Notes under the pieces: generated by a model
Databases searched by the model: none
What the model was told of the DNA's origin: nothing
Seen by the model: only the letters and a program-made list of their open reading frames with translations
Program-made: the position numbers and the translations under genes
DNA from: a virus
Reading direction: 5' to 3' (one strand)
IMG/VR virus record: IMGVR_UViG_3300033146_003395
Coordinates: 1-64,000 of that record
Length of the DNA: 64,000 bases
Part shown: positions 1 through 64,000 of the stretch, in pieces
How positions within the stretch are numbered: position 1 is the stretch's first letter
Layout: every line of letters begins with the position of its first letter

Positions 1-192
1 TTCATTTATGTAAACAATTTTATATATGTAATCATTAGGGTTATCTTTTTGGTCTTGAATAAATAATTTATTTGTTGAAGAACTAAAATATTTATGCCCT
101 ATGTCTTCTGATGGAATACAGTTACAACTTCTTGAACCCGTATAATGATAATTTGTTTGTGTATTTGTTATACGATATGTATAGTGATACAT
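1..192 (-). CDS. GIY-YIG-like homing endonuclease, 5' part (runs off window edge)
   Basis: Not in ORF track. Manual translation from ATG at 192: MYHYTYRITNTQTNYHYTGSRSCNCIPSEDIGHKYFSSS..., open to position 1. YTY-x-YTG resembles Seg-like GIY-YIG. AGGA RBS upstream. Confidence 0.7.
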   Translation of the reverse strand, partial: MYHYTYRITNTQTNYHYTGSRSCNCIPSEDIGHKYFSSSTNKLFIQDQKDNPNDYIYKIVYINE

Positions 193-214
193 TTATTTTC
201 CTATAAATTTAATT

Positions 215-291
215 ATAAGAGGACTTCCAACGGTCAGATTATAAATGTAGATAGACCGTTGGAGAGTATCTACATTTATAATATCTCTTAT
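215..291 (-). ncRNA. structured RNA element, copy 1 (P1-closed hairpin with loop/bulge 10-bp complementarity)
   Basis: Minus strand: AUAAGAG-AUA-UUAUAAAUGUAGAUA-CUC-UCCAACGGUC-UAUCUACAUUUAUAA-UCU-GACCGUUGGA-AGUC-CUCUUAU. Late promoter TATAAATA at 296-303. Three more covarying copies in window. Confidence 0.75.
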
Positions 292-331
292 GTTTTATTT
301 ATATTTAATATTAAAGTGTTATAATTAAACT

Positions 332-1840
332 ATGATAGAATTAAAAGAAACTAAAGATTATTTATTAGTGTTTACTGATGATAAAAAGAATAATAAGATT
401 ATTGATGAGTTGCTTAGTGCTTTAAGACCTGGATTTGAGTTTGAACCCCGCTATCAGAGTGGAGCTTCGGATGGAAAAACTAGATTTTACGAAATGCAAA
501 AGTATAAAAGTGGATATTTATTCAAAATATCTAACGGATTTAAACAGAAACTGTTAAAATATATTAAATTTGATGAGGTCAAAGAGTTAGCTATTCCACC
601 TACTCCAGATAAAATGGAGTTCTTGAAAAAGATTATTCCGGAGTTACCATTTAAACCTTATAAGCATCAGCTAAAAGCTTTCTTGAACTTAACAAATAAT
701 AGACAGAACTTAAGTATCGTTGCAACAGGTGGAGGTAAATCTCTAATCGCTTATTTGACACTAAGATATTTCTATGACAATAATATTAAGACTATTCTAG
801 TTGTTCCTACTATTGGATTAACATCACAAATGTTTCAGGATTTTAAAGATTATAATGCACCTGAGCATTTTATTAATGATATTAAACTTATTGGTGGTGA
901 TAATACTTGTAAGAAATTAGACCAGCCGCTAGTTATTAGTACATGGCAATCATTACAAAATATTATAAATGATGTTGCTGTTTTTGATGCTATATTAGTT
1001 GATGAAGCTCACCAGGCTAAGGCTGAAATTCTTCAAGAGATTTTAAAACAACCTTGCGAGTACAAGCTGGGTATGACTGGAAGCATGCCAATTATTAAAG
1101 TTGATGCAATGGCCTTAGAACAAGCTTTAGGTTATCCAACTCGTGTAATTAATGCTAAGCAATTAATGGCTTTAAATTTATTAACAGATACAACAGTTGC
1201 AAGTTTATTTTTAACACACCCAAGAGTAGATACTAGAAGTGGTATGAAGTATCAACAAGAAGTCGCATTTATTAGAGAAAGTTATGCAAGACAACAATTT
1301 GTTAAGAAATTAATCGGCAAATTAAAGGGAGTTACAGTTGCATTATATAATACGACTGAACATGGTGAAGCAACATTTAAAACTTTAACAGGTATTAAAT
1401 TAACTACCAAATTAAAATCTGATTTTGAAATGATGAAAGAACAAAATGTTTTCTTTATGAGTGGTTCAACTAAACCAAAAGTCAGAGAACAAATTAGGTT
1501 ATATTTGAATACGGCTGAGGGTGGAGAAGCAACTGTGATAGGTCAGATGGCTGTATTGAGCACAGGGATTAATATTCCAAGATTAAAAAATCTAGTCTTT
1601 CTGAGCTCTACGAAGTCATATACACTAGTTCTGCAAGCTATGGGCCGTGTTATGAGACTTCATGATGAGAAAGGGTCAAATGTTTACGTTTATGATTTGG
1701 TAGATTGTTTCACTTATGTAAATGAAACTTATTCACTGAAGCATTTTTGGCAACGTCAGAGTTATTATGAATCTGAAGGCCACCCAATTGTAGAGAAAGA
1801 AATAACACTAGAAAATACACCAGAAGAATATAAAATTTAG
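332..1840 (+). CDS. uvsW: UvsW-like SF2 DNA helicase
   Basis: ATGGGKS Walker A, DEAH, TGS, QAMGRVMR motifs. T4-like context. Confidence 0.9.
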   Translation: MIELKETKDYLLVFTDDKKNNKIIDELLSALRPGFEFEPRYQSGASDGKTRFYEMQKYKSGYLFKISNGFKQKLLKYIKFDEVKELAIPPTPDKMEFLKKIIPELPFKPYKHQLKAFLNLTNNRQNLSIVATGGGKSLIAYLTLRYFYDNNIKTILVVPTIGLTSQMFQDFKDYNAPEHFINDIKLIGGDNTCKKLDQPLVISTWQSLQNIINDVAVFDAILVDEAHQAKAEILQEILKQPCEYKLGMTGSMPIIKVDAMALEQALGYPTRVINAKQLMALNLLTDTTVASLFLTHPRVDTRSGMKYQQEVAFIRESYARQQFVKKLIGKLKGVTVALYNTTEHGEATFKTLTGIKLTTKLKSDFEMMKEQNVFFMSGSTKPKVREQIRLYLNTAEGGEATVIGQMAVLSTGINIPRLKNLVFLSSTKSYTLVLQAMGRVMRLHDEKGSNVYVYDLVDCFTYVNETYSLKHFWQRQSYYESEGHPIVEKEITLENTPEEYKI

Positions 1841-1906
1841 TCTATTTAAGATTAAACTTATATTAACTGTGTATAATAAAAGATACAAGAGACACAAAGG
1901 AAAAAG

Positions 1907-2599
1907 ATGTTAAACGAAAATAGTATACAAATACTACAATCAATTGTTAATATTACGAATTCAGCAATATTATCATATCCCATTACAACTATTCAAAATC
2001 AAAACAGAAATGTCATAGCAAATATTGATTTTTCCAAGATTGATGATGAGTTTGAAGAATATGGTATATTTGATTTATCAAGTTTTTTAGGAGCTTTGAG
2101 TGTTCTTGAAGCACCTGTAATTACATTACAAAATAAAGTAATTGAAGCAAAAGATTCAGATAGTCAAATTAAATTTGTTACAAGTTCTCCAAGTTCATTG
2201 GAAGATTTCACAACAAACCCTGCAAAAATCACAAGCACTTGTGCAGCACAATCTGTAGTTGAAGTACAAATTGACACTGATTTAATAAATAGAATTAGAA
2301 AAGGTGCATCGGTATTTAAAACACTAAAAGATTTATTTATTATTAAAGAAGGCGATAAGATTATTCTTAAAACCGGAAATAAAGAATCATTTGCACGTCA
2401 AGATAATTCATACACAATTAATTTAGAACCATCATTATGCAATGGTGATGATTTCAATATAGCAATTCCAATTGATAATTTTTTATCACTTCCTGCAATG
2501 GATTTTAATCTAGCAATTAAACAAGGACCAGATGGTTCTTTCAGAGTTGTTATGGAAAATCAAATATTCCAATTTGTACTGAGCGTAATAGCAAATTAA
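1907..2599 (+). CDS. DNA polymerase sliding clamp (gp45-like)
   Basis: 230 aa. EEYGIFDLSSFLGALS matches the gp45 F/YGIYDL-x-x-FL pattern. Replication context. Confidence 0.8.
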   Translation: MLNENSIQILQSIVNITNSAILSYPITTIQNQNRNVIANIDFSKIDDEFEEYGIFDLSSFLGALSVLEAPVITLQNKVIEAKDSDSQIKFVTSSPSSLEDFTTNPAKITSTCAAQSVVEVQIDTDLINRIRKGASVFKTLKDLFIIKEGDKIILKTGNKESFARQDNSYTINLEPSLCNGDDFNIAIPIDNFLSLPAMDFNLAIKQGPDGSFRVVMENQIFQFVLSVIAN

Positions 2600-2616
2600 A
2601 CTTTTATAAATAGTTT

Positions 2617-3514
2617 ATGAAGAGTAAAAAATTTATAAGCAAAATCAATATTAGTGCATGGAGACAAATATGATTATTCTCAGATTAATTATATAAACTC
2701 TAGCACTAAAGTTAAAATAATCTGTAAAGAACATGGAAATTTTACAAAATTTCCAAATAACCATTTGGCCGGTTCAGGATGTAAAAAATGTACTATACAT
2801 AAAAAATTTACTAATGATGAAATTATTAGTAAATTTGTTACAATACATGGTGATAAATATAATTATTCATTGGTCAAATATGTCGATGCTCATATAAAAG
2901 TTAAAATAATCTGTAAAGAGCATGGAGTATTTGAACAATTGGTTCACAATCATTTAAGAAATGAAACTCCCTGTTATAAATGCGCTGTTAATAACAGAAA
3001 AATTAATTTATCTATGAATAAGAGCGATGTTATAAAAAGATTTATGGAAGTTCATAACGATTTATATGATTATTCATTGGTGGATTATAGAAATATGAGA
3101 ACCGACGTTAAAATAATCTGTAAAGAGCATGGAGTATTTGAGCAGACGCCAGCTAATCATTCACAAGGAAGAGGTTGCAGATATTGTAAACAAATATATA
3201 GATATAATGATAGAGAGACTTTCTTATATTATATTAAAGTTGAAGAACAATATAAAATAGGTATATGTTTACGTGGGAATTATAAGTCTGTGGAAGCAGC
3301 TATTAATAATAGATATTATTCTGAACTAAAAAATGGTATAATAATAGAAATACTGGAATATGATTTATTTATTAATGGAAAAGAAGCGTACATATTAGAG
3401 CAACATATAGTTAAGTATAATAGAAAGCTTCAAATATTAAAAGAAAATATGATATTGAAGACTGGTTATACTGAAACATTTACAAAAGATATTAGAAATT
3501 TAGACGATATTTAA
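2617..3514 (+). pseudogene. homing endonuclease with KIICKEHG zinc-ribbon repeats and C-terminal GIY-YIG-like domain; apparent +1 frameshift near start
   Basis: Three HxDxYxYS...KIICKEHG-F-x...CxxC repeats, then LYYIKV..YKIG. ATG 2617 (4 nt after TATAAATA) gives MKSKKFISK, which joins SILVHGDKY only if one A is removed at about 2641-2644. The track ORF starts at GTG 2654. Confidence 0.65.
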
Positions 3515-3547
3515 TATTCGTTTAAGTTTCCTGCGCTATAATATGAT

Positions 3548-3666
3548 ATTGGCGACGAGAGTGTAAGGCCAATTATTAAATCTACTAGTCCTTAAGTATA
3601 AGGACTCAAAACTTAGGTCGCTATTTAGCACAACCATTAGGTTGCATGACCACTCGGGTACGAGTA
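3548..3666 (+). promoter_or_regulatory. structured 5' leader of gene 32
   Basis: GC-rich hairpins between the TATAAT promoter and the RBS: TTGGC..GCCAA, GTCCTTA-AGTA-TAAGGAC, GGTC..CAACC-ATTA-GGTTG..GACC, ACTCG-GGTA-CGAGT. Confidence 0.55.
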
Positions 3667-3686
3667 AACTAAAAAAGGATACATTT

Positions 3687-4625
3687 ATGAATTTTGACTG
3701 GAACTCAATGGCAGGAAATCTGCAAGATAACGCATACGGAGATAAAAAAACTTACGACAATGAGGTTGATACTCGTTTTTGGAAACTAGCACGTGATGAA
3801 AAAGGTGACGGTGGAGCAATAATCCGTTTTTTACCAGACCCAAGTTTAACTCCATTTATTTCTTTAACTAAGATTAATGCACAAAATGCTAAAAAAGGTT
3901 ACTTCGTTTCTGAATGGTCACCATCTTCAATTGGTCTTAAATGTCCATTTAATGAGAAATTCTCAGAACTATGGAATGCTGGTCAAAAAGATAGAGCTAA
4001 AACTCTAGGTCGTTCAAACCGTTTTATTACTAACATTAAAGTAATTAAAGACCCAGCTAACCCTCAAAATGAAGGTAAAGTTTTCCTTTATGATATGTCA
4101 AAAACAATGATTGATATGCTTAAAGAAGTTATGGTGCAAACTGAACAAATGAAAGCACTTGATGAAGACCCAGTAGCAGTTTACGACCCAGTAAATGGTG
4201 CAAACTTCCTTATCAAGGTTAAAGATGGCGAAAATAACATTCCAACTTATGCAAGCTCAAAATTTGCTGATAAAATTACTGGTATTTATCCAGATGGCGA
4301 TACTGCAATGGCAGATATTAAAGCAAATGCTTATGAGCTTAAAGAGTTCTTTGAACCAGCTAACTTCAAAACTTATGAAGAGTTAGTAGATATGAGAGAC
4401 CGTTTCCTTAAAGAAGGTAAATATGCTCCAGGTGCTGAAGGTCAATCTGCTCCAGATAAAGCTGAACAAACTGCAGTTGAACAAGTTGCAAAAGATGCTG
4501 TAATTGCTACAGGTCTTGAAAATGTAACAGCAACTCCAGAAGCTACTCCAGCAACTGAAACTCCAGCTCCAGCTGCAGATACTACAGATGATGAGCTTGA
4601 CGCTCTTCTAGGAGATATAGGTTAA
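3687..4625 (+). CDS. single-stranded DNA-binding protein gp32
   Basis: DTRFWKL..G.AIIRFLP, NIKVIKDPANPQNEGKVFLY, acidic tail DDELDALL. Start moved to ATG 3687 behind AAGGA. Confidence 0.93.
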   Translation: MNFDWNSMAGNLQDNAYGDKKTYDNEVDTRFWKLARDEKGDGGAIIRFLPDPSLTPFISLTKINAQNAKKGYFVSEWSPSSIGLKCPFNEKFSELWNAGQKDRAKTLGRSNRFITNIKVIKDPANPQNEGKVFLYDMSKTMIDMLKEVMVQTEQMKALDEDPVAVYDPVNGANFLIKVKDGENNIPTYASSKFADKITGIYPDGDTAMADIKANAYELKEFFEPANFKTYEELVDMRDRFLKEGKYAPGAEGQSAPDKAEQTAVEQVAKDAVIATGLENVTATPEATPATETPAPAADTTDDELDALLGDIG

Positions 4626-4628
4626 GTC

Positions 4629-5404
4629 ATGAAAAATCACTTACTTGAGAATTTAAGAACTCTCAAGGTAAATGATGAAAAAATATTAGAAGAATATGTG
4701 AATTATTGCTTAAATAATTCTAATCCTTCTAATATTGGAACTCATAAACATCACATATTACCAAGTCGCATTTTTGTAACTACAAAAATATAGATAAATA
4801 TACTTGGAATTGTTCTCATCTTACACCTTCTCAACATTTAGTGGCTCATTATATATTATTTAATGCAATAAATGAACTACAAGGTGGTTTTACACGGTTA
4901 TATAGTAAATTTGGGTATTTAATAATTGAAAACGTGTTGGAAGATGATTTTAATACAGCAGTAAAAAATGCTTATAAAATTGGCACGATGAAAATGTTAG
5001 AAACTAAGAAAAATGATATTGATGAGAACGGTAAGAATTGTTTTGAACGAGCAACGGCTAAAAGATTGACAACAATGAAAAATACTGTCCAGGAAAATGG
5101 ACTAACTATTTTTGATAATATGAAAAATAAGATTGCAAATACACTTAAAGGGAAAACAAAAGGTATTAAGTTTAGTAATACCCATAAATTAAGTTTAAGT
5201 TTATCCGCAAAAAATAGGGATAAAATAAAGTGTGATTATTGTGATAAAGTTTCAGACCCTGGAAATATTACACAACATCACAATGATTATTGTAAATTTA
5301 ATCCCAATAGAAAATTCAAATATATTTGTAAATATTGTAAATATAAAAGTAATAATATTGGGAGTTTTTCTGTATATCATAATGAAAATTGCAAAAGGAA
5401 ATAA
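4629..5404 (+). pseudogene. HNH homing endonuclease (Mob-like), frameshifted
   Basis: ATG 4629 frame reads ..THKHHILPSRIF and stops at 4791. A -1 shift in the T-run at 4771-4775 continues NCSHLTPSQHLVAHYIL into track ORF 4841-5404, which has C-terminal CxxC/H..C motifs. Confidence 0.7.
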
Positions 5405-6460
5405 ATGAAGACATTAATAGTTGATTTTAGCCCAATAGTATATAGATTCGCATTTTCTTCAACAACTTACGCTTCAGCCAAATTAAAGCTTAAAAAAAAT
5501 GAAATTGGTGTATATAATTTTAATGAATATAAAGATATTTTTATATTCAAATTGTTAGATTATATTTCACAATTTAAGACAAGATTTAATGTTGATGAAG
5601 TAGTGCTGGCTTTAGATAGTTCTCCATATTGGAGAAAAGCATTTTGGTCAGGCTATAAACATGGTCGATTAAAAAATGATAAATCTGGTATAGATTGGTT
5701 AGAATTAAAAAAGTGTGCTAAAGAAATAACTAATTTGTTAAAAGAAAATTCAACTTACAAGGTTATTGATTTACTTGGTGCTGAAGGGGATGATACGGGT
5801 TTTGTATTATCTAAAGAACTTTCCGCACGAGGGCATCAAGTTATAGTTAAGTCATTAGACCATGACTGGTACTATAACCTTGAATACAATAATGTTAAAT
5901 ATTGGCAGACTAAACATAATCACAAAACAAAGCAATGTGGTTTTGTTGAATTCCATCAAGATGAATTAGATGTGCTCAAATGGGAACATTGCTTTTTCGG
6001 AGATAAAGGTGATTATTTGTTAGGAGTAAATGCTTATACACAATTTAGCCCAGAATTTAAATCTCTATATCCAAAAATGACTGAGTTAAAAGCATGGCCA
6101 AAACGTCATGAAATAGACCAAGCATTTATAGCGAAGCATAAAGTACAGTACCCAGAATTATTTGAGAAAAATAAACTAAGTGCCTACAAACAGCCTCCAT
6201 TTGGAGCTAAGTCGTATAATAAGAAAAAGTTGAAAGAAGGTTTTACCGATCAAGAATTCCTTGACCTTAATCCAATTCATCAACTGAATTATGACTTAAA
6301 TACAATGTTAGCATTACCCGCTGGAATTCCAGATGATGTTAGACAATTAATTATTACTGAATATGATAATACAGGAAAAGTTCTAGACACTGGAGCATTA
6401 ACAAAGTATTTCATGGACAATAATATTTTTGACCTTATAGGGAAGCTAGGAATGTTTTAA
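5405..6460 (+). CDS. rnh: RNase H / 5'-3' exonuclease (T4 rnh-like)
   Basis: LIVDFS, WRK..YK..R, EGDD, S.D.D, GDKGD FEN-family motifs. Confidence 0.88.
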   Translation: MKTLIVDFSPIVYRFAFSSTTYASAKLKLKKNEIGVYNFNEYKDIFIFKLLDYISQFKTRFNVDEVVLALDSSPYWRKAFWSGYKHGRLKNDKSGIDWLELKKCAKEITNLLKENSTYKVIDLLGAEGDDTGFVLSKELSARGHQVIVKSLDHDWYYNLEYNNVKYWQTKHNHKTKQCGFVEFHQDELDVLKWEHCFFGDKGDYLLGVNAYTQFSPEFKSLYPKMTELKAWPKRHEIDQAFIAKHKVQYPELFEKNKLSAYKQPPFGAKSYNKKKLKEGFTDQEFLDLNPIHQLNYDLNTMLALPAGIPDDVRQLIITEYDNTGKVLDTGALTKYFMDNNIFDLIGKLGMF

Positions 6461-6510
6461 CATTCTCTTCTCTACCCTAAATTCCCCAATTCTTTTCAAA
6501 TCTACCCAAA

Positions 6511-6563
6511 CTTAAGCTAGAACTAATGTTAAACATGGTATAATATAGTATATAAAGAAGGAT
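6511..6563 (+). promoter_or_regulatory. early (host sigma70-type) promoter repeat
   Basis: TTAAGCTAGAACTAATGTTAAACATGGTATAATATAGTATATAAAGAAGGAT, near-identical to many other copies. Confidence 0.8.
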
Positions 6564-6568
6564 ATTAA

Positions 6569-6775
6569 ATGACTGAGACATCGACAAAGATAGTAAAATG
6601 TTTTACAACAGCAAAGCAGATTACAAATTTTATTGCAAAATATGTTCCTGGAAGTGATAGAGGAATTGATTTAGCTGAAGAGATTTATACAATTGCATTA
6701 ACTGATTGTAACTTATCTGAAGAAGAAGCAGAAAAGATTGTTGTATTAAATATGAAACTTGTAGGAAGATGCTAA
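6569..6775 (+). CDS. hypothetical early protein
   Basis: ORF with AAGGA RBS after early promoter. Confidence 0.7.
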   Translation: MTETSTKIVKCFTTAKQITNFIAKYVPGSDRGIDLAEEIYTIALTDCNLSEEEAEKIVVLNMKLVGRC

Positions 6776-6787
6776 ATTCAGACGGAA

Positions 6788-6832
6788 TTTAAGCTAGAAC
6801 TAATGTTAAGTATGGTATAATATAATATATAA
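6788..6832 (+). promoter_or_regulatory. early promoter repeat
   Basis: TTTAAGCTAGAACTAATGTTAAGTATGGTATAATATAATATATAA. Confidence 0.8.
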
Positions 6833-6876
6833 AGAGTGAGAGTGTTTGAATCTCACCTTGAAAAGAAGGATATAAA

Positions 6877-7602
6877 ATGGCAAAGACAAAATTCGCAACA
6901 TTCAATACAATTGAAGAGTTAAAAGCATTCGAGACAGTAACTGGAAACGTATCAAAGAAATATGTTCCTATCTATACAAGCGAAATCATAGAGATTTTAG
7001 CACCTGAGTTTCATTTCGTAAGTGGTGAAAAATACTACAACTTTAATTCTGCTCATACAGTTTTCTTAGAGTCTGAAAATGGAATTAAGATTGCTATCTC
7101 AAATTCATTTGATAGAACAAGAGCATTCTCTGCATTTTTAATTGCTGATGAAGTTCGTATTCCATTGAACCTAGATAGACAAATTCACTTAGGTCAAGAA
7201 GCTGCAGCATTAACAGAAAATTTTAAAGCGAATAAACCTGAATTTTTTGTAGCAATTGAACATGCAACTGCAATTGTTCGTAAACTTAAAACTACAAATA
7301 TTCCTCAATACGTTAAAGATGAAGTACAAGAGATTGTATTTGCTGCTACTAAAAAACGTAAAGGTTTCTTAGAACTTGACCTTAACATTGCTGATAATTA
7401 TGACAACTGTTATACTTATATCAATACTTGTATTTCTCGCTATGTAAAAGGTGAATACAATGTTGTAATTGAATCAAAATCTCATAAAGATGGCGAGGTT
7501 ATTCGTAAAGGTGTTAAACTTGGTTCACGTTTCGTTAAACTACAAGTTACAAATGAAGTTTATACTTATCTATCTGCAGAAATGCCAGAACTATTTATTT
7601 AA
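6877..7602 (+). CDS. DUF932/DUF945-like protein, C-terminal PELFI tag
   Basis: SKKYVPIYTSEII and ISNSFDRTRAF resemble the DUF932 S.rY / NShDg motifs. Confidence 0.55.
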   Translation: MAKTKFATFNTIEELKAFETVTGNVSKKYVPIYTSEIIEILAPEFHFVSGEKYYNFNSAHTVFLESENGIKIAISNSFDRTRAFSAFLIADEVRIPLNLDRQIHLGQEAAALTENFKANKPEFFVAIEHATAIVRKLKTTNIPQYVKDEVQEIVFAATKKRKGFLELDLNIADNYDNCYTYINTCISRYVKGEYNVVIESKSHKDGEVIRKGVKLGSRFVKLQVTNEVYTYLSAEMPELFI

Positions 7603-7611
7603 GGAAATATT

Positions 7612-7800
7612 ATGAAAAGAGTAACAGATAATATGAGTTTTGAAAAAATTTATACAGATGGTGATGAGATGTTTATGATTAAATCTTTTACAGCAAATGA
7701 AAAGTTCTTAAATGGAACAACGACTTTAGAAAATATAATTACTAAATCAACTATTGAAACTGAAACAGAATTCTTTTTCAAAAAATTTAAGGAAATATAA
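7612..7800 (+). CDS. hypothetical protein
   Basis: AAGGA RBS, operonic. Confidence 0.6.
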   Translation: MKRVTDNMSFEKIYTDGDEMFMIKSFTANEKFLNGTTTLENIITKSTIETETEFFFKKFKEI

Positions 7801-8051
7801 TGGCTAAGAAACAAAGAAAATGGAATCATAAAGCTCAAGATGCTACACAAGAAGAAGGTCAAGAATCTGATACAATGTCGTTTGAAGAAATTGCTGAACG
7901 ATTAGATATGTCCGTACTTGAAGTTAAAAGAGTTTTTAGTACAGCCATGAGAAAATTAAAAGTGCCTAACCCGCAAAATAAAATATTCTGGGAATATGCA
8001 AATATTTCAGATAATGATACACTCTCAGATATGAGCGGCCGAACACTGTAA
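7800..8051 (+). CDS. sigma70 region-4-like helix-turn-helix protein
   Basis: MSFEEIAERLDMSVLEVKRVFSTAMRKLK. Confidence 0.65.
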   Translation: MAKKQRKWNHKAQDATQEEGQESDTMSFEEIAERLDMSVLEVKRVFSTAMRKLKVPNPQNKIFWEYANISDNDTLSDMSGRTL

Positions 8052-8060
8052 GGAGACCGA

Positions 8061-8465
8061 ATGTTAGAAGGATTTTTTAGTGTACCAACACTAGCAGAAG
8101 CAGAAGCTATCCGTGCTACTGGAACAGTTTTACATGCTAATGGAATAATTTTATGGGCAACTATAAAACTATTTATATTAATTTATTTATTCATTGGTAT
8201 TTTATTTTTTATTGGATATGTTATATATTATTTTAGAGATGCTTGGAAAGTGTCTTACGGTTCTAAAACTTCTTCAAATAAAAAAGAAGATTTTGAAAGA
8301 GCATTAGTTAATAATTTTAATGATTTTTGGCTAGGCTTTTTTATGCACATATTATTATGGCCAATGGCATTATGGTTTTGGGCTGGTGAAATAAAACTTT
8401 CTGGAGTATTTGGATATATAGCAGATAGATACGATAGAAGCAAAAACCCAGAACGATATATCTAA
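8061..8465 (+). CDS. membrane protein, C-terminal PERYI tag
   Basis: Two hydrophobic segments. GGAG RBS. Confidence 0.65.
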   Translation: MLEGFFSVPTLAEAEAIRATGTVLHANGIILWATIKLFILIYLFIGILFFIGYVIYYFRDAWKVSYGSKTSSNKKEDFERALVNNFNDFWLGFFMHILLWPMALWFWAGEIKLSGVFGYIADRYDRSKNPERYI

Positions 8466-8467
8466 TA

Positions 8468-9148
8468 TTAAACTATGATAGCTTTATAACCATTAAATTT
8501 TAGATTAGGACCTTTGGAGACATTTAATGGTTTATTATAACTAACTCTTAATTGTTCATAAGGTAAATTATTTTCTTTACAAATAGTTTTAAAATTACCA
8601 TTACAAGTAAATAATAAATTATTTTCAGCATCATAAATTTCTATAATTTTAGCTGATGGATTATTAGAGCCTGATTGTTTCAATATTTGTTCTTCGGTTT
8701 TTGGAAATTTTTTATTAAAATTAGGATGATTTTCACCTTTATTCCAGACGTTTTTATTGTCTTTCATATAGTGATTATCTCTAATCCTTTGTTTAGTTTC
8801 TTCATTAAACATAGGATTATTAATTTTCATCCTTTGAGATAAATTTAATTTATCCTTATCCGACTTATAATATGAAGCAGGATAAGTATTATAACCATTG
8901 GTTATAGAATCAAAAAGTTCCATCCAGTAATTTTCAGATTCATTTAATAAATGTTTCTGAACATTTGACACCAATATAGTAGGGATAAAATCTTCACTAC
9001 CATATTTACGTATAGCCGAATAGAATTTACTCTCTACTCCGGTTTTGGCACTATGTTTATGTTCCGACCATCTTTTACTAATAGTTCTAGTAGTCTGTCC
9101 AATATAACATTTTCCAGTAGTTTGTGATGTAAATTTATATATTATCAT
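8468..9148 (-). CDS. GIY-YIG homing endonuclease (Seg-like) with NUMOD repeats
   Basis: IIYKFT..GKCYIGQT..RW.EH, E..W..GYN, GENHPNF, GSNNP. Leaderless ATG 4 nt after TATAAATA (9153-9160). Confidence 0.85.
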   Translation of the reverse strand: MIIYKFTSQTTGKCYIGQTTRTISKRWSEHKHSAKTGVESKFYSAIRKYGSEDFIPTILVSNVQKHLLNESENYWMELFDSITNGYNTYPASYYKSDKDKLNLSQRMKINNPMFNEETKQRIRDNHYMKDNKNVWNKGENHPNFNKKFPKTEEQILKQSGSNNPSAKIIEIYDAENNLLFTCNGNFKTICKENNLPYEQLRVSYNKPLNVSKGPNLKFNGYKAIIV

Positions 9149-9223
9149 AAATTATTTATAATATTAATATTAAATTAATATTAAATTAATATTTTTATAG
9201 TATAATAAAGTATAAGGGATAGA

Positions 9224-10264
9224 ATGAATTTAAGTCAACTTTCAAAAAAATATTTTAAACTTGCTGTTGGTACTATAAAGAGAGAAGGTACTAATAGATT
9301 AACTTGCGATTGTCCTCTATGTGGAGATACAAAAGCCAGATTAAGTATTACAGCCGTACAAGATGAAGATGGTGTTTGTGGATGTTTTAATGCTGGATGC
9401 GAATTAAGTGACCAACAATTACCACTAATGAAAGCATTAGACTTATTAGCACCAAATTTAGTACCACAATATAAACGTGAAAAATTTAAAGATATTATCC
9501 AAGATTTAAAAGACAAAGATAAACCTTCTTTAAATGATATTCTTAGTGGTGTTAAGAAAAAATCAGAGCCTATTCCAGAACCAGAAGAACCTGTTACTGT
9601 AACGCCCGTTACTGTACCCAAAGTAAAGAAAGAATTAATAGTTCCTGAAATTTTCAAGGAAACTTTAGTAACTTTTAATGAGTCACCAGAAGCAGTCGCT
9701 TATATGAAATCTCGTGGTATAGAGCCAGAAGAAGATTGGCTATTCTCTTATAATAAATTTGTTAATTTTTTCGAGAAACCATATTTTGTAGAGAACTATT
9801 TCTTTATTCCATTATGGCAGAATAATAAACTTAGTGGGTTTTATACTCGTAGTATTACAGAAAAAAGATTCAGTACAATTATTTTTCCTAAGAGAGAAAA
9901 ATATTATGCAGTGAAAGACTTAGATTATGACAAGCCTTGCTATATTTTTGAAGGAATTATTGATGGAATTAGTTCTGGTCTTCAGAATTTTGCGGCAATG
10001 TTGTCGGCGGATTTACCTGATGAGTTCTTAGAAGAATTGAAAGAGCCTATCTTCTGTTTCGATAATGATGAGACAGGCGTTCATAAAGCCTTAAAATATA
10101 ATAAAATGGGCCACAAAACATTTGTATGGCCTGATGTTCCATTTAAAGATATGAATGAAATCTTACAAAAAGGAGGCAAGAAGGAAGAGAATAAGTTGAT
10201 GATTACTGAGAATATTTTCAGTGGGATTCCTGGGCAGATTAGATTAAATTTAAGCAAGGCTTAG
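9224..10264 (+). CDS. DNA primase gp61
   Basis: CPLCGD...CFNAGC zinc finger. TOPRIM FEGIID and FDNDETG. KDMNE. Confidence 0.9.
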   Translation: MNLSQLSKKYFKLAVGTIKREGTNRLTCDCPLCGDTKARLSITAVQDEDGVCGCFNAGCELSDQQLPLMKALDLLAPNLVPQYKREKFKDIIQDLKDKDKPSLNDILSGVKKKSEPIPEPEEPVTVTPVTVPKVKKELIVPEIFKETLVTFNESPEAVAYMKSRGIEPEEDWLFSYNKFVNFFEKPYFVENYFFIPLWQNNKLSGFYTRSITEKRFSTIIFPKREKYYAVKDLDYDKPCYIFEGIIDGISSGLQNFAAMLSADLPDEFLEELKEPIFCFDNDETGVHKALKYNKMGHKTFVWPDVPFKDMNEILQKGGKKEENKLMITENIFSGIPGQIRLNLSKA

Positions 10265-10331
10265 GCAAGGCTTAAGACAGATTTAATAATAAGATGTTAT
10301 AATAGAATATAAAATAAATGAAGGAAAACAA

Positions 10332-10793
10332 ATGTTTTTAGAAAGTGGCGATAAAGTAGTTAACACGGATAGTGTTACAAATATAGTGATAGAAGGTAAC
10401 AAGGTAATTTTTAACCTTGATTATGGTGTGAGTTTACAGGAGAATATTGATAAAATAATCCCTGATTATGTTTATATGATTATCAAAAATGATGAAGAGT
10501 TAGCTGATATGAAAGCTCAAATTGATACACTAGGGTGGTTAACATCAACGTTTGGAAACTATGATAGAAATAACAATTACAGAGCGAACAACAGAATTGT
10601 TAATCCATCTGCAATTAGTTTCATTAAATATGAAGGTAGAAAAAATAGAATTATCTTTAACCTAAGAAATTCGATTTCATTCAACCGCGAAGTATATAAA
10701 AAGACTTCAGATTTTGTATATTTTGATCATGTAGAAACATCAGATTTTGAAAATGAATGTACAAGAATTTCAGCAATACTAGGAGCTAAATAA
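10332..10793 (+). CDS. hypothetical protein with internal two-fold repeat
   Basis: VVN..VIFNL..PDYVY versus IVN..IIFNL..SDFVY. Confidence 0.65.
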   Translation: MFLESGDKVVNTDSVTNIVIEGNKVIFNLDYGVSLQENIDKIIPDYVYMIIKNDEELADMKAQIDTLGWLTSTFGNYDRNNNYRANNRIVNPSAISFIKYEGRKNRIIFNLRNSISFNREVYKKTSDFVYFDHVETSDFENECTRISAILGAK

Positions 10794-11266
10794 TGGAAGA
10801 TTTAGATTTAGATAATTTACTAGAAGAAATTGGTGAGACTCAAGAAGTTACATTAGATTCTCCAGCAAAAGTTGAACTTGAACTTGAACCTGAACCTGAA
10901 CCTGAAGTTGAAGATTCTGGTGTAATGGCAGCAAGTCCTAGAATGTTACAAGCTATTGGCGAACCTGACCCAGATGAAGTACAATACTCTGATGAATTCG
11001 TGGATATTATGCATGAGACTAAAGAGTACATGGAAAAAGCATTTGAGATTGAAGCAGAAATTAGAGCTTATAAATCACAATTACAAGACCTTAAAAGTGA
11101 AGCAAAAGAAATTGGTGTACCAGTTACAGCAGTGAATAAAGCTATCAAAGAAATTGTAAAAGAGATTAAAGAGACTTCTGATGAAGCACATAATATTGAA
11201 CAAATGAAAAGATTCATTACAGAAGATGAAAATCTTTATTCGGAAGTTTCTGCACAAGCACTATAG
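10793..11266 (+). CDS. dsDNA-binding protein (T4 DsbA/GapR-like) with acidic N-terminus
   Basis: IEAEIRAYKSQLQDLKSEAKEIGVPVTAVNKAIKE. Confidence 0.55.
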   Translation: MEDLDLDNLLEEIGETQEVTLDSPAKVELELEPEPEPEVEDSGVMAASPRMLQAIGEPDPDEVQYSDEFVDIMHETKEYMEKAFEIEAEIRAYKSQLQDLKSEAKEIGVPVTAVNKAIKEIVKEIKETSDEAHNIEQMKRFITEDENLYSEVSAQAL

Positions 11267-11275
11267 GGAGAAGAT

Positions 11276-11695
11276 ATGAAGGATTTAGTAATTGATGAGA
11301 GTTTAATCTTATCTGAAGGAACTATAGATGGTAAAAGAGTTATATCATTTAATAATATAGCCAAGCAGTGTAAACAATGTTCGGCTATTAAAAATAAAAG
11401 AGCATTTTATAAACATTATCAATTTCCAGATGGATTACATGCTATCTGCGGAACTTGTTTAAAAGAAAATACTTTAGAGAAAAAACTCGAGAAACTTCGT
11501 AAAGAAGTATTACAAACTATTGATAAAATTAGACCTGGTGTCAATGAGACACTATCTAAGATTAGAAAAGTTGCAGAACATTATAATAATATTGATGTTC
11601 TAATTAAGCTTAAAAAAGAAGTAGAGTCAATCTACTTCAAACAAACAGTTAATGATGAGATGTTAGATAACATCATTGATAAAGGAAATATATGA
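11276..11695 (+). CDS. zinc-finger hypothetical protein
   Basis: KQCKQC..FY..DGLHAICGTC. Confidence 0.6.
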   Translation: MKDLVIDESLILSEGTIDGKRVISFNNIAKQCKQCSAIKNKRAFYKHYQFPDGLHAICGTCLKENTLEKKLEKLRKEVLQTIDKIRPGVNETLSKIRKVAEHYNNIDVLIKLKKEVESIYFKQTVNDEMLDNIIDKGNI

Positions 11696-12480
11696 AATAC
11701 GCTCCATATTCAGCATCGCGTTTAGGGTGCTTTAAACAATGTCCAAGAAAGTTTAAGTACCAGTACATAGACAAACTACCGTACGAATTTAAACCATCTA
11801 TTGCTTTAACAAAAGGGAATATTGTTCATAGCTTCTTAGAAAATCATGAACTAGATTTACCTGGTAAAATTGCAGCACTTAAAAAAGAAAAACAGGTTAT
11901 GAATTCACCGTTCTACACTAAAGAATTAGTTAAAGAATGTTTAGGGATTTATAATACTTATATTCAGTCTAAGTTAGGCCAAGATAATTTTAACAATTTA
12001 ACACTCGGAAATGAGATGCAAATTGCGTTAGATAAGAAACTTCAACCGTGTGGATACTTATCAGAAGATGTATTATTCAGAGGTTATATTGACCGCATTT
12101 CTGTAGACCAGAAAACTGATATTGTAACTATCTTAGATTACAAAACAGGTAAACTAAAAAATGAAGGTCCTTACAAACAACCATTTGACCAGCCATTATA
12201 TTATGCCTCTTGGTACTTTGAAAAATTTCCAGTTGATACTATTATTCTACAGTTCGATTTTGTAGAACATAATCATGAGCCAATGCAAAAAGTTTTAACA
12301 AGAGAGAACTTAATAAAATATAAAAAATTCTTGTTGACTAATATTATGACCGCTGAAAAATGTACTGATTTCGTAAAAAATGAAGGTCCACTTTGCGATT
12401 ATTGTGACTTCCAAGAAATCTGCATGAAAGATAACGATGTGCATACAATAGATATTTCCGAAGATGACATTCCTTTCTGA
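11692..12480 (+). CDS. PD-(D/E)XK exonuclease, RecB/AddB/Cas4-like with Fe-S cysteines
   Basis: SASRL..F.QCP, RGYIDRI, LDYKTGK, Q..YY, CDYCDFQEIC. Confidence 0.85.
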   Translation: MKYAPYSASRLGCFKQCPRKFKYQYIDKLPYEFKPSIALTKGNIVHSFLENHELDLPGKIAALKKEKQVMNSPFYTKELVKECLGIYNTYIQSKLGQDNFNNLTLGNEMQIALDKKLQPCGYLSEDVLFRGYIDRISVDQKTDIVTILDYKTGKLKNEGPYKQPFDQPLYYASWYFEKFPVDTIILQFDFVEHNHEPMQKVLTRENLIKYKKFLLTNIMTAEKCTDFVKNEGPLCDYCDFQEICMKDNDVHTIDISEDDIPF

Positions 12481-12585
12481 TTATTAAACTAATCTTAAGG
12501 AATTAAACTAACTCCAATAGCTTATCACGGATTAATGTTAAATATGTTATAATATAATATAGAGACTATTTAAGAAGGATAAGTC

Positions 12586-12858
12586 ATGAAAACTGAAACT
12601 ACAACAATCTCCCTAGAGATTAACAGAGAAGCAATTAAAGAATTAACATTCGATTTTAGTGAATTACCAGAGTCATTAGATATTATATTTAATGAGTATA
12701 ATAAAATTATCGTAACAAATGTACCTAACGAAGTTGAGTATGAACTGTCAAAATTAATTTTTAACAGAGCTCATATCGAAGAATTGTTAGAAGATAATAT
12801 TGCTCTTGTAATCCAGGTAACAAATCATATCCCATATCATGTACCGAAAGGTCTATAA
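12586..12858 (+). CDS. hypothetical early protein
   Basis: After TGTTATAAT promoter, AAGGA RBS. Confidence 0.6.
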   Translation: MKTETTTISLEINREAIKELTFDFSELPESLDIIFNEYNKIIVTNVPNEVEYELSKLIFNRAHIEELLEDNIALVIQVTNHIPYHVPKGL

Positions 12859-13133
12859 TGAAAGATTTACAAGGTACTGCGATTTTACTTAATGAACATA
12901 AAAAAATAACTGCAACTATTAACAAAGATTTACTTGGTGAAGCTTCTATACATGTTGAATTTATTAATTTAAAAGACCGCAATGAACATACAGAAATATT
13001 AGATTATGTTTTAGATAACTTCCCGGAAATTTTTATTAGTCATGCTTACAATGGATTTTCGGGCAATTCATTTGAATATAAAACTAGATGCGCTTGTAAA
13101 TTAGACGAGACGACATCAGATAAAGTTTCTTAG
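12858..13133 (+). CDS. hypothetical protein
   Basis: TAATG-coupled ORF. Confidence 0.6.
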   Translation: MKDLQGTAILLNEHKKITATINKDLLGEASIHVEFINLKDRNEHTEILDYVLDNFPEIFISHAYNGFSGNSFEYKTRCACKLDETTSDKVS

Positions 13134-13642
13134 TGAAATGGCTTTATAAAAAATTAGCTAATGGTATTGTAGATTTAATTGACTCAAGTATTGAAGCTAA
13201 AGTTAATCATATCATCAAGCACCGTTTTGCTATCCTCACTAAAGAAGAAAAAATCGCTTTTACCCACTCATTAAATAGTGATAGTAAAGCATTCTTTAAA
13301 TTCATTGATGAAATAAATGTTACTGAATTAGAACCTAAATTTGCATTTCGTTCAAATATTGATACTTATGAATATAGCGATGTAAAACTGGAAGGTAATT
13401 CAGCATTTAAAGATTTACAAAATGTATGTAATAATTTCAGAGATGACTTAGAATTTGATGAAGCCGGTATTAAATATTGTGTAAGTTTAGATATTGCTGT
13501 ACGTGGTGAATATTTAGGTAAAAGAGTTTATAAGTCATTTGATATTATTAAAAATGGTAAATATTCAATCCAAAATATGGACAAATATACTAAAAAATTC
13601 GCATTTCAGATGGATGAAATATGCCCAGAACGATTAATATAA
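13133..13642 (+). CDS. hypothetical protein, C-terminal PERLI tag
   Basis: Coupled GTG start. Tag at C-terminus. Confidence 0.6.
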   Translation: MKWLYKKLANGIVDLIDSSIEAKVNHIIKHRFAILTKEEKIAFTHSLNSDSKAFFKFIDEINVTELEPKFAFRSNIDTYEYSDVKLEGNSAFKDLQNVCNNFRDDLEFDEAGIKYCVSLDIAVRGEYLGKRVYKSFDIIKNGKYSIQNMDKYTKKFAFQMDEICPERLI

Positions 13643-13660
13643 ATAAAGAAAAGGATTATC

Positions 13661-13864
13661 ATGGAATTTAAGCAAGTATTTATCTCTGAAGGTTTAACTT
13701 ATCTATTTAAAAAAGGTAACTATTACTTTACTACTAATTCATCAAAAGCATCAGAATTTATTAAAGATGGCGGAGAAGAAATTGGTAGAAAAGAATGGAA
13801 TGAAGCTAAATCAGATTATAAAGCAATGCACGGAAATGTAAAAGATTTCTCAACTGAGTTATAA
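13661..13864 (+). CDS. late small protein, candidate internal head protein
   Basis: TATAAATA 13638-13645. N-terminus MEFKQVFISEG resembles a capsid-targeting/prohead-protease cleavage leader. Confidence 0.5.
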   Translation: MEFKQVFISEGLTYLFKKGNYYFTTNSSKASEFIKDGGEEIGRKEWNEAKSDYKAMHGNVKDFSTEL

Positions 13865-13865
13865 T

Positions 13866-14105
13866 ATGTTTAAAGAATTTTTCAAACCAAAGAAAATTAC
13901 AGAAGATGTAATAGAAAAAGTTACTGTTACTGAAGCTGAGGATAATATTCAGAAGATACGTGATGCTGGACTTAAAATTAAAACAGTAATTCCAACTCGT
14001 TTCGGAAATGAAGTTGTATTTTTTAAAGAACGTGATGCTGAAGAAGCACAAAAATTAATTAAAGATTCACAAATTGATGGCAAGTCAATTTTTATAGGAA
14101 AATAA
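13866..14105 (+). CDS. late small protein, candidate head protein
   Basis: Late operon. MFKEFF..ITE, VTEA. Confidence 0.5.
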   Translation: MFKEFFKPKKITEDVIEKVTVTEAEDNIQKIRDAGLKIKTVIPTRFGNEVVFFKERDAEEAQKLIKDSQIDGKSIFIGK

Positions 14106-14106
14106 T

Positions 14107-14340
14107 ATGGTTTTCAAAAATGAATTTATAAAAGGAAGTAATTATTTCGATTACTTAACTAGAGATTATATGGCAATTGCTAAGGTTAAAAAATCTGGTC
14201 AAGGCCATTTGACTCTTACTTTTAAGGGTGACAAGGGTGCTAAAAATGCTTATGCTCAAATTAGTAAAGAAATTGAACATGATGAATATACAGTAACAAT
14301 AAATAATAATATAGTAGAAATTTTAAAAGGGAAAATATAA
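14107..14340 (+). CDS. late small protein
   Basis: Late operon, AGGA RBS. Confidence 0.5.
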   Translation: MVFKNEFIKGSNYFDYLTRDYMAIAKVKKSGQGHLTLTFKGDKGAKNAYAQISKEIEHDEYTVTINNNIVEILKGKI

Positions 14341-14741
14341 TGTACGGTAAATTATTCGAAAGTGAACTAACAAGAGCACTTAAAAAATCAGAACAAAAGA
14401 AAAAAGTAGATGATGTAGATAGAAAAGAAGGGGATGAAGAGAAAATTGATAAAGACCTTAAAGCTAAAGAATTAGCTAAAACAGCTGAGCCTAATTCTCC
14501 TAAGAAAACAGCTCCTACAGAAATAGAACTTATGGCTATGGAACTTGGTGCTGATGCTGAACTTGCAAATGCTGAAAATGATACCGGTGAAAAAACCACT
14601 AAAGATCAACCTGCAGAAGGTCAACCTAAAGATGCTGGCGAAGAAGAATGTGAAGACGACGATGAGGAATGCGAAAAAAAGAAAAAAGATGCTGCAACTA
14701 ATGAAGCATATAAAAATATCTTCAGAAGTGCACTAAAATAA
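14340..14741 (+). CDS. highly charged late protein, candidate prohead core protein
   Basis: MYGKLFESE leader, K/E/D-rich. Confidence 0.5.
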   Translation: MYGKLFESELTRALKKSEQKKKVDDVDRKEGDEEKIDKDLKAKELAKTAEPNSPKKTAPTEIELMAMELGADAELANAENDTGEKTTKDQPAEGQPKDAGEEECEDDDEECEKKKKDAATNEAYKNIFRSALK

Positions 14742-14756
14742 ATTATTAGAGTTAGG

Positions 14757-15224
14757 TTATTTAATACCTAGCTCTTTAGCTCCCATAACTCTCCAAATTA
14801 AGCCGTGTTCTGTACAGAATTTTTCGGCCATTTCCCACTTAGCTAAATTAATAGGGTCATTCCATTGACTTTGTGGTTTAATTTCAATTAACCATTTAGT
14901 ATCATCAGTAAATTTTATTAAAAAATCTGGGAAATATCTGTGTGGTTGTCCATCTGTAGGCTTTATATATTGTATTGCAAATGGCTCACATGTCCAATAT
15001 TCTACCTTAGGATTCTGGTCACACCACTTCATTAATTTAAGTTCCCAACCTGAACGATATTCTGGAATAGGTCCCTTATTCATATAATCATTTTGAGGTA
15101 GTTTATATTTATCCTCATTAATAGGTTGATAGTAACCTCTCCTGAATTTAGACCTTCCACCATTTTCATTTGTATCTTTTCTCTTACGTTTCTGAGAAAA
15201 TCTTTTAGCTCTTGAAACCGACAT
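14757..15224 (-). CDS. head completion nuclease gp4
   Basis: YRSGWELKLMKWCDQNP..W..E..I.Y..HRYFPDF..IEIKP. Confidence 0.88.
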   Translation of the reverse strand: MSVSRAKRFSQKRKRKDTNENGGRSKFRRGYYQPINEDKYKLPQNDYMNKGPIPEYRSGWELKLMKWCDQNPKVEYWTCEPFAIQYIKPTDGQPHRYFPDFLIKFTDDTKWLIEIKPQSQWNDPINLAKWEMAEKFCTEHGLIWRVMGAKELGIK

Positions 15225-15724
15225 TATTCACTCCAATCAGAAAAATCTAAGCTAGCTGCTCTTAAAAATATCTCCGATGGCATTTGAACTACTTTAGGTG
15301 ATACACGACGTATTGCGTATCTTCTGAAAATGGGCGATTTCTCAAATTTCTTAATTAATGGTTTAACATCTTTATAATCAAGCTTGCCGCCTTTTTTCTC
15401 AAGCATTTCAGTAATTAATGAGGCTAATAATACTCTTTGATTTTCTGGCATCCAGTGAATGTTGAGCCCCACAAAGTGACGAGTATTGTCTTGAGCAAGA
15501 CCAAGTGAAATTACTAATGGTTTTTTATCAAATCTTTTATTCTTATCTATAGCATTATACTCAAATGTTATCATACTTCCAGGTAAGAAGTTCTTAGCTT
15601 GCTTCTTACCTGTATATTTCCTGCGGAACGTTTTCACTATTTCTCTCTTGGTAGATTTAATTGTTTTTTTAGTGTCTTTTATAAAATTTTTCGCTCGTTT
15701 AATTGCTTTATCTAAGATACCCAT
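15224..15724 (-). CDS. DNA end protector gp2
   Basis: PG.M..F.Y.A..FD..PLV..F.GLNIHW.P. Adjacent to gp4. Confidence 0.8.
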   Translation of the reverse strand: MGILDKAIKRAKNFIKDTKKTIKSTKREIVKTFRRKYTGKKQAKNFLPGSMITFEYNAIDKNKRFDKKPLVISLGLAQDNTRHFVGLNIHWMPENQRVLLASLITEMLEKKGGKLDYKDVKPLIKKFEKSPIFRRYAIRRVSPKVVQMPSEIFLRAASLDFSDWSE

Positions 15725-15886
15725 TATTTTCCTTTATAATTAATAACCAAATTATGATTACTTATTGTTTTATATACTTTGATGAACTTAAATTAAATTT
15801 TTTAATTCTGTATTTTCTAATAGATATTTATTAATTAATCTATTATAAATTTTATTAAAAATTTTATTATAATTCATTTATATCTC

Positions 15887-16567
15887 CTAAAATTTAAGTG
15901 GACTAATCGGTGATGGCTGTTTTAATTTCCCATTTCTAAAATGTGGTGTTCTAGCCCATTTTACTATTTTGTCTTTATTTCTTAAGACTTCATAATTAAT
16001 TGTCATTTCTAATTGACCTAGTTTATGCTTTCCCATTTCGAGTTCAACCATATTTGGACTTAAAACATTTTTTATTTTTTTATCGAAGCATATTGCAAGT
16101 CTTTTAGCACCTTTTAAATATTTACCTATGGGATATATAATACCATAACTTTTAGATAACTCAAAAAGTTGCTCTCTATTTAAATAATTAAATACAATAG
16201 TATCATCAGCTTTTAATGCTTTATTAAATACATCATTATTAATATAATTTTTAATATCTGACGTTTTATCACCCCTTCTATGCAATAAAACTTCATCATT
16301 ACCTATTAATGGTTTTACTTTAGAAACCATTTTAATCCACTCAGTTCTATTAGATTTTTCATAATTCATCATTATGGGTTTATTACCATCTAAATCTAAA
16401 TAAAAATGATAGGGATTAAGCGTAGAAATCCACTCTTGATACTCAATACCATTATTTTCTAAAGCATGTAATGCTTCATTATATTGACTGATAGAGTAAA
16501 ATGGGTCGATAGTTATAAGGTCAGAGACCTTAAGCATATCTTCATTTAATATATCATTCTGTTCCAT
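15887..16567 (-). CDS. hypothetical protein
   Basis: 226 aa ORF with AAGGA RBS. Confidence 0.65.
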   Translation of the reverse strand: MEQNDILNEDMLKVSDLITIDPFYSISQYNEALHALENNGIEYQEWISTLNPYHFYLDLDGNKPIMMNYEKSNRTEWIKMVSKVKPLIGNDEVLLHRRGDKTSDIKNYINNDVFNKALKADDTIVFNYLNREQLFELSKSYGIIYPIGKYLKGAKRLAICFDKKIKNVLSPNMVELEMGKHKLGQLEMTINYEVLRNKDKIVKWARTPHFRNGKLKQPSPISPLKF

Positions 16568-16615
16568 ACTTTTCCTTTTATATACTATTTATAATATTTT
16601 AGTATTTGAAACAAA

Positions 16616-16670
16616 GTTAAGCTCCGTTTAATGAAACTTATGGTATAATATAGTATATTAAAGAAAAGGA
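16616..16670 (+). promoter_or_regulatory. early promoter repeat
   Basis: TTAAGCTCCGTTTAATGAAACTTATGGTATAATATAGTATA. Confidence 0.8.
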
Positions 16671-16836
16671 CTAAAATGGATTTAGTACAAAAAGTAACAG
16701 ATATAGAGGCACAAAACCTTAGTTTAATAGAATTGGCAAATCGTTTATATAATTGTCAAGCAGAAACTGGTGTTGAAGATAAAGAAGATACTCAAGCATA
16801 TAAACTTGTAATGCTTAGAAAGTTAGATGAGATATA

Positions 16837-17112
16837 ATGCCAGATTCATTTAAAATGAAATGGGACATTAATTGGCTTTATTTCCTTGTAGTTGCTGTTG
16901 CTGTCAGTCAAGGTGTTCGTAATTATCAACTTCAAAGTGATATAGATAGACTTGAAACTATCGTTATTCATCTTAATAAAAAAGCAGAATTTCAAATGGG
17001 TGTAGCAACGGCACAAAATTATGTAAATGTTATATTAGTTAATGAAGTATTTGATAAAAATATTACAGTTCCTGATGTTAATGTTACTACTGTATTTAAA
17101 GAATATCATTAA
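16837..17112 (+). CDS. hypothetical protein with N-terminal hydrophobic segment
   Basis: WLYFLVVAVAV. Confidence 0.55.
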   Translation: MPDSFKMKWDINWLYFLVVAVAVSQGVRNYQLQSDIDRLETIVIHLNKKAEFQMGVATAQNYVNVILVNEVFDKNITVPDVNVTTVFKEYH

Positions 17113-17130
17113 TTATAATGGAATAGATAA

Positions 17131-17397
17131 ATGAATAAATTAAATCAATGGGAAAAGGAAATTATAGAAATGCAAAAAGTTAGATATAAATCTGATAGAA
17201 AAATATTTTTATATTATGAAAACCTAATTGATAAGTATAAAGATGCTTATAAAAAAATGATTGATTATAAGAAATATTTTGAACGAGGTATGAAAGATTT
17301 TACCAAAGAAGGGCTAGAAAAATACCTTAATAAAATCGAGGTATACAGAAAAGCCATGAAAAGAGTCAGAGAAAAATATCCGGAGTACGCAGTATGA
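17131..17397 (+). CDS. small protein, PEYAV tag
   Basis: Ends EKYPEYAV. Confidence 0.7.
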   Translation: MNKLNQWEKEIIEMQKVRYKSDRKIFLYYENLIDKYKDAYKKMIDYKKYFERGMKDFTKEGLEKYLNKIEVYRKAMKRVREKYPEYAV

Positions 17398-17624
17398 GAA
17401 AAAGATATAAAGCAGGTGATGGTATTGAAAAATATTTGGTTGGTCGTACTTATAAACAAATGAGAATTGTAGATTATAATAAAGATAAAAAATATTTTAT
17501 TTGTCAATATGATAATCTTCCGACTCAACATGTAGAAGCCAAATGGGTATTAAGAAGTATTGAAAGTACTAACCCTGTACAAATGTTAAAACTCAAAGAA
17601 AAATTCCCGGAGTATTTTGTATGA
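17394..17624 (+). CDS. small protein, PEYFV tag
   Basis: Ends EKFPEYFV. ATGA-coupled. Confidence 0.7.
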   Translation: MRKRYKAGDGIEKYLVGRTYKQMRIVDYNKDKKYFICQYDNLPTQHVEAKWVLRSIESTNPVQMLKLKEKFPEYFV

Positions 17625-17806
17625 ATGACCTAAAAACTAAAAAGAAAAAGTTAAAAGATTTATTGAGCCGTATTGATATATTAGAATCAGCTATTAAACT
17701 CTATAAAGATAAAGGAATACCTTATGACAAAGAGGTTAAAGACCTTAGTAGCTGTCTCGAAATATTAGAAAATAATAAACAGAATTGTCCAGAGTTTTTT
17801 GTATAA
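17621..17806 (+). CDS. small protein, PEFFV tag
   Basis: Ends QNCPEFFV. ATGA-coupled. Confidence 0.7.
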   Translation: MNDLKTKKKKLKDLLSRIDILESAIKLYKDKGIPYDKEVKDLSSCLEILENNKQNCPEFFV

Positions 17807-17825
17807 TATTTAATAAAGGATAATA

Positions 17826-18107
17826 ATGAGCAAAAAAAGTAATATACGATTTATCATTAAAATTGCTAAATATAATACAAATAATTGGCAAATTAATAAA
17901 GTTATGACAAAATATTATATACGTAAAAGATATGTTGATAAGTATTTTAGAGAAAACTGTTCATGTAAAATAAAATTAGTTGAGTTTTCTACAGGTATAG
18001 AAGACCGCGATTTTAATAATTTAATTGAGATTGCTTTTGATGAATATAATAAAGGGTCAGATTTAAGTAAGTATATCGAGGAAAATTATCCTGAGTGGTT
18101 AATTTAA
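17826..18107 (+). CDS. small protein, PEWLI tag
   Basis: Ends ENYPEWLI. Confidence 0.7.
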   Translation: MSKKSNIRFIIKIAKYNTNNWQINKVMTKYYIRKRYVDKYFRENCSCKIKLVEFSTGIEDRDFNNLIEIAFDEYNKGSDLSKYIEENYPEWLI

Positions 18108-18126
18108 CCACCCAGGAAAAAGGCAT

Positions 18127-18158
18127 AAAAAAAGCCCTTCTAATAAAAGAAGAGCTTA
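18127..18158 (-). terminator. intrinsic terminator after major capsid gene
   Basis: Minus strand AAGCTCTTCT-loop-AGAAGGGCTT followed by a T-run. Lies between convergent genes. Confidence 0.8.
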
Positions 18159-18186
18159 AGATTTAAGTTAAAACTTAATCCGAAGA

Positions 18187-19632
18187 TTAAGCTAAAACAG
18201 TGTTACTAAAGTCTACACCAATCATTGAAGCATAAGGAGATTTCTCACCCATTTGTGCAGCAGAATCCTGCCATGGGTTGGTAGTGATCCCATATCTCGT
18301 CATTGCGATTAACGCTGGTTGACCAGTAGAAACGTGAGTTACTTTTTGAATTTGAACTGGAGTATATGGAGCATAAACACCAATTGAATCTTGATTAGAA
18401 CCTTTGTAAACAACAGTCGCATATTCAGAAGTAGCGAAGTTATCAACGATTACTGAAAATTTGTTATCAAATCTACCAACAACACCACCATTAGCGATTT
18501 GAGGGTTAACTGTAGAGTCTACATTAGATGCAGTAAATCCACCAATTTGCTCTAACATTGTAACAACTTTTGGAGATACAAGTAATTTATTACCAGCACC
18601 ACGACGGTTTAATCTACCAATTTCACGACTCATGTCAGAAAGTTTAGCAGCAAACATACGATATTTTTCAATTTCCCATCTACCATCTTGAACACCAGAA
18701 CCATCATTGATTTTGAATTCAGAAGCTTCAACAGATGCGTTAGTGTTAACAAAGTCAACTACTTCACGGTCAGTTTGTGCTTTAATTTCGTAACCCATAA
18801 GACTCATAAGTTCTTGGTCTGCAAGAACACCATGCATAGCTTTAAGATCTTGGTACATTTCAATTGTATATTCAGCACGTAATTTACGAGTTCTAGCTTC
18901 GATTTGTTTACGTTCAACAGCGATACCAACTTCATTCATTTCATTTCCAACAGTACCACGGATTTCACCATTAGCAGTTGTATAAGAACCAGAATATTGA
19001 GGTAATAGACCTAACCATGTAGCTTCGCTTGAGAAAGTTCTAACAGCAACAACACCGTCACCTGAACCAGATTGAGTAATAGCTTCACCATTTTGAATGA
19101 AAGCATCAACACCAGCTAATTCAACAAGTACACGACCTGCAAAAGTATCAGCACCAGCAATAGAAGCATTTGGAGATTGCGCTTTACCAGGTTTTTCACC
19201 TTGACGAGTAAACTCAGTAGGTTCAACATAAACAACAGTACCAACAGCACCAGAAGTTCCACCAGTTAAAGTATCACCAATTACAGGTGCAACAGTACCG
19301 TCTAAATCAACGATTTGAGCTTTAACATTTGGATTAATAGGATTAGCTTGGTTACCAACAAAACGATTAGTTAAGTTATAGATAAAACCAGTTGGTCCAG
19401 ACATTGGCTGTACACCTAGTAATTCATTAGCAATAAGTGCTGGATAAATTCTACGTAACATAGGCATTAAGAATGGAGTAAATTGAGCAACATCAGAAGC
19501 TATAGTTCCCTCTGCAATCATTTGTTCAGTTTCACGTTTTGTATTAGCCATAACAGCTGCAAGAGTACCTTTATCTAGTTCAGATAATGGTGCATATTTA
19601 GTGCTTTCTAAAAGCGCTTTAAATTCAGACAT
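18187..19632 (-). CDS. major capsid protein gp23
   Basis: LRRIYPALIANELLGVQPMSGPTGFIY, IEARTRKLRAEYTIEMYQDLKAMHG, YAPYTP, TGQP..MTRYG..NP. Confidence 0.97.
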   Translation of the reverse strand: MSEFKALLESTKYAPLSELDKGTLAAVMANTKRETEQMIAEGTIASDVAQFTPFLMPMLRRIYPALIANELLGVQPMSGPTGFIYNLTNRFVGNQANPINPNVKAQIVDLDGTVAPVIGDTLTGGTSGAVGTVVYVEPTEFTRQGEKPGKAQSPNASIAGADTFAGRVLVELAGVDAFIQNGEAITQSGSGDGVVAVRTFSSEATWLGLLPQYSGSYTTANGEIRGTVGNEMNEVGIAVERKQIEARTRKLRAEYTIEMYQDLKAMHGVLADQELMSLMGYEIKAQTDREVVDFVNTNASVEASEFKINDGSGVQDGRWEIEKYRMFAAKLSDMSREIGRLNRRGAGNKLLVSPKVVTMLEQIGGFTASNVDSTVNPQIANGGVVGRFDNKFSVIVDNFATSEYATVVYKGSNQDSIGVYAPYTPVQIQKVTHVSTGQPALIAMTRYGITTNPWQDSAAQMGEKSPYASMIGVDFSNTVLA

Positions 19633-19689
19633 TTAAGTCTCCTTATTTTTTAAAAATTTTTATATACTTACCTTTTACGGCAAGCGTTA

Positions 19690-19743
19690 CCAATATAAGC
19701 TGTCCCAATGACATTTCAGCTATTTCATCTCTACTTATATTAG
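19690..19743 (-). promoter_or_regulatory. conserved RNA motif in gp23 leader
   Basis: AAUAUAAG-UAGAGAUGAAAUAGCUGAAAU-GUC AUUGG GAC-AG-CUUAUAUU. Same architecture in gp22 leader. Late promoter at 19775-19782. Confidence 0.6.
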
Positions 19744-19802
19744 CTAGTAATGATATTTAATATCGTTACTGTTTTATTTATAGTTTGTGTAATCCTTAGG
19801 GA

Positions 19803-20540
19803 TTACACATACTGAGAAAAATCTGTTGCAGCTTTAACGTCTACAACTTCTGATTTATATGCACCTTTTGGAAGCTCAGTTTCTTTAGATTCAATTGATT
19901 CATTGAATGTTTCAGAACGAGAATCAACGATTGATTCTTTAAGAGTTTCAAGAGCAGTAACATAACCTTCTGAACGTTCAAAAGTAATCATTTCAGATAG
20001 TTTTTCGAATTTATCAGCTTCAACGATTGAAAGGCCTTTAGCAGTTTCAGCAATGATACCAGCTTTAAGATATTTATCAGACTCTCTACGAGCTTCAGCT
20101 AAATCAGATTCTTTTTCAGCAAGACGGCTAGTTGCGCGGTCAAGTTGGTTTTCAATAGAATCAGCATCTTCTTTAATATCTCTTTCAGAACGAGCTTCTT
20201 GAATATCTGTAAGTGTAACACCACCGATAACCAGCATAGCATCAAACATTTCTAAAAGTTTTTTAGCTTTTTCGTCTAAGATTTCTGCTTCATACATAGG
20301 TGCATTTTGAGCAACAAATTCTTCAACTACAGAAGTCATATAACCATCAAGAGTGTCTTCAAGGTTTTCTACTTTTTCAGCATATTCTTCTTCAAGAAGT
20401 TCAGCTTTTTCAGCAACTTTAGTTTCAACATGTTCGTCCATCATTTCAACTGATTTAGCCATTACAGCTTTATCGAAAGACTCAGATAGTTGAGCTTTCA
20501 TTTCGTCATTAATTTCTAATGATTCAAATAATTCATTCAT
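19803..20540 (-). CDS. prohead core scaffold gp22
   Basis: Acidic coiled coil with LDGYMTSVVEEF. Located between gp21 and gp23. Confidence 0.85.
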   Translation of the reverse strand: MNELFESLEINDEMKAQLSESFDKAVMAKSVEMMDEHVETKVAEKAELLEEEYAEKVENLEDTLDGYMTSVVEEFVAQNAPMYEAEILDEKAKKLLEMFDAMLVIGGVTLTDIQEARSERDIKEDADSIENQLDRATSRLAEKESDLAEARRESDKYLKAGIIAETAKGLSIVEADKFEKLSEMITFERSEGYVTALETLKESIVDSRSETFNESIESKETELPKGAYKSEVVDVKAATDFSQYV

Positions 20541-20575
20541 TTTTTAGTTCCTTGTTTTTATCCACTTGGGATTTT

Positions 20576-20629
20576 ATTAAGTCTTGCTCGTATACCAGCA
20601 ATTTCAATCTATTTCAGCTCTAACTTAAT
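20576..20629 (-). promoter_or_regulatory. conserved RNA motif in gp22 leader
   Basis: AUUAAGU-UAGAGCUGAAAUAGAUUGAAAU-UGCU GGUAUACG AGCA-AG-ACUUAAU. Late promoter just upstream (about 20639-20646). Confidence 0.6.
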
Positions 20630-20712
20630 CTTCTGTTTTATTTATAGTTTAAGAAATTCTTAACTTGAAAACAAATTAAGAATCTATAAACTATATTTTA
20701 ACTATATTTAAC

Positions 20713-21264
20713 TTATACTTCCGAGATAGTCTTAACACTGAAAGATAGACCAACTTTTTTTTCAAGTTTGTCAGCAATTTCAGTAGTATTAGCACCATCG
20801 AATTTTTTAACTTCAGGCCAAATTTTATCACCAGAATTATTGTAACGATTATATAAATCATCACCTTTAATCTTCATATTAGGGTTATCTCCCGGAATAG
20901 CGTATAATAAATCACCAGATTTAGATAAGAATAACTTATCAGTTCCAGCAGGATTACCTATATATACTATATAAGAAGCTTTACCTTCGTGTAAATATGA
21001 ACCTCTTTCAAAGTCAGAAAGTTTAATACCTTCATTTACAGCAAGTGATTTAACTTCTGTAATAGCATCCATATCAATAAGATAATGAAATCTACTTTGA
21101 TCTTCCATAATGTTATTATCAGTGTCATATATAATGTTATTAAACGTATCTAATACACAAACCACTTCATTTGTTTGTGTATTAGCATAATGTTTTCTAA
21201 CACCTTTAGTTTGTACTTCACTTACTGCTTTAGTAAATGAAGCTTCAAAATCAAATATACCCAT
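20713..21264 (-). CDS. hypothetical head-module protein
   Basis: Coupled to gp21, inside the head operon. Confidence 0.6.
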   Translation of the reverse strand: MGIFDFEASFTKAVSEVQTKGVRKHYANTQTNEVVCVLDTFNNIIYDTDNNIMEDQSRFHYLIDMDAITEVKSLAVNEGIKLSDFERGSYLHEGKASYIVYIGNPAGTDKLFLSKSGDLLYAIPGDNPNMKIKGDDLYNRYNNSGDKIWPEVKKFDGANTTEIADKLEKKVGLSFSVKTISEV

Positions 21265-22958
21265 TAGTAATCCTTACCGTTTTCAATTTCATCATATTTT
21301 TCATATGTATCAAACGCTTTTTTAGATTCTTTAGTAAATTTACCTAATAAAGAACTTCCATCACGTTTCATAGCTTTTTCGCAAGCCATCATAGCATCAG
21401 AAAGTTCACCTAGTAAGTCACCTGCTTGAGTAGCTTCTTTAAGTGATTCTGCATCCCATTTAGCAAGTGCTGCTAATTCTTTACCTCTAGCAACCCATTT
21501 ACCATCAGTAAAATATACAGTGTTACCATTAGAAAGTTTAGCTGATACTGCAATATCGTCTTCTTTTTTCATACTAGTTACAGATACAGATTCATCTAAT
21601 CTGTATCCTTTTAAAGTTTCAGTTTCAACATCATTATCAAATTGGTCAATACCAACGAAATAACCATCGTCAAAATCAGTAAAAGATACTAAGATTTCAT
21701 CTGGGTTAATTAACATAACCTCACCATCTTTCTTAAGACGTTTTTGAACTTCTTTAGAAATATCTTTGCCTTCAGTAACAGGTTTATTCATATATGAGTC
21801 AAATTTAGCTTTTAAATCAGCTTCTTCTTTTATATGTGCATCTGTTTCAGCTTTATTTGCGAATTTTTCGAATGCTTCTGTTAATTCTTTAGCTTTACAA
21901 CCACAAGATTTCTCGGATTTAGGTTCAGGTTCAACTACAGCAGCCACTTCATCTAAGTCAGTGTCTTGCTTGATAACATCATCAATATCATTAGCAATTT
22001 TTTCTAAGTATTTTGCAGCTTTTTTAGAAGAATCTTTTTTTAGCTCAACATATGCAGCCCAAAATGCATCCACTACTTCTTCAGCAGCTTCATTAGTTTC
22101 TTTAGTTCCATTATCCATATGATCAGCATCAATAACTTCTTTCTTTTTAACACATACAGGACATTCACAATTTTCTTCATGGTCTTCACCATCTGAATTT
22201 TCTATAATTTGTTTTTCTAGTTCATTAACTGCAGAATATGTATCACATTCATTACACTTAAGTTTTAGGTCGCCATCTTCTACAATAAATGAAACAGCAG
22301 CAGCTTTACAACTAGGGCAAGTAACATTTTTAGCTTCTAACATTGCTGTTAGTTTTTCTTTTTCTTCTTTTTTACTTTCCGCAACCATTGTACAACCAGT
22401 AGGGGTACAAACCCATTTACCTTTAGCATCCACTTCATAATCTACACTTTCAAAAAGCATACTTTCATTGAATCCTGTTAAGTTAGCATTATAATCTGAA
22501 GGGGTACTAACAATATCATAAGTAGTTAAATGAAATTCTTCAACTATTTCGCCAACCAGTTTACCAACACCACGAGAGCTAACACCAATTTTAACACCTT
22601 TGTCAATTAATGCTCTCATAACCATAGTTTCTGGGATATTTAATAGTTCAGCTTCACCATATACCATACCTTCTCTCATTTCCAGTTTACGGATTTGAGC
22701 TACAGCTTTCCAAGGGTCAACTGTATTTCTTTGAGGGTGTTCTTTTTCCATTAGAGTGTTGCTAGTTTTACCAGAAATTTCTTTTTGATAAAGATCTACT
22801 GTATCTTCCCAAAGTTTTTTCGCATATATACGACCATTTCTGTTCTTCTTATCGGGAGTTGAGAATGTACCTTTAATTACATACGTCTTCTGATTTGTTG
22901 ATTCGTTAAGTTCAATAACGTTCTCTAAATCAAAAGTTTCTTCGAGAATTAACTTCAT
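21264..22958 (-). CDS. prohead protease gp21 with long C-terminal extension
   Basis: IKGTF..KNRNGRIY, EHP, IGVSSRGVG, YDIVSTPS in the first ~165 aa. About 400 extra aa follow. Confidence 0.9.
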   Translation of the reverse strand: MKLILEETFDLENVIELNESTNQKTYVIKGTFSTPDKKNRNGRIYAKKLWEDTVDLYQKEISGKTSNTLMEKEHPQRNTVDPWKAVAQIRKLEMREGMVYGEAELLNIPETMVMRALIDKGVKIGVSSRGVGKLVGEIVEEFHLTTYDIVSTPSDYNANLTGFNESMLFESVDYEVDAKGKWVCTPTGCTMVAESKKEEKEKLTAMLEAKNVTCPSCKAAAVSFIVEDGDLKLKCNECDTYSAVNELEKQIIENSDGEDHEENCECPVCVKKKEVIDADHMDNGTKETNEAAEEVVDAFWAAYVELKKDSSKKAAKYLEKIANDIDDVIKQDTDLDEVAAVVEPEPKSEKSCGCKAKELTEAFEKFANKAETDAHIKEEADLKAKFDSYMNKPVTEGKDISKEVQKRLKKDGEVMLINPDEILVSFTDFDDGYFVGIDQFDNDVETETLKGYRLDESVSVTSMKKEDDIAVSAKLSNGNTVYFTDGKWVARGKELAALAKWDAESLKEATQAGDLLGELSDAMMACEKAMKRDGSSLLGKFTKESKKAFDTYEKYDEIENGKDY

Positions 22959-22982
22959 TTTATACCTTTTATATTAAGTTGA

Positions 22983-23462
22983 TTACAGTTTTAATTTTTT
23001 TAAAGCTGATTTAATAGAACTTATTGCTAAATCAACTGCTGGAGCTGGCTCAGTTCCATTTTTTTCATAATTTTTCTTTAAATCTGATTTTAAAGTGCTT
23101 TTAATCTCAGCACCACTATCGCCAACACTATTATCGATTGAATGAGAAACTATTGTATCTAGTCCTGAGTCATCAATAAGACCAAAAAATTCTTCATATT
23201 TTTCATCATTATCTAGTTTTTTATCTAAACTAGCTATTAAATTTGCTAACTCTTTTATATCGCCAAAATCTGTACCTTCGGTAATTGATCCACCAGCATT
23301 CATTTCAGCTAAAAGTTGACGTGCAACTGTTTTACCACCAATTTCTTTAACAATTTTTTTGAACTTAGCTCTTAGCTCAGCTCCAACGTGCGCTTTTGCA
23401 TCAGCTGCACCAGTACGACCAACCATACCAACTGCAGATTCAAACAATACTCTTAAACTCAT
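22983..23462 (-). CDS. prohead core protein (gp68 position)
   Basis: Synteny portal-x-x-protease. MSLRVLFES leader. Confidence 0.5.
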   Translation of the reverse strand: MSLRVLFESAVGMVGRTGAADAKAHVGAELRAKFKKIVKEIGGKTVARQLLAEMNAGGSITEGTDFGDIKELANLIASLDKKLDNDEKYEEFFGLIDDSGLDTIVSHSIDNSVGDSGAEIKSTLKSDLKKNYEKNGTEPAPAVDLAISSIKSALKKLKL

Positions 23463-23701
23463 TATTTCTCACCTTTTCCGTTTTCCCAGCCAGCAGAAAT
23501 ATCTTCAGATTCTGGATTATCTCCATCGGCTTCAACAATTGGGTTTTTGCTAACATTTTGAGCTACATCTAACCTGTCTATATAACTTTTCATTACAGGG
23601 TTTTCTTGAACTTTTGTACGTAAAGCATCTAAAGCCATATCTTCAAATTTGATATAACTTCTATCTTGTGCAGCTTTTACTAAATCTACAGTATTTGACA
23701 T
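23462..23701 (-). CDS. small prohead core protein (gp67 position); paralog of 27851-28162
   Basis: Synteny. VDLVKAAQDRSYIKFED shared with 27851. Confidence 0.5.
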   Translation of the reverse strand: MSNTVDLVKAAQDRSYIKFEDMALDALRTKVQENPVMKSYIDRLDVAQNVSKNPIVEADGDNPESEDISAGWENGKGEK

Positions 23702-23765
23702 TGGTGTTTCCTTTTATTTTATTAATTTATTTATAAGATACGATATTATAAGTTAAAATTCTAAC

Positions 23766-25322
23766 CTAAAATCCATCATCTTGTTTCTCGTAAAAGCTTC
23801 TATATAATGGATTATTAGTTTCGGCTTTAATTCGTTCCATTTCTTCCTGAAGTTGTTCATTAGTCCAACCAAAAGTCATCTTAACAGCGGTTTCAAGTGA
23901 TACCATAACACCAATTTCTTCTTTAATCTCTTGGAAGTTGCCAACAGATTTAATGAATAAATCTTTTTCCATATTCTCAAGGAATATAGAACGACATTGA
24001 AATTCAATTGTTATTTTTTCTTTGTATTTATCCCACTCACCTTCACTCATAACACCAGTAGTGATTAATTCTCTTTTAAGAAGTTGTTTAATCATTTTTG
24101 TAACTGGAATACGAAGTCTGTCTACATGTAAATAAAATCCCATATCTTCATTTGAGATAGAGTCAGTTTCGTAACTGAAATCTCCACCATTTTCATCGGC
24201 ATAAGGATTTCTATTAGTGGGTATTTTCATAGATGTGAATAATTTTTTAGATGTATGAATAATATCTTCCATATCCATAAGACCACCAGCTTCATCCATA
24301 GTTTCAACAGTTGTACCTCTTGAACCACTTCTGTTACTCATCCAATAATCTTCAACTAAAGGTTGAGTACTTTGCATATTACGTATAGTACCTGATTCAG
24401 TATCATAAGTCTTTTTATATTTGAATTCTGAACGGATTTTGTCCATTAATTCCTTGGCTTTCTTAGGTGGTAAATCAGCTACATCTATATTAAACATTCT
24501 ACGAGAAACTGAACGAGAGTATCTCATAGGTACTAACATATTCTCTAATGTATCTAATTGATTGGCTGATTTAAAAGCATTTTCTAGGTAACCTAGATTA
24601 ACTTTACCTCTTTGATTTTCTGAAACACTAATCTTAGATGTTAAACCATAATCAACATGAATTAATTCATCTTTTGAATACTCTTCATTATATAATAATT
24701 CTTGTTGTAACTCATTTTCGTATAGGCAAGAACCAAGTTTTTGATCATCTGGTGCATATTTCCATACAGTATTTTCTTCATCAAAATATAAACCAAATGG
24801 CTCAAGTATTTGTACTTTTTTAATACCTGCTTTCATGTTAGCTTCATCAAAAGTTAAAGCTACATTAAGTTGACCATCTACATACATTTGACGACAAATT
24901 GGGTGTATATTCTCAGTCATATTTAATAGATTTAATACTTTGTCAAATACTTCGCCGATTCTTTCTTTAATTTGATTATTTTCTTCATCAATATTAATCT
25001 TGAATTCTTTTTTATCAACTGTAAAAGCCATTTCATTAATAATTAAATCTATAGCATAATTTACATCAGAATCTTTAGCAAGTTGACGATACATCTCAAT
25101 TACTTTAGACTGATATTTTAGTAATGAACTTTCGTTACCACCATATTGCCACTCGTAAGTGTCCAGGTCTCCAAAAACCATAGTTCCTTCAAAATCATCA
25201 TCTGATAAAGTTTTAACTACATGCAAATCATCTGTTGTATTAGATGGCTCTTGAATATTATCGGCTGGATTACCTTTTAGAAACGGTTTCTTTAACGCTT
25301 CGGTAATGTTGTTTAAAGTCAT
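23766..25322 (-). CDS. portal protein gp20
   Basis: YR.LA...AID.IINE, YVDG, RYSRSVSRRMFNIDVADLP..KA, EDYW..R.G.RGT.VET. Confidence 0.95.
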   Translation of the reverse strand: MTLNNITEALKKPFLKGNPADNIQEPSNTTDDLHVVKTLSDDDFEGTMVFGDLDTYEWQYGGNESSLLKYQSKVIEMYRQLAKDSDVNYAIDLIINEMAFTVDKKEFKINIDEENNQIKERIGEVFDKVLNLLNMTENIHPICRQMYVDGQLNVALTFDEANMKAGIKKVQILEPFGLYFDEENTVWKYAPDDQKLGSCLYENELQQELLYNEEYSKDELIHVDYGLTSKISVSENQRGKVNLGYLENAFKSANQLDTLENMLVPMRYSRSVSRRMFNIDVADLPPKKAKELMDKIRSEFKYKKTYDTESGTIRNMQSTQPLVEDYWMSNRSGSRGTTVETMDEAGGLMDMEDIIHTSKKLFTSMKIPTNRNPYADENGGDFSYETDSISNEDMGFYLHVDRLRIPVTKMIKQLLKRELITTGVMSEGEWDKYKEKITIEFQCRSIFLENMEKDLFIKSVGNFQEIKEEIGVMVSLETAVKMTFGWTNEQLQEEMERIKAETNNPLYRSFYEKQDDGF

Positions 25323-25353
25323 ATTTTTCCTTTTACTCTTTTCCTATTTAAGT

Positions 25354-25367
25354 TATTTATATAAATA
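25354..25367. promoter_or_regulatory. back-to-back late promoters (TATAAATA on both strands)
   Basis: TATTTATATAAATA between the divergent portal gene and the endonuclease/gp13 unit. Confidence 0.7.
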
Positions 25368-25396
25368 TTGTAATTAGAAAAGATATAAGGGTTTAG

Positions 25397-26050
25397 ATGT
25401 TTGTTGTATATTTAACAATGTATAAAGGTAATTTATTACCTCAATGGTATGTAGGTTCATCTAATGAGACAAGAATAAATAATGGATATAATGGTTCAGT
25501 TAAATCTAAAAAATATAAATCTATATATTTAATAGAGCAAAAAGAAAATAAAATATTATTTAAGACTCGCATTTTGAGCCAACACTCAACCAGAGAAGAG
25601 GCATTAATAGAAGAATTACGTCTTCAGAAACTTCATAATGTAGTGAAAAATGATAAATATATTAATATGAGTTTTGCTTCTATAAATGGATTCTTTGGAA
25701 GAGATGTATCTGGTAAACTAAATCCTAGTTATGGCAGGAAAATGACAATAGAACAGAAAGAAAAAATTAGCAAATCTTTAATAGGTAAGTTTACTGGCGA
25801 AAAATCTGCTAATTATGATAGAGAATTTAGTAATGAATGGAAAGAAAACATTAGTAAAGCTAAAAAAGGCTGTAAAAGTCCTTTTAAAGGAAAGACTCAC
25901 TCTAAAGAGTCTATAGAATTAAATAGAATTGCAGCAAAAAATAGAGAAAAGTTAGAATGCCCATATTGTCAGAAAGTATTAGATATTTCTAATGCTAAGA
26001 GGTGGCATTTTGATAATTGTAAATTTAAAGAGGAAGTAGAAAATGGATAG
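25397..26050 (+). CDS. GIY-YIG-like homing endonuclease with NUMOD3 repeats; paralog of 58755-59570
   Basis: VVYLTMY..WYVGSS..GYNGS, E..LQ, YINMS, KGKTHSKES, CPYC..KRWHFDNCK. Confidence 0.8.
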   Translation: MFVVYLTMYKGNLLPQWYVGSSNETRINNGYNGSVKSKKYKSIYLIEQKENKILFKTRILSQHSTREEALIEELRLQKLHNVVKNDKYINMSFASINGFFGRDVSGKLNPSYGRKMTIEQKEKISKSLIGKFTGEKSANYDREFSNEWKENISKAKKGCKSPFKGKTHSKESIELNRIAAKNREKLECPYCQKVLDISNAKRWHFDNCKFKEEVENG

Positions 26051-26924
26051 AAATCAACCACAAGTAGTTAATCAAAAACAACGTTCTCGTAAAGTTGATA
26101 GTGAAGAAAAGCTAGTTGATTACATAAGAACTATGTTAGGCGAACCAATGATACAAGTAGATGTTTCAGATAACCAAATTCTATTAAATATTGATGAGAC
26201 AATCAGAAAGTTCAGTGACTTCGCTTTCGGTGGGGAAGAAACAATAGCATTTGTATATGAAGGGCAAGAAGATGTACAAGATTATAGATTAGACTCAAGA
26301 GTCCAAGCTATATTATCAGTATCATGGGCTAATAGTTTAGGTACTATTAATTATGGAAATGGTGCTGGCGGTGTAAACTTAGGTCCAGGTTGGGGAACAA
26401 TCGGAATCGGATATGTGCCACATGTTGATTCAATGGGTAATGTTTCGTCTTTAGAAGGTGGAATGGCTTCAGGTTCTTGTTCAACAGAAGTTTCTGGTGC
26501 TGCTGGTGGTGTTGGTAGAGGCTCAAGAATGGATAGTATGAGTAATGCTTACGCTTCTTTGGCTCAAAGAGATACAATGCAAGCATTATTTGGTAGAGGT
26601 GTTAATTTTGAATTCAATAGTAATACAAAAATACTTCGTGTATTTGAACCAATTGCTGGACCATTTATGATAGAAGCATCTGTGGAATATCAACCAAACC
26701 CAGAATATGATGAGATATATACCCATGATTTTATTAAAAGATATTCTGTAGCATTAACAAGAAGATTATGGTCAACCATTACTGGTAAGTATGATTCTGC
26801 TCTTGTTGGAGGAGCAACTATAAATTATGATAAGATGCAATCGGAAGCCGAAGCAGAACTTGATAAATTAGATGATGAATTATTAACTAAATGGGCACCA
26901 GCGTTAGGAATTTTCAGTGGTTGA
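26043..26924 (+). CDS. neck protein gp13
   Basis: LVDYIRTMLGEPMIQVDVSDNQI, FIKRYSVAL..W..KY..LVGGATIN. Confidence 0.85.
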   Translation: MDRNQPQVVNQKQRSRKVDSEEKLVDYIRTMLGEPMIQVDVSDNQILLNIDETIRKFSDFAFGGEETIAFVYEGQEDVQDYRLDSRVQAILSVSWANSLGTINYGNGAGGVNLGPGWGTIGIGYVPHVDSMGNVSSLEGGMASGSCSTEVSGAAGGVGRGSRMDSMSNAYASLAQRDTMQALFGRGVNFEFNSNTKILRVFEPIAGPFMIEASVEYQPNPEYDEIYTHDFIKRYSVALTRRLWSTITGKYDSALVGGATINYDKMQSEAEAELDKLDDELLTKWAPALGIFSG

Positions 26925-27710
26925 TTTTGTAAATAATTCTTCTAAAGAAATTGATGAATTTGCTTTTTTATTATAATTTTCTTCCCAGGGTATCATTTCC
27001 AAATTATGAATATTACCAATATATATTGGTAATATTCCATTATTATATCCCTGCAATATACTAAATTTATGATCTAGATGATATTTTCCGTTTACACCAG
27101 CCATACCTCTTTTATCTATATTATTTAAGCTTGATATATTCATAGAATTTGTTATTCTATATACTTCTCGCTTATATAATTTATATAACGATAAATTTTC
27201 TAAAGTAACCCAATGATTTAATTTTTCTCTTGTCTCTCTGGTCTTTATCATTGCTTTATTTCTAACTTCTGGTATTTTACTAATATTATTTACGCCATAC
27301 TTTATTAAACAAGTATTTTTATATTTTTCGATATTATTATAATTTTCATCCCCATACCTGTTTAATTTTGTCATTTTAATTTTGTCTACATTACAATAAT
27401 TTTCATCACCATACCTGCTTAATTTTGTCATTTTAATCTGTTCGTTTGATTTTTTTATTTTATCTTTATCATTTTCCCTACATCTAGCACAACAAAATAT
27501 ATTATATCCGTTTTTGAATGATTTGAATTTGACAATATTATAATTACATTTCTTACATTTAGGAGGTGATACTAAATTATTATTGAAAGCAAAATAATAT
27601 TCTTGTTTAGAATTACACCAAGAATACTTAATAGGTACGGTTATTCTTTTGGACCTATTACTATTTATTTTTCCAGAGGGGCCTATTAACCATTTTATTA
27701 GTTTTTTCAT
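26904..27710 (-). CDS. HNH-like endonuclease with (R/K)YG-x-(E/N)N repeats
   Basis: CKKC..FCCARC, three KxTxLxxYG repeats, YHLDHKFSI..NLEMIPWEEN..K. Confidence 0.7.
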   Translation of the reverse strand: MKKLIKWLIGPSGKINSNRSKRITVPIKYSWCNSKQEYYFAFNNNLVSPPKCKKCNYNIVKFKSFKNGYNIFCCARCRENDKDKIKKSNEQIKMTKLSRYGDENYCNVDKIKMTKLNRYGDENYNNIEKYKNTCLIKYGVNNISKIPEVRNKAMIKTRETREKLNHWVTLENLSLYKLYKREVYRITNSMNISSLNNIDKRGMAGVNGKYHLDHKFSILQGYNNGILPIYIGNIHNLEMIPWEENYNKKANSSISLEELFTKSTTENS

Positions 27711-27729
27711 TTTTATAATCCTTTTAGAT

Positions 27730-27808
27730 TATAAGAGGACTTCGACGGTCAAATTATAAATGTAGAAGGACCGTCGAAAGAGCTTCTACATTTATAACAT
27801 CTCTTATA
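27730..27808 (-). ncRNA. structured RNA element, copy 2
   Basis: UAUAAGAG-AUG-UUAUAAAUGUAGAAG-CUCU-UUCGACGGUC-CUUCUACAUUUAUAA-UUU-GACCGUCGAA-GUC-CUCUUAUA. TATAAATA at 27815-27822. Confidence 0.75.
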
Positions 27809-27850
27809 GTATTTTATTTATAAATATAATAATTAAAACAAAGGACAAAC

Positions 27851-28162
27851 ATGTCAAAAGTAGATTTAGTAAAAGCTGCTCAAAGTAGAAGCTATATAGA
27901 ATTTGAAGATTTAGCTCTTCAAGCACTTAAAGAAAAAGTTCAAGAGAACCCAATTATGACTCAATATTTAGATAAATTAAATATTGCTTCAGGTATAGTT
28001 AATGAAGAAGGTGTTTCTAAAGAAGACTTAGCAAAAGAGTACGGAGTTTCTGTAAAAGAAGTTTCTGATGCTTGGAGTAAAGCTGCTGGTATGGCTAAAG
28101 CCGCTGGAAAAGGTTCTAACTTTGGTTATATTGTTTCTATCGTTAGAGGTATGCTTAAATAA
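27851..28162 (+). CDS. late protein, paralog of 23462-23701
   Basis: VDLVKAAQSRSYIEFEDLALQALKEKVQENPIM. Late promoter upstream. Confidence 0.65.
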   Translation: MSKVDLVKAAQSRSYIEFEDLALQALKEKVQENPIMTQYLDKLNIASGIVNEEGVSKEDLAKEYGVSVKEVSDAWSKAAGMAKAAGKGSNFGYIVSIVRGMLK

Positions 28163-28503
28163 ATCTCTATACATACAAAATAAAAGAAATTACTAAAATC
28201 TATGATGGTGACACAGTTACTGCAATTATAGATTTAGGTATGAAAATGTATATTGAAAAATCTATTCGTTTATATGGAATAGACACACCAGAAATTCGCG
28301 GTGAAGAAATACCTGAAGGTTTAATTTCACGCGACTGGCTTAGGGAAAAATTAAATAATGCTACTGAGATTTATGTTTCAACACATAAAGATAAGAGTGG
28401 TAAATATGGTAGATTATTAGGAACTTTATTTATTGATAAAGAAATAATTTCTATTAATAATCAATTAGTTCAAGAAGGTTTAGCAGTTTTTAAAACTTAC
28501 TAA
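28159..28503 (+). CDS. thermonuclease (SNase-like)
   Basis: IRLYGIDTPE, GKYGRLLG, NNQLVQEGLA. The in-frame upstream segment holds IYDGDTV, implying a start at ATA 28159 rather than ATG 28240. Confidence 0.8.
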   Translation: MNLYTYKIKEITKIYDGDTVTAIIDLGMKMYIEKSIRLYGIDTPEIRGEEIPEGLISRDWLREKLNNATEIYVSTHKDKSGKYGRLLGTLFIDKEIISINNQLVQEGLAVFKTY

Positions 28504-28507
28504 CTTA

Positions 28508-28819
28508 CTAATCTGTTGAATTATTTTCTAAACTCTTCAATAAACTGTAATTTTCTTCAGCCCAAGTTTTATATTGTAACCAATTATTCTTTAAAATAGT
28601 TCCATCTATTCTTGGAATAGCGTAATAATCTTCTCCATTAAAATTAACCATAATAGTTGTATAAGGAACAAACTTCGGTTTGTCTTGTATTGTAGGCAAT
28701 ATACGATTTATATAAACTGTATTTGTAATAATTTCTGGTTCTATCGGCTCTGGGCAATCTGTACAACCCGTAAAACTAATTACCAATATTGCTGATAATA
28801 TTAAAAGTACTGTCTTCAT
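28508..28819 (-). CDS. o-spanin (lipoprotein)
   Basis: Signal peptide with lipobox FTGC, Pro-rich, overlaps the i-spanin. Confidence 0.7.
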   Translation of the reverse strand: MKTVLLILSAILVISFTGCTDCPEPIEPEIITNTVYINRILPTIQDKPKFVPYTTIMVNFNGEDYYAIPRIDGTILKNNWLQYKTWAEENYSLLKSLENNSTD

Positions 28820-29213
28820 CTTCTACCTTTGTTTTGATTTTTACTTTACACTCTTTATACACAATTGTTTCAGGATACTGTACAGGTTTTTTAAGCTCTT
28901 TAATATCATTTCTTAATGTTAGTATTAATTTATCTTTTAATACTAAACTCTTATTATAAAAACCTTTAAGCACTATTGAATCTCTCTTCATGTCTTTGAT
29001 AACATAGTTATTACTATTATTAACATGTTTACATGCTCTAACATTTAAATTTAATGTATTATTATTATTTCTTAATAGTAATATAATTGAATCTTTTTTA
29101 TTAATAGTAGACTCTAAACTCAAAATATTTGTAAATTGGTATAATATATATCCAATTAAAAATATAATACCTAGAACCTTAGGGTCTTTTAATAAATTTA
29201 ATATAACACTCAT
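28776..29213 (-). CDS. i-spanin
   Basis: N-terminal TM plus coiled coil, in lysis cassette. Confidence 0.65.
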   Translation of the reverse strand: MSVILNLLKDPKVLGIIFLIGYILYQFTNILSLESTINKKDSIILLLRNNNNTLNLNVRACKHVNNSNNYVIKDMKRDSIVLKGFYNKSLVLKDKLILTLRNDIKELKKPVQYPETIVYKECKVKIKTKVEDEDSTFNIISNIGN

Positions 29214-29425
29214 TTGTCATCTGCTCCTTGTGAAGGTTTGCTAAATAAATTAGCACCTATAATACCAGCCATAGATGTAAAAAATGTTCCAGCTATCATT
29301 GCTAAATCTATTACACTTTTATCTACAGCAACTAAACCCATTAATCCAAACATTACTGCAATCATTGCAAATAATGCTAACCAAACGAGTTTTTTACGTT
29401 GCTCTTCTTTTTGAGATTTAGTCAT
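29210..29425 (-). CDS. holin (2 TM)
   Basis: 71 aa, two TM helices, between endolysin and spanins. Confidence 0.65.
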   Translation of the reverse strand: MTKSQKEEQRKKLVWLALFAMIAVMFGLMGLVAVDKSVIDLAMIAGTFFTSMAGIIGANLFSKPSQGADDK

Positions 29426-29433
29426 CTTATTCC

Positions 29434-29841
29434 TTATGAGTAAAAACTAAGTAAAGTATCTGAGTTCCTAACATCTATATGTAACCAGCTAATTCCTAGT
29501 TCAATTCCTTTGATATATGGAAATTCTTCCGGGTTATCTAAAATATATTGTCTAACTTCTTCAACATTGTACTTACTAAAAATTGCATCTATGGCATTTC
29601 CTAATGAATGCTGAGATGTAGAAGAATAATATTGGCTAGTAGGTGTTCTTAAACCGGAATCTACTCGTGAGCCATTCCATTTCCAAGTATTAATACTCAT
29701 TGAGCCATCTGGAAATTTTTCTTTAATTGTATCTATTGTTTTAAGTAATAGTGGATTAATTAACTGCCATGCTCTCTGCCCGCGTTTATTAAAAATATCT
29801 TCGGGTACTAATTCTTCTATAATAAAATGTTTAGATTTCAT
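29434..29841 (-). CDS. endolysin, peptidase M15 family
   Basis: SGLR..SQHSLGNAID..WLHIDVR Zn-peptidase motifs. Late promoter upstream. Confidence 0.85.
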   Translation of the reverse strand: MKSKHFIIEELVPEDIFNKRGQRAWQLINPLLLKTIDTIKEKFPDGSMSINTWKWNGSRVDSGLRTPTSQYYSSTSQHSLGNAIDAIFSKYNVEEVRQYILDNPEEFPYIKGIELGISWLHIDVRNSDTLLSFYS

Positions 29842-29864
29842 AATTTTCCTTTAATTATTTATAA

Positions 29865-29918
29865 ATTTAAGCTCGGTTTAATATTAAACATGTTATAATA
29901 TAGTATATAAAGAAGGAT
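29865..29918 (+). promoter_or_regulatory. early promoter repeat
   Basis: TTTAAGCTCGGTTTAATATTAAACATGTTATAATATAGTATATAAAGAAGGAT. Confidence 0.8.
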
Positions 29919-29923
29919 ATTAC

Positions 29924-30337
29924 ATGGATGATTATAAAGATACTATGACTGAATTTGAATTGTTAACTGAAGTGCAAAAGAACTATAAAAGTTTTCTTGA
30001 TATTGATAAAGCCTTAGCTATTTTTGAACTTGAGAACGGCTATAGACCTGATATTATTATAGAAGACCCAAATGATTTTGAAAATGGTTTAGTTGTTCAA
30101 GAAACAATTGATAAAATTAATGAAATTAATGGTAATGATTTTTGTACAGTAGAAGCAATGGTTTATATGAAAAAACTGGAAAAACTGCAAGAAAGTGGTG
30201 AATGTAATATGATCGCTGGTGATGTGAGAGCACGTATACAAAGTTATTTATTAGTCGATTATATTGAGGCATCGGTTATTCACCATGCTTATATTGAACA
30301 TTATTCTGAACTATATCGCCCAGAGACTACAATATGA
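29924..30337 (+). CDS. hypothetical early protein (ends YRPETTI)
   Basis: RBS. Weak tag variant. Confidence 0.65.
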   Translation: MDDYKDTMTEFELLTEVQKNYKSFLDIDKALAIFELENGYRPDIIIEDPNDFENGLVVQETIDKINEINGNDFCTVEAMVYMKKLEKLQESGECNMIAGDVRARIQSYLLVDYIEASVIHHAYIEHYSELYRPETTI

Positions 30338-30582
30338 TTTTTGAATTTACAAATTTACAAACATACAGGGTAGAAAATAATTTATATGAATTATTAATTA
30401 TTCCGCCAAATCATAATATCGTTGCTATGATGAGTAAAAATGAATTTACAATTACCGTAAGTGTTAATAATTTTAATTACTTGGGAGTTTTCCCTGATGC
30501 ACAACGAGCACAAGAAAATTTTAAAAGATTATCTATAGCTTTATGTTATAATGAAGAAGACCACCCAGAAAGATTTGTATGA
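30334..30582 (+). CDS. small protein, PERFV tag
   Basis: Ends EDHPERFV. Confidence 0.7.
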   Translation: MIFEFTNLQTYRVENNLYELLIIPPNHNIVAMMSKNEFTITVSVNNFNYLGVFPDAQRAQENFKRLSIALCYNEEDHPERFV

Positions 30583-30749
30583 TAATTGATGAAATGAAAT
30601 TCCTTACTTTTTTACAAGGATTAACTGAACAACAATTAAAAACGGCAATTAATTTAGTTAAAAGAGATTTGTATGTATTTAATAATGTACAAAGTGACAT
30701 AGAAAAAATGGAAATAATTGCAGAATTTTTTCCGGAGTATTTGGTTTAA
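30579..30749 (+). CDS. 56-aa protein, PEYLV tag (not in track)
   Basis: MIIDEMKFLTFLQGLTEQQ...AEFFPEYLV. ATGA-coupled. Confidence 0.7.
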   Translation: MIIDEMKFLTFLQGLTEQQLKTAINLVKRDLYVFNNVQSDIEKMEIIAEFFPEYLV

Positions 30750-30793
30750 TATAAATTTAATATTAAGATGATATAATAAGTAAAAGGATAAGA

Positions 30794-32668
30794 ATGTCAT
30801 TAAAGAAATTACAACCCGAAACAATTTATGAAGAAACCCAACGTGAGGCTATTGTAAACAGACCGCACAATCTTGCTGGTTCAGTGAAGAGAATGAAAAA
30901 AGAGCGTTTTACTATTTCAAAAGACGAGATTAAATTACAAGAAACAAATACAATCCCAGCATTACTTAAACTGTTTATGGAAGCATTAGATAATCCTATC
31001 GATGTTGCTATCAAAGGTGGTTGTAATCTTATTCAAGTTAATGTAGATGCTAAATCTATTAGAATTCGTGATAATGGTTATGGTATTTCATCAGCGATAG
31101 GAGCAAATGGTGAATATGTTTTATATAAAGCAATGTGTAAATATAACACATCTGCAAATTATGCTAAAGATGTAAAAGGTCAAGGGCAAAAAGGTGTAAA
31201 TGGTATTGGTATTAAACTTTGTACGACACTAAGTTCTTACTTTAAAGTTATTTCAGATGATGGAGTAAAACAAGTAACTGTTATTGCAAAAGATAATAAC
31301 TTCGTTCACGAAGTTGATGAAGCAAAAACAACAGGTCAAACTGGAGTTGAAATTAAATTCAAACCAGATTTTAACTTATTTGATACTAATGAAATTGATG
31401 AAGAGCATTTAGATAGAATGTATGAATATACATTAATCCAAGCATTGACATATCCTGATATTACTTTTAAATTCAATAATAGAGTTATTAAATATACACC
31501 AAAGAAATTTCTAGATTTATTTAAAACTGATTATATTTCTGATAATCAAGATGACTATTTTATTAGTATCATGCCAAATGCAATGGATGATTTTAGACAA
31601 GTATCATTTATTAATGGGCTAGAGACATACAAGGGTGGTTCTCATATCGATTTTGTTATGGATAAAATCGTTGCTGGAATTAGAACTAAACTTATTAGAA
31701 AGCACAAAGGTATTAAACCAGGTGATATTAGGAATAAGTTACAGTTAGTTCTAATCGGGAAGGGTATGAAAAATATTGACTGGGAAGGTCAAACTAAATC
31801 TGAAATGTCAACACCTAATTCTATATTAGCCGATTATTTTAAGAATACAGATTTTGATAAGTTCATTGCTCGTATTTTAAAGAACCCAGATATTATCGAC
31901 CCAATTACTGAGATTTTTAAACTTAAAGAAGAAGCTAAGAAAAACTTAGAGCTTAAAAAGTTAGATAGAAAAGGTAAAAAGAAACCTAAATCAGAAAAAT
32001 TTATGCCTCCAATTGGAGCATGGAAAAATTGTTTTGTTTGTGAGGGAGACTCTGCAGCAAACTCTGTTTCTAAAATTTTAGGTAGACAAGGTAATGGATT
32101 TTATGCAATGTTTGGTGTTCCACCAAACGCTTATGATATGGCAATGAAAGATATTATTAAATCTAAAAAAATGTTAGACTTAAAAGACATTCTAGGTTTA
32201 AAATTTTCTGAAACTGTTCAAAATGAAATTAATTTTGATAATATTGTTATCACAACCGATTTCGATTTACCTGGACATTTTATTACTGGTCAACTTATTG
32301 GACTATTATATAAATTTGGTAAGAATTTATTTGAAGAAGGTAGAGTACGTAGATTTATTACTCCTCTTTTAATAGCTACAGATAAAAAGGAGAAGATTGT
32401 AGAATGGTTTTATAGTTTCGATGATTATAAAGAATTTGAAAAGAAAAATAAATCTAAAAATTATAATTATGACTATAAAAAAGGGTTAGGTAGTTTTGAC
32501 CCAGAAGAACTAGAGGTAGTTATTGCAAAAGATGGCCTAGAAAATATGATGGAAATATTCACATTGGATAATATAGCACCTAAGACAATAGATAATTGGC
32601 TAGGCGGGGATTCAACACCAAGAAAAGAATATTTGGCAGATTATAAGTTTGATATTATGAGTATGTAG
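30794..32668 (+). CDS. DNA topoisomerase II large subunit (gp39+gp60 fused)
   Basis: EALDNPID, DNGYG, GVNGIG GHKL motifs. EGDSA, TDFDLPG, YKKGLG TOPRIM motifs. Confidence 0.95.
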   Translation: MSLKKLQPETIYEETQREAIVNRPHNLAGSVKRMKKERFTISKDEIKLQETNTIPALLKLFMEALDNPIDVAIKGGCNLIQVNVDAKSIRIRDNGYGISSAIGANGEYVLYKAMCKYNTSANYAKDVKGQGQKGVNGIGIKLCTTLSSYFKVISDDGVKQVTVIAKDNNFVHEVDEAKTTGQTGVEIKFKPDFNLFDTNEIDEEHLDRMYEYTLIQALTYPDITFKFNNRVIKYTPKKFLDLFKTDYISDNQDDYFISIMPNAMDDFRQVSFINGLETYKGGSHIDFVMDKIVAGIRTKLIRKHKGIKPGDIRNKLQLVLIGKGMKNIDWEGQTKSEMSTPNSILADYFKNTDFDKFIARILKNPDIIDPITEIFKLKEEAKKNLELKKLDRKGKKKPKSEKFMPPIGAWKNCFVCEGDSAANSVSKILGRQGNGFYAMFGVPPNAYDMAMKDIIKSKKMLDLKDILGLKFSETVQNEINFDNIVITTDFDLPGHFITGQLIGLLYKFGKNLFEEGRVRRFITPLLIATDKKEKIVEWFYSFDDYKEFEKKNKSKNYNYDYKKGLGSFDPEELEVVIAKDGLENMMEIFTLDNIAPKTIDNWLGGDSTPRKEYLADYKFDIMSM

Positions 32669-32711
32669 GTCTGGGTTGTTGGGAATTATAAATAATGAAA
32701 AGGATAAAATA

Positions 32712-33377
32712 ATGAAATCCAATATTTATAAAGTAACATCTAAAACCTCTGGTAAATCTTATATAGGTAAAACTATCAAATCAATATTAAAAAGATTTGA
32801 TGAACATGTATGGCATAGTTTAAATGAAAATTGCTTGAAGACACATTTTCATAATGCTATAAAAAAATATGGTAAAGGTGACTTTATTATTGAATTATTA
32901 GAATGTGCAGAGAATACTTTAGCAAGTGAGAGGGAAATATATTGGATAGATTACTTTGATACATTTAATGGCGAAGGCTATAATATGACTGTAGGTGGAG
33001 AAGGGTTTGGCATAGGAGAAAATCATCCAATGTATAATTCAGCTAGATTCGGAGAATTAAATCCATTTTTTGGTAAAGAACATTCCGAAGAAGCTAAGAA
33101 AAAAATTTCAGATGAAGCTAAAGGTTTAGTAGTAGCAAGAAATAAGGTTACAGGGGAAGTTACTAAAATATTAAAAGAAGAATTTGATTTAAATAATAAT
33201 TTGGTAGGTATTACTAATGGAATTAAATTACCAAAATCTCACAGAGATAATATATCTAAAAGCACCATAGGTAAGAGTAAACCAAGAGTTATATGCGATT
33301 TATGTGGATTAAGTATAGATACTAGTAATTTAAAAAGACACAAAAACGGTAAAAATTGTAAAAAGGAAACACAATGA
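32712..33377 (+). CDS. GIY-YIG homing endonuclease between topoisomerase genes
   Basis: NIYKVT..GKSYIGKT..RFDEH, EIYWI..GYNMTVGGEG, NPFFGKEHSEE. TATAAATA 32687-32694. Confidence 0.85.
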   Translation: MKSNIYKVTSKTSGKSYIGKTIKSILKRFDEHVWHSLNENCLKTHFHNAIKKYGKGDFIIELLECAENTLASEREIYWIDYFDTFNGEGYNMTVGGEGFGIGENHPMYNSARFGELNPFFGKEHSEEAKKKISDEAKGLVVARNKVTGEVTKILKEEFDLNNNLVGITNGIKLPKSHRDNISKSTIGKSKPRVICDLCGLSIDTSNLKRHKNGKNCKKETQ

Positions 33378-34708
33378 AAAAAAGAGACGTAACACATTTT
33401 TTTGATAAAGAGTTTACTGACCAAGCAGCTTATATAAACTTTAGTAAAATCTCATCAATTATGGGATATAAAGTTACAGCTAATAAAGTATTAAATACAA
33501 TACTATCTGAGAATATTACTAAGTGGCAAAAAGTAGAAGTTATTTCGAGCCTAACAGCTCTTAAAACTTTATATCTAGGTGGTTCATCTAATATTGATGG
33601 AGTTATTGTAAATAATTCTACTACTTATGTTGGAGCTAATAATATTTCTGTTATTGATACTAAGGGTGACTTTGGTGGTAGACTGGATAATTTAGCGGCC
33701 GCATCAAGATATATTTTCGCTCGTAAAGGTGAAGATTTCGATAAATATTTTAATAAAGAAGATTTGAATGTTCTAGAACGTTACAATTTTGAAGGTCAAG
33801 ACATTGAGTATCAATTCTTAACTTTTAATATTCCAATTATTCTATGTAATGGTGGGAAAGGTTTAGGTTCTGGCCACTCATTTAATATTTTTCCTCGTAA
33901 CCCAGACGAGATTACTAAGTATCTTAAATATAATTTAGAAGGTAAAAACAAATCCAATAAACCATTTAAGAATAAACCATACTATAAAGGTTGGACTGGT
34001 GATATTTCTGCAGGTGAAGAAGAAAACCAATGGGTGATTGCTGGAAAATTTACTAGAAAAACTAAAGCATTAATTGAAATTACTGAAGTGCCTATTGGTG
34101 AAAGTTATAAATCTTATATTAAGAAACTAGATAAACTTGTAGAAGCTGGTACTATTAAAGACTACGAAGATTTATGTGATACTAAGGCTGATACATTTCT
34201 TTTTAAAGTTAGAACTGATATTGCATTTTCTAAGAGAACTGATGAAAATATTATGAAGACACTGAAGCTTATCACTACAGATAAAGAAAACTTTACACTG
34301 AATGATGAGAATAATGCTATCCGTGTTTATAAAGATGCTAATGAGGTTTTCTGGCACTATTATGAAATTAAAATGAAATATTTACAGAAACGTAAAGATT
34401 ATTTAATTAAGAAAATCACTCAAGATATTCATATTGATGCAAGTAAATATTTATTCATTAAAATGATTGTTGATGAGAAACTAGTTATTAATAAACGTAA
34501 AAAAGATGCAATTGTTAAAGACCTTGATAAAGTAGAAAAAATATTAAAGCAAGAAGACAGTTATAATTATCTTCTGAATATGAATATTTTATCTTTAACT
34601 AAAGAACGTTTAGAGAAATTAATGCAAGATATTAAAGCCAAAAAAGCTAAACTTGATTTAGTAAAATCTCAAACATTAGAAGCGATGTGGCTTGAGGATC
34701 TATCATGA
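33374..34708 (+). CDS. DNA topoisomerase II medium subunit gp52
   Basis: GDFGGR..AAASRYIF (catalytic Tyr), IEITEVPIG. Confidence 0.92.
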   Translation: MKKRDVTHFFDKEFTDQAAYINFSKISSIMGYKVTANKVLNTILSENITKWQKVEVISSLTALKTLYLGGSSNIDGVIVNNSTTYVGANNISVIDTKGDFGGRLDNLAAASRYIFARKGEDFDKYFNKEDLNVLERYNFEGQDIEYQFLTFNIPIILCNGGKGLGSGHSFNIFPRNPDEITKYLKYNLEGKNKSNKPFKNKPYYKGWTGDISAGEEENQWVIAGKFTRKTKALIEITEVPIGESYKSYIKKLDKLVEAGTIKDYEDLCDTKADTFLFKVRTDIAFSKRTDENIMKTLKLITTDKENFTLNDENNAIRVYKDANEVFWHYYEIKMKYLQKRKDYLIKKITQDIHIDASKYLFIKMIVDEKLVINKRKKDAIVKDLDKVEKILKQEDSYNYLLNMNILSLTKERLEKLMQDIKAKKAKLDLVKSQTLEAMWLEDLS

Positions 34709-34908
34709 CATTAATTTTGAAAGATAAACCTATGACACTCAATGAGTTTAATAAAGTTGAGCGAAATGTAAGCCGTAAGCTTACAAATTGGCCTGAAGTA
34801 ATGTTTAATTCTTGGTATTATAAGGGCACAGTCCATTTTAAAATATCAGAAAAACATATAGAGATTTTAAGTTTAGAACTTTATATGGTAGGAGATTTAA
34901 ATGAGTAA
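34705..34908 (+). CDS. hypothetical protein
   Basis: ATGA-coupled to gp52. Confidence 0.55.
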   Translation: MTLILKDKPMTLNEFNKVERNVSRKLTNWPEVMFNSWYYKGTVHFKISEKHIEILSLELYMVGDLNE

Positions 34909-35323
34909 ACTTTATGCAAACCCATTTAAGTTGCAAAACCCATTTGAACCCAATAATCCATATCCAGGTTATAATCAAAGAGATAATGCAGTTGGTACTA
35001 AAAAAGTACAAGTTGAAATGAGATTTAGTGACGTTGTTATGAGTGAGTTGCCGGAAGAAATCAAAGATGAAAAAATTAGAAGACAACTGATTGATAACTT
35101 AGTTCAAGAACTTTATAAAAGTGAATTTATAGAATTTAAGAAACAGAAACGACCTCAAGATTTTGGATTAGAAACTGATTATGCAGTATCTGTAAATGTT
35201 GCTGATAAACAATTTACTAATACAATAGTATCTGAAAATTATTTTTTCTGGAAAGGCCGTGAATGGTCAGAAGCAGAAATTATTGAAGGACTTAAACAAG
35301 CCAACCCCCAATATATAGTTTAA
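34901..35323 (+). CDS. hypothetical protein, PQYIV tag
   Basis: GGAG RBS. Ends QANPQYIV. Confidence 0.65.
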   Translation: MSKLYANPFKLQNPFEPNNPYPGYNQRDNAVGTKKVQVEMRFSDVVMSELPEEIKDEKIRRQLIDNLVQELYKSEFIEFKKQKRPQDFGLETDYAVSVNVADKQFTNTIVSENYFFWKGREWSEAEIIEGLKQANPQYIV

Positions 35324-35344
35324 TATTAGTGTAATTCTTTTCAA

Positions 35345-35396
35345 ATTTAAGCTCCGTTTAATGTTAAACATGGTATAATATAGTATATAAGAAGGA
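35345..35396 (+). promoter_or_regulatory. early promoter repeat
   Basis: TTTAAGCTCCGTTTAATGTTAAACATGGTATAATATAGTATATAAGAAGGAT. Confidence 0.8.
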
Positions 35397-35402
35397 TTGA
35401 AA

Positions 35403-35600
35403 ATGACAAAAACTAAAATTGAAGAAAAAATCGTTAAATATACAACAATGTTGAAACATAATCAAGAAATTTTTGATGGTTATGCCCCTTTCGATGATAC
35501 CAAATGTAATGAAAGAACAGCAGCATTAACAACTGTTCGCTTATGTGAAAATCTTTTAGAAGAACTAGAAGAATTACATTTAGAGCATGATTATGTTTAA
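35403..35600 (+). CDS. hypothetical early protein
   Basis: ATG 35403 after AAGGA. Confidence 0.6.
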   Translation: MTKTKIEEKIVKYTTMLKHNQEIFDGYAPFDDTKCNERTAALTTVRLCENLLEELEELHLEHDYV

Positions 35601-36213
35601 GAGTATTTGGAATAGACTTAAAGGAGATTTTAGCGAAGAGCATGATAACACTTTACCAGAAATAAAATCTAGACCTCCAATGCCTAAAAATGTAAAAGCA
35701 CCTAAGATTAAAGTTAATATTATTCCGGTTTTTAACCCAACCCAAGCTAATATTGACAAATATTCTAAGGGTGCTAGTTATTCATATACAGATGAGCATA
35801 AAGAGCAAGTAGATGGATTTATTAATATTCTGTTTGAAAATTTTGATACATTAGTTATCGACCATTATAATATTAAATTTAAAGGTACCGCTAAAAAAAG
35901 TGCCGCTCATAAATTTCAGATTGAAACTTGGATTGCAAATGGTGCTTACGCTGTTAAATTCGATTACATTATGAAAAGTGGAAAGACATTTACAACTCGT
36001 GTTAATAGAGAACAAGCTGCTAAAGTAATGTTCTTAAAAGAAAAATTGTTAGATCATAAAGCTAAGAAACTTAAAGATGAACTTAATGCTGAACTTAATA
36101 TCGAGAGTAAATCATTCACAACTATGGTGACATCATCAGGTAAAGAAATTAAAATTACCCAAAAAGATATTATTGATAGTTTAAGAATTACATCACCGGA
36201 ATATTTTGTATAA
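35587..36213 (+). CDS. hypothetical protein, PEYFV tag
   Basis: Ends ITSPEYFV. Confidence 0.7.
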   Translation: MIMFKSIWNRLKGDFSEEHDNTLPEIKSRPPMPKNVKAPKIKVNIIPVFNPTQANIDKYSKGASYSYTDEHKEQVDGFINILFENFDTLVIDHYNIKFKGTAKKSAAHKFQIETWIANGAYAVKFDYIMKSGKTFTTRVNREQAAKVMFLKEKLLDHKAKKLKDELNAELNIESKSFTTMVTSSGKEIKITQKDIIDSLRITSPEYFV

Positions 36214-36443
36214 TGGAATTACTAGAAAACTTAAAGGATTTAAAAGGATTTTTAGGACCTAGATTTAAAGAGTTCATTGATGGAAAATATTATGTTCATC
36301 GTAATAATTTTTGTAATATAATTGGAGCGGAAGGTTGTGATGGTTGTGCTTTTGAACCTGTTTGTGATAGTATAGATGAGCTGGAAGAAAATAAGAAACT
36401 GGTAAATATTTTAAATCAAGAATATCCAGAATATATGGTATAG
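36213..36443 (+). CDS. Cys-containing small protein, PEYMV tag
   Basis: C..CDGC..C. Ends QEYPEYMV. Confidence 0.7.
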   Translation: MELLENLKDLKGFLGPRFKEFIDGKYYVHRNNFCNIIGAEGCDGCAFEPVCDSIDELEENKKLVNILNQEYPEYMV

Positions 36444-36451
36444 GAGAAAAA

Positions 36452-36784
36452 ATGAAAAGATTTGATACATTACAAAATAATATTGTTTATATTGAAGCCT
36501 ATTGGTTTTCTCAAGGTGGAATTGTATTAGCATTTGATACACTAACAAAAGAGCATAAGTGCTATATTGAAGGTGGAAATAATGTAGGAGATTCTATGGA
36601 TAAAGATGTTTTACATATTGCTGGATATGGGAGTTCATTTCCGTTAGAAGCTGCTAAAGGTATTTTTCCAAATTTGGATTTAGATGAGGACTACACAGAA
36701 ACAAATGCAGAGTATTTTATAGTTTTTGCTTTTATAAATATTATGTTATTCAGTTTAACTGGTGTAGCAATACCAATAATATAG
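36452..36784 (+). CDS. hypothetical protein with internal AEYFI tag followed by hydrophobic tail
   Basis: ETNAEYFI-VFAFINIMLFSLTGVAIPII. Confidence 0.6.
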   Translation: MKRFDTLQNNIVYIEAYWFSQGGIVLAFDTLTKEHKCYIEGGNNVGDSMDKDVLHIAGYGSSFPLEAAKGIFPNLDLDEDYTETNAEYFIVFAFINIMLFSLTGVAIPII

Positions 36785-36791
36785 GATTTAT

Positions 36792-37655
36792 ATGAGAATT
36801 AAAACACATGAAGATTATTTGATAAAATTAAAATATAAAAATATAGAAGTTATACCATTAGAAATGTATACAGCTTCTAAGACTGCGATTTTACATAAAT
36901 GTATATGTGGGAATGAGTGGGATGTAAAGCCAAATATAGTATTGAATAATCATAAATGTGGATGTATTACTGGGCGAAAAAACAATACTAATGAATGGTA
37001 TCTAGAAAAGTTAAAAGAAAAAGATATAAAAGTTATACCATTAGAAATATATGAAGGTAGCAGTAATAAAATTCTTCATAAATGTATATGTGGAAATGAG
37101 TGGAGAACATCACCAGATGTAATTTTTTCTGGAAGTCTTTGTGGATGTGTATTAGGCCCAAAAAATAATACAAACATATGGTATCTAGAAAAGTTAAAAG
37201 AAAAAGATATAAAAGTTATACCATTAGAACCTTATATAGATTCTAAGTCTAAAATTTTACATAAGTGTTACTGTAATAATGAATGGTTAGGTAGACCAAT
37301 GGATGTACTAAAAGGAATGGGTTGTGGATGTAAACGTAACTATTCTTTAAGAGGAGCAGAATTTTATAGAGATAAGAAAACAATCTTATATTATATAAAG
37401 ATTAAAGGATTAAATAACGAAGATTTATATAAAATCGGTGTTACTTTATATAAAGATTCAATAGAGAAAAGTCTAAAGAAAAGATTCTATAGACAAGAAT
37501 ATGAGGTTATAGAGACTGATATATTCGAAGATGGAAGTGAAGCTTTCACACTAGAACAGTCAATATTAAAATTTAATAGAGAATACAGATACCTAGGTGA
37601 AAAAGTTTTATCATCAGGTAATACTGAATTATTTATTAAAGATATAAAGGATTAA
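36792..37655 (+). CDS. endonuclease with three HKCxCxNEW/CGC zinc repeats and C-terminal GIY-YIG-like domain
   Basis: ILYYIKI..LYKIGVT..E..IL..GNTELF. Paralog of 54776 and 46496. TATAAATA 36733-36740. Confidence 0.75.
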   Translation: MRIKTHEDYLIKLKYKNIEVIPLEMYTASKTAILHKCICGNEWDVKPNIVLNNHKCGCITGRKNNTNEWYLEKLKEKDIKVIPLEIYEGSSNKILHKCICGNEWRTSPDVIFSGSLCGCVLGPKNNTNIWYLEKLKEKDIKVIPLEPYIDSKSKILHKCYCNNEWLGRPMDVLKGMGCGCKRNYSLRGAEFYRDKKTILYYIKIKGLNNEDLYKIGVTLYKDSIEKSLKKRFYRQEYEVIETDIFEDGSEAFTLEQSILKFNREYRYLGEKVLSSGNTELFIKDIKD

Positions 37656-37656
37656 A

Positions 37657-38022
37657 ATGGGTTATTTAGAAATTATTGGAATCGGATATGCAGTGAACAT
37701 ATTAGCTTATGTTTTTATTATATTAATATCGATATTAAATGTGATAGTTAATATGTTATATGGTAATGCTATAGACTTAATGGCTGAGTCTACTGTATTA
37801 AAAACATTACATGCAGAATATTACGAACTTAAGAAATTAGTCCCTAAGAATATTTCAGGAACACCAGAAGATAAAGCCTTATTCTTTCCGTTTATGTTAT
37901 TAGTGCCTACATTTAAATTATTTTTCTTTTCTATGAAATATGGAATGAATAATTATCTAGCTTTAAGGATAATAAAGAAAAATACTGAAATGAAAGAGTG
38001 GATAAAAGCAAATGAGAAATAA
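37657..38022 (+). CDS. membrane protein
   Basis: Hydrophobic segments. Confidence 0.6.
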   Translation: MGYLEIIGIGYAVNILAYVFIILISILNVIVNMLYGNAIDLMAESTVLKTLHAEYYELKKLVPKNISGTPEDKALFFPFMLLVPTFKLFFFSMKYGMNNYLALRIIKKNTEMKEWIKANEK

Positions 38023-38426
38023 TGGCTGATAGATTTGATAAATTAAGTAAACGTTATAAGATAGAAGAAGATGAAAAGTGGAGAGAACATTCACATGATA
38101 TGCCAGCTCTTAAACTAAAACCTGGATATGGAATTAGTGTAGTCCCAGCTTTTGGTGGAGCTATGTTAAGAATGAATATCGAAAAAGGTCCAATTAATTT
38201 CTCAATATATTATGATACTCAAGATGCCTTAGGTATTGTTGGCAAAGCTTATTGGGAAATATTTCCTTTTGTGAAATATGGAACTGAGCAAGATGGTACA
38301 ATTAGAGCAGAGGAGGACACAGGTAGGTATTATACAGATGAATTCAATGAAATGATTGAAGCGATGTATAAGAACACAGAGTATCAGGAAGAATTTCGCG
38401 AGAAATTCCCTGAGAATTTTATTTAA
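38022..38426 (+). CDS. hypothetical protein, PENFI tag
   Basis: Ends EKFPENFI. Confidence 0.7.
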   Translation: MADRFDKLSKRYKIEEDEKWREHSHDMPALKLKPGYGISVVPAFGGAMLRMNIEKGPINFSIYYDTQDALGIVGKAYWEIFPFVKYGTEQDGTIRAEEDTGRYYTDEFNEMIEAMYKNTEYQEEFREKFPENFI

Positions 38427-38435
38427 GGAGAAAGA

Positions 38436-38948
38436 ATGGAATTATTTACAGGAGTAGGTATTTTACTTGCAACAGTTTTAGGGTTAGCTTGGTATTGGTC
38501 AATTGGGATTGTGGTACTTATTTTAATAAGTATAGCATTTAGTAATGATGCAGATATTGGTAATGAAACTTGGTTATTTGTTGGAATCTTAGGATTAATT
38601 ACATGGGCACTTTGGGGTCAGATTACAATTGGAGCATCAATTTTATTTACGATTTATTACTTAGCAATTGGTTCAGTTTGGAGTGTATTAAATTATGCAA
38701 GAACTATCAAGGGTAAAATTACTCAAGCTAAGATTGACGGTTACACGACTACAGATTTACCTCTAAGTCACTTTCAAAAGATGATTAAGAAAAATAGAAT
38801 CGCTCGTTGGATTGCTTACTGGCCTTTCAGTATTGTGAACTATATAATTGGAGATTTCCTTGGAAATGTTTTCAATAAAATTATTGGTATGCTTGGTAAC
38901 ACTTACTCAAGAATTACTAAACATTATTACGACAAGCTATTTGCGTAA
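38436..38948 (+). CDS. multi-pass membrane protein
   Basis: Several TM helices, WIAYWPFS. Confidence 0.7.
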   Translation: MELFTGVGILLATVLGLAWYWSIGIVVLILISIAFSNDADIGNETWLFVGILGLITWALWGQITIGASILFTIYYLAIGSVWSVLNYARTIKGKITQAKIDGYTTTDLPLSHFQKMIKKNRIARWIAYWPFSIVNYIIGDFLGNVFNKIIGMLGNTYSRITKHYYDKLFA

Positions 38949-39508
38949 TGTCTAAAGTTGGAATTTTAGATTCAGGGGATTTTAACCCCTGTACACTGAG
39001 CAAATTAGAGTTACCAAAACGGGAACAAATCTCAGAAGAGGGCGAAAAAAAATTTAGATATGATGATAAAAAACTTTCAGTTGTTATTTACGATTACGAT
39101 GAGATGGAAATTCTTTCTGATTATATCGGGATGGATATTAAAACTTACCTAGAATATTCTTCTTGGAATACGGGGAGAATTAAAAAAGATATTAAAGGTA
39201 ATTATATATATGTTAATAAAGATAATATAGTTAAATATATTAATAAATTAGAACTTAATATATATTTAGAAGATGGTTGGATAAAAGGTAATCTATGTAA
39301 ATCGACAAAAGGCAAAGTAAGGGTTTATAAAAATAATAGGAATACAACAATAGATGAAAATTTATTAGATGAATATATTACAAATGGTTGGAAAAAAGGT
39401 GCATATAAAGTACGATGTGATGATTGTAATAAAGAATTAAGTTCTTTAGGCAAACAAAACCATAAATGTTTAGGAAAAGAGCATAAATATATTTTTAATT
39501 TAAGCTAG
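38948..39508 (+). CDS. protein with endonuclease-type DNA-binding repeats (Y(L/I)xxGWxKG), no nuclease domain seen
   Basis: YLEDGWIKG / YITNGWKKG repeats like those in 58755-59570. C-terminal CDDC..H.C. Confidence 0.5.
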   Translation: MSKVGILDSGDFNPCTLSKLELPKREQISEEGEKKFRYDDKKLSVVIYDYDEMEILSDYIGMDIKTYLEYSSWNTGRIKKDIKGNYIYVNKDNIVKYINKLELNIYLEDGWIKGNLCKSTKGKVRVYKNNRNTTIDENLLDEYITNGWKKGAYKVRCDDCNKELSSLGKQNHKCLGKEHKYIFNLS

Positions 39509-39548
39509 AATTAATGTAAATTATGGTATAATATAGTATATAAAGGAT
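39498..39548 (+). promoter_or_regulatory. early promoter repeat
   Basis: TTTAAGCTAGAATTAATGTAAATTATGGTATAATATAGTATATAAAGGAT. Confidence 0.8.
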
Positions 39549-39554
39549 TAATAA

Positions 39555-40934
39555 ATGATAAAAAAGATACTAGATGAATTTAATAAAACAAATTCGACGA
39601 ATGATAAAAAAATTGTATTAGAAAAACATAAAGATAACTTACAATTAATTGAAGTGTTTCAAAAAGCATTAGATAAAGTTAAATGGACTTATGGGATAAC
39701 TTTAAAAAATATTCCAGAGTATAAATGTTCTAACAAACAGGATTTGCAATGGGCTCTGACTTCTTTAGAACTATTAGCTGATAGAACATATAGTGGACAT
39801 GCTGCCCTTGATTATATACATAATATTTTAAGTTCTATATCTGAAGATAACGCCTACATTATCGAAAGAATTTTGGATAGAGATCTAAAAATTAGATTTG
39901 GTAAAACTGAATTTAATAAGATAGTCGATAAAGGATTACAATGTACTCGTCCTCCATACACTAGATGTGAAATTGGTACTAAAGCAAATATTCTTAAAAA
40001 TATGCCAGTTGATAAAGATGGTAACTTCAAAAATAAAGTATACAGTGAAGTTAAAATGGATGGTACATTCCGTAGAGCAGTTGTTGATGGTACAGATGTT
40101 GAAATTACTTCAAGACCAGGTATTGCTGGTTCATTTCCATTAATCGAAGCACAATTAAAAACTATACCTTTTGAGGGTTATGTTTATATTGGTGAAATGA
40201 CTTTAAGAGGCGAACAAGACCGTTCAAAAGGTAATGGTCTTATTAATTCTGATGATATTCCACATGACGATGTTTTATTTACTGTTTGGGATATGATACC
40301 TATTCAAGAATATGCTATGACTAAAGATGAAATTAAGAAAGCAGAAAAAGCTGGAACATTAAGTCATTATGAAGATAGATTTAATTTATTAGAACATGCT
40401 ATCAAAAATATCCCTGGTGGATTAGCAAATGTTGAACTTATTGAATACAGAATTGTTAAAAACATGACTGAAGCTTATGAGCATTTCCAAGAAGTTACTC
40501 TAAGAGGTGACGAAGGTACAGTTATTAAAGCTCACGATATGACTCACAAAGATGGTAACAGTAAAAAACAATTAAAAGTTAAACTTGTTATTGAATTAGA
40601 TATGAGAATTACCGGATTTAATGCTGGTAATAAAGGTTCTAAAAATGAAGCATATTTCTCAGGAATTAATTTTGAGAATGATGAAGGTACTATCAAAGGT
40701 TCAGTTGGTGTTACATCATTAACAGAAAAAGATAGAGACTACTTTCATGAAAATAGAGAATTTGTTATTGGACAAGTTATGTCAATGGTTTGTAACGATA
40801 TTACACAAGCATCTGGAAATGATTTTAAAGCGTTATCACATCCAAGATATGATAAACTTAGAGGTAAAGAAAAAGAAACTGATACTCTTGAAAGAGCATT
40901 AGAACAAAAACAAATGGCAATGGAGTTAAAATAA
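39555..40934 (+). CDS. ATP-dependent DNA ligase gp30
   Basis: EVKMDG (KxDG), SRPG, IGEM, VWDMI, EGTVIK, KVK, SHPRY..R. Confidence 0.92.
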   Translation: MIKKILDEFNKTNSTNDKKIVLEKHKDNLQLIEVFQKALDKVKWTYGITLKNIPEYKCSNKQDLQWALTSLELLADRTYSGHAALDYIHNILSSISEDNAYIIERILDRDLKIRFGKTEFNKIVDKGLQCTRPPYTRCEIGTKANILKNMPVDKDGNFKNKVYSEVKMDGTFRRAVVDGTDVEITSRPGIAGSFPLIEAQLKTIPFEGYVYIGEMTLRGEQDRSKGNGLINSDDIPHDDVLFTVWDMIPIQEYAMTKDEIKKAEKAGTLSHYEDRFNLLEHAIKNIPGGLANVELIEYRIVKNMTEAYEHFQEVTLRGDEGTVIKAHDMTHKDGNSKKQLKVKLVIELDMRITGFNAGNKGSKNEAYFSGINFENDEGTIKGSVGVTSLTEKDRDYFHENREFVIGQVMSMVCNDITQASGNDFKALSHPRYDKLRGKEKETDTLERALEQKQMAMELK

Positions 40935-41134
40935 TGGCTAAGTGGTTAAAATATAAAAACTTTAATCAATATAATGAAAGAATATCTGAAACAATGTTAC
41001 ATAAAGCAATGAATGATAAACTTTATAAAAATATTGTTAAAGAAAATATTTTAAGAAATGTTAGAGAAGACTACAATAAAGATAGTGAACTTACTGAATA
41101 TATGTTAGATCACTATGCTATGTATTTTATATAA
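40934..41134 (+). CDS. small protein, divergent tag (YAMYFI)
   Basis: TAATG-coupled to ligase. Confidence 0.6.
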   Translation: MAKWLKYKNFNQYNERISETMLHKAMNDKLYKNIVKENILRNVREDYNKDSELTEYMLDHYAMYFI

Positions 41135-41143
41135 GGATAAATA

Positions 41144-41395
41144 ATGGCTAAAGATTTTGACCATCTAGCGAAAGCTAGAGCCCGTGAAGAAAAAGAACAC
41201 AATTATTATACTAGATGGAGTTATGATGATGCCTGGGGTTATTTATCAGCACAAATAAAGGGTAAAACTAAGTGGGAAAGGCAAGCTTCAAAGTTAAAAC
41301 AAGAAATTGATAATACTACTTATCCTAAGAGACTTAAAAAGCTCCAGAAAAAACTCCAGATTATTGTTGATGAATATCCTGAATATTTTGTATAA
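41144..41395 (+). CDS. small protein, PEYFV tag
   Basis: Ends DEYPEYFV. Confidence 0.7.
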   Translation: MAKDFDHLAKARAREEKEHNYYTRWSYDDAWGYLSAQIKGKTKWERQASKLKQEIDNTTYPKRLKKLQKKLQIIVDEYPEYFV

Positions 41396-41405
41396 TTTAA
41401 TCCAA

Positions 41406-41456
41406 ATTTAACCTAGAACTAATATAAGTTATGGTATAATATAGTATATAAAGGAT
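41406..41456 (+). promoter_or_regulatory. early promoter repeat
   Basis: TTTAACCTAGAACTAATATAAGTTATGGTATAATATAGTATATAAAGGAT. Confidence 0.8.
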
Positions 41457-41460
41457 AATA

Positions 41461-41781
41461 ATGATGATACAATATTATGAAACTAAATTAGAGAATTTTG
41501 ATTACGAAATTTCTAATCCCAAAAAAATACAAAAACCTAAAAGTATTAGATGCAGATTTAAAGTTGGTGATACTATTATTAATATTAACAGATTGCAAGT
41601 CGAAAAGAAACCGCAAAATTGGGAAGTCATAAAAATTAATAAGAATTCTATGACTGTTGCAGGATTAGTTGAAAGTCGTTGGTACAAAACACAACGTCAA
41701 ACAGATATTAACCAAGATGGTTATAAATTTTATAAAACATTAGATGAATATAATGAAATGTTTCCAGAATATTTTGTATAG
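41461..41781 (+). CDS. small protein, PEYFV tag
   Basis: Ends EMFPEYFV. Confidence 0.7.
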   Translation: MMIQYYETKLENFDYEISNPKKIQKPKSIRCRFKVGDTIININRLQVEKKPQNWEVIKINKNSMTVAGLVESRWYKTQRQTDINQDGYKFYKTLDEYNEMFPEYFV

Positions 41782-41788
41782 GAAAAAG

Positions 41789-42046
41789 ATGAAAAAGAAA
41801 AGAAATCCAGAATTTTTAGTCTATCGTTTTGGTGATGCACCTGAAGGGTCTATTCAAATCGTTATGAAATATACTGGAATATCAAATAATGAAGATTTTG
41901 ATTATGTCGATACAGTTTATGGTAATTATGGTAATTATAGTAATTATGGTAGCACCTATAGTTTTTGTGAAGATTATGTTTTACAAAAAACTGGTTGCAA
42001 TACTATAGAAGCATTCCATGAAAAATATCCAGAGTATTCAATATGA
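41789..42046 (+). CDS. small protein, PEYSI tag
   Basis: Start moved to ATG 41789 after AGGA. Ends EKYPEYSI. Confidence 0.7.
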   Translation: MKKKRNPEFLVYRFGDAPEGSIQIVMKYTGISNNEDFDYVDTVYGNYGNYSNYGSTYSFCEDYVLQKTGCNTIEAFHEKYPEYSI

Positions 42047-42471
42047 TGGGTTCAAAAGGAGAAACTTTGTTAAAAGTAGAAACAACATCAACAGAAAAAA
42101 ACTTAGCTATATTATTCTTAGAACGTCCACCAGAGGGATATTCATTTAATTCCTTAGATGAAGCTTTTGCATATGCTGAGCAGTATATGAGAGAATCTAA
42201 AGAGACAAAAGAATATTATGTTTGTACAATGTTTCCGTATGATTTACGTGATATTGTAAAAGCGAGAGTTAAAACACCCGCTAAATATTTTACTAGTTAT
42301 AAACAAGCTAGAATTTTTCAACTACAGTTAGCTTTTAAAAATGATATTGAGCAAAAGAAACAAGATGATGAAGGTTATTTTACAGTAGATGGAAAATATA
42401 AATTATTATCTGAAGGTGATATGGGCGAGTATTATGAGTACCATAAAACTGAACCAGAGTATTTCGTATGA
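42043..42471 (+). CDS. protein with PEYFV tag
   Basis: Ends KTEPEYFV. Confidence 0.7.
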   Translation: MMGSKGETLLKVETTSTEKNLAILFLERPPEGYSFNSLDEAFAYAEQYMRESKETKEYYVCTMFPYDLRDIVKARVKTPAKYFTSYKQARIFQLQLAFKNDIEQKKQDDEGYFTVDGKYKLLSEGDMGEYYEYHKTEPEYFV

Positions 42472-42674
42472 AAAAATTATCAGATTTAATAATAGGTGAT
42501 TTAGTTGAATTTAAACTTGAAGCATTTAATCAAAGAGTTTATAAAGTAACAGATTTTAGAGATAACTGGAATATTATTAAATTACTAGATTTAACATACG
42601 GTGGAGAAACTTGGTGGCAAAAAGATAAGCTTAAAGAAATAACACCTGAAGAATGGCCGGAGTATTTCGTATGA
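42468..42674 (+). CDS. small SH3/KOW-like protein, PEYFV tag
   Basis: LIIGDLVEF. Ends EEWPEYFV. Confidence 0.7.
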   Translation: MKKLSDLIIGDLVEFKLEAFNQRVYKVTDFRDNWNIIKLLDLTYGGETWWQKDKLKEITPEEWPEYFV

Positions 42675-42901
42675 AAAAATTAGAAGATTTTCCAATAGGA
42701 ACTGAAATAGTTTATATACCAAATCTGATTAAACATAAAGCAATCCATAAGAGTTGGATTGTACAGAATATTTCAGTAAATAACAATTTAGTTTGTGGAG
42801 TAAAAGATTCAGAAGGTTGGACTGGTATTCAAGAAAAAGATTTAGATAATTATATGGTTATTGATGATGTAAAAATAAATTACCCGGAGTATTTCGTATG
42901 A
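42671..42901 (+). CDS. small protein, PEYFV tag
   Basis: Start moved to coupled ATG 42671. Ends INYPEYFV. Confidence 0.7.
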   Translation: MKKLEDFPIGTEIVYIPNLIKHKAIHKSWIVQNISVNNNLVCGVKDSEGWTGIQEKDLDNYMVIDDVKINYPEYFV

Positions 42902-43137
42902 TAGAACAAGAATTAGAGATGTCATTTGATGCTGATATGCACATGAAAGTATTAAATGATGCTAAAGATGCTTTACTCGAAAATGCTAATATTCATGATG
43001 TTAAAAGCTTAATTCAAATCCGCCAATATTGTAATAATCCTGGAGAATTCCAGATAGTAGACTGTTACGATAAAGTCGCAATTGACTTAGACTTATATAA
43101 TAAATTAAATAAAGATTTCCCGGAGTATTTCGTATGA
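42898..43137 (+). CDS. small protein, PEYFV tag
   Basis: Ends KDFPEYFV. Confidence 0.7.
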   Translation: MIEQELEMSFDADMHMKVLNDAKDALLENANIHDVKSLIQIRQYCNNPGEFQIVDCYDKVAIDLDLYNKLNKDFPEYFV

Positions 43138-43352
43138 AAAATAAAGAATTAAAAGATAATTATGAAGAGCTTACAGAAGAGCTAAGATATTATAAAAACA
43201 GAGTTAATGAGCATAGTCAAATCAGACCGTCTGAACCAGGTAAAAGACTTGACCAATGGAGATTAGGTTGGAATATATTTCATAATAATGTTGCTAGACT
43301 TGAAAAAATAGTGCAAACATTCAAAGATGAACACCCGGAGTTTTTTGTATGA
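43134..43352 (+). CDS. small coiled-coil protein, PEFFV tag
   Basis: Ends DEHPEFFV. Confidence 0.7.
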   Translation: MKNKELKDNYEELTEELRYYKNRVNEHSQIRPSEPGKRLDQWRLGWNIFHNNVARLEKIVQTFKDEHPEFFV

Positions 43353-43603
43353 GACCAGAAATAAATAGTTTCAGTGTCGATGAAAAACAGTTTTGGTATG
43401 TTACAACTAACCTAGATGATAAAAACGTTAATATGTCTAACCTAGATTATCTTTGTAATGATTTTGTGATAAGAGGTTGGAAAGATACTGTTACTAATTA
43501 TGGAGCTGATGAAGCTAACAATATGATTATTCACGAAGATTTATCAGCAATTAATAATTTTTTAGAACAATTTAGAGAAGATTGTCCTGAGTATTTTGTA
43601 TAA
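43349..43603 (+). CDS. small protein, PEYFV tag
   Basis: Ends EDCPEYFV. Confidence 0.7.
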   Translation: MRPEINSFSVDEKQFWYVTTNLDDKNVNMSNLDYLCNDFVIRGWKDTVTNYGADEANNMIIHEDLSAINNFLEQFREDCPEYFV

Positions 43604-43611
43604 GAGATATT

Positions 43612-43905
43612 ATGGGAAATGAAATTTTAGAAATGACATTTGGAGATATAATAAATGACCCCGTAAAAGTGCCTGAGTATGATTATAAGATTTACTTATA
43701 CTATAACGAAACATTAGCGAAACTTAAATCATTAGATTCAATAACAATATTAGTTAGACTTGAAAATGAAGAATCTGCTAATCACTCTGGTGTAGCACTT
43801 GGCATTATTTTAGATACCGAAAAAAGAAAAGCAATAAACCCAAAGTACCTAAAATTTCTTTGTTTAAATTCTGAACGTGATGAGTTCCCGGAGTATTTCG
43901 TATGA
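43612..43905 (+). CDS. small protein, PEYFV tag
   Basis: Ends DEFPEYFV. Confidence 0.7.
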   Translation: MGNEILEMTFGDIINDPVKVPEYDYKIYLYYNETLAKLKSLDSITILVRLENEESANHSGVALGIILDTEKRKAINPKYLKFLCLNSERDEFPEYFV

Positions 43906-44228
43906 TTAAAAATGAACATGGATTTGGTAACACACATCTGAAACTTAATAATAAAAGAGATAAAGTAAAACTGCACCCTCATGAATATTTCAAAAAGAAC
44001 TATGATTTCGATGGAGTAACTTATAATTTCTTTCCAGAGCCTTTTACAAATGCTTTAGAAGGTGTTACTCCAGCAATGACTGGTGAAATATATGAAGTAG
44101 TTGAAGAAGGCTCAAACGGTACTATAATAATAATTAAAACTGAACTTGGAAATATTACAAAACCTGTAGGCAAATGGGCTATTGAAGAATTATATACTTT
44201 AGAAGATAATCCTGAATATTATGTCTAA
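43902..44228 (+). CDS. small protein, PEYYV tag
   Basis: Ends EDNPEYYV. Confidence 0.7.
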   Translation: MIKNEHGFGNTHLKLNNKRDKVKLHPHEYFKKNYDFDGVTYNFFPEPFTNALEGVTPAMTGEIYEVVEEGSNGTIIIIKTELGNITKPVGKWAIEELYTLEDNPEYYV

Positions 44229-44238
44229 TTCTTTTGGA

Positions 44239-44295
44239 ATTTAAGCTCCGTTTAATGTTAAACATGGTATAATATAGTATATAAGAAAAGAAGGA
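44239..44295 (+). promoter_or_regulatory. early promoter repeat
   Basis: TTTAAGCTCCGTTTAATGTTAAACATGGTATAATATAGTATATAAG. Confidence 0.8.
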
Positions 44296-44301
44296 TATTA
44301 A

Positions 44302-44562
44302 ATGACAATTAAAGAAATAACTAAAATTGAGATAACAGAATTAAATATAGCAATCATTGATAATTGTAATAGTAGTGAAGATACTGCTAAAACTATTGAA
44401 GCAGTTGCAGAAGTAATTATTAAAAATTCTAAACTTATGTTAGAAAGAGAAACTCAATTACAAATGAGAATTGAAGCACTTGAAGAAAAACTTCGTAAAA
44501 ATCGAGAAGAAGAAGTTTATACACAAGCTGAAATTGATTCATATAATGGGATGGGTAAATAG
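44302..44562 (+). CDS. hypothetical coiled-coil early protein
   Basis: AAGGA RBS. Confidence 0.65.
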   Translation: MTIKEITKIEITELNIAIIDNCNSSEDTAKTIEAVAEVIIKNSKLMLERETQLQMRIEALEEKLRKNREEEVYTQAEIDSYNGMGK

Positions 44563-44988
44563 ATGGAAAGATTATTTGCGGATAACACACCTACTTTGTT
44601 AGGATTTGAAATTACTTTAGAAATAGCAAGAGAATATGATTGGTCAATGGAGCGTACGATGGCCGAACTAAGACTTACTTTGTATAACAGTTTAGATTTA
44701 GCTTCTGAAGATAAAACAATGGCTTTAGATGAACTTCAAGAGATTAAAGATACTGAAGAAAATGAATCAGTATTAGCAACTATTCACGAATTAAGCAAAA
44801 AAGAAGCTAAAATTTCTTTAGAAATGTCAGATACTTGGTATGAAATTGATACATTAAAAAGAGAATATCCGGAAATATATCAAGCACTTGAAGATGATAT
44901 TCCAGAAGGAATTAGAGGTAATGATTTTTATAAAGAAATGCACGTTCGCTTAAAAAGAGAGTTCAGAGAAATTTGGAAGGAACTATAA
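44563..44988 (+). CDS. hypothetical acidic protein
   Basis: Operonic. Internal KREYPEIY. Confidence 0.65.
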   Translation: MERLFADNTPTLLGFEITLEIAREYDWSMERTMAELRLTLYNSLDLASEDKTMALDELQEIKDTEENESVLATIHELSKKEAKISLEMSDTWYEIDTLKREYPEIYQALEDDIPEGIRGNDFYKEMHVRLKREFREIWKEL

Positions 44989-45335
44989 TGTTAGAATTTA
45001 ATGCTGAACAAAATAAATTTGTAGCAACTCAACTAATGAATAAATACCCAGAGATTTATGAAGAATTAACTGAAGATTTTGATAGACTTCCTGCTGGAGA
45101 TTTGCAAGCGATATTAGCTGTTATTAAAGAAATTAAATTGGGGAAGAAAATCCAGGCTATTAAAGAAGTTATAAGTATCTTAGGGCTAGGCTTAAAAGAA
45201 GCTAAAGACTATGTGGAAGCACTAGAAGGTCCAATGCAAGAAACTTCAGATGGTACAAGAATTCGTACAATTAAACCTGAGATATTAACTCGATTAGCAT
45301 ATTATCAGGAGAAATACCCAGAGTATTTCGTATAG
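44988..45335 (+). CDS. protein with ribosomal bL12 (L7/L12) C-terminal-like domain, PEYFV tag
   Basis: KKIQAIKEVISILGLGLKEAKDYVE. Ends EKYPEYFV. Confidence 0.7.
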   Translation: MLEFNAEQNKFVATQLMNKYPEIYEELTEDFDRLPAGDLQAILAVIKEIKLGKKIQAIKEVISILGLGLKEAKDYVEALEGPMQETSDGTRIRTIKPEILTRLAYYQEKYPEYFV

Positions 45336-45343
45336 GAGATAAT

Positions 45344-45676
45344 ATGAAAAATAAATTAAGTGATTTAGAAGTAGATGATGTATTTCTTGTAAATTACAAA
45401 TATGAAGACCAAGATTTTGATATTATTTGTGCAGTTATGGAAACAGATAATATAGAAGTTGATGGAATGCCAGGTATTAAAATTTCAGATTTGAAAACAT
45501 TCAATGGTGAAGATTTAGATTATGAATATAATATTTCTTTAGAAGGATATGATAGTGGTTTTATGGGAGATAAGAAGCCAGAAATTACAAATCAATTTAC
45601 ATTCAAAGAGTTCTTATTCAGTCACCAAAGTGTTTTAGGGAGATTAGAAGAAGAAAGACCAGAATATTTTGTTTAA
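45344..45676 (+). CDS. acidic protein, PEYFV tag
   Basis: Ends EERPEYFV. Confidence 0.7.
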   Translation: MKNKLSDLEVDDVFLVNYKYEDQDFDIICAVMETDNIEVDGMPGIKISDLKTFNGEDLDYEYNISLEGYDSGFMGDKKPEITNQFTFKEFLFSHQSVLGRLEEERPEYFV

Positions 45677-45684
45677 GGAGAATA

Positions 45685-45879
45685 ATGAAAACAATACTTT
45701 TAAGTATTCCTGAACATGTAAAAAGAGTAAATTCTTTTTACCTAAGAAAAAATCATTATTTAATAAATGATGAAAAAATACCTCACAATTATGAAATAGA
45801 TGATTATGAAATGTATGATTTTCATGTAATTATAAAAGCGGTGTTAGTTACTTTGTATAAAGAAGAAAATATATTATAG
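45685..45879 (+). CDS. hypothetical protein
   Basis: GGAG RBS. Confidence 0.55.
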   Translation: MKTILLSIPEHVKRVNSFYLRKNHYLINDEKIPHNYEIDDYEMYDFHVIIKAVLVTLYKEENIL

Positions 45880-45887
45880 GAGATTTA

Positions 45888-46184
45888 ATGTCACTTTGTA
45901 TGATAGAGCCTGAATAGTTCGGAGAGAAATTTGAAGACGTAGGAAATACAGAAATTATTTCAATGAATTATGATAAGAGTTTTTTCAAAAATTGGAATGG
46001 GCATTATTTAGTTGGTATCGATTATTTGGATAATACTGATTGTACTTATTATGTATTTTCACCTAAGAGAGCAATCTCAAATTCACGATTAACTATTAAA
46101 GTTAAGCATGATACAAAATATGAATTTACACCTGAAATCGCCGAGAGAATAATCCCAGAATTATTCCCAGAGCATTTAATTTAA
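45888..46184 (+). pseudogene. PEHLI-tagged protein interrupted by in-frame TAG at 45915
   Basis: GGAG plus ATG 45888 is in frame with track ORF 45963. Reads MSLCMIEPE*FGEKF... Confidence 0.5.
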
Positions 46185-46199
46185 TCTTAAGGAGATGAA

Positions 46200-46496
46200 A
46201 TGAAAAACGAAATAGTAGAAAACGGAGTTGAAGTAGAAGTATTAGAGACTGATGAAGACTTTAATAACTTTCAAAAACTAGCCGAAGGTATCAATGATGG
46301 ATTAGCACAAGTTGCTATGGAAAACCAAATGACTCAAGACAATAAAGAACAACCTATTTTTTATGGTGAGTATGATGGTGAAACTATCGGTGAAATGATG
46401 GGTGAATTTTATGAAGCAACTCAATTTTTACCTGAAAATAAAGATGGATTTGTTGATGGAACATTCGTAGTTAATGTAACATTTATTAAAAGCTAA
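46200..46496 (+). CDS. acidic hypothetical protein
   Basis: GGAG RBS. Confidence 0.65.
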   Translation: MKNEIVENGVEVEVLETDEDFNNFQKLAEGINDGLAQVAMENQMTQDNKEQPIFYGEYDGETIGEMMGEFYEATQFLPENKDGFVDGTFVVNVTFIKS

Positions 46497-46966
46497 TGAG
46501 ACGGCTACAAACTCTCAAGGGTGTCAAATACCTAAATGATAGAGTGGGCGAAACCTTCTATCATGTAAAATTACAGGGGATTACGAAATATACTTTAAAA
46601 AGTTTCTCTCTGGATTTTGCAATATTTGATGGCGGCAGGTGTAAAAGAAAAGCACCAAGAGGGAATGAATTTTATAGAGATAAGAAAACAATCCTTTATT
46701 ATATAAAGATTAAAGGATTAAATAACGAAGATTTATATAAAATCGGTGTTACTTTATATAAAGGATCTATAGAAAAAAGTCTAAAGAAAAGATTCCATAG
46801 GCAAGAATATGAATTAATTCAATCGGAGATATTTAAAGACGGAAGTGAAGCTTTTGTTTTAGAACAACAAATATTAAAATTTAATAGAGAATATAGATAC
46901 TTGGGTGAGAAAGTACTTAAAGCCGGTAACACTGAATTGTTTATTAAAAATTTAATATTAGATTAA
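46496..46966 (+). CDS. chimeric protein: unrelated N-terminus fused to the GIY-YIG-like nuclease domain of 36792/54776
   Basis: From EFYRDKKTILYYIKIK onward it is near-identical to the paralogs at DNA level. Confidence 0.7.
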   Translation: MRRLQTLKGVKYLNDRVGETFYHVKLQGITKYTLKSFSLDFAIFDGGRCKRKAPRGNEFYRDKKTILYYIKIKGLNNEDLYKIGVTLYKGSIEKSLKKRFHRQEYELIQSEIFKDGSEAFVLEQQILKFNREYRYLGEKVLKAGNTELFIKNLILD

Positions 46967-46999
46967 AGTTATTATAGTATAATAGTACAAGGAGTTAAT

Positions 47000-47161
47000 A
47001 TGCACTGTATAGATAAAATCGCCGATAAAATTAATGATTTAAAAATAGAGCTTGATATTAACCGGAGCGACCTCGGCGGAGATGAAGATAAGTTATATAC
47101 TAAATCTATTCTCTTAGAATTAAAAAAATTAAAAGAGGAATACCCAGAGTATTTCGTATAA
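47000..47161 (+). CDS. 53-aa protein, PEYFV tag (not in track)
   Basis: GGAG RBS. MHCIDKIADK...KEEYPEYFV. Confidence 0.7.
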   Translation: MHCIDKIADKINDLKIELDINRSDLGGDEDKLYTKSILLELKKLKEEYPEYFV

Positions 47162-47170
47162 GGAAAAAGA

Positions 47171-47428
47171 ATGAATGAATGGATTAAATTAATATTTGGT
47201 GGAATGTTAGTATTATTAGGGGCTTTCTTAACTTGGGTTTCTGCAGTTTCAATAAGTTTAGCAGCATACACTTTCGTGATATTATTAATATTGAATATTA
47301 CAGGTTTAATTGCGATTGGTTGGTGGGTCTTATGGGCACCATTATTAATGTTTTTCGGTGGATTTCTTGCAATAGGAATTAATTTATTTTTAACTTTCCT
47401 TGGTGTTGCAATTGCATCGGACGTATAA
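47171..47428 (+). CDS. membrane protein
   Basis: Almost entirely hydrophobic, IGWWVLWAPL. Confidence 0.65.
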   Translation: MNEWIKLIFGGMLVLLGAFLTWVSAVSISLAAYTFVILLILNITGLIAIGWWVLWAPLLMFFGGFLAIGINLFLTFLGVAIASDV

Positions 47429-47622
47429 TGATAGTTAAAATATATGATTACACGGATGCAAGTGGAGAATTAATCTTAGAAGATTACGAATATAATAAGA
47501 ATGATGCAATGTTATTATGTAATGTAGACTTGATTACAGTTGAAGACCAAGATTATGAAGTATTTGAAACAAAAATAAGAGCGTATGCAACAGTGCTCGA
47601 AATAGCAGTAAGGAAACATTAA
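47428..47622 (+). CDS. hypothetical protein
   Basis: Coupled ORF. Confidence 0.55.
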   Translation: MIVKIYDYTDASGELILEDYEYNKNDAMLLCNVDLITVEDQDYEVFETKIRAYATVLEIAVRKH

Positions 47623-47822
47623 TGGAATTAAATATTGTTTATATTGAAGACCACGATGAAGAAGACCAAGAGGCGAAATTTGTTTGTCCTCAATGTCACG
47701 GCATCGTAGAGTATCAAACATTTGAGAGAAAATCAAGTAATCCAATTTATGATTGGAATTGCGGAAGTTGTTTCAGTGCTGTACCAGTAGAAGAATTACA
47801 CCTAAAATTGAAGGAGAAATAG
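47622..47822 (+). CDS. zinc-ribbon protein
   Basis: CPQC..CGSC. Confidence 0.6.
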   Translation: MELNIVYIEDHDEEDQEAKFVCPQCHGIVEYQTFERKSSNPIYDWNCGSCFSAVPVEELHLKLKEK

Positions 47823-48064
47823 TGAAAGAACAATATCAAGAAACGTGGCAAAGAAAATGGGGATTTAGTAAACTAGAATTTCACCCACTATTACTAGCAG
47901 CAGTATTCGGATTTACTGGATTATTTCTTGGTAAAGTATATTTTGATATGGCTTTATTATTTTTATTCTACACTGTAGTGTATTTCATTATAGATGTTGT
48001 ATTAATTGGTGCCAGAATATTCTGGGCAGGTTATAAAGAAATGAAAAAAGATACTGAGATTTAA
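47822..48064 (+). CDS. membrane protein
   Basis: GTG 47822 after GGAG. Two TM segments. Confidence 0.55.
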   Translation: MKEQYQETWQRKWGFSKLEFHPLLLAAVFGFTGLFLGKVYFDMALLFLFYTVVYFIIDVVLIGARIFWAGYKEMKKDTEI

Positions 48065-48114
48065 TCTCGGTCTAATAATATTATAGTATAATAATATAAA
48101 CAGGCAGGAATGAA

Positions 48115-49518
48115 ATGGACGAAATAATCTACCTATGTATGGGATATTTTGAAGCAAAAGGTGCAAATTTTATTACAAACACTGGAAAAGCTGTTCAAGT
48201 AGAATATCAAAATGATAACTCATGGTTTTGGTACAGTGATTACCCATATAAATTGCATCACCATGATAAGTGGAAATCAATTGATGCTTTCTCTGAAATC
48301 ACGAAACTTAAAGAACATAAAAAATTATGGCAAATTAAGTGTGACCAAGATATGACAGATTTACTACAATCTGACGAGCAGGAGTTCTATCAGATTCAGG
48401 TCGATACACAAGACTTAACTGCTCATTCAAAAGATGTAAGTTGTTTCCTAGAAAATTATAATATACTAAAAGTTAAGTCTCCAATGGCTACAAGAAAATC
48501 TAACATTATTGAAGAGACAATTAAACAGTGTAACACACAAAATAAAAGTGTACTGTTTATTACAAATAGGGTTTCACTTTCTCACGATATAGCTGACAAA
48601 TATGCTCAATATGGACTTAAGCATTATCAGAAAAGAGAGTACAATAAAGGTGATAATCTTGTTGTACAATTTGACTCGTTATTTTATTATAATCCAGATG
48701 ATTTTGATGTTGTTATTTTAGATGAGGTCTCATCACTAATTTTATATATGACTGATACTTATCAAGGTAAAGAAGAAAGATTTAACGATAACCTGAATAC
48801 TTTTTCAGCCTTAAAAACTAAGCAGTTCTTAATATTAGATGCTTTCATTATTAACTTTCCTTTTCATGGGAAAACTCTAGGAATTTATAACAAGTTTAGA
48901 GAAGAGCTGCAAGTAATTGAGTACTCAGATAAACCAAATTTTGAGGCTAAGATTGTTCGTGAAACTGGTAAAGGTTTAATCTCAGTGTCAAGCAATGAGA
49001 AAAGATTCTTAACTAATTTAGAAGCTAAACTCAGAAAACGCGGTTATAAAGTTTTAATGTTAACAGGTGACACAAAAGATAAGCCCAGGGTTTATAAAAC
49101 GCTAGAAATGCGAACCATTCCTTATGATGCAATTCTGTATAGTCCAACATTAACAGTTGGTGTAAGTATTTTCGCTGAGATTAAACATCATTTTCACTAT
49201 GATAACTCAGGAACTATATCAGTGATTGACTCTATGCAAATGACCAGAAGAGTTAGGAATGCTAAAGAACTTCACTATTTTATCAGAGGTAGAGCATCAT
49301 ATAAAGCAACAGATATTAACAATATTGAACGTAATTTAAAAGAGTTCAGAATTATGAATGAGTATGGTGTAACTTTCGGGATTACTAATACTGGTAAAAT
49401 GCTAGCCGAATTTAGAAGGACTAAAAATATCCTAGCAAATTCTCACAAGTATGCTTTCCGTTCATTATTGTTATATCAATTTAAAGCAGTAACTTATAAT
49501 AATCAGAGGGTTTATTAA
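48115..49518 (+). CDS. SF2 helicase-like protein (origin-binding protein/UL9-like)
   Basis: VKSPMATRKS (atypical Walker A), LFITNRVSL, VILDEV, YSPTLTVGVS, QMTRRVR. Confidence 0.7.
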   Translation: MDEIIYLCMGYFEAKGANFITNTGKAVQVEYQNDNSWFWYSDYPYKLHHHDKWKSIDAFSEITKLKEHKKLWQIKCDQDMTDLLQSDEQEFYQIQVDTQDLTAHSKDVSCFLENYNILKVKSPMATRKSNIIEETIKQCNTQNKSVLFITNRVSLSHDIADKYAQYGLKHYQKREYNKGDNLVVQFDSLFYYNPDDFDVVILDEVSSLILYMTDTYQGKEERFNDNLNTFSALKTKQFLILDAFIINFPFHGKTLGIYNKFREELQVIEYSDKPNFEAKIVRETGKGLISVSSNEKRFLTNLEAKLRKRGYKVLMLTGDTKDKPRVYKTLEMRTIPYDAILYSPTLTVGVSIFAEIKHHFHYDNSGTISVIDSMQMTRRVRNAKELHYFIRGRASYKATDINNIERNLKEFRIMNEYGVTFGITNTGKMLAEFRRTKNILANSHKYAFRSLLLYQFKAVTYNNQRVY

Positions 49519-49556
49519 TCCTCTGAATCCTCTAATTCTTTTTAAAACTTAAGGTA

Positions 49557-49613
49557 TTTAAGCTCCGTTTAATGTAAAACATGGTATAATATAGTATATA
49601 AAGAAAAGAAGGA
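49557..49613 (+). promoter_or_regulatory. early promoter repeat
   Basis: TTTAAGCTCCGTTTAATGTAAAACATGGTATAATATAGTATATAAAG. Confidence 0.8.
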
Positions 49614-49619
49614 TAAATT

Positions 49620-49955
49620 ATGGAAGCTAAAATATTACATTTTAACGATACAATCCGTAGAGATATAAACGGAGCTGGAAGTAGATTAGAACTTAAATCA
49701 TTAGCCTTTGAGGGTTATTTAAACTTAGGTTATAATACAGTTGCTAGAGTCCTGGTATCTGGTAATACTGATGAGATCTTAAGAAATTCATTTAAACTTA
49801 CAAATTCATTCGATACTTTCTGGGGAGATAATGCAGATGTAACTTGTTATAATCCTAAATGTCGTTCAACTTCAGTTGGTGATTTAATCCAGGTAGGAAA
49901 TGAAATTCATATTGTTGCATCAGCAGGATTTGAATATCTTTGTGAGGTAAAATAA
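49620..49955 (+). CDS. hypothetical early protein (RSTSVGD motif)
   Basis: RSTSVGDLI..V...GF resembles YodL-like phage proteins. Confidence 0.55.
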   Translation: MEAKILHFNDTIRRDINGAGSRLELKSLAFEGYLNLGYNTVARVLVSGNTDEILRNSFKLTNSFDTFWGDNADVTCYNPKCRSTSVGDLIQVGNEIHIVASAGFEYLCEVK

Positions 49956-50662
49956 TGCAAGAATTAGACACTTATAATAAATACGTTAAAGAGTACGCTC
50001 ATTTATTTGATAGAGATTTTGAAGGTGGTTTAAGTAACCCTGAGATTATTGAGCTTGCTAATGCTGTTAAACAAGTAAATTATATGATTAATAATAAGGC
50101 AAAAAATCTTAGAAATATTTACGATTACCAAAAGAAATGTTTAACATTTCCAGAGTATGATGAAAGACATAGCAAAACATTTAAGGGATATGGTAGAATA
50201 TATTTTGATAGATTTGTTGAAAATATTAATTCAGTAAATTTCTTTGAATTGCTTACATCAAAACGTAAGAAAAATTCTAATATCATTTTTAAAACAGATA
50301 ATCATAGAGATGAATTTAATGCTAAAACATTTAGTGATATGTTTAATCAATTCAAATTAATTTGTGATGAGTATGATGATTATTTTAATAACCAAGAATT
50401 TTATATTAAGAGATTCTTAGATACTGGTGATTCTACTAAAGATAAAGTAGTATCTTATGATAGACAATCACTTTATATTGGATATTTTGACGAGAGTGCA
50501 GCAGATATTTCTGGACTAGTTTATAATATTAACCATGATAAGGATAGTGTTTTCGATTTTCATACAGTAGAATTTTCAGTTCCTTTAGAAAAAATAGATA
50601 ACAAATATTATCAAGGTCTAAATGATTACATGAAAAACTTTTTTCCAGAGTATATAGTATGA
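49955..50662 (+). CDS. hypothetical protein, PEYIV tag
   Basis: Ends NFFPEYIV. Confidence 0.7.
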   Translation: MQELDTYNKYVKEYAHLFDRDFEGGLSNPEIIELANAVKQVNYMINNKAKNLRNIYDYQKKCLTFPEYDERHSKTFKGYGRIYFDRFVENINSVNFFELLTSKRKKNSNIIFKTDNHRDEFNAKTFSDMFNQFKLICDEYDDYFNNQEFYIKRFLDTGDSTKDKVVSYDRQSLYIGYFDESAADISGLVYNINHDKDSVFDFHTVEFSVPLEKIDNKYYQGLNDYMKNFFPEYIV

Positions 50663-50922
50663 TTAAAAACCCAACAGAACAACAATTGCAAGCTTTAGAT
50701 TTTAATGTTATTGTATATATTACAGTCCGTAAAGAAAAGATTAAGTGTTTCTCTGGAAATTCATTACCAGATAATCTAAGAGGTACAACTTTTAAAGCAT
50801 CTCGCACTGGCTCACATACAATACAACCTAATAAACCATTAGGTGGATATTGGCATGACATTGTAGCTGAGCAGATAGAAGAGATTTATACTAAGGATGA
50901 AGATACTGAGTATTTTGTATGA
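50659..50922 (+). CDS. small protein, TEYFV tag
   Basis: Ends DEDTEYFV. Confidence 0.7.
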   Translation: MIKNPTEQQLQALDFNVIVYITVRKEKIKCFSGNSLPDNLRGTTFKASRTGSHTIQPNKPLGGYWHDIVAEQIEEIYTKDEDTEYFV

Positions 50923-51275
50923 TTAAAGAATGGGACCAATATCACCAGTATTTTTATACCCCTACAGATATTAATAATATCAAACCTGGTGATGTAATTT
51001 ACAGAATCAAAATAAAAATGATGGACTATATTGAAGAGACTTATAGAGTCCTAGAAATTGATGAAAATGGTTTACATTCAAGAGCTATAATCTGTAATAT
51101 GTTTGATGGTCCAGTGGAGAAAGTGGCCTTAGGCATACTTCCAAGGTTTTATATAACGTACGAACAGATAGTTGAACATAATGTAAATCTAGCAAGGGAT
51201 GGGTTTCCGTGGGATAGACCATACAATTTAATAGTAAAAGGGGACCAGTTAGAATTCCCTGAATATTATATATAA
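50919..51275 (+). CDS. small protein, PEYYI tag
   Basis: Ends QLEFPEYYI. Confidence 0.7.
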   Translation: MIKEWDQYHQYFYTPTDINNIKPGDVIYRIKIKMMDYIEETYRVLEIDENGLHSRAIICNMFDGPVEKVALGILPRFYITYEQIVEHNVNLARDGFPWDRPYNLIVKGDQLEFPEYYI

Positions 51276-51283
51276 GGATTAAA

Positions 51284-51532
51284 ATGAAAACAGTAGATGT
51301 ATTACTAGAAGACCAAGATTTTATGGATAAGTATTGTACAGCATCAATTAGTGCACATTTTTGGAAATCAGACCATAGAATAGTAATAAACAAACACCTA
51401 GTGGGAAAAGGTTTATTAAACTGTAGAATGATAAGTGTAAGACTTTTAGAAACACTAGATGGATATCAATTTGATTGGAAATTCGTTAAGCAAGAAATTA
51501 ACCAGTTAGAATTCCCTGAATATTACGTATAA
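51284..51532 (+). CDS. small protein, PEYYV tag
   Basis: Ends QLEFPEYYV. Confidence 0.7.
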   Translation: MKTVDVLLEDQDFMDKYCTASISAHFWKSDHRIVINKHLVGKGLLNCRMISVRLLETLDGYQFDWKFVKQEINQLEFPEYYV

Positions 51533-51549
51533 ATAACAAAAGGATTAAA

Positions 51550-51723
51550 ATGCAAGGATTAAGTATAGATGTTAAAGACATCGAAAAGTTAAGTGATGAG
51601 GAGATGGAGAAGTTATTTGAAGTCTTAGATATAGTAGAAGAAATTACAGTTACTAATGGTGCTACACCTGTTTCTAAATTATTGAGTGTAGAGTATTACA
51701 ATATATTAATGGAGGGAATGTAA
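51550..51723 (+). CDS. 57-aa acidic protein (not in track)
   Basis: TATAAATA 51528-51535, AAGGA RBS. MQGLSIDVKDIEKLSDEEMEKL... Confidence 0.55.
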   Translation: MQGLSIDVKDIEKLSDEEMEKLFEVLDIVEEITVTNGATPVSKLLSVEYYNILMEGM

Positions 51724-51992
51724 TGAAACAATTACAACTAGATTTAAACATTGATTTAATCACAATGCAATGTAAACCAGATGATAACTTTGAGATTTAT
51801 AGTTATATAGATTTTAATCGTAAAAAATTAGAAGTCTATGTTAATGATGAGCAACCAATTAAAATTAATATTGAGAAGCTTGCAAAAAAGCGTTTAAATA
51901 TTAAGAATTTCTGGGATAAAGTTCAAGACGTAAAATTCCAAGTGGATTTTACTAAAGAGGAATTCGCAGCAATTTATTATATAAAGGATTAA
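51723..51992 (+). CDS. hypothetical protein
   Basis: Coupled ORF. Confidence 0.6.
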   Translation: MKQLQLDLNIDLITMQCKPDDNFEIYSYIDFNRKKLEVYVNDEQPIKINIEKLAKKRLNIKNFWDKVQDVKFQVDFTKEEFAAIYYIKD

Positions 51993-51994
51993 TA

Positions 51995-52306
51995 ATGGAA
52001 ATAAGAATACAATATAGAACAAGTACGCATGAGGGTGATGACTTTTTTGATAGCACAGCCGAAGCGATTGAGTATCTAATGGGATTAGAGGCAGAAATAG
52101 AAGAAGAAATTGCAGCAGATGAAGAAGAATATATGACAGAATCTGAAGAAGAAGAATTTGCGTGCTTACCAGATAGAGTAAGTGTTTCTAAAGTACAAAG
52201 AAGTTATAACAAAACTACTATAGAAGTTGAACTAGCAGAATATAAAGAAAACGGTTTTGAAATTACGTATGAAGGTAAAACGGGTTATACACTGGAGAGA
52301 AAATGA
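51995..52306 (+). CDS. acidic hypothetical protein
   Basis: AAGGA RBS. Confidence 0.6.
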   Translation: MEIRIQYRTSTHEGDDFFDSTAEAIEYLMGLEAEIEEEIAADEEEYMTESEEEEFACLPDRVSVSKVQRSYNKTTIEVELAEYKENGFEITYEGKTGYTLERK

Positions 52307-52674
52307 TTGTTAAAATCAGTACATACAAAAACCGAAAAGGCTTAGCGGAGCTTTTAATACCTGAACTTCCGTTTTATGTGCTGGATAAAGAGGAAGATGA
52401 GCCTAGTCATTATTTTAAAGCCGTTTCAATGTCTAAGAAATATTACTGGGATACACCTTATAAATTAGATAAGAATGGCCAGAATTTTCATAGCGGAAAC
52501 TCTAAAAAACTTGCAGTCATGGCTGGACAAGAAATTTACAAGACTGTAGAAGAAGTCCAGAATGCTTTAATTAAAAGAAAAGTAGAAACAGTAAAAGAAT
52601 TGTTTCCAGAAATTTTATATCTTTATAATGATTATACAAAATTCATGGAAGAATACCCAGAGCATTTTCTATAA
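52303..52674 (+). CDS. protein with PEHFL tag
   Basis: Ends EEYPEHFL. Confidence 0.65.
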   Translation: MIVKISTYKNRKGLAELLIPELPFYVLDKEEDEPSHYFKAVSMSKKYYWDTPYKLDKNGQNFHSGNSKKLAVMAGQEIYKTVEEVQNALIKRKVETVKELFPEILYLYNDYTKFMEEYPEHFL

Positions 52675-52693
52675 ATAAACTAAAAGGAACACT

Positions 52694-52909
52694 ATGACAT
52701 TTAAATCAATTTTTGAGAACAAGAAATCTGATGTAGATACTATATACGATTTTATAGAAAAAAGCGAAGATAACGAACAAAAGGTTTGGGATTATGTATC
52801 ATACGAATTTGATATTTATTATAATGATGGAAATGATATAGAAACACTAGATGATTTAATAGAGTTTTTATCTAAGAAACAACTAAAAGAATTAGCTGCT
52901 TCTATATAA
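52694..52909 (+). CDS. late acidic protein, candidate internal head protein
   Basis: TATAAATA 52670-52677. MTFKSIFE leader. Confidence 0.55.
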   Translation: MTFKSIFENKKSDVDTIYDFIEKSEDNEQKVWDYVSYEFDIYYNDGNDIETLDDLIEFLSKKQLKELAASI

Positions 52910-53659
52910 GCTATCGTTATAGTCTATCATGAATTTCGTTAATTCATGACTTTTGATACTTTCAAAAGATGCTAAATCTTTTGGGAGACAAGCTCCATCA
53001 AATCCTCTAACTCCATCCATACCAACTTGAGTATTTTCACCTAGTGGAATATTCTCTAACATCTGAGCAAGCTTACGAGCATTACCCGTACGGTCTTGTA
53101 CAAATTCCCAGAATAAAACTTTATAAGCCGAGTAGATATTTCTGATGTATTTAAAATCTGATGCTAGCTCTTTAGTAGTACACTCAAATTCAATTTCTGC
53201 TGTATTTAATATAGTATCACTTTTATAAAACATTTTAGCTTTTCTGATAAAATCTATATCTCCACCTAACACAATATAATCCTGTAAAGCGAAATCATTA
53301 ACTGCTGTATTCGCATTCAAGAATTCTGGATTATATACGAAATTAAAATTTGGGGGAATTGCCTCTTTTGGTAAAGTACTTTTAATTAATACTAATCCAT
53401 TAAAATCTTTTATATCTTTATATACAGATAAGAATTGCGATATATTACAACTACCGTCTGAATTTTCTGGTGTTCCCACACAAACTATTATAGTTTTTAT
53501 TCTACTTCCACCGAATCCTTCTTTTTCTGCAATTAAATCTTGGAATCTTTCATCTTTAGTTGTAGTACCTCTTTTAGGGTCGACTATTATTACTTCATCA
53601 TGTTTAATTACACTGTGAACAGCTTGACCCACAAACCCATATCCAATTATAGCTATCAT
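52892..53659 (-). CDS. UDP-glucose/GDP-mannose dehydrogenase family protein
   Basis: IIGYGFVG, CVGTP, IKST, NPEFL, GFDGACLPKD. Confidence 0.88.
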   Translation of the reverse strand: MIAIIGYGFVGQAVHSVIKHDEVIIVDPKRGTTTKDERFQDLIAEKEGFGGSRIKTIIVCVGTPENSDGSCNISQFLSVYKDIKDFNGLVLIKSTLPKEAIPPNFNFVYNPEFLNANTAVNDFALQDYIVLGGDIDFIRKAKMFYKSDTILNTAEIEFECTTKELASDFKYIRNIYSAYKVLFWEFVQDRTGNARKLAQMLENIPLGENTQVGMDGVRGFDGACLPKDLASFESIKSHELTKFMIDYNDSLYRSS

Positions 53660-54207
53660 ATTAAATCCTCTATTGCTTTTCTAGAGCCATCATAAATTTT
53701 AGTGACTCCATTTTTCTTAACTATCCCTCTTTGAATCTCACACATATAATTGTATGGCTCACAAAAATCTTTAATCTTTATATTATGCTTTTTGAATTCG
53801 CTGAACATTTTTTTACAGTCTTGATTAATTAGAGTAAATCTTTCTCTGAGTCCTTTAGTTTCCCAAAGTTTCAGATGATTATGACCGTGCCCACCAATGA
53901 AGCAGAAAGGAGAATTTTGTATTTCTTTAATTTCAGTCCAACTCATATAATCACTATAGTCGCCTGTAAAAGCATTGATATGAGCATCAGAGCATTTAAT
54001 AAATTCTTCAGAAGCTTGTACTGTTTCTGGTCTGATAATTGCAGTAGAAATAAAAAATATTTTTATTGTACTGAGAGTTTTCAAGAATTCTAGGGCTCTA
54101 TACTGGCTCACTAGCCCATCATCGAAGCTGAGGATAAAATTTTCTAAGGTATCTTTCATATCGTAGAATTTATCGTCCCACTCATGTATCATTAAAACTT
54201 GTTTCAT
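53656..54207 (-). CDS. polysaccharide deacetylase (NodB-like)
   Basis: LSFDDG, MSWTEIKE, IGGHGHNH, F..PY. Confidence 0.8.
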   Translation of the reverse strand: MKQVLMIHEWDDKFYDMKDTLENFILSFDDGLVSQYRALEFLKTLSTIKIFFISTAIIRPETVQASEEFIKCSDAHINAFTGDYSDYMSWTEIKEIQNSPFCFIGGHGHNHLKLWETKGLRERFTLINQDCKKMFSEFKKHNIKIKDFCEPYNYMCEIQRGIVKKNGVTKIYDGSRKAIEDLI

Positions 54208-54265
54208 ATACTATTATAACTAATTAAGATTAAACTAGTATTAAAATATATTAAATTCTTTTCAA

Positions 54266-54316
54266 ATTTAAGCTCGGTTTAATGTTAAACATGGTATAAT
54301 ATAGTATATAAAGGAT
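54266..54316 (+). promoter_or_regulatory. early promoter repeat
   Basis: TTTAAGCTCGGTTTAATGTTAAACATGGTATAATATAGTATATAAAGGAT. Confidence 0.8.
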
Positions 54317-54321
54317 AAAAC

Positions 54322-54405
54322 ATGAAATTAACAGCATTACAAATAGCAATGCAAATGCCTCGCCGTAGAGGTGATGTATCAGAATCAGGTCGTGATGGTA
54401 ACTAA
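54322..54405 (+). CDS. 27-aa micropeptide
   Basis: First ORF after early promoter, AAGGA RBS. MKLTALQIAMQMPRRRGDVSESGRDGN. Confidence 0.5.
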   Translation: MKLTALQIAMQMPRRRGDVSESGRDGN

Positions 54406-54448
54406 GTTTATCATCTTAATAAAAACTAAAATAAAAGAAGGAGTTCTT

Positions 54449-54523
54449 ATGAACTACATTTACAACAAAGCATTAACACTAGCACTATTTTTAAGTTACT
54501 TAGGTTATACTTACTTTCAGTAA
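54449..54523 (+). CDS. 24-aa hydrophobic micropeptide
   Basis: AAGGAG RBS. MNYIYNKALTLALFLSYLGYTYFQ. Confidence 0.5.
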   Translation: MNYIYNKALTLALFLSYLGYTYFQ

Positions 54524-54531
54524 GAGATAAA

Positions 54532-54756
54532 ATGGATATTAAAAACAACCGAGTTTATCGCTTAGAAATAGGTGATAATGAAACATTGGTATATACAGTT
54601 AAACAAGTAGCAGAAACCTTATGGGATTGTCAGATACTTGAAACTGGCAATAATATGTATCTGAATAAAGGTGAAATAGGTCGATTTGATATTGGGTGGT
54701 TCGCTGAAGAATTAGGTACTAAAGCAGAATATGAGGAGTATTTCGTATTTTTATAA
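54532..54756 (+). CDS. small protein, EEYFV(FL) tag variant
   Basis: Ends AEYEEYFVFL. Confidence 0.65.
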   Translation: MDIKNNRVYRLEIGDNETLVYTVKQVAETLWDCQILETGNNMYLNKGEIGRFDIGWFAEELGTKAEYEEYFVFL

Positions 54757-54775
54757 ATATATTATAAGGATAAAA

Positions 54776-55666
54776 ATGCCTAAGAAGAAAACGCAAGAAG
54801 ATTATTTATTAGAATTAATTAATAAGTCAATATATATAATTCCATTAGAGACATATATTAACTTTAATACAAAGATTTTACATAAATGTATATGCGGAAA
54901 TGAATGGGAAGTTATGCCTAAGTTAATATTAAGAGGTGTTTTATGTGGGTGTAAAGGTACGGCTAAACCAAATACTAATAATTGGTATTTAAATAAGCTT
55001 ATAAAAAACAAAATAACTGTTATTCCATTAGAGGCGTATATTAACTCTAATACAAAGATTTTACATAAATGTATATGTGGAAATAAGTGGTTTATTACCC
55101 CAAACGATATAATAAAAGGGGTAAAGTGTGGGTGTATTAATGGTTTATCCCAAATTAAATCAAACAAATGGTATCTAGAAAAATTAGAAGAAAAAGATAT
55201 AAAAGTAATACCATTAGAACCTTATATTAAATCAAGGACTAAAATTTTACATAAGTGTTACTGTAATAATGAATGGTTAGGTAGACCAATGGATGTGCTA
55301 AAAGGAATGGGCTGTGGATGTAAACGTAACTATTCTTTAAGAGGTGTAGAATTTTATAGAGGTAAGAAAACAATCTTATATTATATAAAAATTAAAGGAT
55401 TGAATAACGAAGATTTATATAAAATCGGTGTTACTTTATATAAAGAATCAATAGAAAAAAGTTTAAAGAAAAGATTCTATAGACAAGAATATGAGATTAT
55501 ACAGACTGATATTTTCAAAGATGGTAGCGAAGCGTTCACATTAGAACAACAGATATTAGAATTTAACAGAGAATACAGATATTTAGGCGAGAAAGTTCTT
55601 AAATCTGGAAATACTGAATTATTTATTAAGGATATAACGTATGAAAAAAGTACCCAAAAAAACTGA
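54776..55666 (+). CDS. endonuclease with zinc repeats and GIY-YIG-like C-terminus; paralog of 36792
   Basis: Start moved to ATG 54776 after AAGGA and TATAAATA 54752-54759. Confidence 0.75.
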   Translation: MPKKKTQEDYLLELINKSIYIIPLETYINFNTKILHKCICGNEWEVMPKLILRGVLCGCKGTAKPNTNNWYLNKLIKNKITVIPLEAYINSNTKILHKCICGNKWFITPNDIIKGVKCGCINGLSQIKSNKWYLEKLEEKDIKVIPLEPYIKSRTKILHKCYCNNEWLGRPMDVLKGMGCGCKRNYSLRGVEFYRGKKTILYYIKIKGLNNEDLYKIGVTLYKESIEKSLKKRFYRQEYEIIQTDIFKDGSEAFTLEQQILEFNREYRYLGEKVLKSGNTELFIKDITYEKSTQKN

Positions 55667-55877
55667 TTTTGTTCTAGCTGCCAATAAAGAAGTATATCTT
55701 TATTGGGGTGGTGTAGCAGGCGGAGAAGCAATTATCGTAAAAGATAGAAATCAGTTCACTACACAAATGGCTAATAAATATATTGTAGCTACTTGCACTG
55801 TTCAAGATGTACAAAACCACGGCTATGATTCAGCTAATGAATATTTCTCAGAACAATATCCCGAGATGTTTGTATGA
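55641..55877 (+). CDS. small protein, PEMFV tag
   Basis: Ends EQYPEMFV. Confidence 0.7.
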   Translation: MKKVPKKTDFVLAANKEVYLYWGGVAGGEAIIVKDRNQFTTQMANKYIVATCTVQDVQNHGYDSANEYFSEQYPEMFV

Positions 55878-56209
55878 AAATAAATTCAGAAATTAACACA
55901 GGTAAATTATTTGTCTTAAAATCTAAAGAATATTGCACCAATAATAATTATCTTTTTGATGAAGACAATGATTGTTTCCTTAACAAAGAAGAACATCTAT
56001 TTTGGTTTAATAGTACAATAGATGAAATTTGTCAAGTAGGATTTATTGATGTTAATTGTTATGGGAAAATCGTTGAGGTTTTTAACGTAGTTACCGGAGA
56101 CCAAATAAATTTGTGTTACCGTGTAAATAATGCAGCTGATTATTCAATAATTGATGATTGGATGGGAAAATATGTTGACCCAGAAAAAGAACCGGAGTAT
56201 TTTGTATGA
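55874..56209 (+). CDS. small protein, PEYFV tag
   Basis: Ends EKEPEYFV. Confidence 0.7.
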   Translation: MKINSEINTGKLFVLKSKEYCTNNNYLFDEDNDCFLNKEEHLFWFNSTIDEICQVGFIDVNCYGKIVEVFNVVTGDQINLCYRVNNAADYSIIDDWMGKYVDPEKEPEYFV

Positions 56210-56421
56210 CAAATTTTCAAAAGAAAATAATTGGTGCAATTTTTTATAAAAGACCTGCAAAAAGAGGAAACTTATTAGTAAGTTATATGGCTGAGCATGA
56301 GAAATATTATGAATGTCTCTATGCTACAGGTGCGACTTATCTTATAGAAAAAGATGACGTGATATGGGTTGGAGAATCTGAAGAACAATTTAAAGATGAG
56401 CACCCGGAGTATTTTGTATGA
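56206..56421 (+). CDS. small protein, PEYFV tag; tandem paralog of next ORF
   Basis: IG.IFYKR...YEC...G..Y.IEKD.V.WVG.S.EQF. Confidence 0.7.
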   Translation: MTNFQKKIIGAIFYKRPAKRGNLLVSYMAEHEKYYECLYATGATYLIEKDDVIWVGESEEQFKDEHPEYFV

Positions 56422-56630
56422 AAACAGATTTTATGACAATAGGGTATATCTTTTATAAGAGGACAAATGATAGAGGCACAAGGTTATCAAAATATATTAA
56501 TGAATTTGAAAAACATTATGAATGTGCTTTTATAACTGGTGGAAGTTATATGATTGAAAAAGATACTGTTCTATGGGTTGGAAAATCTGTAGAACAATTC
56601 GAAGAAGAAAATGCAGAGTACCTAATATGA
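56418..56630 (+). CDS. small protein, AEYLI tag; tandem paralog of previous ORF
   Basis: Ends ENAEYLI. Confidence 0.7.
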   Translation: MKTDFMTIGYIFYKRTNDRGTRLSKYINEFEKHYECAFITGGSYMIEKDTVLWVGKSVEQFEEENAEYLI

Positions 56631-56863
56631 AATTAACTAGAATGAAAAAAGTTGAAGATATTTACGAAAAAGATTATTGTCTTGTTAACGATGAGTTATT
56701 TTGTGTTACTAGTGTTTATTCAGGATTTAATAACACTATAATTATGGCTTATAATGAAGAATCTCATAAATATCAGCCATCGCTTTCTGAGGTTCAATAT
56801 AACTTTGGACCAGGAACTAGTTTTGAAGATATTAAAAGAGTATTTGCGGAGTATTTTGTATGA
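56627..56863 (+). CDS. small protein, AEYFV tag
   Basis: Start moved to coupled ATG 56627. Confidence 0.7.
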   Translation: MKLTRMKKVEDIYEKDYCLVNDELFCVTSVYSGFNNTIIMAYNEESHKYQPSLSEVQYNFGPGTSFEDIKRVFAEYFV

Positions 56864-57105
56864 AAACAGATAAAGGTCAAAATTTCTATGCCTTAGAGTA
56901 CAATGATACTGAGTGGATGACACAAAACGGTTTGGTATTAGAAATTAAAGATATGGACAAAATGCATGTGTTTAATAGTGTAAGGTTACTGCAAAGACGT
57001 AACAAAATTTTAGAACAAAGTGGGGAAGAACTCTACAAAATTCCTAGGTTATTAATAGCTTCTTACGAAAAATTTGAAGATGAGATGCCGGAGTATTTTG
57101 TATGA
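56860..57105 (+). CDS. small protein, PEYFV tag
   Basis: Ends DEMPEYFV. Confidence 0.7.
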   Translation: MKTDKGQNFYALEYNDTEWMTQNGLVLEIKDMDKMHVFNSVRLLQRRNKILEQSGEELYKIPRLLIASYEKFEDEMPEYFV

Positions 57106-57365
57106 TTAAATTTGGGGTAGGTGATACTGTAATCTACAAATATAGGGATACATTAATCCTTGCGAAGATCAAAGAAGAAAAAGAATGGCAAGATTCTTTA
57201 TGTGCATACGATACAGAAGTTATTTGTGGTAATCAAGATATTTATGGGGAACATTGGGAAATAGCTAAAGTTATTGAGAGGGGTAATGTCGAAGTATTAG
57301 CTGTTGTAAACACTGAATTTGATTATCATACTTGGATTCAAGACAACCCAGAGTATTTTATATAA
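57102..57365 (+). CDS. small SH3/KOW-like protein, PEYFI tag
   Basis: KFGVGDTVIY. Ends QDNPEYFI. Confidence 0.7.
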   Translation: MIKFGVGDTVIYKYRDTLILAKIKEEKEWQDSLCAYDTEVICGNQDIYGEHWEIAKVIERGNVEVLAVVNTEFDYHTWIQDNPEYFI

Positions 57366-57396
57366 ATATACCAAATATATAATACAAAGGTATAAT

Positions 57397-57756
57397 GTGA
57401 TAAAATATAGTGATTTAAATCAAAAACAAAAAGACAGAATTACCAATGGATGTGGCACTAAAGGCGGATGGATTAAACCACCAAATTTTATTTTCAAAGC
57501 ATCTTGTAATCAACACGATTTTTATTACTGGAGAGGTGTAACCGAGCACCAAAGAGAAATAGCGGATACTTCATTTTACAAATACATGAAACTTGATATT
57601 AAAAATGCTAATTATGGGTTCTTAAAAAGAAGTTGGTACAGTACTTGGGCTTTTAGTTATTATAAAGCAGTAAGAATATTTGGTAAGAAAGCTTTCAATT
57701 TTGAAAGAGAAATGACTCAGGCAGATTTACAAATTATTACTCAAACATACTCATAA
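57397..57756 (+). CDS. phospholipase A2-like / DUF1353-like late protein
   Basis: NGCG..F..SCNQHDFYY..R..AD..F...Y.AVR.FG. GTG start after AAGG. TATAAATA 57361-57368. Confidence 0.6.
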   Translation: MIKYSDLNQKQKDRITNGCGTKGGWIKPPNFIFKASCNQHDFYYWRGVTEHQREIADTSFYKYMKLDIKNANYGFLKRSWYSTWAFSYYKAVRIFGKKAFNFEREMTQADLQIITQTYS

Positions 57757-58639
57757 TTAGTTTCTCAAGTCCATATTTAGGCTCGTAGATTGTTCGCATC
57801 TTAGAGATATCTGGAATCCTAGAAGTAATCTCAGCATTAGTTCTAGCATCTGGAATACTTACAATCCTATGAAAATCCCCTGATACTTTTCCAACTAATG
57901 AAGCCAATTCATTCATAGTAATTGTATTATTATCATTACCTATATTAAGTATTTCGCCATTCATTTCTGTTATAAGTAATTCTAATACATTTACAGCATC
58001 TCTAATATCACAGAAACTTCTTACTTGTTCCCCTGACCCATATACTTCTATATCTTCTTGTGTTTTTGCAGCCATAACAAATCTAGGTAAAACCATACCA
58101 TAATTTGGAAGTTGCCCAGGCCCAGTAACATTAAAAAATCTTACAACTGTAAAAGGGAATGTATAAGTTTTAATTAAGAATTCACTCATAAGTTTCTGAC
58201 AAGCATACCCCCATCTCATTTGGTCCGGTGCACCTATTGTAAGCATATCTGTTTCTTTCATGGGAGTATCACTTGAGCCATATACCTCACTTGTTGAAGC
58301 ATAAATTACTTTAGGCTGGTGCTTCTCAAATAATGGAAACAAGTTGTTATTAATATTGAAAGAATTTTGCAGTGTTTCATTAGGGTTTTCACCAATTAAA
58401 TCTACACCTATACTTGAAGCAAAGTGATAAACTATATCAGCTTTTGCTACTATGGTTTCAATCATAACATTATCTGTTAAGTCTCCTAAATCTATATTAT
58501 ACACATCTTTTGTATTTTCTTCGTTTGAAGTTTTAAAATTATCTATGCGATAAACGTTATGTGTTTCTTTAAGTTGATTGTACAAGTGTGTGCCAATAAA
58601 ACCCGCACCACCCGTGATAATTATATTAAGTTTTTTCAT
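57737..58639 (-). CDS. NAD-dependent nucleotide-sugar epimerase/dehydratase
   Basis: ITGGAGFIG, STSEVYG, YACQK (YxxxK), RFFNVTGP, G.Q.RSF. Confidence 0.92.
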   Translation of the reverse strand: MKKLNIIITGGAGFIGTHLYNQLKETHNVYRIDNFKTSNEENTKDVYNIDLGDLTDNVMIETIVAKADIVYHFASSIGVDLIGENPNETLQNSFNINNNLFPLFEKHQPKVIYASTSEVYGSSDTPMKETDMLTIGAPDQMRWGYACQKLMSEFLIKTYTFPFTVVRFFNVTGPGQLPNYGMVLPRFVMAAKTQEDIEVYGSGEQVRSFCDIRDAVNVLELLITEMNGEILNIGNDNNTITMNELASLVGKVSGDFHRIVSIPDARTNAEITSRIPDISKMRTIYEPKYGLEKLIMSMFE

Positions 58640-58680
58640 ATTTTATTATAACGTATTATTATTAAATGAAGATTAAAGAA

Positions 58681-58742
58681 GTGAGCAGCCTGTCTATATA
58701 GACTTTAGGAAAAAGTAGGAGATAACGTATAAACTGCTCATG
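58681..58742 (-). ncRNA. candidate late small RNA
   Basis: TATAAATA at 58744-58751, then UGAGCAG...CUGCUCA closing stem with inner CCU-GUCUA/UAGAC-AGG hairpin. Confidence 0.35.
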
Positions 58743-58754
58743 ATATTTATAAAA

Positions 58755-59570
58755 TTATGATTTTCTTAATCTTCCTTTAGAAAATCCATCATATAGGTAA
58801 AATTCTGTAGGGTTGATAAGTTTAGATATAATTTTGTTATTTATCCAAATTCTATCCTTTACATTTGAAGAAAGTTTTTCTCTAGTTTCTTGTGAAATTT
58901 TATATATTACACCTTGCTGCCACCCATTATTTAGATAATAATCTAATTCATATATTTTAACCTTCTTTTGTTTTTTATCTATTTTATTAAATATAAAAAC
59001 TCTTCCTTTCTGCTCATTAGATATAGCCAATTTTCTTTCTTGTGTAAGTTCCTCTCTACCAATAGTATAATTTACTAAATCTATATCATTTATATTATCT
59101 CTAATATATTCACCTGTTATATTATTTCTCGCCCAAACTGTATTATAAACAGCCGATTTATCTTTAAGTTGTGAACTAGAATTCATAATATTACTTTTTA
59201 TATTATGTAATTTACCATACATAGGATTATTTTTACCTGAAACATCTCTTCCAAAAAAGCCATTCTTTTGCGCATAACTCATATTGATATAGTTATTATT
59301 TTTGACAACTTGATGTAATTTCTGAACTTTAAGTTCATGAATTAAAGCTATTTTTCTTCTATAAAATTTCTTTAATATACGAGTCTTAAATAAATGTGGG
59401 TTATTCTTTCTCTCGTGAATCCATATAGACTTATATCTTTTTGATGTAACTGTTCCATTATATCCATTTAATATTTTTTCTATTGATGTAGATCCTATAT
59501 ACCATTCAGGAAGTTTATCACCTGTATAATGAGTTAAATATGTGCAGTATTGTTTATTTGATGTAGACAT
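58755..59570 (-). CDS. GIY-YIG-like homing endonuclease; paralog of 25397
   Basis: YCTYLTHY..WYIGST..GYNG, GFFGRDVSGKNNPMYG. Confidence 0.8.
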   Translation of the reverse strand: MSTSNKQYCTYLTHYTGDKLPEWYIGSTSIEKILNGYNGTVTSKRYKSIWIHERKNNPHLFKTRILKKFYRRKIALIHELKVQKLHQVVKNNNYINMSYAQKNGFFGRDVSGKNNPMYGKLHNIKSNIMNSSSQLKDKSAVYNTVWARNNITGEYIRDNINDIDLVNYTIGREELTQERKLAISNEQKGRVFIFNKIDKKQKKVKIYELDYYLNNGWQQGVIYKISQETREKLSSNVKDRIWINNKIISKLINPTEFYLYDGFSKGRLRKS

Positions 59571-59591
59571 TGAAGTCTCCTATAATTAAAT

Positions 59592-59673
59592 TATAAGAGT
59601 GAATTACTAGGTTCAAATTAAATGTATATAGAGGAACCTAGTAGAGCTCTATACACATTTAATATCTCTTATA
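59592..59673 (-). ncRNA. structured RNA element, copy 3 (most divergent)
   Basis: UAUAAGAG-AUA-UUAAAUGUGUAUAGAG-CUC-UACUAGGUUC-CUCUAUAUACAUUUAA-UUU-GAACCUAGUA-AUUCA-CUCUUAUA. TATAAATA 59677-59684. Confidence 0.75.
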
Positions 59674-60508
59674 CTTTATTTATACTTTGTGCCCTTTTAA
59701 AATATTCTATTTTTTGATTTATCTTATCATAATTTTTATCATATAAAATATGTTCATGCCAAAAATATACATTTTCTAATTCATCATTAGTTAGTGTAGA
59801 TATATGTGCATAACCTTCGCCAATTTGATACTTCTCAATATATTCCATCTCAATTAAATTATTGGCATAGATATAATCCATTGCAAATTCTTCTATATCT
59901 TGTTGTGGCCTATCATGACAATATTCTGCCCATATAGGCCCAGGATTTTCAGTGAGTCTCTCAAGTTCATTATGAAATAGTGTATAGAAACCAGAATCTT
60001 TCTTTGAAATGGTGAAACCAGTATCGAATGTTTTCCAACCTTCAGGTAAAGGTCTCTGATCCTTAACTGAAACAGTATCATAAACACCACAAATAGGTTT
60101 ATTATAATTAACAATTGGGCTTGGTAAAGGTTTTATCAAACTCATATCACAATCTATATGAATCATAGTTTTAAAATTTAGATTTTCTTCACACCATTTA
60201 CCAACTAATGGAACTGACCAATAGCCACAAAAGAAATTCTCTGTTTCCTTCATATATTCTTCCATATATATTACATCCATCTCTTTAAGTTTCTGGGCAT
60301 CTTCAGTTTTAAGTGTATTGTTAGTAGGACAAATAGCATAGATTGGAATATCTTTATATATTCCTCCATTTTCTCGCCAGGCTTTAACAGATAAAATAAT
60401 TTCATCAGCATATAATCTTTGGTTACTATATACTCCTTGTTGATTATTTAAATTGTCTTCATTATTTTCAACAACATACATTAATATTGTTTCTTCTATA
60501 TTATTCAT
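59669..60508 (-). CDS. putative GT-A glycosyltransferase
   Basis: HIDCDM DxD motif, FDTGF. Located in the sugar cluster. Confidence 0.6.
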   Translation of the reverse strand: MNNIEETILMYVVENNEDNLNNQQGVYSNQRLYADEIILSVKAWRENGGIYKDIPIYAICPTNNTLKTEDAQKLKEMDVIYMEEYMKETENFFCGYWSVPLVGKWCEENLNFKTMIHIDCDMSLIKPLPSPIVNYNKPICGVYDTVSVKDQRPLPEGWKTFDTGFTISKKDSGFYTLFHNELERLTENPGPIWAEYCHDRPQQDIEEFAMDYIYANNLIEMEYIEKYQIGEGYAHISTLTNDELENVYFWHEHILYDKNYDKINQKIEYFKRAQSINKV

Positions 60509-61121
60509 TATTTTCCTTAAAATATTTTATTACCGATAAGTCTTTATAGTCTCTGTATGATCCTGCATTGTCAGGTCTTAAATCTATTTGATTCAGAATT
60601 AGTAATCCTTGCGCTGCCATCTCTGGTGACATATTCATATGAAAACCTTGTACCCAATCTTCCATTTCTATAATAGGACTACGCCCATCAAATGCCATCA
60701 TTTTAAGTCTTTCATAAGTATCTGCATCATCTGTTAAAATTGCCCCACCTTTTCCGATATTAAGTCTCTTCTTCTGATGAAAGCTTAAGCACTGAATAAA
60801 TCCAGGTCTATACATACCTCTATGAAAATCTACTGCTGAGTCTATAATATTAGTCCCTTCAATTTCATAAGAGCCTTTCCATTTCTGGTCTGTGAACTCT
60901 ACATTAAATCCAGCATTTACAATACTGTGTGGAACACCGACATAAGTACTCTTAGGTACATATAATGTGTTAGCCTCAACAGGTATATATGCTGTTTTAT
61001 TTAATAAACTTAAGCTTAAAAATATTGCATTAGTACAACTATCAGTTAAGACACAATACTTAGCTCCTGTATATCTACAAATTTCTTCTTCAAATTTGTC
61101 TATAAAAAATTGATTATTCAT
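60501..61121 (-). CDS. DegT/DnrJ/EryC1/StrS PLP aminotransferase (short form)
   Basis: FEEEI..Y.GAKY.V...SCTNAI, IDSA, SFHQKKRL..GKGGAILT. Confidence 0.85.
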   Translation of the reverse strand: MNNQFFIDKFEEEICRYTGAKYCVLTDSCTNAIFLSLSLLNKTAYIPVEANTLYVPKSTYVGVPHSIVNAGFNVEFTDQKWKGSYEIEGTNIIDSAVDFHRGMYRPGFIQCLSFHQKKRLNIGKGGAILTDDADTYERLKMMAFDGRSPIIEMEDWVQGFHMNMSPEMAAQGLLILNQIDLRPDNAGSYRDYKDLSVIKYFKENNE

Positions 61122-61122
61122 T

Positions 61123-62388
61123 TTACTTTTCCTTTATTCTTTGAATATCTAGACTCGAACAATGTAGTGACCCAGCAAATATATGCGAATGTCTTAATTG
61201 CACTGGAATAACTTCAAATCCATTTTCTTCTAAAACTTCAATTGTTCCTAAAGCATCTTCCTGAACTATTACAGTTTTTTTATCAATGCTTAATATATTA
61301 ACTGACATTCCTTCATCACTAGCTAGTCTTAAATTTTTATTAGTTAAATATTTAATTTCTCTTTCTGGTGTATTCTTTGGATATAAGTAAATATATCCAT
61401 TATTAGGATGGAACTTACTTGGTAATTTCTTCCATACTTCTGGATAATTAGGATTAACCAAAAAAGTATTCTCATTTAAACTGACCAATACACCATCAAT
61501 GTGAGAATCACATAATTTTACTATATGAAATTCTTTATTAGGAAAGAAACTTTTTAACCATAAAAATCCAAGATATTGATTATAATTACTTATGTTAACT
61601 ATAATATCATCATTAAGCCTTAAAAAATTAGCCCCGTCAATTGCAGCTTCATAACTACTAGGAATATTATTAAAATCTCTATTCTTTTCCCAATCTTCAA
61701 TATCAACACTACTCTCGGTTAATATCGTTAAGGGGGCTTTTATCCATTGGGTTTTAAAATTATTAGTAACCTCTTTAAATATATTATACATAGCTAAATT
61801 TTCAAAAGCTCTATTTCTGACAATTACCGGGGTTTCTATTAATTTATCATCAATGACAATTGTTATATCTCTTACATTATTTGCTGGTGATAATTCAGAT
61901 TTAAAAGTGGTTGTTTTAAAAGGTATAACTTGTTTTAGAATATCAGGTCTATAAACAGTTATTCCCAATTCTTGTAATATAGTAGCTAAGTTATTTAAAT
62001 CTTCAATGCGTTCTTTTAATATTATATCATTAATTATATACTCATCACCTAAATCATTATATTCATATACAGATTGACCAAGATTTGACTTATAAAAATT
62101 TTTAAATGTAAAATCTATTACACGTTTAGATAATTCTAGTTCATTGCCAATTATAACTGCTTTTAATGTATCATAACTATTAGAACTATTAACTTCTATT
62201 TTTTTCTTTTTACAATTATCAAAATGCCATCTTTTAATTGCTCTAGGGTCTCCTTCTAAAAAACAATGTGGGCATTTAACTTTTTCTGTAAATCCTCGAG
62301 GTTTACCAATTTTACTATCTGATATTTTTTTTCTAGTTTCTTTGGTTAAGGTCTTTCCTTTATTGCCATTTGAAATCTTTTGTTTCAT
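61123..62388 (-). CDS. amidinotransferase (glycine/inosamine-phosphate type) with N-terminal NUMOD3 + zinc-finger fusion
   Basis: VNSSNSYDTLKAVIIG, VRD, IDGAN, HID, GSLHCSSLD. The first ~63 aa (KETRKKISDSKIGK, CPHC..KRWHFDNCK) match the C-terminus of the 25397 endonuclease. Confidence 0.85.
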   Translation of the reverse strand: MKQKISNGNKGKTLTKETRKKISDSKIGKPRGFTEKVKCPHCFLEGDPRAIKRWHFDNCKKKKIEVNSSNSYDTLKAVIIGNELELSKRVIDFTFKNFYKSNLGQSVYEYNDLGDEYIINDIILKERIEDLNNLATILQELGITVYRPDILKQVIPFKTTTFKSELSPANNVRDITIVIDDKLIETPVIVRNRAFENLAMYNIFKEVTNNFKTQWIKAPLTILTESSVDIEDWEKNRDFNNIPSSYEAAIDGANFLRLNDDIIVNISNYNQYLGFLWLKSFFPNKEFHIVKLCDSHIDGVLVSLNENTFLVNPNYPEVWKKLPSKFHPNNGYIYLYPKNTPEREIKYLTNKNLRLASDEGMSVNILSIDKKTVIVQEDALGTIEVLEENGFEVIPVQLRHSHIFAGSLHCSSLDIQRIKEK

Positions 62389-62407
62389 TATAATTCCTAA
62401 TTTTGAA

Positions 62408-62488
62408 TTATAAGAGGACTTTCCACGGTCAGATTAAAAGTGTAGATGGACCGTGGAAGAGCATCTACACTTTTAATATCTCTTATAA
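62408..62488 (-). ncRNA. structured RNA element, copy 4
   Basis: UUAUAAGAG-AUA-UUAAAAGUGUAGAUG-CUC-UUCCACGGUC-CAUCUACACUUUUAA-UCU-GACCGUGGAA-AGUC-CUCUUAUAA. TATAAATA 62491-62498. Confidence 0.75.
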
Positions 62489-62550
62489 CTTATTTATATT
62501 ATAACGGATTAATATTAAAATAATCTTAAATTGCCTGAAATTTAGTCCAA

Positions 62551-62601
62551 ATTTAAGCTTGTTTTAATGTTAAACATGGTATAATATAGTATATAAAGGA
62601 T
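62551..62601 (+). promoter_or_regulatory. early promoter repeat
   Basis: TTTAAGCTTGTTTTAATGTTAAACATGGTATAATATAGTATATAAAGGAT. Confidence 0.8.
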
Positions 62602-62606
62602 TTAAT

Positions 62607-63005
62607 ATGAATATTTTAGATAAAATCAGAGAATACGTAGATACAGATGTTATTATTGTTTTAGACAATGAGCAAATTACAGAAATTGATGAAGATAGCA
62701 AAGAGATTCTTTGTGTAGAAGGTGGAGTATATTCATTTGAAAGTATTGAAGACCGTTATGCTGAAGATATAATGTTTTATAAATCTTATGAATTAGAAAT
62801 GACTTATGATATTCGTGATTTTATCAAAGACCTTAAAAGATCTGAAAAAGACTTAGATAAATCTAAAGCTAAAAAAATGTTAGTATTAGAAATTAATGAA
62901 AGATATTTATTAAATCCTACTGAATTAGAAGAGTGTTATAACTTTGAATTTTTTGAAAATTTAAATGCAATTACAACACATAAATTTACACGAATGAAAG
63001 ACTAA
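62607..63005 (+). CDS. hypothetical early protein
   Basis: AAGGA RBS. Confidence 0.65.
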   Translation: MNILDKIREYVDTDVIIVLDNEQITEIDEDSKEILCVEGGVYSFESIEDRYAEDIMFYKSYELEMTYDIRDFIKDLKRSEKDLDKSKAKKMLVLEINERYLLNPTELEECYNFEFFENLNAITTHKFTRMKD

Positions 63006-63319
63006 TGAAATTATTTACATACGGTACACTTACTGGAGACCATTATACAATGGGTAATGCTACTTTTCTCGGTAAGTCAACAACAGTAAAAGAATATCAT
63101 AAAGGTCAAAATAATTGGTATCCATATCTGCTAGAAAAATCACAGTTGAGCACTGCAATTATTAGTGGTAACTTGTGGGAAATACCTGAAGAAGATTTCG
63201 GTGAAATTGATAGATATGAAGGTGCACCGGATTTATTTGATAAGAAACTTATTGAAGTCAAAAATGGAGATATTGTAGTACAGGCTTATTGCTATTTTAT
63301 AGACCCAAAGGAAATTTAA
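63005..63319 (+). CDS. gamma-glutamylcyclotransferase (AIG2-like)
   Basis: LFTYGTL, YPYL, I.G.LWE, IDRYEG.P..F, AY.Y. Confidence 0.8.
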   Translation: MKLFTYGTLTGDHYTMGNATFLGKSTTVKEYHKGQNNWYPYLLEKSQLSTAIISGNLWEIPEEDFGEIDRYEGAPDLFDKKLIEVKNGDIVVQAYCYFIDPKEI

Positions 63320-63793
63320 ATGAATAATATGATAGAGTATACCGGAAGATATTTTGTATTGTATAATAATACTGGAGATATGTTCAGAAAAGAAAATCCT
63401 GTAGATTTCGGACCGGCTTTCAGTAACAATAGTAATAATCGGGAATATTCATGTTATAAACCTCACAGAGTACAGGGAGATTTTTATCACAATGATAAAG
63501 AAATTCGCTTATATGACTCAAGAAGGTTACATCGTTATATGAAAAAAGAGGAAGTACAGGAACTTTATCCTGAGATGTTTACACCTTATGATGATGACAA
63601 GATAGATGATAAGTATTATCGATTACGATTAAATGGTCATGGCATGATAGAGTATATTGTAACTGAAGTTTTTAATAAAAAGATATGTATTAAGAGACCA
63701 TTAAGAGCACAGACTATAACACTTAGCGAAAAAAGCGAAGCTTGGATGAAAGAATCTGTAGCACGTGAAAAATATCCGGAGATGTTTATATGA
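63320..63793 (+). CDS. two-module protein with internal and terminal PEMF tags
   Basis: ELYPEMFT (internal) and EKYPEMFI (terminal). Confidence 0.7.
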   Translation: MNNMIEYTGRYFVLYNNTGDMFRKENPVDFGPAFSNNSNNREYSCYKPHRVQGDFYHNDKEIRLYDSRRLHRYMKKEEVQELYPEMFTPYDDDKIDDKYYRLRLNGHGMIEYIVTEVFNKKICIKRPLRAQTITLSEKSEAWMKESVAREKYPEMFI

Positions 63794-64000
63794 GTTTAAA
63801 AATTAAAAAAAAAGTGGACCTCTTTATAATAAGTTAAGAGCATCTAAAAAACAAATTCAGAATTATCAAATAGATATAGTATATCTGAAAAAAGATTTTG
63901 ACCCTTTTTCTGGTCTGTTAGATAGGATAAAACACGAGGAACAAATTGCTGAAATTGAAGAGAAAATAGATGAAGAAAAGAAGTATTATGACAAATTAAT
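63790..64000 (+). pseudogene. ORF with apparent frameshift in A9 tract; runs off window
   Basis: Coupled ATG 63790 gives MSLKIKKK and stops early. Another frame is open from the A-run (63805-63813) to the end: SGPLYNKLRASKKQIQ... Confidence 0.45.

What the first reader, a model, noticed from the sequence alone, without database searches (positions are those of the whole stretch)
215..303. Four-copy structured RNA element coupling a late promoter to endonuclease genes (candidate new ncRNA system)
Seen: at 215-291, 27730-27808, 59592-59673 and 62408-62488 the minus strand has the same architecture. In order: TATAAATA late promoter, 4-7 nt, P1 arm (AUAAGAG), 3 nt, a 15-16 bp P2 hairpin whose loop is CUC(U) plus 10 nt, a 3-nt pyrimidine linker, the exact complement of that 10-nt loop, 3-5 nt, the closing P1 arm (CUCUUAU), then an AGGA RBS and ATG about 20-25 nt later. 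The 10-mers differ per copy but always match their own partner (UCCAACGGUC/GACCGUUGGA, UUCGACGGUC/GACCGUCGAA, UACUAGGUUC/GAACCUAGUA, UUCCACGGUC/GACCGUGGAA). P2 also covaries (top pairs AUA/UAU, AAG/CUU, GAG/CUC, AUG/CAU). Downstream genes are a GIY-YIG-like, an HNH-like, another GIY-YIG-like and a NUMOD-fused enzyme, so the element is not tied to one nuclease family. Known: T4 intron-endonuclease control hairpins sequester the RBS, whereas here the RBS lies outside the structure. Inference: a 3-nt linker cannot span a 15-bp P2, so the loop/bulge pairing is either a two-state switch or an intermolecular, copy-specific hand-in-hand contact (as in phi29 pRNA). Possible roles are nuclease cofactor or inhibitor (type III antitoxin-like), translational timer, or ribozyme. 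I do not recognise the family.
Basis: partly seen in the sequence, partly recalled or inferred. Interest (0 to 1): 0.92.

Follow-up and report, generated by a model that had tools for sequence, protein, structure and literature searches.

The report
Switch-like leader RNA of homing endonucleases
Selfish DNA-cutting-enzyme genes in this uncultured T4-like phage, and in about 30 related phage fragments, start with the same portable late promoter plus folded RNA leader; one arm of the leader can pair either with the RNA's 5' end or with the ribosome-binding site, so it most likely throttles how much nuclease is made.

Summary
All four window copies have the stated architecture. The same 81.7-kb virus record holds a fifth intact copy and a sixth truncated one. 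I found 46 distinct intact members in about 30 IMG/VR contigs.

P2 and the loop/3' pairing (X:X') both covary at every position. Wobble pairs fix the functional strand as the endonuclease sense strand. Rfam 15 has no match.

The closing arm P1b (CUCUUAUAA) also forms a local hairpin (H3) with the Shine-Dalgarno region (UUAUAGGAG) in every member tested. P1a (UAUAAGAG) mimics the SD. A P1 variant changes all three partners together.

The best reading is a cis translational control leader, an elaborated form of the T-even RBS-sequestering hairpin. In it P1b toggles between P1a (RBS free) and the SD (RBS hidden). P2 and X:X' cannot coexist in one molecule because the linker is only 0-5 nt. What X:X' does is unresolved: an alternative conformer, a partial pseudoknot, or an intermolecular contact.

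Ribozyme and antitoxin readings have no support.

This scan has noted similar endonuclease leaders on other DNA, and this same family on an overlapping window of this genome.

The parts
190..303 (-). Leader copy 1, from promoter to ATG: TATAAATA 303-296; P1a AUAAGAG 291-285; P2a 282-267; loop CUC 266-264 and X UCCAACGGUC 263-254; P2b 253-238; X' GACCGUUGGA 235-226; P1b CUCUUAU 221-215; H3 3' arm with SD UUAUAGGA 206-199; ATG 192-190. Heads a phrog_314 homing endonuclease that is cut by the contig end (ORF 1-192).
27708..27822 (-). Leader copy 2: TATAAATA 27822-27815; P1a 27807-27801; P2a 27798-27783; CUC 27782-27780; X 27778-27769; P2b 27768-27753; X' 27750-27741; P1b 27737-27731; H3 stem UUAUAAUC/GAUUAUAA with the SD partly in the loop; ATG 27710-27708. 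Heads a 268-aa DUF7487/phrog_5104 protein (26904-27710).
59568..59684 (-). Leader copy 3: TATAAATA 59684-59677; P1a 59672-59666 (the TAA stop of the upstream ORF lies inside it); P2a 59663-59647 with one G.U pair; CUC 59646-59644; X 59643-59634; P2b 59633-59617; X' 59614-59605; P1b 59599-59593; SD GGAG 59580-59577; ATG 59570-59568. Heads a 271-aa NUMOD3/phrog_10820 endonuclease (58755-59570).
62386..62498 (-). Leader copy 4: TATAAATA 62498-62491; P1a 62486-62480; P2a 62477-62462; CUC 62461-62459; X 62458-62449; P2b 62448-62433; X' 62430-62421; P1b 62416-62410; H3 stem UUAUAAUU/AAUUAUAA running up to the ATG at 62388-62386. Heads a 421-aa chimera (61123-62388): residues 1-100 resemble the DNA-binding part of homing endonucleases, and residues 64-419 match phrog_25854.

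Best explanation
The element is a cis-acting 5' leader of about 115 nt, counted from promoter to start codon. It travels with free-standing homing-endonuclease genes of T4-like phages and limits their translation.

Transcription from the TATAAATA late promoter starts at or within 1-2 nt of P1a, so P1a is the 5' end of the late mRNA (inferred from the T4 rule that TATAAATA occupies -13 to -6).

The arm P1b (CUCUUAUAA) has two mutually exclusive partners. One is P1a (UAUAAGAG), which is an SD look-alike. The other is the real SD region (UUAUAGGAG or UUAUAAGGA), or in six members the spacer just before the AUG.
- When P1b pairs with the SD region (hairpin H3, about -6.4 kcal/mol) the ribosome-binding site is hidden.
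- When P1b pairs with P1a, stacked under the long P2 hairpin, the site is free.

The central module can adopt two helices that cannot coexist in one molecule: P2 (12-21 bp, AU-rich) or X:X' (7-13 bp, GC-rich). The whole 13-nt loop is complementary to X' plus the GAG of P1a. This allows two complementary conformers: P1+P2 with the RBS open, and GAG:CUC + X:X' + H3 with the RBS shut and P1a captured.

The nearest-neighbour model puts the ground state at P2+H3, which means translation is off or low by default.

Shown: the helices, their covariation, the strand, SD sequestration in predicted folds, and the association with the promoter and with endonuclease genes.
Inferred: the transcription start, the direction of the switch, what shifts it, and the role of X:X'.
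For: 1. Family and helices. There are 46 distinct intact members in about 30 IMG/VR contigs plus this genome. Every P2 pair and every X:X' pair shows compensatory change.
2. Strand. Non-Watson-Crick cells in P2 are 13 G.U, 2 A.C and 8 other out of 775. In the first 31 members they were 12 G.U, 0 A.C and 6 other out of 515. The sense strand is therefore the folded one.
3. Promoter. TATAAATA is exact in 29/31 members and lies 4-7 nt before P1a. In this genome 17 of 31 TATAAATA copies lie in the 10% of DNA that is non-coding, including in front of a 519-aa ORF (23766-25322) in the head-gene block and, about 100 nt upstream, the scaffold gene.
4. SD sequestration. The probability that the SD is unpaired has median 0.02 in local context and 0.19 in the full late transcript. 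For 89 other genes of the same genome it is 0.64 (Mann-Whitney p = 7e-13). 71% of leaders fall below 0.2, against 2% of controls. H3 is the local minimum-energy fold in 31/31 members.
5. Two partners for P1b. The three members with P1 changed to ACAAGAG/CUCUUGU (L122, L176, L171) all carry the matching C in the H3 3' arm: AUACAA, AAUACGA and AAUUACAA. In the spacer-pairing class, AAUC/GAUU and AAUU/AAUU covary.
6. P1 can form first. It is in the minimum-energy fold of the transcript cut off before the SD in 31/31 members. Adding P1a raises predicted SD accessibility.
7. Loop. CUC (once CUU) lies directly 5' of X in 46/47 parsed members, and GAG:CUC pairing next to X:X' is possible in 44/46.
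8. State energies, n = 46: P1+P2 is -20.5, GAG:CUC+X:X'+H3 is -20.4 and P2+H3 is -24.0 kcal/mol.
9. Downstream genes are endonucleases of several families.
10. Precedent. RBS-sequestering hairpins on T-even endonuclease genes are reviewed in PMC2988022, section 12.
Against: - There are no expression data of any kind; everything rests on sequence and predicted folds.
- The late promoter lies upstream of the whole structure. The classic T4 logic, in which late transcripts lack the inhibitory arm, therefore does not apply, and no signal that flips the switch is identified.
- In the nearest-neighbour model the open state P1+P2 lies 3.5 kcal/mol above P2+H3.
- The energies of P2 and X:X' are uncorrelated (r = 0.08), so there is no sign that the two states are co-tuned.
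- Refolding from P2 to X:X' in cis has no strand-displacement path and would need a 12-21-bp helix to open. That favours a partial pseudoknot or an intermolecular contact over a simple two-state switch.
- P1a and the loop CUC are almost invariant, so the GAG:CUC pairing cannot be tested by covariation.
- The three P1-variant members may share ancestry, so they may not be three independent events.
- One natural variant has lost P2 to P1b yet keeps its endonuclease gene (L151), so the leader is dispensable at least in the short term.
Confidence: 0.55

Rival explanations
In the P2+H3 ground state the loop (CUC+X), X' and P1a are all single-stranded. The loop of one leader could therefore pair with X', and perhaps the GAG, of a second molecule of the same mRNA. 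This would give dimers or chains, for example a dose-dependent lock on translation or a way to stabilise the mRNA.
For: - X:X' covaries perfectly, yet it cannot form in cis while P2 is intact: the linker is 0-5 nt for a P2 of 12-21 bp.
- The predicted ground state leaves exactly these segments unpaired.
- Contact between a loop and a single strand needs no unfolding, whereas cis refolding does.
- No other target of any X 10-mer exists in the genome, apart from one probably chance match.
Against: - The 10-mers of c1, c2 and c4 share a 6-bp core, so copies of one genome would cross-react. X diverges no faster than P2, so nothing points to selection for private barcodes.
- There is no obvious benefit of dimerising an endonuclease mRNA.
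- The conserved CUC and the P1/H3 toggle are explained without dimers.
Confidence: 0.17
2. Partial H-type pseudoknot. The AU-only lower 6-7 bp of P2 melt, which lengthens the linker, and X:X' then stacks on the upper half of P2. The resulting knot at the 5' end protects the late mRNA from 5'-end-dependent decay, or displaces P1 and so favours H3.
For: - The lower six P2 pairs are almost all A-U, and G-C pairs appear from the seventh pair upward.
- Opening about 7 bp would satisfy the usual linker-length rules. This is an inference from general pseudoknot geometry and was not computed here.
- The element sits at the extreme 5' end of the late transcript.
Against: - All 15 P2 pairs, including the lowest, show compensatory changes, so the full P2 must form in some state.
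- L1 is only 3 nt (CUC) and would have to cross a 10-bp X:X' helix.
- No pseudoknot energy model was available to test this.
Confidence: 0.12
3. DNA-level element. The interleaved inverted repeats act in DNA, as a recombination or template-switch hot spot that shuffles promoter cassettes between endonuclease genes, or as an operator for the endonuclease itself, as with I-TevI autorepression.
For: - c1, c2 and c4 are 91% identical, yet they head unrelated genes, so the leader moves as a module.
- One member has its loop inverted across the P2 repeat (L146/L191) and another has an exact 80-nt deletion (L151). The repeats therefore do drive DNA rearrangements.
- I-TevI binds an operator that overlaps its late promoter (PMC2988022).
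Against: - The excess of G.U over A.C (13:2) shows selection on one folded strand.
- Unrelated nuclease families cannot share one operator.
- The pairing logic with the SD is RNA-specific.
- Modular shuffling is compatible with, and does not replace, an RNA function.
Confidence: 0.06
4. Catalytic or trans-acting RNA: a self-cleaving ribozyme, a type III antitoxin-like inhibitor of the nuclease, or a nuclease cofactor.
For: Only the pseudoknot-like topology and the physical linkage to nuclease genes.
Against: - No Rfam ribozyme or other family matches, at gathering score or at E<=10.
- The only conserved unpaired motif is CUC.
- The conserved P1 sequence is explained by SD mimicry.
- Each gene has a single copy, not a tandem array as in ToxI.
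- The downstream nucleases belong to unrelated families, so a common protein-RNA interface is unlikely.
- Leaders persist where the nuclease gene has decayed.
Confidence: 0.03

Closest known systems
RBS-sequestering hairpins with a nested late or middle promoter on T-even homing endonuclease genes (I-TevI, I-TevII, I-TevIII, segB; mobE of phage Aeh1), reviewed in PMC2988022, section 12
   Same: It serves free-standing endonuclease genes of T4-like phages. A TATAAATA late promoter lies just upstream. A local hairpin pairs the Shine-Dalgarno sequence. The presumed purpose is to keep nuclease translation low or late.
   Different: - The promoter is 70-90 nt upstream of the inhibitory arm, not inside the hairpin, so late transcripts still carry the full inhibitory hairpin.
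- An SD-mimicking anti-sequestor (P1a) forms the 5' end of the late RNA.
- A central module with two interleaved covarying helices (P2 and X:X') has no counterpart.
- The whole unit is a conserved family shared by unrelated nuclease genes.
Conserved 5'-UTR hairpins with TATAAATA and two mutually complementary motifs upstream of free-standing endonucleases in marine 'fractured gene' loci (Dassa et al. 2009, PMC2677866)
   Same: They come from environmental phage-like DNA and sit in front of GIY-YIG and other free-standing endonucleases. They combine a late-promoter element with a conserved hairpin whose two motifs pair, and were interpreted as translational control. The hairpin is retained where the endonuclease has been lost, as in copies 4-6 here.
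   Different: The motif sequences are in a supplement that is not held, so identity with this family could not be tested. In the passages I retrieved by term search, the paper describes single hairpins; those passages mention no loop/3' pairing and no alternative partner for the anti-SD arm.
PeSLs, mobile promoter-early/stem-loop cassettes of T4-type phages (PMC2839356, PMC4122927)
   Same: Both are short conserved promoter-plus-stem-loop modules repeated in one genome in front of unrelated accessory genes, and both are linked to modular shuffling.
   Different: By my reading of the paper titles and abstracts, PeSLs combine an early promoter with a terminator-like stem-loop. This element has a late promoter, no U-run, a covarying second helix and an SD-pairing arm.
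Expression platforms of translational riboswitches and attenuators (anti-sequestor / sequestor / SD)
   Same: One strand (P1b) has two exclusive partners, and both pairings are supported by covariation. The choice decides whether the SD is accessible.
   Different: There is no ligand pocket: apart from CUC, no unpaired nucleotides are conserved. The 'sensor' is a pair of topologically exclusive helices.
Recalled from general knowledge, not tested here.
   Same: A hairpin loop is complementary to a single-stranded patch at the base of the same hairpin, too close for a cis contact.
   Different: Here the patch is 10 nt, it lies on an mRNA leader, and no oligomer has been shown.

Membership tests
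T-even-type RBS-sequestering hairpin with late-promoter bypass | The Shine-Dalgarno sequence is paired in a stable local hairpin. | tested here: met
   H3 is the local minimum-energy fold in 31/31 members, at -6.4 +/- 1.3 kcal/mol. The SD unpaired probability has median 0.02, against 0.64 in 89 control genes, p = 7e-13.
T-even-type RBS-sequestering hairpin with late-promoter bypass | The late promoter lies inside or next to the hairpin, so late transcripts lack its 5' arm. | tested here: not met
   TATAAATA lies 4-7 nt before P1a, which is 70-90 nt upstream of the anti-SD arm P1b. Late transcripts would contain the whole H3 hairpin.
T-even-type RBS-sequestering hairpin with late-promoter bypass | The downstream gene is a homing endonuclease or a late gene of a T4-like phage. 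| tested here: met
   PHROG homing/HNH endonuclease families dominate among the 29 downstream proteins. The genome has T4-like core genes.
Classical H-type pseudoknot (P2 and X:X' formed together in cis) | The connecting loops are long enough to span the two stems. | tested here: not met
   L3 is 0-5 nt (mode 2) for a P2 of 12-21 bp. L1 is about 3 nt for an X:X' of 7-13 bp. The geometric limit comes from general knowledge of A-form helices.
Any Rfam 15 family, including the self-cleaving ribozymes (hammerhead, twister, pistol, hatchet, HDV-like) and phage RNA motifs | A match to the family covariance model at its gathering score. | tested here: not met
   No match in the 64-kb window at gathering score. 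Only sub-threshold chance hits to miRNA and leader models at E<=10 around copy 1.
Type III toxin-antitoxin RNA (ToxI-like) | A tandem array of short repeats directly upstream of the toxin gene, processed by the toxin. | tested here: not met
   There is one element per gene. The only tandem duplication is a 42-nt accident in copy 5. Processing is not testable with these tools.
PeSL mobile regulatory cassette | An early (sigma-70-type) promoter joined to a terminator-like stem-loop. | tested here: not met
   The conserved promoter is the late TATAAATA. P2 is followed by 0-5 nt and then the GC-rich X', not by a U-run.
Structured cis-regulatory RNA with alternative pairings (switch-type leader) | One strand has two exclusive partners, each supported by compensatory change. 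| tested here: met
   The P1 variant ACAAGAG/CUCUUGU is matched by a C in the H3 3' arm in all 3 carriers. P2 and X:X' each covary at every pair. Caveat: few independent P1 variants exist.

The most novel reading that the evidence does not exclude
The leader may be a true conformational device and not merely a static RBS hairpin. Its 13-nt loop (CUC+X) would capture both X' and the 5'-terminal GAG, either by slow refolding within one mRNA or between two mRNAs. Each endonuclease transcript would then be translatable only briefly after synthesis, or only while the mRNA is scarce. That would be a self-timing or dose-sensing lock on a selfish nuclease. It would also be a natural example of two fully covarying helices that are exclusive by topology rather than by shared sequence.
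Probability: 0.2. Interest if true: 0.8.

Novelty: new variant of a known kind. Interest (0 to 1): 0.62.

Why it matters
Homing endonucleases must be expressed enough to spread but not enough to harm the phage. Known control in T4 relies on simple hairpins bypassed by a nested promoter.

This family shows a more elaborate and portable solution:
- a late promoter fused to a leader with an SD mimic, an anti-SD arm and a central pair of topologically exclusive helices;
- the same leader shared by unrelated nuclease genes across many uncultured T4-like phages.

It is a compact, well-covarying and uncatalogued RNA family of about 80 nt, suitable for Rfam. It is also a tractable model for RNA conformers that exclude each other by topology.

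The leader marks endonuclease cassettes and their wrecks. Copies 4-6 here keep the leader, and so a late promoter in front of host genes, after the nuclease gene has decayed. That helps in annotating mosaic phage genomes.

Tried and rejected
- **Rfam.** Nothing at gathering score for the whole window. Only chance sub-threshold hits at E<=10 around copy 1.
- **tRNA/tmRNA.** None.
- **INPHARED phages by DNA.** No match to 12 kb of the window.
- **Named phages.** The only ones with a related THNKTGLKYFGKT-type endonuclease (Vibrio phages SRILMA and TDDLMA) do not carry the leader. Model R2 found nothing in the 196-kb SRILMA record, and its upstream region has a different hairpin.
- **First collection scan.** The P1 arms alone returned mostly chance hits, about 18 true of 112. 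A tighter pattern with the promoter gave 38 stretches, nearly all true.
- **Endonuclease relatives.** One single-protein search returned only the query's own locus. In the other, only the closest relatives carried this leader, and more distant ones carry a different leader type.
- **Endonuclease-free allele of the copy-3 site.** No relative of the flanking epimerase was found in viral contigs, so cassette boundaries could not be set by comparison.
- **Sequencing runs.** No RNA holder was listed; four DNA runs held small shares only and I did not lay them.
- **Trans targets of X.** None in the genome except one probably chance 10-mer at 68671.
- **Extra copies in the window.** The motif hits with 3 mismatches at 56297, 57987 and 59086 lie in coding DNA and lack the architecture.
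- **Second leader before the epimerase.** A TATAAATA 104 nt before that gene (58744) is followed by no comparable structure; fold z = -1.4.
- **Energetic co-tuning of P2 and X:X'.** Not seen; r = 0.08.
- **Supplement of PMC2677866**, which holds its motif sequences: not held.
Full report
**1. The observation**

On the minus strand all four claimed copies have the stated order of parts. The order is TATAAATA, 4-7 nt, AUAAGAG (P1a), AU(A/G), a 15-17-bp hairpin (P2) whose loop is CUC(U) plus a 10-mer (X), 2-3 nt, the exact complement of the 10-mer (X'), 3-5 nt, CUCUUAU (P1b), and an RBS with ATG 20-22 nt later.

The 5' motif occurs far more often than in shuffles: 7 hits against 0.39 expected. 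The three hits with 3 mismatches lie in coding DNA and are not copies.

The window is the first 64 kb of an 81,735-bp IMG/VR virus record. The record is 29% G+C and CheckV rates it 44% complete. Its gene set is T4-like: major head protein, portal, prohead protease, topoisomerase II subunits, gp32-like SSB and ligase.

The rest of the record holds a fifth intact leader at 72380-72473 and a sixth at 64364-64439. The sixth is cut off inside X' and has no P1b and no endonuclease gene.

**2. It is a family, and both helices are real**

A pattern scan of IMG/VR followed by covariance models R1 and R2, and then a tighter pattern that includes the promoter, gave 46 distinct intact members. They lie in about 30 viral contigs plus this genome.

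The P2 and X sequences differ almost completely between members, yet they stay complementary.
- On model-fitted alignments all 15 P2 pairs show changes on both sides, with 95.5% of cells paired. Covariation is 0.561 against 0.151 in shuffles, 0/500, and collapses when partners are slid by 1-3 columns.
- All 10 X:X' pairs do the same, with 99.2% of cells paired and covariation 0.610 against 0.141, 0/500.
- An alignment-free test agrees. The longest Watson-Crick run between a member's loop and its own tail has median 10. Between non-cognate members the mean is 4.1.
- P1 is nearly invariant in sequence, with one compensatory type.

**3. Strand and promoter**

Inside P2 the non-Watson-Crick cells are 13 G.U, 2 A.C and 8 other out of 775. 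In the first 31 members they were 12 G.U, 0 A.C and 6 other out of 515. Selection therefore acts on the folded sense strand, the strand that also carries the downstream gene.

TATAAATA is exact in 29 of 31 members and always lies 4-7 nt before P1a, while the sequence further upstream is unrelated.

In this genome 17 of the 31 TATAAATA copies lie in the 10% of DNA that is non-coding. These include sites in front of a 519-aa ORF (23766-25322) in the head-gene block and, about 100 nt upstream, the scaffold gene. That fits its known role as the T4-type late promoter.

By the T4 rule that TATAAATA occupies -13 to -6 (established knowledge), late transcripts would begin at or within 1-2 nt of P1a. 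This step is inferred. I found no run on record as RNA, so nothing here bears on expression.

**4. The RBS is part of the structure**

P1b with its two following A's (CUCUUAUAA) is complementary to P1a (UUAUAAGAG). It is also complementary to the sequence that carries the Shine-Dalgarno motif (UUAUAGGAG or UUAUAAGGA). In six members it instead pairs with the spacer between the SD and the AUG (UUAUAAU-/-AUUAUAA-UG).

This local hairpin, H3, is the minimum-energy fold of the P1b-to-AUG segment in 31/31 members, at -6.4 +/- 1.3 kcal/mol.

| Predicted probability that the SD is unpaired | Median |
|---|---|
| Leaders, local context | 0.02 |
| Leaders, full late transcript | 0.19 |
| 89 other genes of the same genome | 0.64 |

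The difference from the control genes has Mann-Whitney p = 7e-13. 71% of leaders fall below 0.2, against 2% of controls.

P1a is thus an SD look-alike that competes with the real SD for P1b, and adding it to the fold raises SD accessibility.

Both pairings are supported by compensatory change.
- The three members with P1 changed to ACAAGAG/CUCUUGU all carry the matching C in the H3 3' arm: AUACAA, AAUACGA and AAUUACAA.
- In the spacer-pairing class, AAUC/GAUU alternates with AAUU/AAUU.

In transcripts cut off before the SD, P1 is in the minimum-energy fold in 31/31 members. P1 could therefore form first during transcription.

**5. The central module**

Between P2b and X' lie only 0-5 nt (mode 2). 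X joins P2b directly in 36 of 46 members. P2 is 12-21 bp long. With such linkers a full P2 and a full X:X' cannot coexist in one molecule; this follows from A-form helix geometry.

The loop is CUC (once CUU) followed at once by X. The whole 13-nt loop is therefore complementary to X' plus the invariant GAG of P1a, and this pairing is possible in 44 of 46 members.

That allows a neat partition into two conformers.
- Conformer I is P1 + P2, with the SD free.
- Conformer II is GAG:CUC + X:X' + H3, with the SD hidden and P1a captured.

Nearest-neighbour energies for 46 members:

| State | Helices | Energy (kcal/mol) |
|---|---|---|
| I | P1 + P2 | -20.5 +/- 3.5 |
| II | GAG:CUC + X:X' + H3 | -20.4 +/- 3.0 |
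| Mixed | P2 + H3 | -24.0 +/- 4.1 |

On this model the default is 'SD hidden'. The open state costs about 3.5 kcal/mol, and I and II are equal on average.

Two findings argue against a finely tuned two-state switch.
- The energies of P2 and X:X' are not correlated (r = 0.08).
- There is no strand-displacement route from P2 to X:X'.

The role of X:X' therefore stays open among a cis alternative conformer, a partial pseudoknot after the AU-only base of P2 melts, and an intermolecular contact. The predicted ground state leaves the loop, X' and P1a all unpaired.

The 10-mers are not private barcodes. c1, c2 and c4 share ACGGUC/GACCGU. No other target exists in the genome except one probably chance match.

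**6. What the leaders head**

Downstream proteins of 29 members fall mostly in PHROG homing-endonuclease and HNH families: 314, 655, 12434, 7168, 19446 and 10820. In Pfam they hit NUMOD3, GIY-YIG, SegE_GIY-YIG and DUF7487.

| Copy | Downstream gene |
|---|---|
| 1 | phrog_314 endonuclease, cut by the contig end |
| 2 | DUF7487/phrog_5104 protein |
| 3 | NUMOD3/phrog_10820 endonuclease |
| 4 | NUMOD-like remnant fused to a phrog_25854 gene |
| 5 | ~150-nt endonuclease stub with stops, after a 42-nt tandem duplication of P1b-SD-ATG |
| 6 | none; orphan, truncated leader |

Two other endonuclease genes of the genome, at 8468-9148 and 25397-26050, have TATAAATA but no such leader.

c1, c2 and c4 are 91% identical although they head unrelated genes, so the promoter-leader unit moves as a module.

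**7. Comparison with what is known**

The principle is established for I-TevI, I-TevII, I-TevIII, segB and Aeh1 mobE (PMC2988022): a late promoter plus an RBS-sequestering hairpin on phage endonuclease genes. In those cases the promoter lies inside the hairpin, so late transcripts escape it. Here it lies upstream of everything. That defining feature is not met, and the escape must come from the P1a competitor or from the central module.

Dassa et al. 2009 (PMC2677866) reported conserved 5'-UTR hairpins with TATAAATA and two complementary motifs in front of endonucleases in marine metagenomes. They may overlap this family, but their motif sequences are not held.

PeSL cassettes (PMC2839356) are the closest analogue for modular spread, but they are early promoter-terminator units.

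Rfam 15 has no match. I found no paper describing the interleaved P2 and X:X' helices or the double partner of the anti-SD arm.

Earlier notes of this scan describe similar leaders on endonuclease genes in other genomes, and this same family on an overlapping window of this genome. I treated them as leads only.

**8. Verdict**

This is a real, widespread, uncatalogued structured leader. It is most likely a cis translational throttle or switch for homing endonucleases. I rate it a new variant of a known kind of control, with one unexplained feature: two covarying helices that exclude each other by topology. That feature deserves experimental follow-up.

Noticed in passing
L146 1366-1454 (+), also held as L191 (IMGVR_UViG_3300026512_000056): A family member whose P2 loop is inverted. 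The loop AGUCUGACGAGAGG is the reverse complement of the canonical C-CUCU-CGUCAGACU, so the loop now equals X' instead of complementing it. This looks like a DNA-level flip across the P2 inverted repeat, in effect a natural loss-of-X:X' mutant.
   Followed up: partly
L151, about 160 nt before position 966 (IMGVR_UViG_3300033146_005772): It has the same endonuclease, promoter and P1a as L146, but the 80 nt from P2 to P1b are deleted (TATAAGAGGTTTTT|ATAGGATAACTACATG). The RBS is left unsequestered, so this is a natural leaderless variant.
   Followed up: partly
G000 72284-72390 = L113 8284-8390 (-), outside the window: Copy 5 is followed by a 42-nt tandem duplication of P1b-H3-SD-ATG plus four codons. 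The endonuclease gene is reduced to a ~150-nt stub with stop codons, just before a radical-SAM gene.
   Followed up: partly
G000 64364-64439 = L113 364-439 (-), just beyond the window end: The sixth copy is cut off inside X' (AGCCGU|AUCUGG) and has no P1b and no endonuclease gene. It is an orphaned promoter-leader remnant.
   Followed up: partly
window 61123-62388 (-): The gene behind copy 4 is a chimera. Residues 1-100 match the NUMOD/DNA-binding part of homing endonucleases (phrog_655, phrog_314) and residues 64-419 match phrog_25854 of unknown function. The nuclease domain is gone, and the leader now drives a gene that heads the same-strand run containing a DegT-like aminotransferase and a sugar epimerase.
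   Followed up: partly
L152, L155, L164, L165, L147 (upstream of the match at 1501): More distant relatives of the THNKTGLKYFGKT-type endonuclease, in higher-GC contigs, carry a different conserved leader: (T/G/A)ATAAATA, a hairpin such as GUGGUUCACG...CAACCAC, then UCUAACG...AGGAG and the start codon. Endonuclease genes seem to have several leader families.
   Followed up: no
window 8468-9148 (-) and 25397-26050 (+): Two further homing endonuclease genes (GIY-YIG/phrog_314 and HNH/phrog_10820) have TATAAATA only 4 and 29 nt before the ATG and no structured leader. The leader is therefore not universal, even within this genome.
   Followed up: partly
about 20 of 46 family members, antisense strand of the H3 region (e.g. 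window 199-214, + strand): The reverse complement of the H3 3' arm and loop reads CUCCUAUAAAUU. This puts TATAAATT (7 of 8 late-promoter positions) 4-7 nt before an antisense ATAAGAG. It is probably a by-product of the pairing rules, but an antisense late transcript is not excluded.
   Followed up: no
P2a of many members (e.g. window 273-268, 27791-27786, 62470-62465, minus strand): AUG-UAG or GUG-UAG 'start-stop' pairs, or ORFs of 3-12 codons, begin 7-12 nt after the SD-like AAGAG of P1a in roughly two thirds of members, by eye. Several members lack any such start. This may be shared ancestry of P2 rather than function.
   Followed up: no
G000 68671-68680 (outside the window; L113 4671-4680): The 10-mer of copy 1 (TCCAACGGTC on the + strand) occurs once more, inside a minus-strand ORF of the radical-SAM region. 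It is a single exact match and probably chance.
   Followed up: no
window 59666-59672 (-): The TAA stop codon of the upstream 279-aa ORF (59669-60508) lies inside P1a of copy 3. A ribosome terminating on read-through transcripts would therefore open P1.
   Followed up: no

What the first reader, a model, noticed from the sequence alone, without database searches (positions are those of the whole stretch)
41144..45676. A common C-terminal peptide tag (PEYFV-COOH) on more than 40 unrelated phage proteins
Seen: across the window (6877, 8061, 13133, 17131-18107, 30334-30749, 34901-36443, 38022, 41144-47161, 49955-52674, 54532-57365, 63320) I count over 40 ORFs of about 50-240 aa. They end in a short charged helix plus [YFHNCW]-P-E-[YFHMRW]-[FLYI]-[VI]-stop; eleven run consecutively at 41144-44228. 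Their bodies are unrelated (coiled coils, SH3-like, membrane, bL12-like, DUF932-like). Almost all lie in early-promoter arrays, and recognisable core, structural and sugar genes lack the tag. Synonymous codons vary (CCA/CCT/CCG/CCC, GAA/GAG; stops TAA/TAG/TGA) and substitutions are conservative, so selection acts on the peptide. Inference: a phage-wide address label read by one partner, such as a degron for a host or phage protease that times early effectors, a docking motif for a phage scaffold or clamp, or a packaging/export signal. I know of no described equivalent at this scale.
Basis: partly seen in the sequence, partly recalled or inferred. Interest (0 to 1): 0.9.

Follow-up and report, generated by a model that had tools for sequence, protein, structure and literature searches.

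The report
Shared C-terminal PEYFV tag, phage proteins
About a quarter of the genes on this uncultured T4-like phage contig encode small, otherwise unrelated proteins that end in the same peptide (aromatic-Pro-Glu-Tyr-Phe-Val, then stop); selection keeps the peptide itself, and in other phages such tails occur together with one phage ATPase and protease gene pair, which is the best but still unproven candidate reader.

Summary
In this contig (81.7 kb, about 44% complete) 40 ORFs end in P-E-x-x-x-stop, and 45-47 if close variants are counted. All lie on the + strand. The strict motif is terminal 39 times and internal 4 times, against 0.01-0.03 terminal cases expected.

With the tag removed, only 1 of 1081 protein pairs is related.

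The tag DNA is dual-coded. In 18 coupled genes it reads CCG-GAG...GTA-TGA, which supplies a Shine-Dalgarno site and the overlapping ATG of the next gene. The 22 uncoupled genes keep the peptide with ordinary codons, so selection acts on the peptide.

The same kind of tag, with lineage-specific consensus, covers 7-25% of genes in relatives. These include cultured Vibrio phage Va1 and an unrelated SU10-portal phage. That phage shares only three proteins with the T4-like carriers: a MoxR AAA+ ATPase, a zinc-peptidase-vWA protein and ribonucleotide reductase. T4, KVP40, CP220 and HTVC008M have neither tag nor pair.

This contig lacks the pair. Synteny with its closest relative puts MoxR about 5-6 kb beyond the left end.

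Binding was not tested, because the complex predictor was unavailable.

This scan has found the same phenomenon on other DNA before. I found no published description.

The parts
6877..7602 (+). Tagged gene, 241 aa, ends MPELFI. Its G004 ortholog (47% identical) ends FPEVFI.
8061..8465 (+). Tagged gene, 134 aa, ends NPERYI.
13133..13642 (+). Tagged gene, 169 aa, ends CPERLI.
17131..18107 (+). Four tagged genes ending YPEYAV, FPEYFV, CPEFFV and YPEWLI. The last is followed by the minus-strand capsid gene, so its tag serves no downstream gene.
29924..30749 (+). Three tagged genes ending RPETTI (weak variant), HPERFV and FPEYLV, just before the topoisomerase II gene.
34901..35323 (+). Variant tag NPQYIV (Gln instead of Glu), 140 aa.
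35593..36443 (+). Two tagged genes ending SPEYFV (206 aa) and YPEYMV (76 aa).
38022..38426 (+). Tagged gene, 134 aa, ends FPENFI.
40934..44228 (+). Twelve consecutive small genes. The first has a degenerate end (YAMYFI). The next eleven end in [YFEWHCN]-PE-[YF]-[FYS]-[VI], and most are joined by the junction CCGGAGTAT-TT[CT]-GTATGA.
44988..45676 (+). Two tagged genes: a 115-aa protein with a ribosomal bL12 C-terminal-domain-like region (ends YPEYFV) and a 110-aa protein (ends RPEYFV).
45963..46184 (+). Tagged gene, 73 aa, ends FPEHLI.
47000..47161 (+). Smallest tagged gene, 53 aa, ends YPEYFV. Uncoupled: TAA stop, then the next gene's own ribosome-binding site.
49955..51532 (+). Four tagged genes ending FPEYIV (235 aa), DTEYFV (variant), FPEYYI and FPEYYV.
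52303..52674 (+). Tagged gene, 123 aa, ends YPEHFL.
55641..57365 (+). Eight consecutive tagged genes ending YPEMFV, EPEYFV, HPEYFV, NAEYLI, FAEYFV, MPEYFV and NPEYFI among others. 56206-56421 and 56418-56630 are the only related pair (58% identical).
63320..64000 (+). Tagged gene 63320-63793 (ends YPEMFI) and the start of 63807-64028 (ends HPEYFI), which runs past the window. A further tagged gene lies at contig 64025-64339.
41432..41448 (+). One of 13 copies of the conserved promoter core TGGTATAATATAGTATA, all on the + strand. The other copies start at 6536, 6813, 10295, 12545, 16641, 29891, 35371, 39524, 44265, 49582, 54292 and 62577. This copy heads the eleven-gene array.
1907..2599 (+). 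Sliding clamp (gp45-type processivity factor), untagged. A candidate reader that I considered and ranked low.

Best explanation
PEYFV-COOH is this phage's version of a C-terminal short linear motif: an acidic amphipathic helix, an aromatic residue, Pro, Glu or Gln, then three hydrophobic residues and the free carboxyl end. It marks fast-evolving, mostly orphan accessory proteins that lie in operons on the replication-gene strand, headed by a conserved promoter, with no late promoter motif directly upstream.

Shown: the peptide itself is under selection, the carriers are unrelated, and each phage genome has its own consensus.

Shown by comparison: the tag travels with a phage MoxR AAA+ ATPase and a protein that joins a zincin-type metallopeptidase (invariant HExxH...H) to a vWA domain with an intact MIDAS metal site.

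Inferred: The vWA/peptidase protein would capture the free C-terminal tail, and MoxR would supply ATP-driven remodelling. The tagged proteins would then be handled as one class, either trimmed, turned over or delivered. Which outcome applies is unknown.

Secondary, shown: the tag DNA also works as a portable junction. CCG-GAG provides a Shine-Dalgarno site, and GTA-TGA provides the overlapping start of the next gene. This probably helps small genes to be strung together and exchanged.
For: Peptide-level selection:
- The 18 ATGA-coupled tags use CCG 11/18 and GAG 17/18, against genome-wide 5% and 21%.
- The 22 uncoupled tags use CCA/CCT 20/22 and GAA 11/22, with TAA or TAG stops, and still encode the motif.
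- There are 8 different codings of PEYFV.
- The tag is kept where no downstream gene exists.

Carriers: 1 related pair in 1081. Pfam and PHROGs give no family at accepted thresholds except one bL12-like domain and three PHROG families of unknown function.

Fast turnover with the tag retained: only 6 of 45 tagged proteins have a homolog in the closest relative G004 (capsid protein 80% identical). Bodies are 20-47% identical and the tag or a close variant is kept.

Lineage-specific consensus:
- this contig: PEYFV
- G004: PE[YL]F[VI] plus PQYFI
- G005: PQYFI and PYHFI
- G007: PELFI
- Va1: PE[LE][FL]I
- L096: PEYFL
- L097: PEI[IF]F

Link to MoxR and the peptidase-vWA protein:
- G007 is a complete 103.5-kb phage with an SU10-type portal and family A polymerase, and no gp23. 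41-46 of its 166 genes are tagged. It shares only three proteins with G004, G005 and Va1: peptidase-vWA, MoxR and ribonucleotide reductase.
- A tag-first DNA scan found new tag-rich contigs. The two largest (56 and 97 kb) carry both genes.
- T4, KVP40, CP220 and HTVC008M have 0 tags and neither gene.
- Loci with only distant MoxR homologs have no tags.
- Tagged genes directly flank the pair in L096, L097, L103, G004 and G005.
- In G004 and G005 the pair sits behind promoter-like sequences with a TATAAT-type -10 box; G005's resemble the conserved promoter of this contig's + strand operons. None of the eight MoxR or peptidase-vWA upstream regions examined has a late TATAAATA motif.
- None of 120 MoxR and none of 120 peptidase-vWA homologs carries the tag.

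Reader anatomy:
- Invariant H84, H88 and H93, with E85 in at least 90% of sequences; invariant MIDAS residues D391, S393, S395, T449 and D473.
- Pfam DUF2201_N plus DUF2201.
- The AlphaFold2 model has pLDDT 80, and its C-terminal domain matches integrin I domains and the MDN1 MIDAS/UBL complex.

Synteny: contig positions 1-7600 match G004 155.8 to 151.0 kb in reverse, and G004 MoxR lies at 162.2-163.3 kb. The pair is therefore expected just beyond this contig's left end.
Against: - Neither gene is on this contig. Its presence in this phage rests on synteny with a relative.
- No binding evidence of any kind exists. The complex predictor was not available.
- Position -4 is Gln or Tyr instead of Glu in G005 and partly in G004. 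A simple model in which the tag's Glu binds the MIDAS metal therefore cannot be general. If MIDAS is involved, the terminal carboxylate is the more likely ligand.
- Several loci with close MoxR homologs show few or no tags within 10 kb (L089-L093, L099).
- Co-occurrence could reflect joint transfer of an accessory region rather than a reader-client relation.
- G007 and G008 were first reached through MoxR, although the tag-first scan found them again.
- The three-protein intersection used BLASTP at E<1e-4 with 40% coverage, so it can miss small or divergent shared proteins.
Confidence: 0.5

Rival explanations
1. The tag is read by a host factor. One version is a protease or adaptor that recognises hydrophobic C-termini (ClpXP, ClpAP, Lon, FtsH, or PDZ proteases such as Prc or DegS), which would make it a degron that times early proteins. 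Another version is a different host hub.
For: - The requirement for a free, hydrophobic C-terminus (39 terminal against 4 internal matches) is typical of C-terminal degrons and PDZ ligands. Tyr-Phe-Val fits the hydrophobic-x-hydrophobic-COOH pattern; this comparison comes from my own knowledge.
- The consensus differs between phages that probably have different hosts.
- Va1 encodes ClpP and an S49 (SohB-like) peptidase, the latter inside a tag array.
Against: - T4-like phages of very different hosts (Vibrio phage Va1 and low-GC marine contigs) and an SU10-type phage share the P-[EQ] core. Vibrio phage KVP40, which infects the same genus as Va1, has no tag.
- Tag presence follows a phage gene pair, not the host.
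- ClpP and S49 are not among the proteins shared with G007.
- The host of this contig is unknown, so nothing could be tested directly.
Confidence: 0.15
2. The tag has no dedicated reader. It is a self-contained structural cap or self-association element (helix plus hydrophobic tail) that stabilises or oligomerises small proteins, or drives them to a membrane or a shared condensate.
For: - The conserved part is longer than a minimal docking peptide. It is about 13 residues with a helical periodicity of hydrophobic positions at -13, -10 and -6, followed by a Pro break.
- The carriers are very small (median about 85 aa) and might need a stabilising element.
Against: - It does not explain why the consensus shifts in concert within each genome.
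- It does not explain why the tag occurs only with the MoxR/peptidase-vWA pair.
- A strict requirement for the exact C-terminus is unusual for a folding element.
Confidence: 0.12
3. The motif is a by-product of DNA-level functions: a translational-coupling cassette (Shine-Dalgarno site plus overlapping ATG), a promoter element, or a recombination junction for shuffling small genes. On this view the peptide has no function of its own.
For: - In the 18 coupled genes the tag DNA reads CCG-GAG-N8-ATG-A, with strong enrichment of the rare CCG and GAG codons.
- Identical 18-mers recur 4+4 times in neighbouring genes.
- Tag end plus stop creates TATAAATA late-promoter motifs before 51550, 52694 and 57397.
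- GTA is over-used even in uncoupled tags: 10 of 13 Val codons, against 37% genome-wide.
Against: - A Shine-Dalgarno site in that frame requires only x-x-G GAG (any residue, then Glu), and the ATGA overlap requires only Leu, Ile or Val. Pro at -5, Tyr at -3, Phe at -2 and the aromatic at -6 are not explained.
- The 22 uncoupled genes keep the peptide with ordinary codons, including genes with no downstream gene.
- Pro third positions use all four bases.
- Orthologs keep the tag while their bodies diverge to 20-47% identity.
Confidence: 0.06
4. The tag docks the proteins on the phage sliding clamp (gp45 type), as the C-terminal tails of T4 polymerase, gp55 and gp33 do.
For: - The contig encodes the clamp (1907-2599, PHROG 223, E 5e-25).
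- Hydrophobic aromatic C-terminal tails are the known clamp ligands in T4-type phages (my own knowledge).
Against: - The DNA polymerases of the relatives G004 and G005 end in DEPW and IDEW, unlike the tag.
- Clamp-bearing T4, KVP40, CP220 and HTVC008M have no such tags.
- The SU10-type phage G007 has the tag but shares no clamp with the T4-like carriers at BLASTP level.
Confidence: 0.03

Closest known systems
MoxR AAA+ ATPase with an N-terminal-metallopeptidase-vWA partner in 'group 2.2' (T4-like) jumbo phages (Iyer et al. 2021, Viruses 13:63, PMC7824862)
   Same: The same gene pair occurs in the relatives of this contig: AAA_5/AAA_3 plus DUF2201_N/DUF2201. It is the only specific gene set shared by all tag-bearing phages examined.
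   Different: The paper proposes a role in virion assembly with peptidolytic processing of structural proteins, and mentions no C-terminal tag. Here the tagged proteins are non-structural and lie in operons on the replication-gene strand. None of the eight upstream regions of the pair that I examined (G004, G005, G007, G008, Va1) has a late TATAAATA motif. The pair itself is not on this contig.
MIDAS/vWA capture of an acidic ligand coupled to a MoxR-class AAA+ motor: Rea1/Midasin with the UBL domains of Rsa4/Ytm1, CbbQ-CbbO, NorQ-NorD, RavA-ViaA, CobS-CobT
   Same: The architecture is the same: a MoxR-class AAA+ ATPase plus a vWA domain with an intact MIDAS site. The MoxR profile hits Midasin and CobS. 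The vWA model matches integrin I domains and the MDN1-MIDAS/NLE1-UBL complex. Ligand carboxylates binding the MIDAS metal is the established mode for this fold.
   Different: Known systems act on one or a few defined clients, not on a quarter of a proteome marked by a linear tag. None has a fused zincin peptidase. The tag's Glu is replaceable by Gln or Tyr in G005. Binding is untested.
C-terminal degrons and tail-specific proteolysis: ssrA and MuA-type ClpX signals, FtsH (AAA+ plus HExxH protease), Prc/Tsp
   Same: A short signal that depends on a free C-terminus marks unrelated proteins for one ATP-dependent machine. An AAA+ ATPase with an HExxH peptidase resembles a split FtsH in logic.
   Different: The sequence differs: no Ala-Ala end, and an invariant Pro at -5. 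The candidate machine is phage-encoded, of the MoxR class, and has a vWA domain. Degradation of tagged proteins has not been shown.
Hub-docking C-terminal tails: T4 gp45-binding tails of gp43, gp55 and gp33; the bacterial SSB C-terminal tail (..DDDIPF)
   Same: Unrelated proteins, or one protein with many partners, are connected through a short C-terminal peptide that ends in hydrophobic residues.
   Different: Those tails are carried by a handful of proteins. The polymerase tails in the relatives here are unlike the tag, and clamp-bearing phages without the MoxR pair have no tag.
Class II PDZ ligands and OMP C-terminal signals (hydrophobic-x-hydrophobic-COOH)
   Same: Tyr-Phe-Val-COOH fits the pattern, and recognition of the free carboxylate would explain the strict terminal position.
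   Different: No PDZ protein was linked to the tag, and none is among the proteins shared by the tag-bearing phages at BLASTP level. A dedicated PDZ search was not run.

Membership tests
P-[EQ]-hydrophobic C-terminal tag class of phages carrying MoxR and peptidase-vWA (a class defined within this scan; unpublished as far as I could find) | The terminal pentapeptide has Pro at -5, Glu or Gln at -4 and hydrophobic residues at -2 and -1, directly followed by a stop, usually after an aromatic at -6 and an acidic helix. | tested here: met
   40 ORFs end in PE-x-x-x-stop; logo; 39 terminal against 4 internal matches.
P-[EQ]-hydrophobic C-terminal tag class of phages carrying MoxR and peptidase-vWA (a class defined within this scan; unpublished as far as I could find) | The tag is carried by many mutually unrelated small proteins of one genome, and not by core or structural proteins. 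| tested here: met
   1 related pair in 1081. 0 of 50 minus-strand genes carry it, and the helicases, clamp, gp32, RNase H, primase, topoisomerase II and ligase are untagged.
P-[EQ]-hydrophobic C-terminal tag class of phages carrying MoxR and peptidase-vWA (a class defined within this scan; unpublished as far as I could find) | The same genome encodes the MoxR AAA+ ATPase and the DUF2201_N/DUF2201 peptidase-vWA protein. | tested here: inconclusive
   Neither gene is on the contig, which is 44% complete. Both are in the closest relative G004, and synteny places MoxR about 5-6 kb beyond the contig's left end.
ClpX-type C-terminal degrons (ssrA-like or MuA-like) | The C-terminal sequence is of the ..LAA or basic ..RRKKAI type. 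| tested here: not met
   The consensus is [YF]-P-E-Y-F-V. The degron classes are taken from my own knowledge.
ClpX-type C-terminal degrons (ssrA-like or MuA-like) | Tag-dependent degradation by the host ClpXP. | not testable with these tools
T4-type sliding-clamp-binding C-terminal tails | The same tail is present on the phage DNA polymerase and on other known clamp clients. | tested here: not met
   The polymerases of G004 and G005 end in DEPW and IDEW. This contig has no polymerase gene.
T4-type sliding-clamp-binding C-terminal tails | The tail binds in the clamp's hydrophobic pocket. | not tested
   The complex predictor was unavailable.
MoxR-vWA chaperone/co-chaperone systems (for the candidate reader found in relatives) | A MoxR-class AAA+ domain and a vWA domain with a complete MIDAS motif (DxSxS..T..D). 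| tested here: met
   AAA_5 hit at E 1e-10 to 1e-12. Invariant D391, S393, S395, T449 and D473. The fold matches integrin I domains. This was tested on relatives, not on this contig.
   BLASTP at E<0.01 on 47 tag-trimmed proteins finds one pair only. Domain hits differ where there are any: bL12 C-terminal domain in one protein, a weak ProQ-C-like hit in another.

The most novel reading that the evidence does not exclude
The tag is the address label of a horizontally mobile, phage-encoded protein-handling system. A MoxR AAA+ ATPase and a zinc-peptidase-vWA protein would recognise the free C-terminal P-[EQ]-hydrophobic tail carried by up to a quarter of a phage's proteins, mostly orphan accessory proteins that are probably expressed early, and would process, deliver or destroy them as one class. 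Tag and reader would co-evolve, which gives each phage lineage its own consensus. The tag DNA doubles as a plug-and-play translational junction that lets new genes join the system.
Probability: 0.4. Interest if true: 0.9.

Novelty: new variant of a known kind. Interest (0 to 1): 0.8.

Why it matters
If one machine reads this tail, then a large share of the 'dark matter' small genes of several phage lineages belongs to a single functional system. These are the orphan accessory proteins that are otherwise impossible to annotate. Such a system could be switched off at one point.

The tag would provide:
- a sequence rule for recognising such proteins in metagenomes;
- a first client class for the uncharacterised phage MoxR/peptidase-vWA pair;
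- possibly a portable tag for controlling protein fate in bacteria.

It is directly testable, because a cultured phage carries 72-88 tagged genes and both candidate reader genes: Vibrio phage Va1, whose host is Vibrio alginolyticus ATCC 17749.

The dual coding of peptide, Shine-Dalgarno site and overlapping start codon is also a clear example of how gene arrays can be built from interchangeable cassettes.

Tried and rejected
Binding therefore remains untested, and this says nothing for or against it.
- Near-identical DNA in the phage collection: no match.
- Literature search for PEYFV: only papers on microcin J25, where the string is internal. I treat this as coincidence.
- Literature search for other tag strings: drowned in unrelated words.
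- The phiTY18 genome paper mentions no motif, and no paper on Va1 is in the library.
- The search for related loci with the single Va1 MoxR protein found nothing. The alignment A1 was needed.
- The generic sigma-70 promoter scan is uninformative in this AT-rich DNA: 107 sites found against 119 expected. The promoter motif of G004 and G005 (CTTTAAGG..TATAAT) is not used in this contig. Reading the intergenic regions gave the real 13-copy promoter.
- A conserved third component between MoxR and the peptidase-vWA gene: the small tagged genes at that position are not homologous to each other.
- A self-tagged reader that could have shown the binding site in cis: none among 240 homologs.
- Fold searches with the peptidase domain alone gave only weak zincin matches: selecase at Foldseek E 5e-3, VIA Z at most 6.3. 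They identify a minimal zincin fold and nothing more specific.
- No solved close homolog of the peptidase-vWA protein exists.
- PQYFI tags in G004: 8 of them belong to one LRR-like paralog family, so they count as one event. The remaining PQ-tagged proteins of G004 and G005 are mostly unrelated to one another.
- 'PEDMV' on a transketolase-like fragment of G004 is a chance match.
- I considered looking for covariation between the tag's last residue and reader residues. I dropped it because there are too few independent lineages.

Full report
**What the DNA is.** The window is the first 64 kb of a single 81,735-bp viral contig with about 29% G+C. CheckV rates it 44% complete. It is a distant T4-like phage.
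- It has a gp23 capsid protein, gp20 portal, gp21 protease, split topoisomerase II, ligase, gp32, RNase H and helicases, and a gp45-type clamp.
- The best capsid matches among cultured phages are 45% to Vibrio phages of the Va1/phiKT1024 group and 42% to Campylobacter phage CP220.
- Among uncultured contigs the closest relative is G004 (IMGVR_UViG_3300026518_000006, 235.6 kb, capsid protein 80% identical). Next is G005 (IMGVR_UViG_3300033146_005641, 183 kb, 68%).

- Forty stop-to-stop ORFs of the contig end in P-E-x-x-x-stop, all on the + strand. Seventeen end in exactly PEYFV.
- With near variants (TEYFV, AEYFV, AEYLI, PQYIV, AMYFI) the count is 45-47 of about 105 + strand genes, and none of 50 minus-strand genes.
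- The strict pattern is terminal 39 times and internal 4 times. The expected terminal count is 0.01-0.03.
- Conservation extends to about 13 residues: hydrophobic positions at -13 and -10, a basic residue at -9, acidic residues at -8 and -7, an aromatic at -6, then P-E-Y-F-[VI]. This reads as an amphipathic helix broken by Pro, followed by a short hydrophobic tail.

**The carriers are not one family.**
- After removing the last six residues, BLASTP finds one related pair among 1081 (56206-56421 and 56418-56630).
- Pfam and PHROGs give almost nothing for twenty of them. The exception is 44988-45335, which has a ribosomal bL12 C-terminal-domain-like region (PF00542, E 1.9e-8, above the curated cut-off).
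- They evolve fast. Only 6 of 45 have a detectable homolog in G004, whose core proteins are 45-80% identical. In those six the bodies are 20-47% identical while the tag or a close variant is kept.

**Peptide or DNA signal?** Both, but the peptide is selected in its own right.
- In 18 genes the stop overlaps the next start (GTA-TGA or ATA-TGA). There the Pro and Glu codons are CCG (11/18) and GAG (17/18), although the genome uses CCG for 5% of Pro and GAG for 21% of Glu. CCGGAG places GGAG eight bases before the ATG. In these genes the tag DNA is also the ribosome-binding site and start of the next gene. Identical 18-mers recur in neighbouring genes.
- In the 22 uncoupled genes, which have TAA or TAG stops and often a separate GGAG further on, Pro is CCA or CCT in 20 of 22 and Glu is GAA in 11 of 22. 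The same peptide is still encoded.
- Two of these genes are the last of a + strand block, with only minus-strand genes downstream (ends at 18107 and 64339).
- A Shine-Dalgarno site in this frame would demand only x-Glu. The ATGA overlap would demand only Leu, Ile or Val. Pro at -5, Tyr at -3, Phe at -2 and the aromatic at -6 have no DNA-level explanation.
- In three cases the tag end plus the stop also forms TATAAATA, the late-promoter motif, ahead of the next gene.

**Expression class.**
- Thirteen copies of a conserved promoter core (TGGTATAATATAGTATA, an extended -10) lie in the window, all on the + strand. Chance expectation is 0.06.
- They head the + strand operons, including tagged arrays as well as the ligase and a helicase.
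- TATAAATA lies within 80 nt upstream of 13 genes, none of them tagged. They include the portal gene, other minus-strand genes and homing-endonuclease-like genes.
- The tagged genes therefore belong to the transcription units of the replication-gene strand. 'Early or middle' is an inference from T4 biology, not a measurement.

**The tag is not unique to this contig.**
- A DNA pattern scan found tag arrays in three other viral contigs, for example 14 tags in 15 kb of L037.
- Cultured Vibrio phage Va1 (MK387337.2) ends 72-88 of about 341 genes in [HY]-PE-[LE]-[FL]-I.
- G004 has about 35 PE tags plus PQYFI tags. G005 has PQYFI and PYHFI tags and no PE tag at all.
- G007, a complete 103.5-kb genome with terminal repeats, ends 41-46 of 166 genes in PELFI. 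G008 uses PE[YL][FL]I. Other loci end in Leu or Phe.
- Each genome thus has its own consensus. That is what one expects if tags adapt to a reader that differs between phages.
- Glu at -4 is not universal.

**The candidate reader.** Earlier notes of this scan pointed to a MoxR ATPase and a peptidase-vWA protein. I tested that here.
- Va1 has a MoxR-class AAA+ gene (AAA_5) and a peptidase-vWA gene.
- Loci around close homologs of that MoxR in IMG/VR often carry tags, and the peptidase-vWA gene sits beside MoxR with tagged genes around it. Loci around distant MoxR homologs carry none.
- G007 and G008 are not T4-like: they have an SU10-type portal, G007 has a family A polymerase, and neither has gp23. 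All-against-all BLASTP shows that G007 shares only three proteins with G004, G005 and Va1: the peptidase-vWA protein, MoxR and the ribonucleotide reductase large subunit.
- A scan that started from the tag (YPELFI-stop as DNA) re-found G004, G007 and G008 and found new tag-rich contigs. The two largest, at 56 and 97 kb, both carry the pair. Three fragments of 14-25% completeness do not.
- T4, KVP40, CP220 and HTVC008M have no tag among 202-404 genes each, and they have neither gene.
- None of 120 MoxR and 120 peptidase-vWA homologs ends in the tag.
- In G004 and G005 the pair sits behind promoter-like sequences with a TATAAT-type -10 box; G005's resemble the conserved promoter of this contig's + strand operons. 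None of the eight upstream regions I examined has TATAAATA.

**Anatomy of the candidate reader.**
- The peptidase-vWA family keeps H84, H88 and H93 invariant and E85 in at least 90% of sequences, together with a complete MIDAS motif.
- Pfam assigns DUF2201_N and DUF2201.
- The AlphaFold2 model has pLDDT 80, and its C-terminal domain matches integrin I domains and the Midasin MIDAS/UBL complex.
- The N-terminal domain gives only weak minimal-zincin matches.

**This contig and the pair.** Neither gene is on the contig. Its first 7.6 kb is collinear, in reverse, with G004 155.8-151.0 kb: helicase, clamp, gp32, RNase H and a tagged 241-aa protein. In G004, MoxR lies at 162.2-163.3 kb and the peptidase-vWA gene at 176.6-178.2 kb. 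If the synteny holds, the pair lies just beyond the left end of the contig. This is an inference.

**Most likely mechanism.** The tag is a docking signal that depends on a free C-terminus. The best candidate reader is the phage MoxR/peptidase-vWA module. I suggest the vWA or peptidase part captures the tail, MoxR supplies ATP-driven remodelling, and the conserved peptidase site makes cleavage or turnover plausible. Because Gln or Tyr can replace Glu at -4, the terminal carboxylate is a better candidate for a MIDAS ligand than the Glu side chain. All steps after 'co-occurs with' are inferred. No binding test was possible. I put this reading at about 0.5.

**Rivals.**
- A host reader such as a protease or PDZ protein: 0.15.
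- A reader-less structural or self-association element: 0.12.
- A pure DNA-level cassette: 0.06.
- The clamp: 0.03.

**Comparison with what is known.** Iyer et al. 2021 (PMC7824862) described the MoxR/metallopeptidase-vWA pair in T4-like jumbo phages. They proposed virion assembly and mention no tag. Shared C-terminal signals read by one machine are known in principle: degrons, clamp tails, SSB tails and PDZ ligands. I found no description of a tag on a fifth to a quarter of a phage's proteins, or of any client class for this pair. I therefore class this as a new variant of a known kind. This scan has reported the same phenomenon on other genomes, so this contig is one more carrier, with its own Val-ending consensus.

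Noticed in passing
window 44988-45335 (+): A tagged 115-aa protein contains a region matching the C-terminal domain of ribosomal protein bL12 (PF00542, E 1.9e-8, 34.9 bits against a cut-off of 25.9). bL12 is the part of the ribosome that recruits translational GTPases. A phage copy with a docking tag is unusual.
   Followed up: partly
window 11692-12480 (+): A PD-(D/E)XK nuclease (PF12705, E 3e-21) ends in ..EDDIPF, which resembles the C-terminal tail of bacterial SSB. Its G004 ortholog ends differently (..GGTIEF).
   Followed up: partly
window 6536, 6813, 10295, 12545, 16641, 29891, 35371, 39524, 41432, 44265, 49582, 54292, 62577 (+): There are thirteen copies of a highly conserved promoter of about 50 nt: ..TTTAAGC..TTAATGTTAAACA-TGGTATAAT-ATAGTATATAAAG..AGGA. 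All are on the + strand and each heads an operon.
   Followed up: yes
window 51526-51540, 52668-52682, 57359-57373 (+): The tag's last codon plus TAA plus the following bases spell TATAAATA, the T4-type late-promoter motif, ahead of the next small gene. Some tag ends are therefore triple-coded.
   Followed up: partly
window 5405-6460 (+) and G004 151907-152923 (-): RNase H ends in ..DLIGKLGMF here and ..DLIGLLPLF in G004, a conserved hydrophobic tail unlike the PE tag. The DNA polymerases of G004 and G005 end in DEPW and IDEW. These may be the real clamp- or gp32-binding tails of this lineage.
   Followed up: no
window 8468-9148 (-), 25397-26050 (+), 32676-33377 (+), 36792-37655 (+), 46496-46966 (+), 54731-55666 (+): Several homing-endonuclease-like genes are present. 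Two have GIY-YIG-like N-termini and one a NUMOD3 motif. The ORFs at 36792-37655 and 46496-46966 share ..NTELFIK.. ends. 32676-33377 sits between the two topoisomerase II subunit genes, and several follow TATAAATA motifs.
   Followed up: no
window 21264-22958 (-): The ORF that carries the gp21-type prohead protease domain (residues 25-160) is 564 aa long, against about 330 aa in G004. It has a long extra C-terminal part of unknown nature.
   Followed up: no
contig 64445-80719 (-), beyond the window: This is a cluster of many ORFs with CxxxCxxC radical-SAM-type N-termini. It also holds a 426-aa protein ending in Cys/Asn repeats (..CNCNYSCTCNCNYL). It is conserved in part in G004 (196-205 kb).
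   Followed up: no
G004 12836-13573, 20255-21001, 37008-37865, 100661-101446, 111144-111770, 189284-189904, 217687-218244: The closest relative carries a dispersed paralog family, 58-79% identical to one another, with internal repeats and a weak LRR_4 match. All members end in EHFPQYFI, and relatives exist in G005. This is a tagged family that has multiplied.
   Followed up: partly
Va1 (L083) 4495-5436 and 33226-33810: Vibrio phage Va1 encodes an S49 (SohB-like) peptidase in the middle of a tag array, and a ClpP. Neither is shared with the SU10-type tag-bearing phage G007.
   Followed up: partly

What the first reader, a model, noticed from the sequence alone, without database searches (positions are those of the whole stretch)
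42452..43905. Tag DNA doubles as RBS + start of the next gene: an 18-bp cassette junction
Seen: where the next gene is ATGA-coupled, the junction is mostly CCGGAGTATTT(C/T)GTATGA or a near variant (ends 17624, 42674, 42901, 43137, 43352, 43905, 56209, 56421, 56863, 57105). It uses the otherwise rare CCG-GAG to create GGAG 8 nt before ATG. Where the next gene has its own RBS or none follows, the same peptide is usually encoded CCT/CCA-GAA/GAG (41395, 41781, 44228, 45676). Inference: each gene is a plug-in unit flanked by direct 18-bp repeats that supply tag, stop, RBS and start. Recombination between junctions could excise, insert or reorder genes, and any incoming ORF would be both expressed and tagged, like an integron without a visible integrase.
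Basis: partly seen in the sequence, partly recalled or inferred. Interest (0 to 1): 0.8.

Follow-up and report, generated by a model that had tools for sequence, protein, structure and literature searches.

The report
Tag codons double as ribosome site
In an uncultured T4-like phage, the last codons of many small genes encode a shared protein tail and, through rare synonymous codons, also the ribosome-binding site and overlapping start of the next gene; the repeats this creates look like a by-product, though one strain difference shows they can act as deletion points.

Summary
The 18-mer CCGGAGTATTTYGTATGA occurs 8 times exactly and 3 times with one mismatch, all on the + strand. None is expected by chance.

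The codon claim holds. Of 17 ATGA-coupled tag ends, 11 use NCG-GAG, against 2 of 21 other tag ends (p=5e-4) and 1 of 79 internal Pro-Glu pairs. Three other phage contigs show the same trend (10/20 vs 4/23).

This is ordinary termination-reinitiation coupling with the Shine-Dalgarno site inside the upstream gene, applied to a conserved C-terminal peptide. Eight of 10 untagged ATGA overlaps also embed such a site.

The integron reading is not supported. I found no integrase on the contig and no hairpin at the junction. The free synonymous sites are no more alike within arrays than between them, so constraint explains the repeat.

One result favours junction recombination. A contig from another sample lacks exactly the 442 bp between the two junctions that share the longest identity, 25 nt. 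The closest known mechanism is PeSL shuffling in T4-type phages.

This scan's earlier AI notes report tag codons doubling as ribosome sites in other phages.

The parts
41432..41451 (+). Promoter-like element TGGTATAATATAGTATATAA heading the first tagged operon. It is one of 11 + strand copies in the window.
   Evidence: 11 matches with up to 3 mismatches, 0.14 expected. Each copy lies upstream of a + strand gene block that holds tagged genes.
41461..44228 (+). Operon of ten small genes, all ending in the PEYFV-type tail. Seven of the nine internal junctions are ATGA overlaps.
42454..42471 (+). Junction variant CCA-GAG (AGAG instead of GGAG), ATGA-coupled.
42657..42674 (+). Exact 18-bp junction CCGGAGTATTTCGTATGA.
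   Evidence: The relative's gene model P0050 (76 aa) starts at the overlapped ATG.
42884..42901 (+). Exact 18-bp junction.
43120..43137 (+). Exact 18-bp junction.
43335..43352 (+). Junction with one mismatch (peptide PEFFV).
43888..43905 (+). Exact 18-bp junction.
17607..17624 (+). Exact 18-bp junction (TTT form).
56192..56209 (+). Exact 18-bp junction (TTT form).
56404..56429 (+). Exact junction plus 8 further bases. 56405-56429 is the left copy of the 25-nt direct repeat.
56405..56846 (+). 442-bp segment holding gene 56418-56630 (a paralog of 56206-56421) and gene 56627-56863. It is absent from a contig of run X1.
   Evidence: joint 56404->56847, skips 442, no letters between, 25 letters fit both sides, shorter side 255 letters, depth 9.9. 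Searches show the paralogy.
56846..56871 (+). Junction with one mismatch (GCG, peptide AEYFV). 56847-56871 is the right copy of the 25-nt repeat.
57088..57105 (+). Exact 18-bp junction.
41381..41395 (+). Uncoupled tag end encoded CCT-GAA, followed by an intergenic promoter-like region.
44214..44228 (+). Uncoupled tag end (PEYYV) encoded CCT-GAA...GTC TAA, at the end of the operon.
45662..45684 (+). Uncoupled tag end CCA-GAA...GTT TAA, followed by its own GGAG and an ATG 8 nt after the stop.

Best explanation
The junction is a triple-coded gene boundary that arises by selection. It is not a mobile repeat. About 40 small + strand genes of this T4-like phage end in a conserved peptide, roughly [FLI]-[KR]-E-E-[FY]-P-E-Y-F-V-COOH, whose reader is unknown. 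The peptide is under protein-level selection. These genes sit in tightly packed operons behind a repeated promoter-like element. Where a gene is followed at once by another, the last Val/Ile codon is GTA or ATA and the stop is TGA, so ATGA holds stop and start together. The Pro-Glu codons are then set to the rare CCG-GAG, which puts GGAG 8 nt before the ATG. A terminating ribosome can thus reinitiate, or a new one can bind, on an unstructured site. Under these three constraints only two synonymous positions stay free, so near-identical 18-mers are expected without any copying. As a side effect the genome carries many 15-25-nt direct repeats in the same reading register. General homologous or short-homology recombination between two of them removes or duplicates whole genes and leaves both neighbours intact. 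This has happened at least once among strains. Shown: the repeats, the link between codon choice and coupling, and one junction-bounded indel. Inferred: coupling itself, the recombination mechanism and the role of the tag.
For: Codon choice follows coupling. NCG-GAG occurs in 11/17 ATGA-coupled tag ends against 2/21 others in this contig (p=5e-4). Pooled over four contigs it is 21/37 vs 6/44 (p=5e-5). GAG occurs in 34/37 coupled ends against 20/44 others. Internal Pro-Glu pairs are CCG-GAG in 1/79 here and 4/167 over four contigs.

The rule is general in this phage. Eight of 10 untagged ATGA overlaps carry AGGA, GGAG or GAGG in the 18 nt before the ATG. GGAG lies within 25 nt upstream of 28/147 called starts, against 3.6% of random 25-mers.

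Selection acts on the peptide. The 44 uncoupled ends use CCA 21, CCT 11, CCG 8, CCC 2, GCG 2; GAA 24, GAG 20; and six different last codons. The tag persists at operon ends (41395, 44228, 64339).

In contig G002 (39% GC) the Tyr and Phe third positions vary freely among coupled junctions while GAG is kept in 13/14.

Free synonymous sites are not more alike within arrays than between them (permutation p=0.15, 0.82, 0.10, 0.22).

Nine of 10 junction windows fold no better than shuffles.

Published background: overlapping ATGA pairs usually have a Shine-Dalgarno motif in the 3' part of the upstream gene and are translationally coupled (PMC6728339, passages read).

Recombination side effect: the X1 contig joins 56404 to 56847, and the 25-nt shared stretch is the longest of 153 junction pairs. 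A 3347-nt contig length is recorded for variants at 88% identity or more of the three genes 55874, 56206 and 56860, but for no variant at 90% or more of the two genes inside the segment.
Against: Six of 17 coupled ends lack GGAG (they have AGAG, CGAG or TGAG), so a strong site is not obligatory.

GAG is also raised at uncoupled ends (20/44, against a background of 7-35% in the four contigs). My account does not explain this. It could mean that some uncoupled ends descend from coupled ones.

Replication in the three other contigs taken alone is borderline (p=0.048).

Gene models are my own crude calls. No expression or ribosome data were available: no RNA holder was listed.

The junction-bounded indel is a single case from one short-read contig at depth about 10. 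Only 15 of 58 joints were shown to me.
Confidence: 0.7

Rival explanations
1. In-frame recombination module, a PeSL-like reading. The junction is the main site at which these arrays gain, lose and reorder genes by homologous recombination. Its triple coding is kept partly because every junction-to-junction exchange yields intact, tagged, coupled genes.
For: One clean 442-bp strain difference ends in the two junctions with the longest shared identity. Array content turns over completely between phages that keep the tag: no blastp hit at E<=1e-3 between tagged proteins of the four contigs. One slot between two conserved genes holds 9 tagged genes in G002, 2 in L131 and L134, 0 in L135, and 3 untagged genes in L132. 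PeSL repeats are reported to do this in T4-type phages, including mini-circles (PMC2839356, abstract and sections 13 and 16 read).
Against: There is only one case. The free synonymous sites show no sign of exchange or homogenisation. Other shown differences end elsewhere: 44558->44985 at plain gene borders in three runs, and loose ends at 54801-54802 at a homing-endonuclease edge. A near relative appears collinear for 11 of 16 genes. In L131 vs L134 the gene that looked replaced between junction and tail is a fast-diverged ortholog (46% identity, E=5e-17), not a swapped cassette. Repeats of 18-25 nt are short substrates for homologous recombination (recalled).
Confidence: 0.2
2. Integron-like cassette system. 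A dedicated site-specific recombinase excises and inserts single-gene units at the 18-bp site.
For: Repeated sites in one orientation flank promoterless ORFs behind a common promoter-like element. One unit-sized indel exists.
Against: There is no match to Phage_integrase (PF00589) or Resolvase (PF00239) on the 81.7-kb record, though the record is only about 44% complete. The site has no inverted repeat or hairpin. The site sequence is fully explained by coding constraints. The missing segment holds two genes rather than one, and 25 nt of plain identity flank it.
Confidence: 0.04
3. Descent, not convergence. The arrays grew by serial tandem duplication of tagged genes. Bodies diverged beyond recognition while tail and junction were inherited and kept by purifying selection.
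For: One adjacent paralog pair exists: 56206-56421 and 56418-56630 (phmmer 3.6e-20, 56% identity). Bodies diverge very fast: orthologs in L131 and L134 are 46% identical while flanking DNA is 79-84% identical, and the tail ELKEAFPEKFI and upstream junction are intact.
Against: Forty-one tagged + strand models give only that one pair at phmmer E<=0.05. Lengths range from 53 to 241 aa. One carrier has a ribosomal L7/L12 C-terminal domain. Synonymous sites carry no array signature. This reading is compatible with the best explanation for how the junction works.
Confidence: 0.25
4. The peptide is a passenger. Selection acts on the RNA signal (Shine-Dalgarno site, spacer, start), and PEYFV is merely its translation.
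For: The most frequent form of the tag DNA is the coupled one.
Against: The same peptide is kept at 44 uncoupled ends with synonymous codons that destroy GGAG and ATGA, including operon ends with no downstream gene nearby. Amino-acid substitutions are conservative: Y/F/H/M, F/L/Y, V/I. Strain variants keep the tail while bodies change.
Confidence: 0.03

Closest known systems
Translational coupling by termination-reinitiation at ATGA overlaps with an intragenic Shine-Dalgarno motif (Huber et al. 2019, PMC6728339; passages read)
   Same: A four-base stop/start overlap, a Shine-Dalgarno motif in the last codons of the upstream gene, and tightly packed co-directed genes.
   Different: Here the motif is carved by synonymous choice out of one conserved peptide tag shared by dissimilar proteins. 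The same 18-mer therefore recurs 11 times in about 40 kb. Coupling itself is not measured here.
[quoted passage not shown] 2010, PMC2839356, sections 13 and 16 read; Comeau et al. 2014, PMC4122927, abstract read)
   Same: A T4-like phage with dispersed conserved short motifs flanking small ORFans in variable regions. A strain-level indel is bounded by two copies. Exchange between copies keeps expression signals intact.
   Different: PeSLs are intergenic, with conservation spread over nearly 100 bp (the paper's figure), and consist of a sigma-70-type promoter plus a terminator stem-loop. This junction is 18-25 nt, coding, has no promoter or hairpin, and lies inside operons. The phage also has a separate repeated promoter-like element that is the nearer PeSL counterpart. 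Mini-circles were not tested.
Integron gene cassettes (IntI, attI, attC). The features are recalled, not read here.
   Same: Arrays of promoterless ORFs in one orientation, separated by a recurring site and read from an upstream promoter.
   Different: No integrase was found, the site has no folded imperfect inverted repeat, and the site lies inside coding sequence. See the membership test.
Shared C-terminal tags whose codons serve as the next gene's ribosome site in other uncultured phages
   Same: A short C-terminal peptide on many unrelated small phage proteins, with its codons reused as ribosome-binding site and start of the next gene.
   Different: Those are different peptides in different phage groups. 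I did not examine those loci. They are notes, not publications.

Membership tests
Termination-reinitiation coupled gene pairs | Stop and start overlap by 4 nt (ATGA) between co-directed genes | tested here: met
   17 tag ends in the contig have ATGA with a downstream ORF of 40 aa or more. A relative's gene model starts at the overlapped ATG (P0050).
Termination-reinitiation coupled gene pairs | Shine-Dalgarno motif in the 3' end of the upstream gene at working distance | tested here: met
   GGAG lies 8 nt before the ATG in 11/17. AGAG, CGAG or TGAG is present in the other 6.
Termination-reinitiation coupled gene pairs | Translation of the downstream gene depends on translation of the upstream gene | not testable with these tools
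   This needs a reporter or ribosome profiling. No RNA run was listed.
PeSL modular shuffling (T4-type phages) | T4-type phage with repeated motifs flanking ORFans in variable regions | tested here: met
   PHROG hits to T4-type head, portal, prohead protease, topoisomerase II, primase and helicases. Carriers are ORFans.
PeSL modular shuffling (T4-type phages) | The motif is a sigma-70-like early promoter plus a stem-loop terminator, with conservation over nearly 100 bp, in intergenic DNA | tested here: not met
   The junction is 18-25 nt of coding sequence. Nine of 10 copies fold no better than shuffles.
PeSL modular shuffling (T4-type phages) | Indels between close relatives are bounded by two copies of the motif | tested here: inconclusive
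   One clean case (56404->56847). Other shown differences end elsewhere, and 43 further joints were not shown.
PeSL modular shuffling (T4-type phages) | Circular excision products | not testable with these tools
   Contigs cannot show rare circles. The one 'goes back' joint shown (44811->44524) is not at a junction.
Integron | IntI-type tyrosine recombinase next to the array | tested here: not met
   No PF00589 match on the 81.7-kb record and no PF00239 match. The record is about 44% complete.
Integron | attC-type recombination sites: imperfect inverted repeats that fold as single strands | tested here: not met
   There is no hairpin at the junctions (folded as RNA on the + strand only).
Integron | Promoterless cassettes read from one upstream promoter | tested here: inconclusive
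   A promoter-like element heads each tagged block. Transcription was not measured.

The most novel reading that the evidence does not exclude
The triple-coded junction is a portable in-frame recombination site. Every copy holds tag end, stop, ribosome site and start in the same register, so any junction-to-junction exchange (deletion, tandem duplication or re-insertion of an excised circle) gives intact, tagged, translationally coupled genes. On this reading it is the main route by which these phages renew their arsenals of small early proteins, as a coding-sequence counterpart of PeSLs.
Probability: 0.2. Interest if true: 0.7.

Novelty: new variant of a known kind. Interest (0 to 1): 0.4.

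Why it matters
It gives a clean natural example of three overlapping codes in 18 bases, namely peptide tag, ribosome site and stop/start. The synonymous-codon signal is measurable: a codon pair used in about 1% of internal Pro-Glu pairs rises to about 65% where coupling needs it. It warns that dispersed, near-identical short repeats in phage gene arrays need not be mobile-element sites, because coding constraint alone can make them. It also offers a testable lead: such constraint-made repeats, all in one register, can serve as safe breakpoints for gene loss and gain in T4-like variable regions. The larger open question is what reads the PEYFV tail. That question is not answered here.

Tried and rejected
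Close relatives for array comparison:
- Megablast of 41000-46000 against GenBank phages gave no match.
- The ligase anchor in IMG/VR gave 5 loci, the best at 69% identity.
- The ligase anchor in metagenome contigs gave 9 loci, the best at 69%.
- Variant proteins P0003 and P0017 as queries in IMG/VR found no near relative.
- A G001 tagged protein found only itself.
- The ligase relatives at 69% (L012, L013, L103) have no strict tag end within the fetched flanks.

Pattern scan of IMG/VR with the degenerate 18-mer: 82 stretches were returned. Of the 87 loci held at the time, 66 had no tagged ORF end of 40 aa or more, 16 had one and 5 had two or more. Those 5 come from three contigs. Most single matches look like chance.

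Post-hoc impression that the 42-44 kb array prefers TTC and the 56-57 kb array TTT: a formal permutation over Tyr and Phe third positions was not significant in any of four contigs, so I dropped it.

The sigma-70/terminator consensus scan of 40900-47600 was uninformative: 43 promoter-like sites found against 41.9 expected.

Function of the carriers: PHROGs and Pfam on ten larger carriers gave almost nothing. There were three weak unknown-function PHROG hits and one ribosomal L7/L12 C-terminal domain.

Literature: 'PEYFV' found 16 papers. From the listing only, all but one concern antimicrobial peptides or microcin J25. A five-term search for shared C-terminal motifs on small early phage proteins found 0 papers. 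On these two searches alone, I found no description of the tag.

Expression: no RNA holder was listed for 41100-47200.

Read laying was run at 85% likeness on contigs only. Joints with sides under 30 letters (for example 56213->57089, 56423->57077, 43159->56008) were set aside, because they probably match only the repeated junction or low-complexity starts.

I did not predict structures and did not search for a reader of the tag.

Supplementary files of the PeSL and coupling papers were not opened. They do not bear on my counts.
Full report
WHAT THE DNA IS. The window is the first 64 kb of an 81,735-nt IMG/VR record with 29% G+C, estimated at about 44% complete. PHROG matches show a T4-type gene set: major head protein, portal, prohead protease, both topoisomerase II subunits, primase and helicases, plus a DNA ligase. 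There is no near match among GenBank phages. Runs holding parts of it are labelled sediment, marine and hydrothermal-vent metagenomes. Only the first four runs were laid.

THE OBSERVATION. CCGGAGTATTTYGTATGA occurs 8 times exactly and 3 times with one mismatch. All copies are on the + strand, and the reversed control pattern gives none. With up to two mismatches there are 15 copies, against 0.00 expected. Each copy is the end of an ORF whose last residues are P-E-Y-F-V. The TGA stop overlaps the ATG of the next ORF, and GGAG lies 8 nt before that ATG.

In my crude gene set, 36 of 147 ORFs end in [PAT]E[YFHMWNL][YFSLIMA][VIL]-stop, all on the + strand. A scan centred on ORF ends finds 38 such ends. 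The conserved tail is about ten residues long: [FLI]-[KR]-E-E-[FY]-P-E-Y-F-V. Tagged genes lie in + strand blocks, each headed by one of 11 copies of TGGTATAATATAGTATATAA (0.14 expected).

CODON CHOICE AGAINST COUPLING. Outside the tags, CCG is 6.1% of Pro codons and GAG is 21% of Glu codons.
- Of 17 tag ends with ATGA and a downstream ORF of 40 aa or more, 11 use NCG-GAG and all 17 use GAG.
- Of the 21 other tag ends, 2 use NCG-GAG and 12 use GAG (Fisher p=5e-4). One of those two (63793) has an ATGA followed by a short ORF.
- Internal Pro-Glu pairs are CCG-GAG in 1 of 79.

Three other IMG/VR contigs with the same tag were fetched whole. They give 2/3 vs 3/9, 7/14 vs 1/2 and 1/3 vs 0/12. Together that is 10/20 vs 4/23 (p=0.048), and with the window's contig 21/37 vs 6/44 (p=5e-5). 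Three of the 'uncoupled' GGAG ends in G001 do carry ATGA but failed my ORF-length rule, one of them at the contig end, so the classification is conservative.

In G002 (39% G+C) the Tyr and Phe third positions vary among coupled junctions while GAG is kept in 13 of 14. That pattern points to selection on the ribosome site rather than copying of a DNA unit.

IT IS THE PHAGE'S GENERAL RULE. Of 10 ATGA overlaps at untagged gene ends in this contig, 8 carry AGGA, GGAG or GAGG in the 18 nt before the ATG (my reading of the listed sequences). GGAG lies within 25 nt upstream of 28 of 147 called starts, against 3.6% of random 25-mers. Spacers of 5-6 nt occur at free-standing sites and 8 nt at the tag junctions. 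Where a tagged gene is not overlapped, the stop is usually TAA or TAG, often followed at once by GGAG/GAG and an ATG 7-9 nt after the stop. Ten 71-nt junction windows folded as RNA gave z-scores of +0.19 to +1.40 in nine cases and -1.93 in one. The site is therefore open and has no conserved hairpin. This matches the published picture that overlapping ATGA pairs usually have a Shine-Dalgarno motif in the 3' part of the upstream gene and are translationally coupled (PMC6728339, passages read).

THE PEPTIDE IS SELECTED AS A PEPTIDE. The 44 uncoupled ends of the four contigs use five codons at the Pro/Ala position, both Glu codons (24 GAA, 20 GAG) and six last codons. The tag stands at operon ends with nothing coupled (41395, 44228, 64339). 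Strain variants from the protein collection keep the tail while bodies change. With the last nine residues removed, tagged proteins show no blastp similarity at E<=1e-3 between the four contigs. Among 41 tagged + strand models here, phmmer at E<=0.05 finds one pair only, the neighbours 56206-56421 and 56418-56630 (3.6e-20, 56% identity). One carrier (42898-43137) matched only its own cluster among 5.8 billion proteins.

ARE THE REPEATS COPIES? With peptide, GGAG and ATGA all fixed, only the Tyr and Phe third positions stay free. With TAT at 84% and TTT at 75%, two junctions would be identical about 45% of the time by my arithmetic. These two positions are not more alike within arrays than between arrays in any of four contigs (permutation p=0.15, 0.82, 0.10, 0.22). 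Constraint is enough to explain the identity, and I see no trace of homogenisation. There is no match to tyrosine or serine recombinase models on the record, with the caveat that the record is incomplete.

DO BREAKPOINTS FALL IN JUNCTIONS? I laid contigs of four runs on 39500-58000 at 85% likeness or more. One 1109-nt contig of run X1 (depth 9.9) covers 55838-56404 and continues without any extra letter at 56847-57157, then 57254-57375. The skipped 442 bp equal the distance between two junction copies, and 25 letters fit on both sides. Those 25 nt (56405-56429 = 56847-56871) are the longest identity among all 153 pairs of 18 coupled junction ends. The next longest are 23, 22 and 21 nt.

The skipped segment holds two genes: 56418-56630, an old paralog of the gene before it, and 56627-56863. 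After the deletion the upstream gene keeps its tail and stop, and the downstream gene keeps its start.

The protein collection gives indirect support. Variants of genes 55874 (P0003), 56206 (P0006) and 56860 (P0028, 88% identity) are each recorded on a 3347-nt contig. The variants at 90% or more of 56418 sit on 579-nt and 673-nt contigs, and 56627 has no variant. I could not see that contig's DNA. The inner gene exists in other strains and its paralogy is old, so a deletion in the X1 lineage is the simpler reading (inference). A 25-nt repeat should not collapse an assembly built from 31-letter words; that word length for these contigs is recalled, not checked.

EVIDENCE ON THE OTHER SIDE.
- A joint seen in three runs (44558->44985, 426 bp, 'between: not known') removes or replaces one untagged gene at plain gene borders.
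- Loose ends at 54801-54802 in three runs mark a homing-endonuclease edge.
- Several loose ends lie inside genes.
- Only 15 of 58 joints and 24 of 710 loose ends were shown, so no rate can be given.
- Eleven of the 16 genes between 40934 and 45676 have variants at 90% identity or more recorded on a 4943-nt contig. The window span is 4743 nt, so that relative is probably collinear (order inferred).

AT GREATER DISTANCE. Arrays are not fixed among more distant relatives. In relatives of G002, the slot between an 887-aa conserved gene and a 501-aa gene varies (anchor 71-80% identical):
- 9 tagged genes in G002
- 2 tagged genes in L131 and in L134
- no genes in L135
- 3 untagged genes in L132

Between L131 and L134, nucleotide similarity stops exactly at the first junction and resumes 42 nt before the next gene's stop. 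The gene in between is still homologous (46% identity, E=5e-17), with tail and junction intact. So bodies diverge very fast under a conserved tail. Dissimilar neighbours may therefore be old duplicates, and the lack of similarity is no proof of foreign origin.

COMPARISON WITH KNOWN SYSTEMS. The junction works like any termination-reinitiation overlap with an intragenic Shine-Dalgarno site. For recombination, the closest described system is the PeSL. These are repeated promoter/stem-loop cassettes, with conservation over nearly 100 bp, that flank ORFans in T4-type variable regions, bound the indels between phi1 and RB49, and form mini-circles (PMC2839356, abstract and sections 13 and 16; PMC4122927, abstract). 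The present junction shares the logic of a safe breakpoint that carries expression signals. It is coding, four times shorter, and has neither promoter nor hairpin. It fails two integron-defining features that I could test.

Earlier AI notes of this scan report tag codons doubling as ribosome sites in other phages (e1-3422449, e1-5835845), and the same idea on this genome (e1-6112467). I tested only the last.

VERDICT. The dual-coding inference is supported. The integron-like inference is not supported, except that junction copies can be deletion endpoints, seen once. The mechanism of the junction is ordinary. Its interest lies in how cleanly three codes are stacked and in the lead on junction-bounded indels. 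The unknown reader of the PEYFV tail remains the more interesting question, and it lies outside this finding.

Noticed in passing
window 6536, 6813, 16641, 29891, 35371, 39524, 41432, 44265, 49582, 54292, 62577 (+ strand): Eleven copies of TGGTATAATATAGTATATAA (extended -10 type) each head a + strand gene block. The surrounding 50-80 nt also match contig G001 at 80-98% identity, and read depth peaks there. These are the likelier PeSL counterparts in this phage. Joint 39548->54253 links two of them.
   Followed up: partly
window 44988-45335: A 115-aa tagged protein matches the ribosomal protein L7/L12 C-terminal domain (PF00542, E=1.9e-8, above the cut-off). Relatives of that segment occur in 18 other IMG/VR contigs.
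   Followed up: no
window 11692-12480: A 262-aa protein with PHROG exonuclease matches ends in ...EDDIPF. This resembles the C-terminal tail of bacterial SSB (recalled).
   Followed up: no
window 3095-3514, 36792-37655, 46496-46966, 54731-55666: Four paralogous genes (phmmer down to 6e-143), which earlier notes call homing endonucleases, sit inside or beside the tagged arrays. Three runs have loose ends at 54801-54802, suggesting presence/absence among strains.
   Followed up: no
window 44563-44988: An untagged 141-aa gene is skipped or replaced in contigs of three runs (joint 44558->44985, with a 'goes back 288' piece). A variant at 90% or more exists on a 992-nt contig.
   Followed up: no
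L104 (Ga0055584_100026500), L108 (Ga0164315_10023585), G001-G003, L131-L137: PE[YF]F[VI]-type tails occur in several divergent T4-like contigs (26-39% G+C) but not near the ligase of the relatives at 69% ligase identity (L012, L013, L103). The tag marks a patchy subgroup.
   Followed up: partly
window, uncoupled tag ends (e.g. 17806, 43603, 45335, 47161, 57365, 64339): GAG is used for the tag's Glu at 12 of 21 uncoupled ends, against 21% genome-wide. This is unexplained. It may mean former coupled junctions, or some other constraint on that codon.
   Followed up: no
literature: The only papers holding 'PEYFV' quote it within an antimicrobial peptide sequence, microcin J25 by their titles (listing only). 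This is probably coincidence.
   Followed up: no
window 50919-51275 vs protein P0027: A strain variant of this 118-aa carrier has a different last dozen residues (...NKDKIENAEYYV instead of ...GDQLEFPEYYI) but keeps EYY[VI]. The neighbouring gene 51284-51532 ends in ...NQLEFPEYYV, and a joint 51217->51518 was listed. This hints at exchange between neighbouring tails.
   Followed up: no
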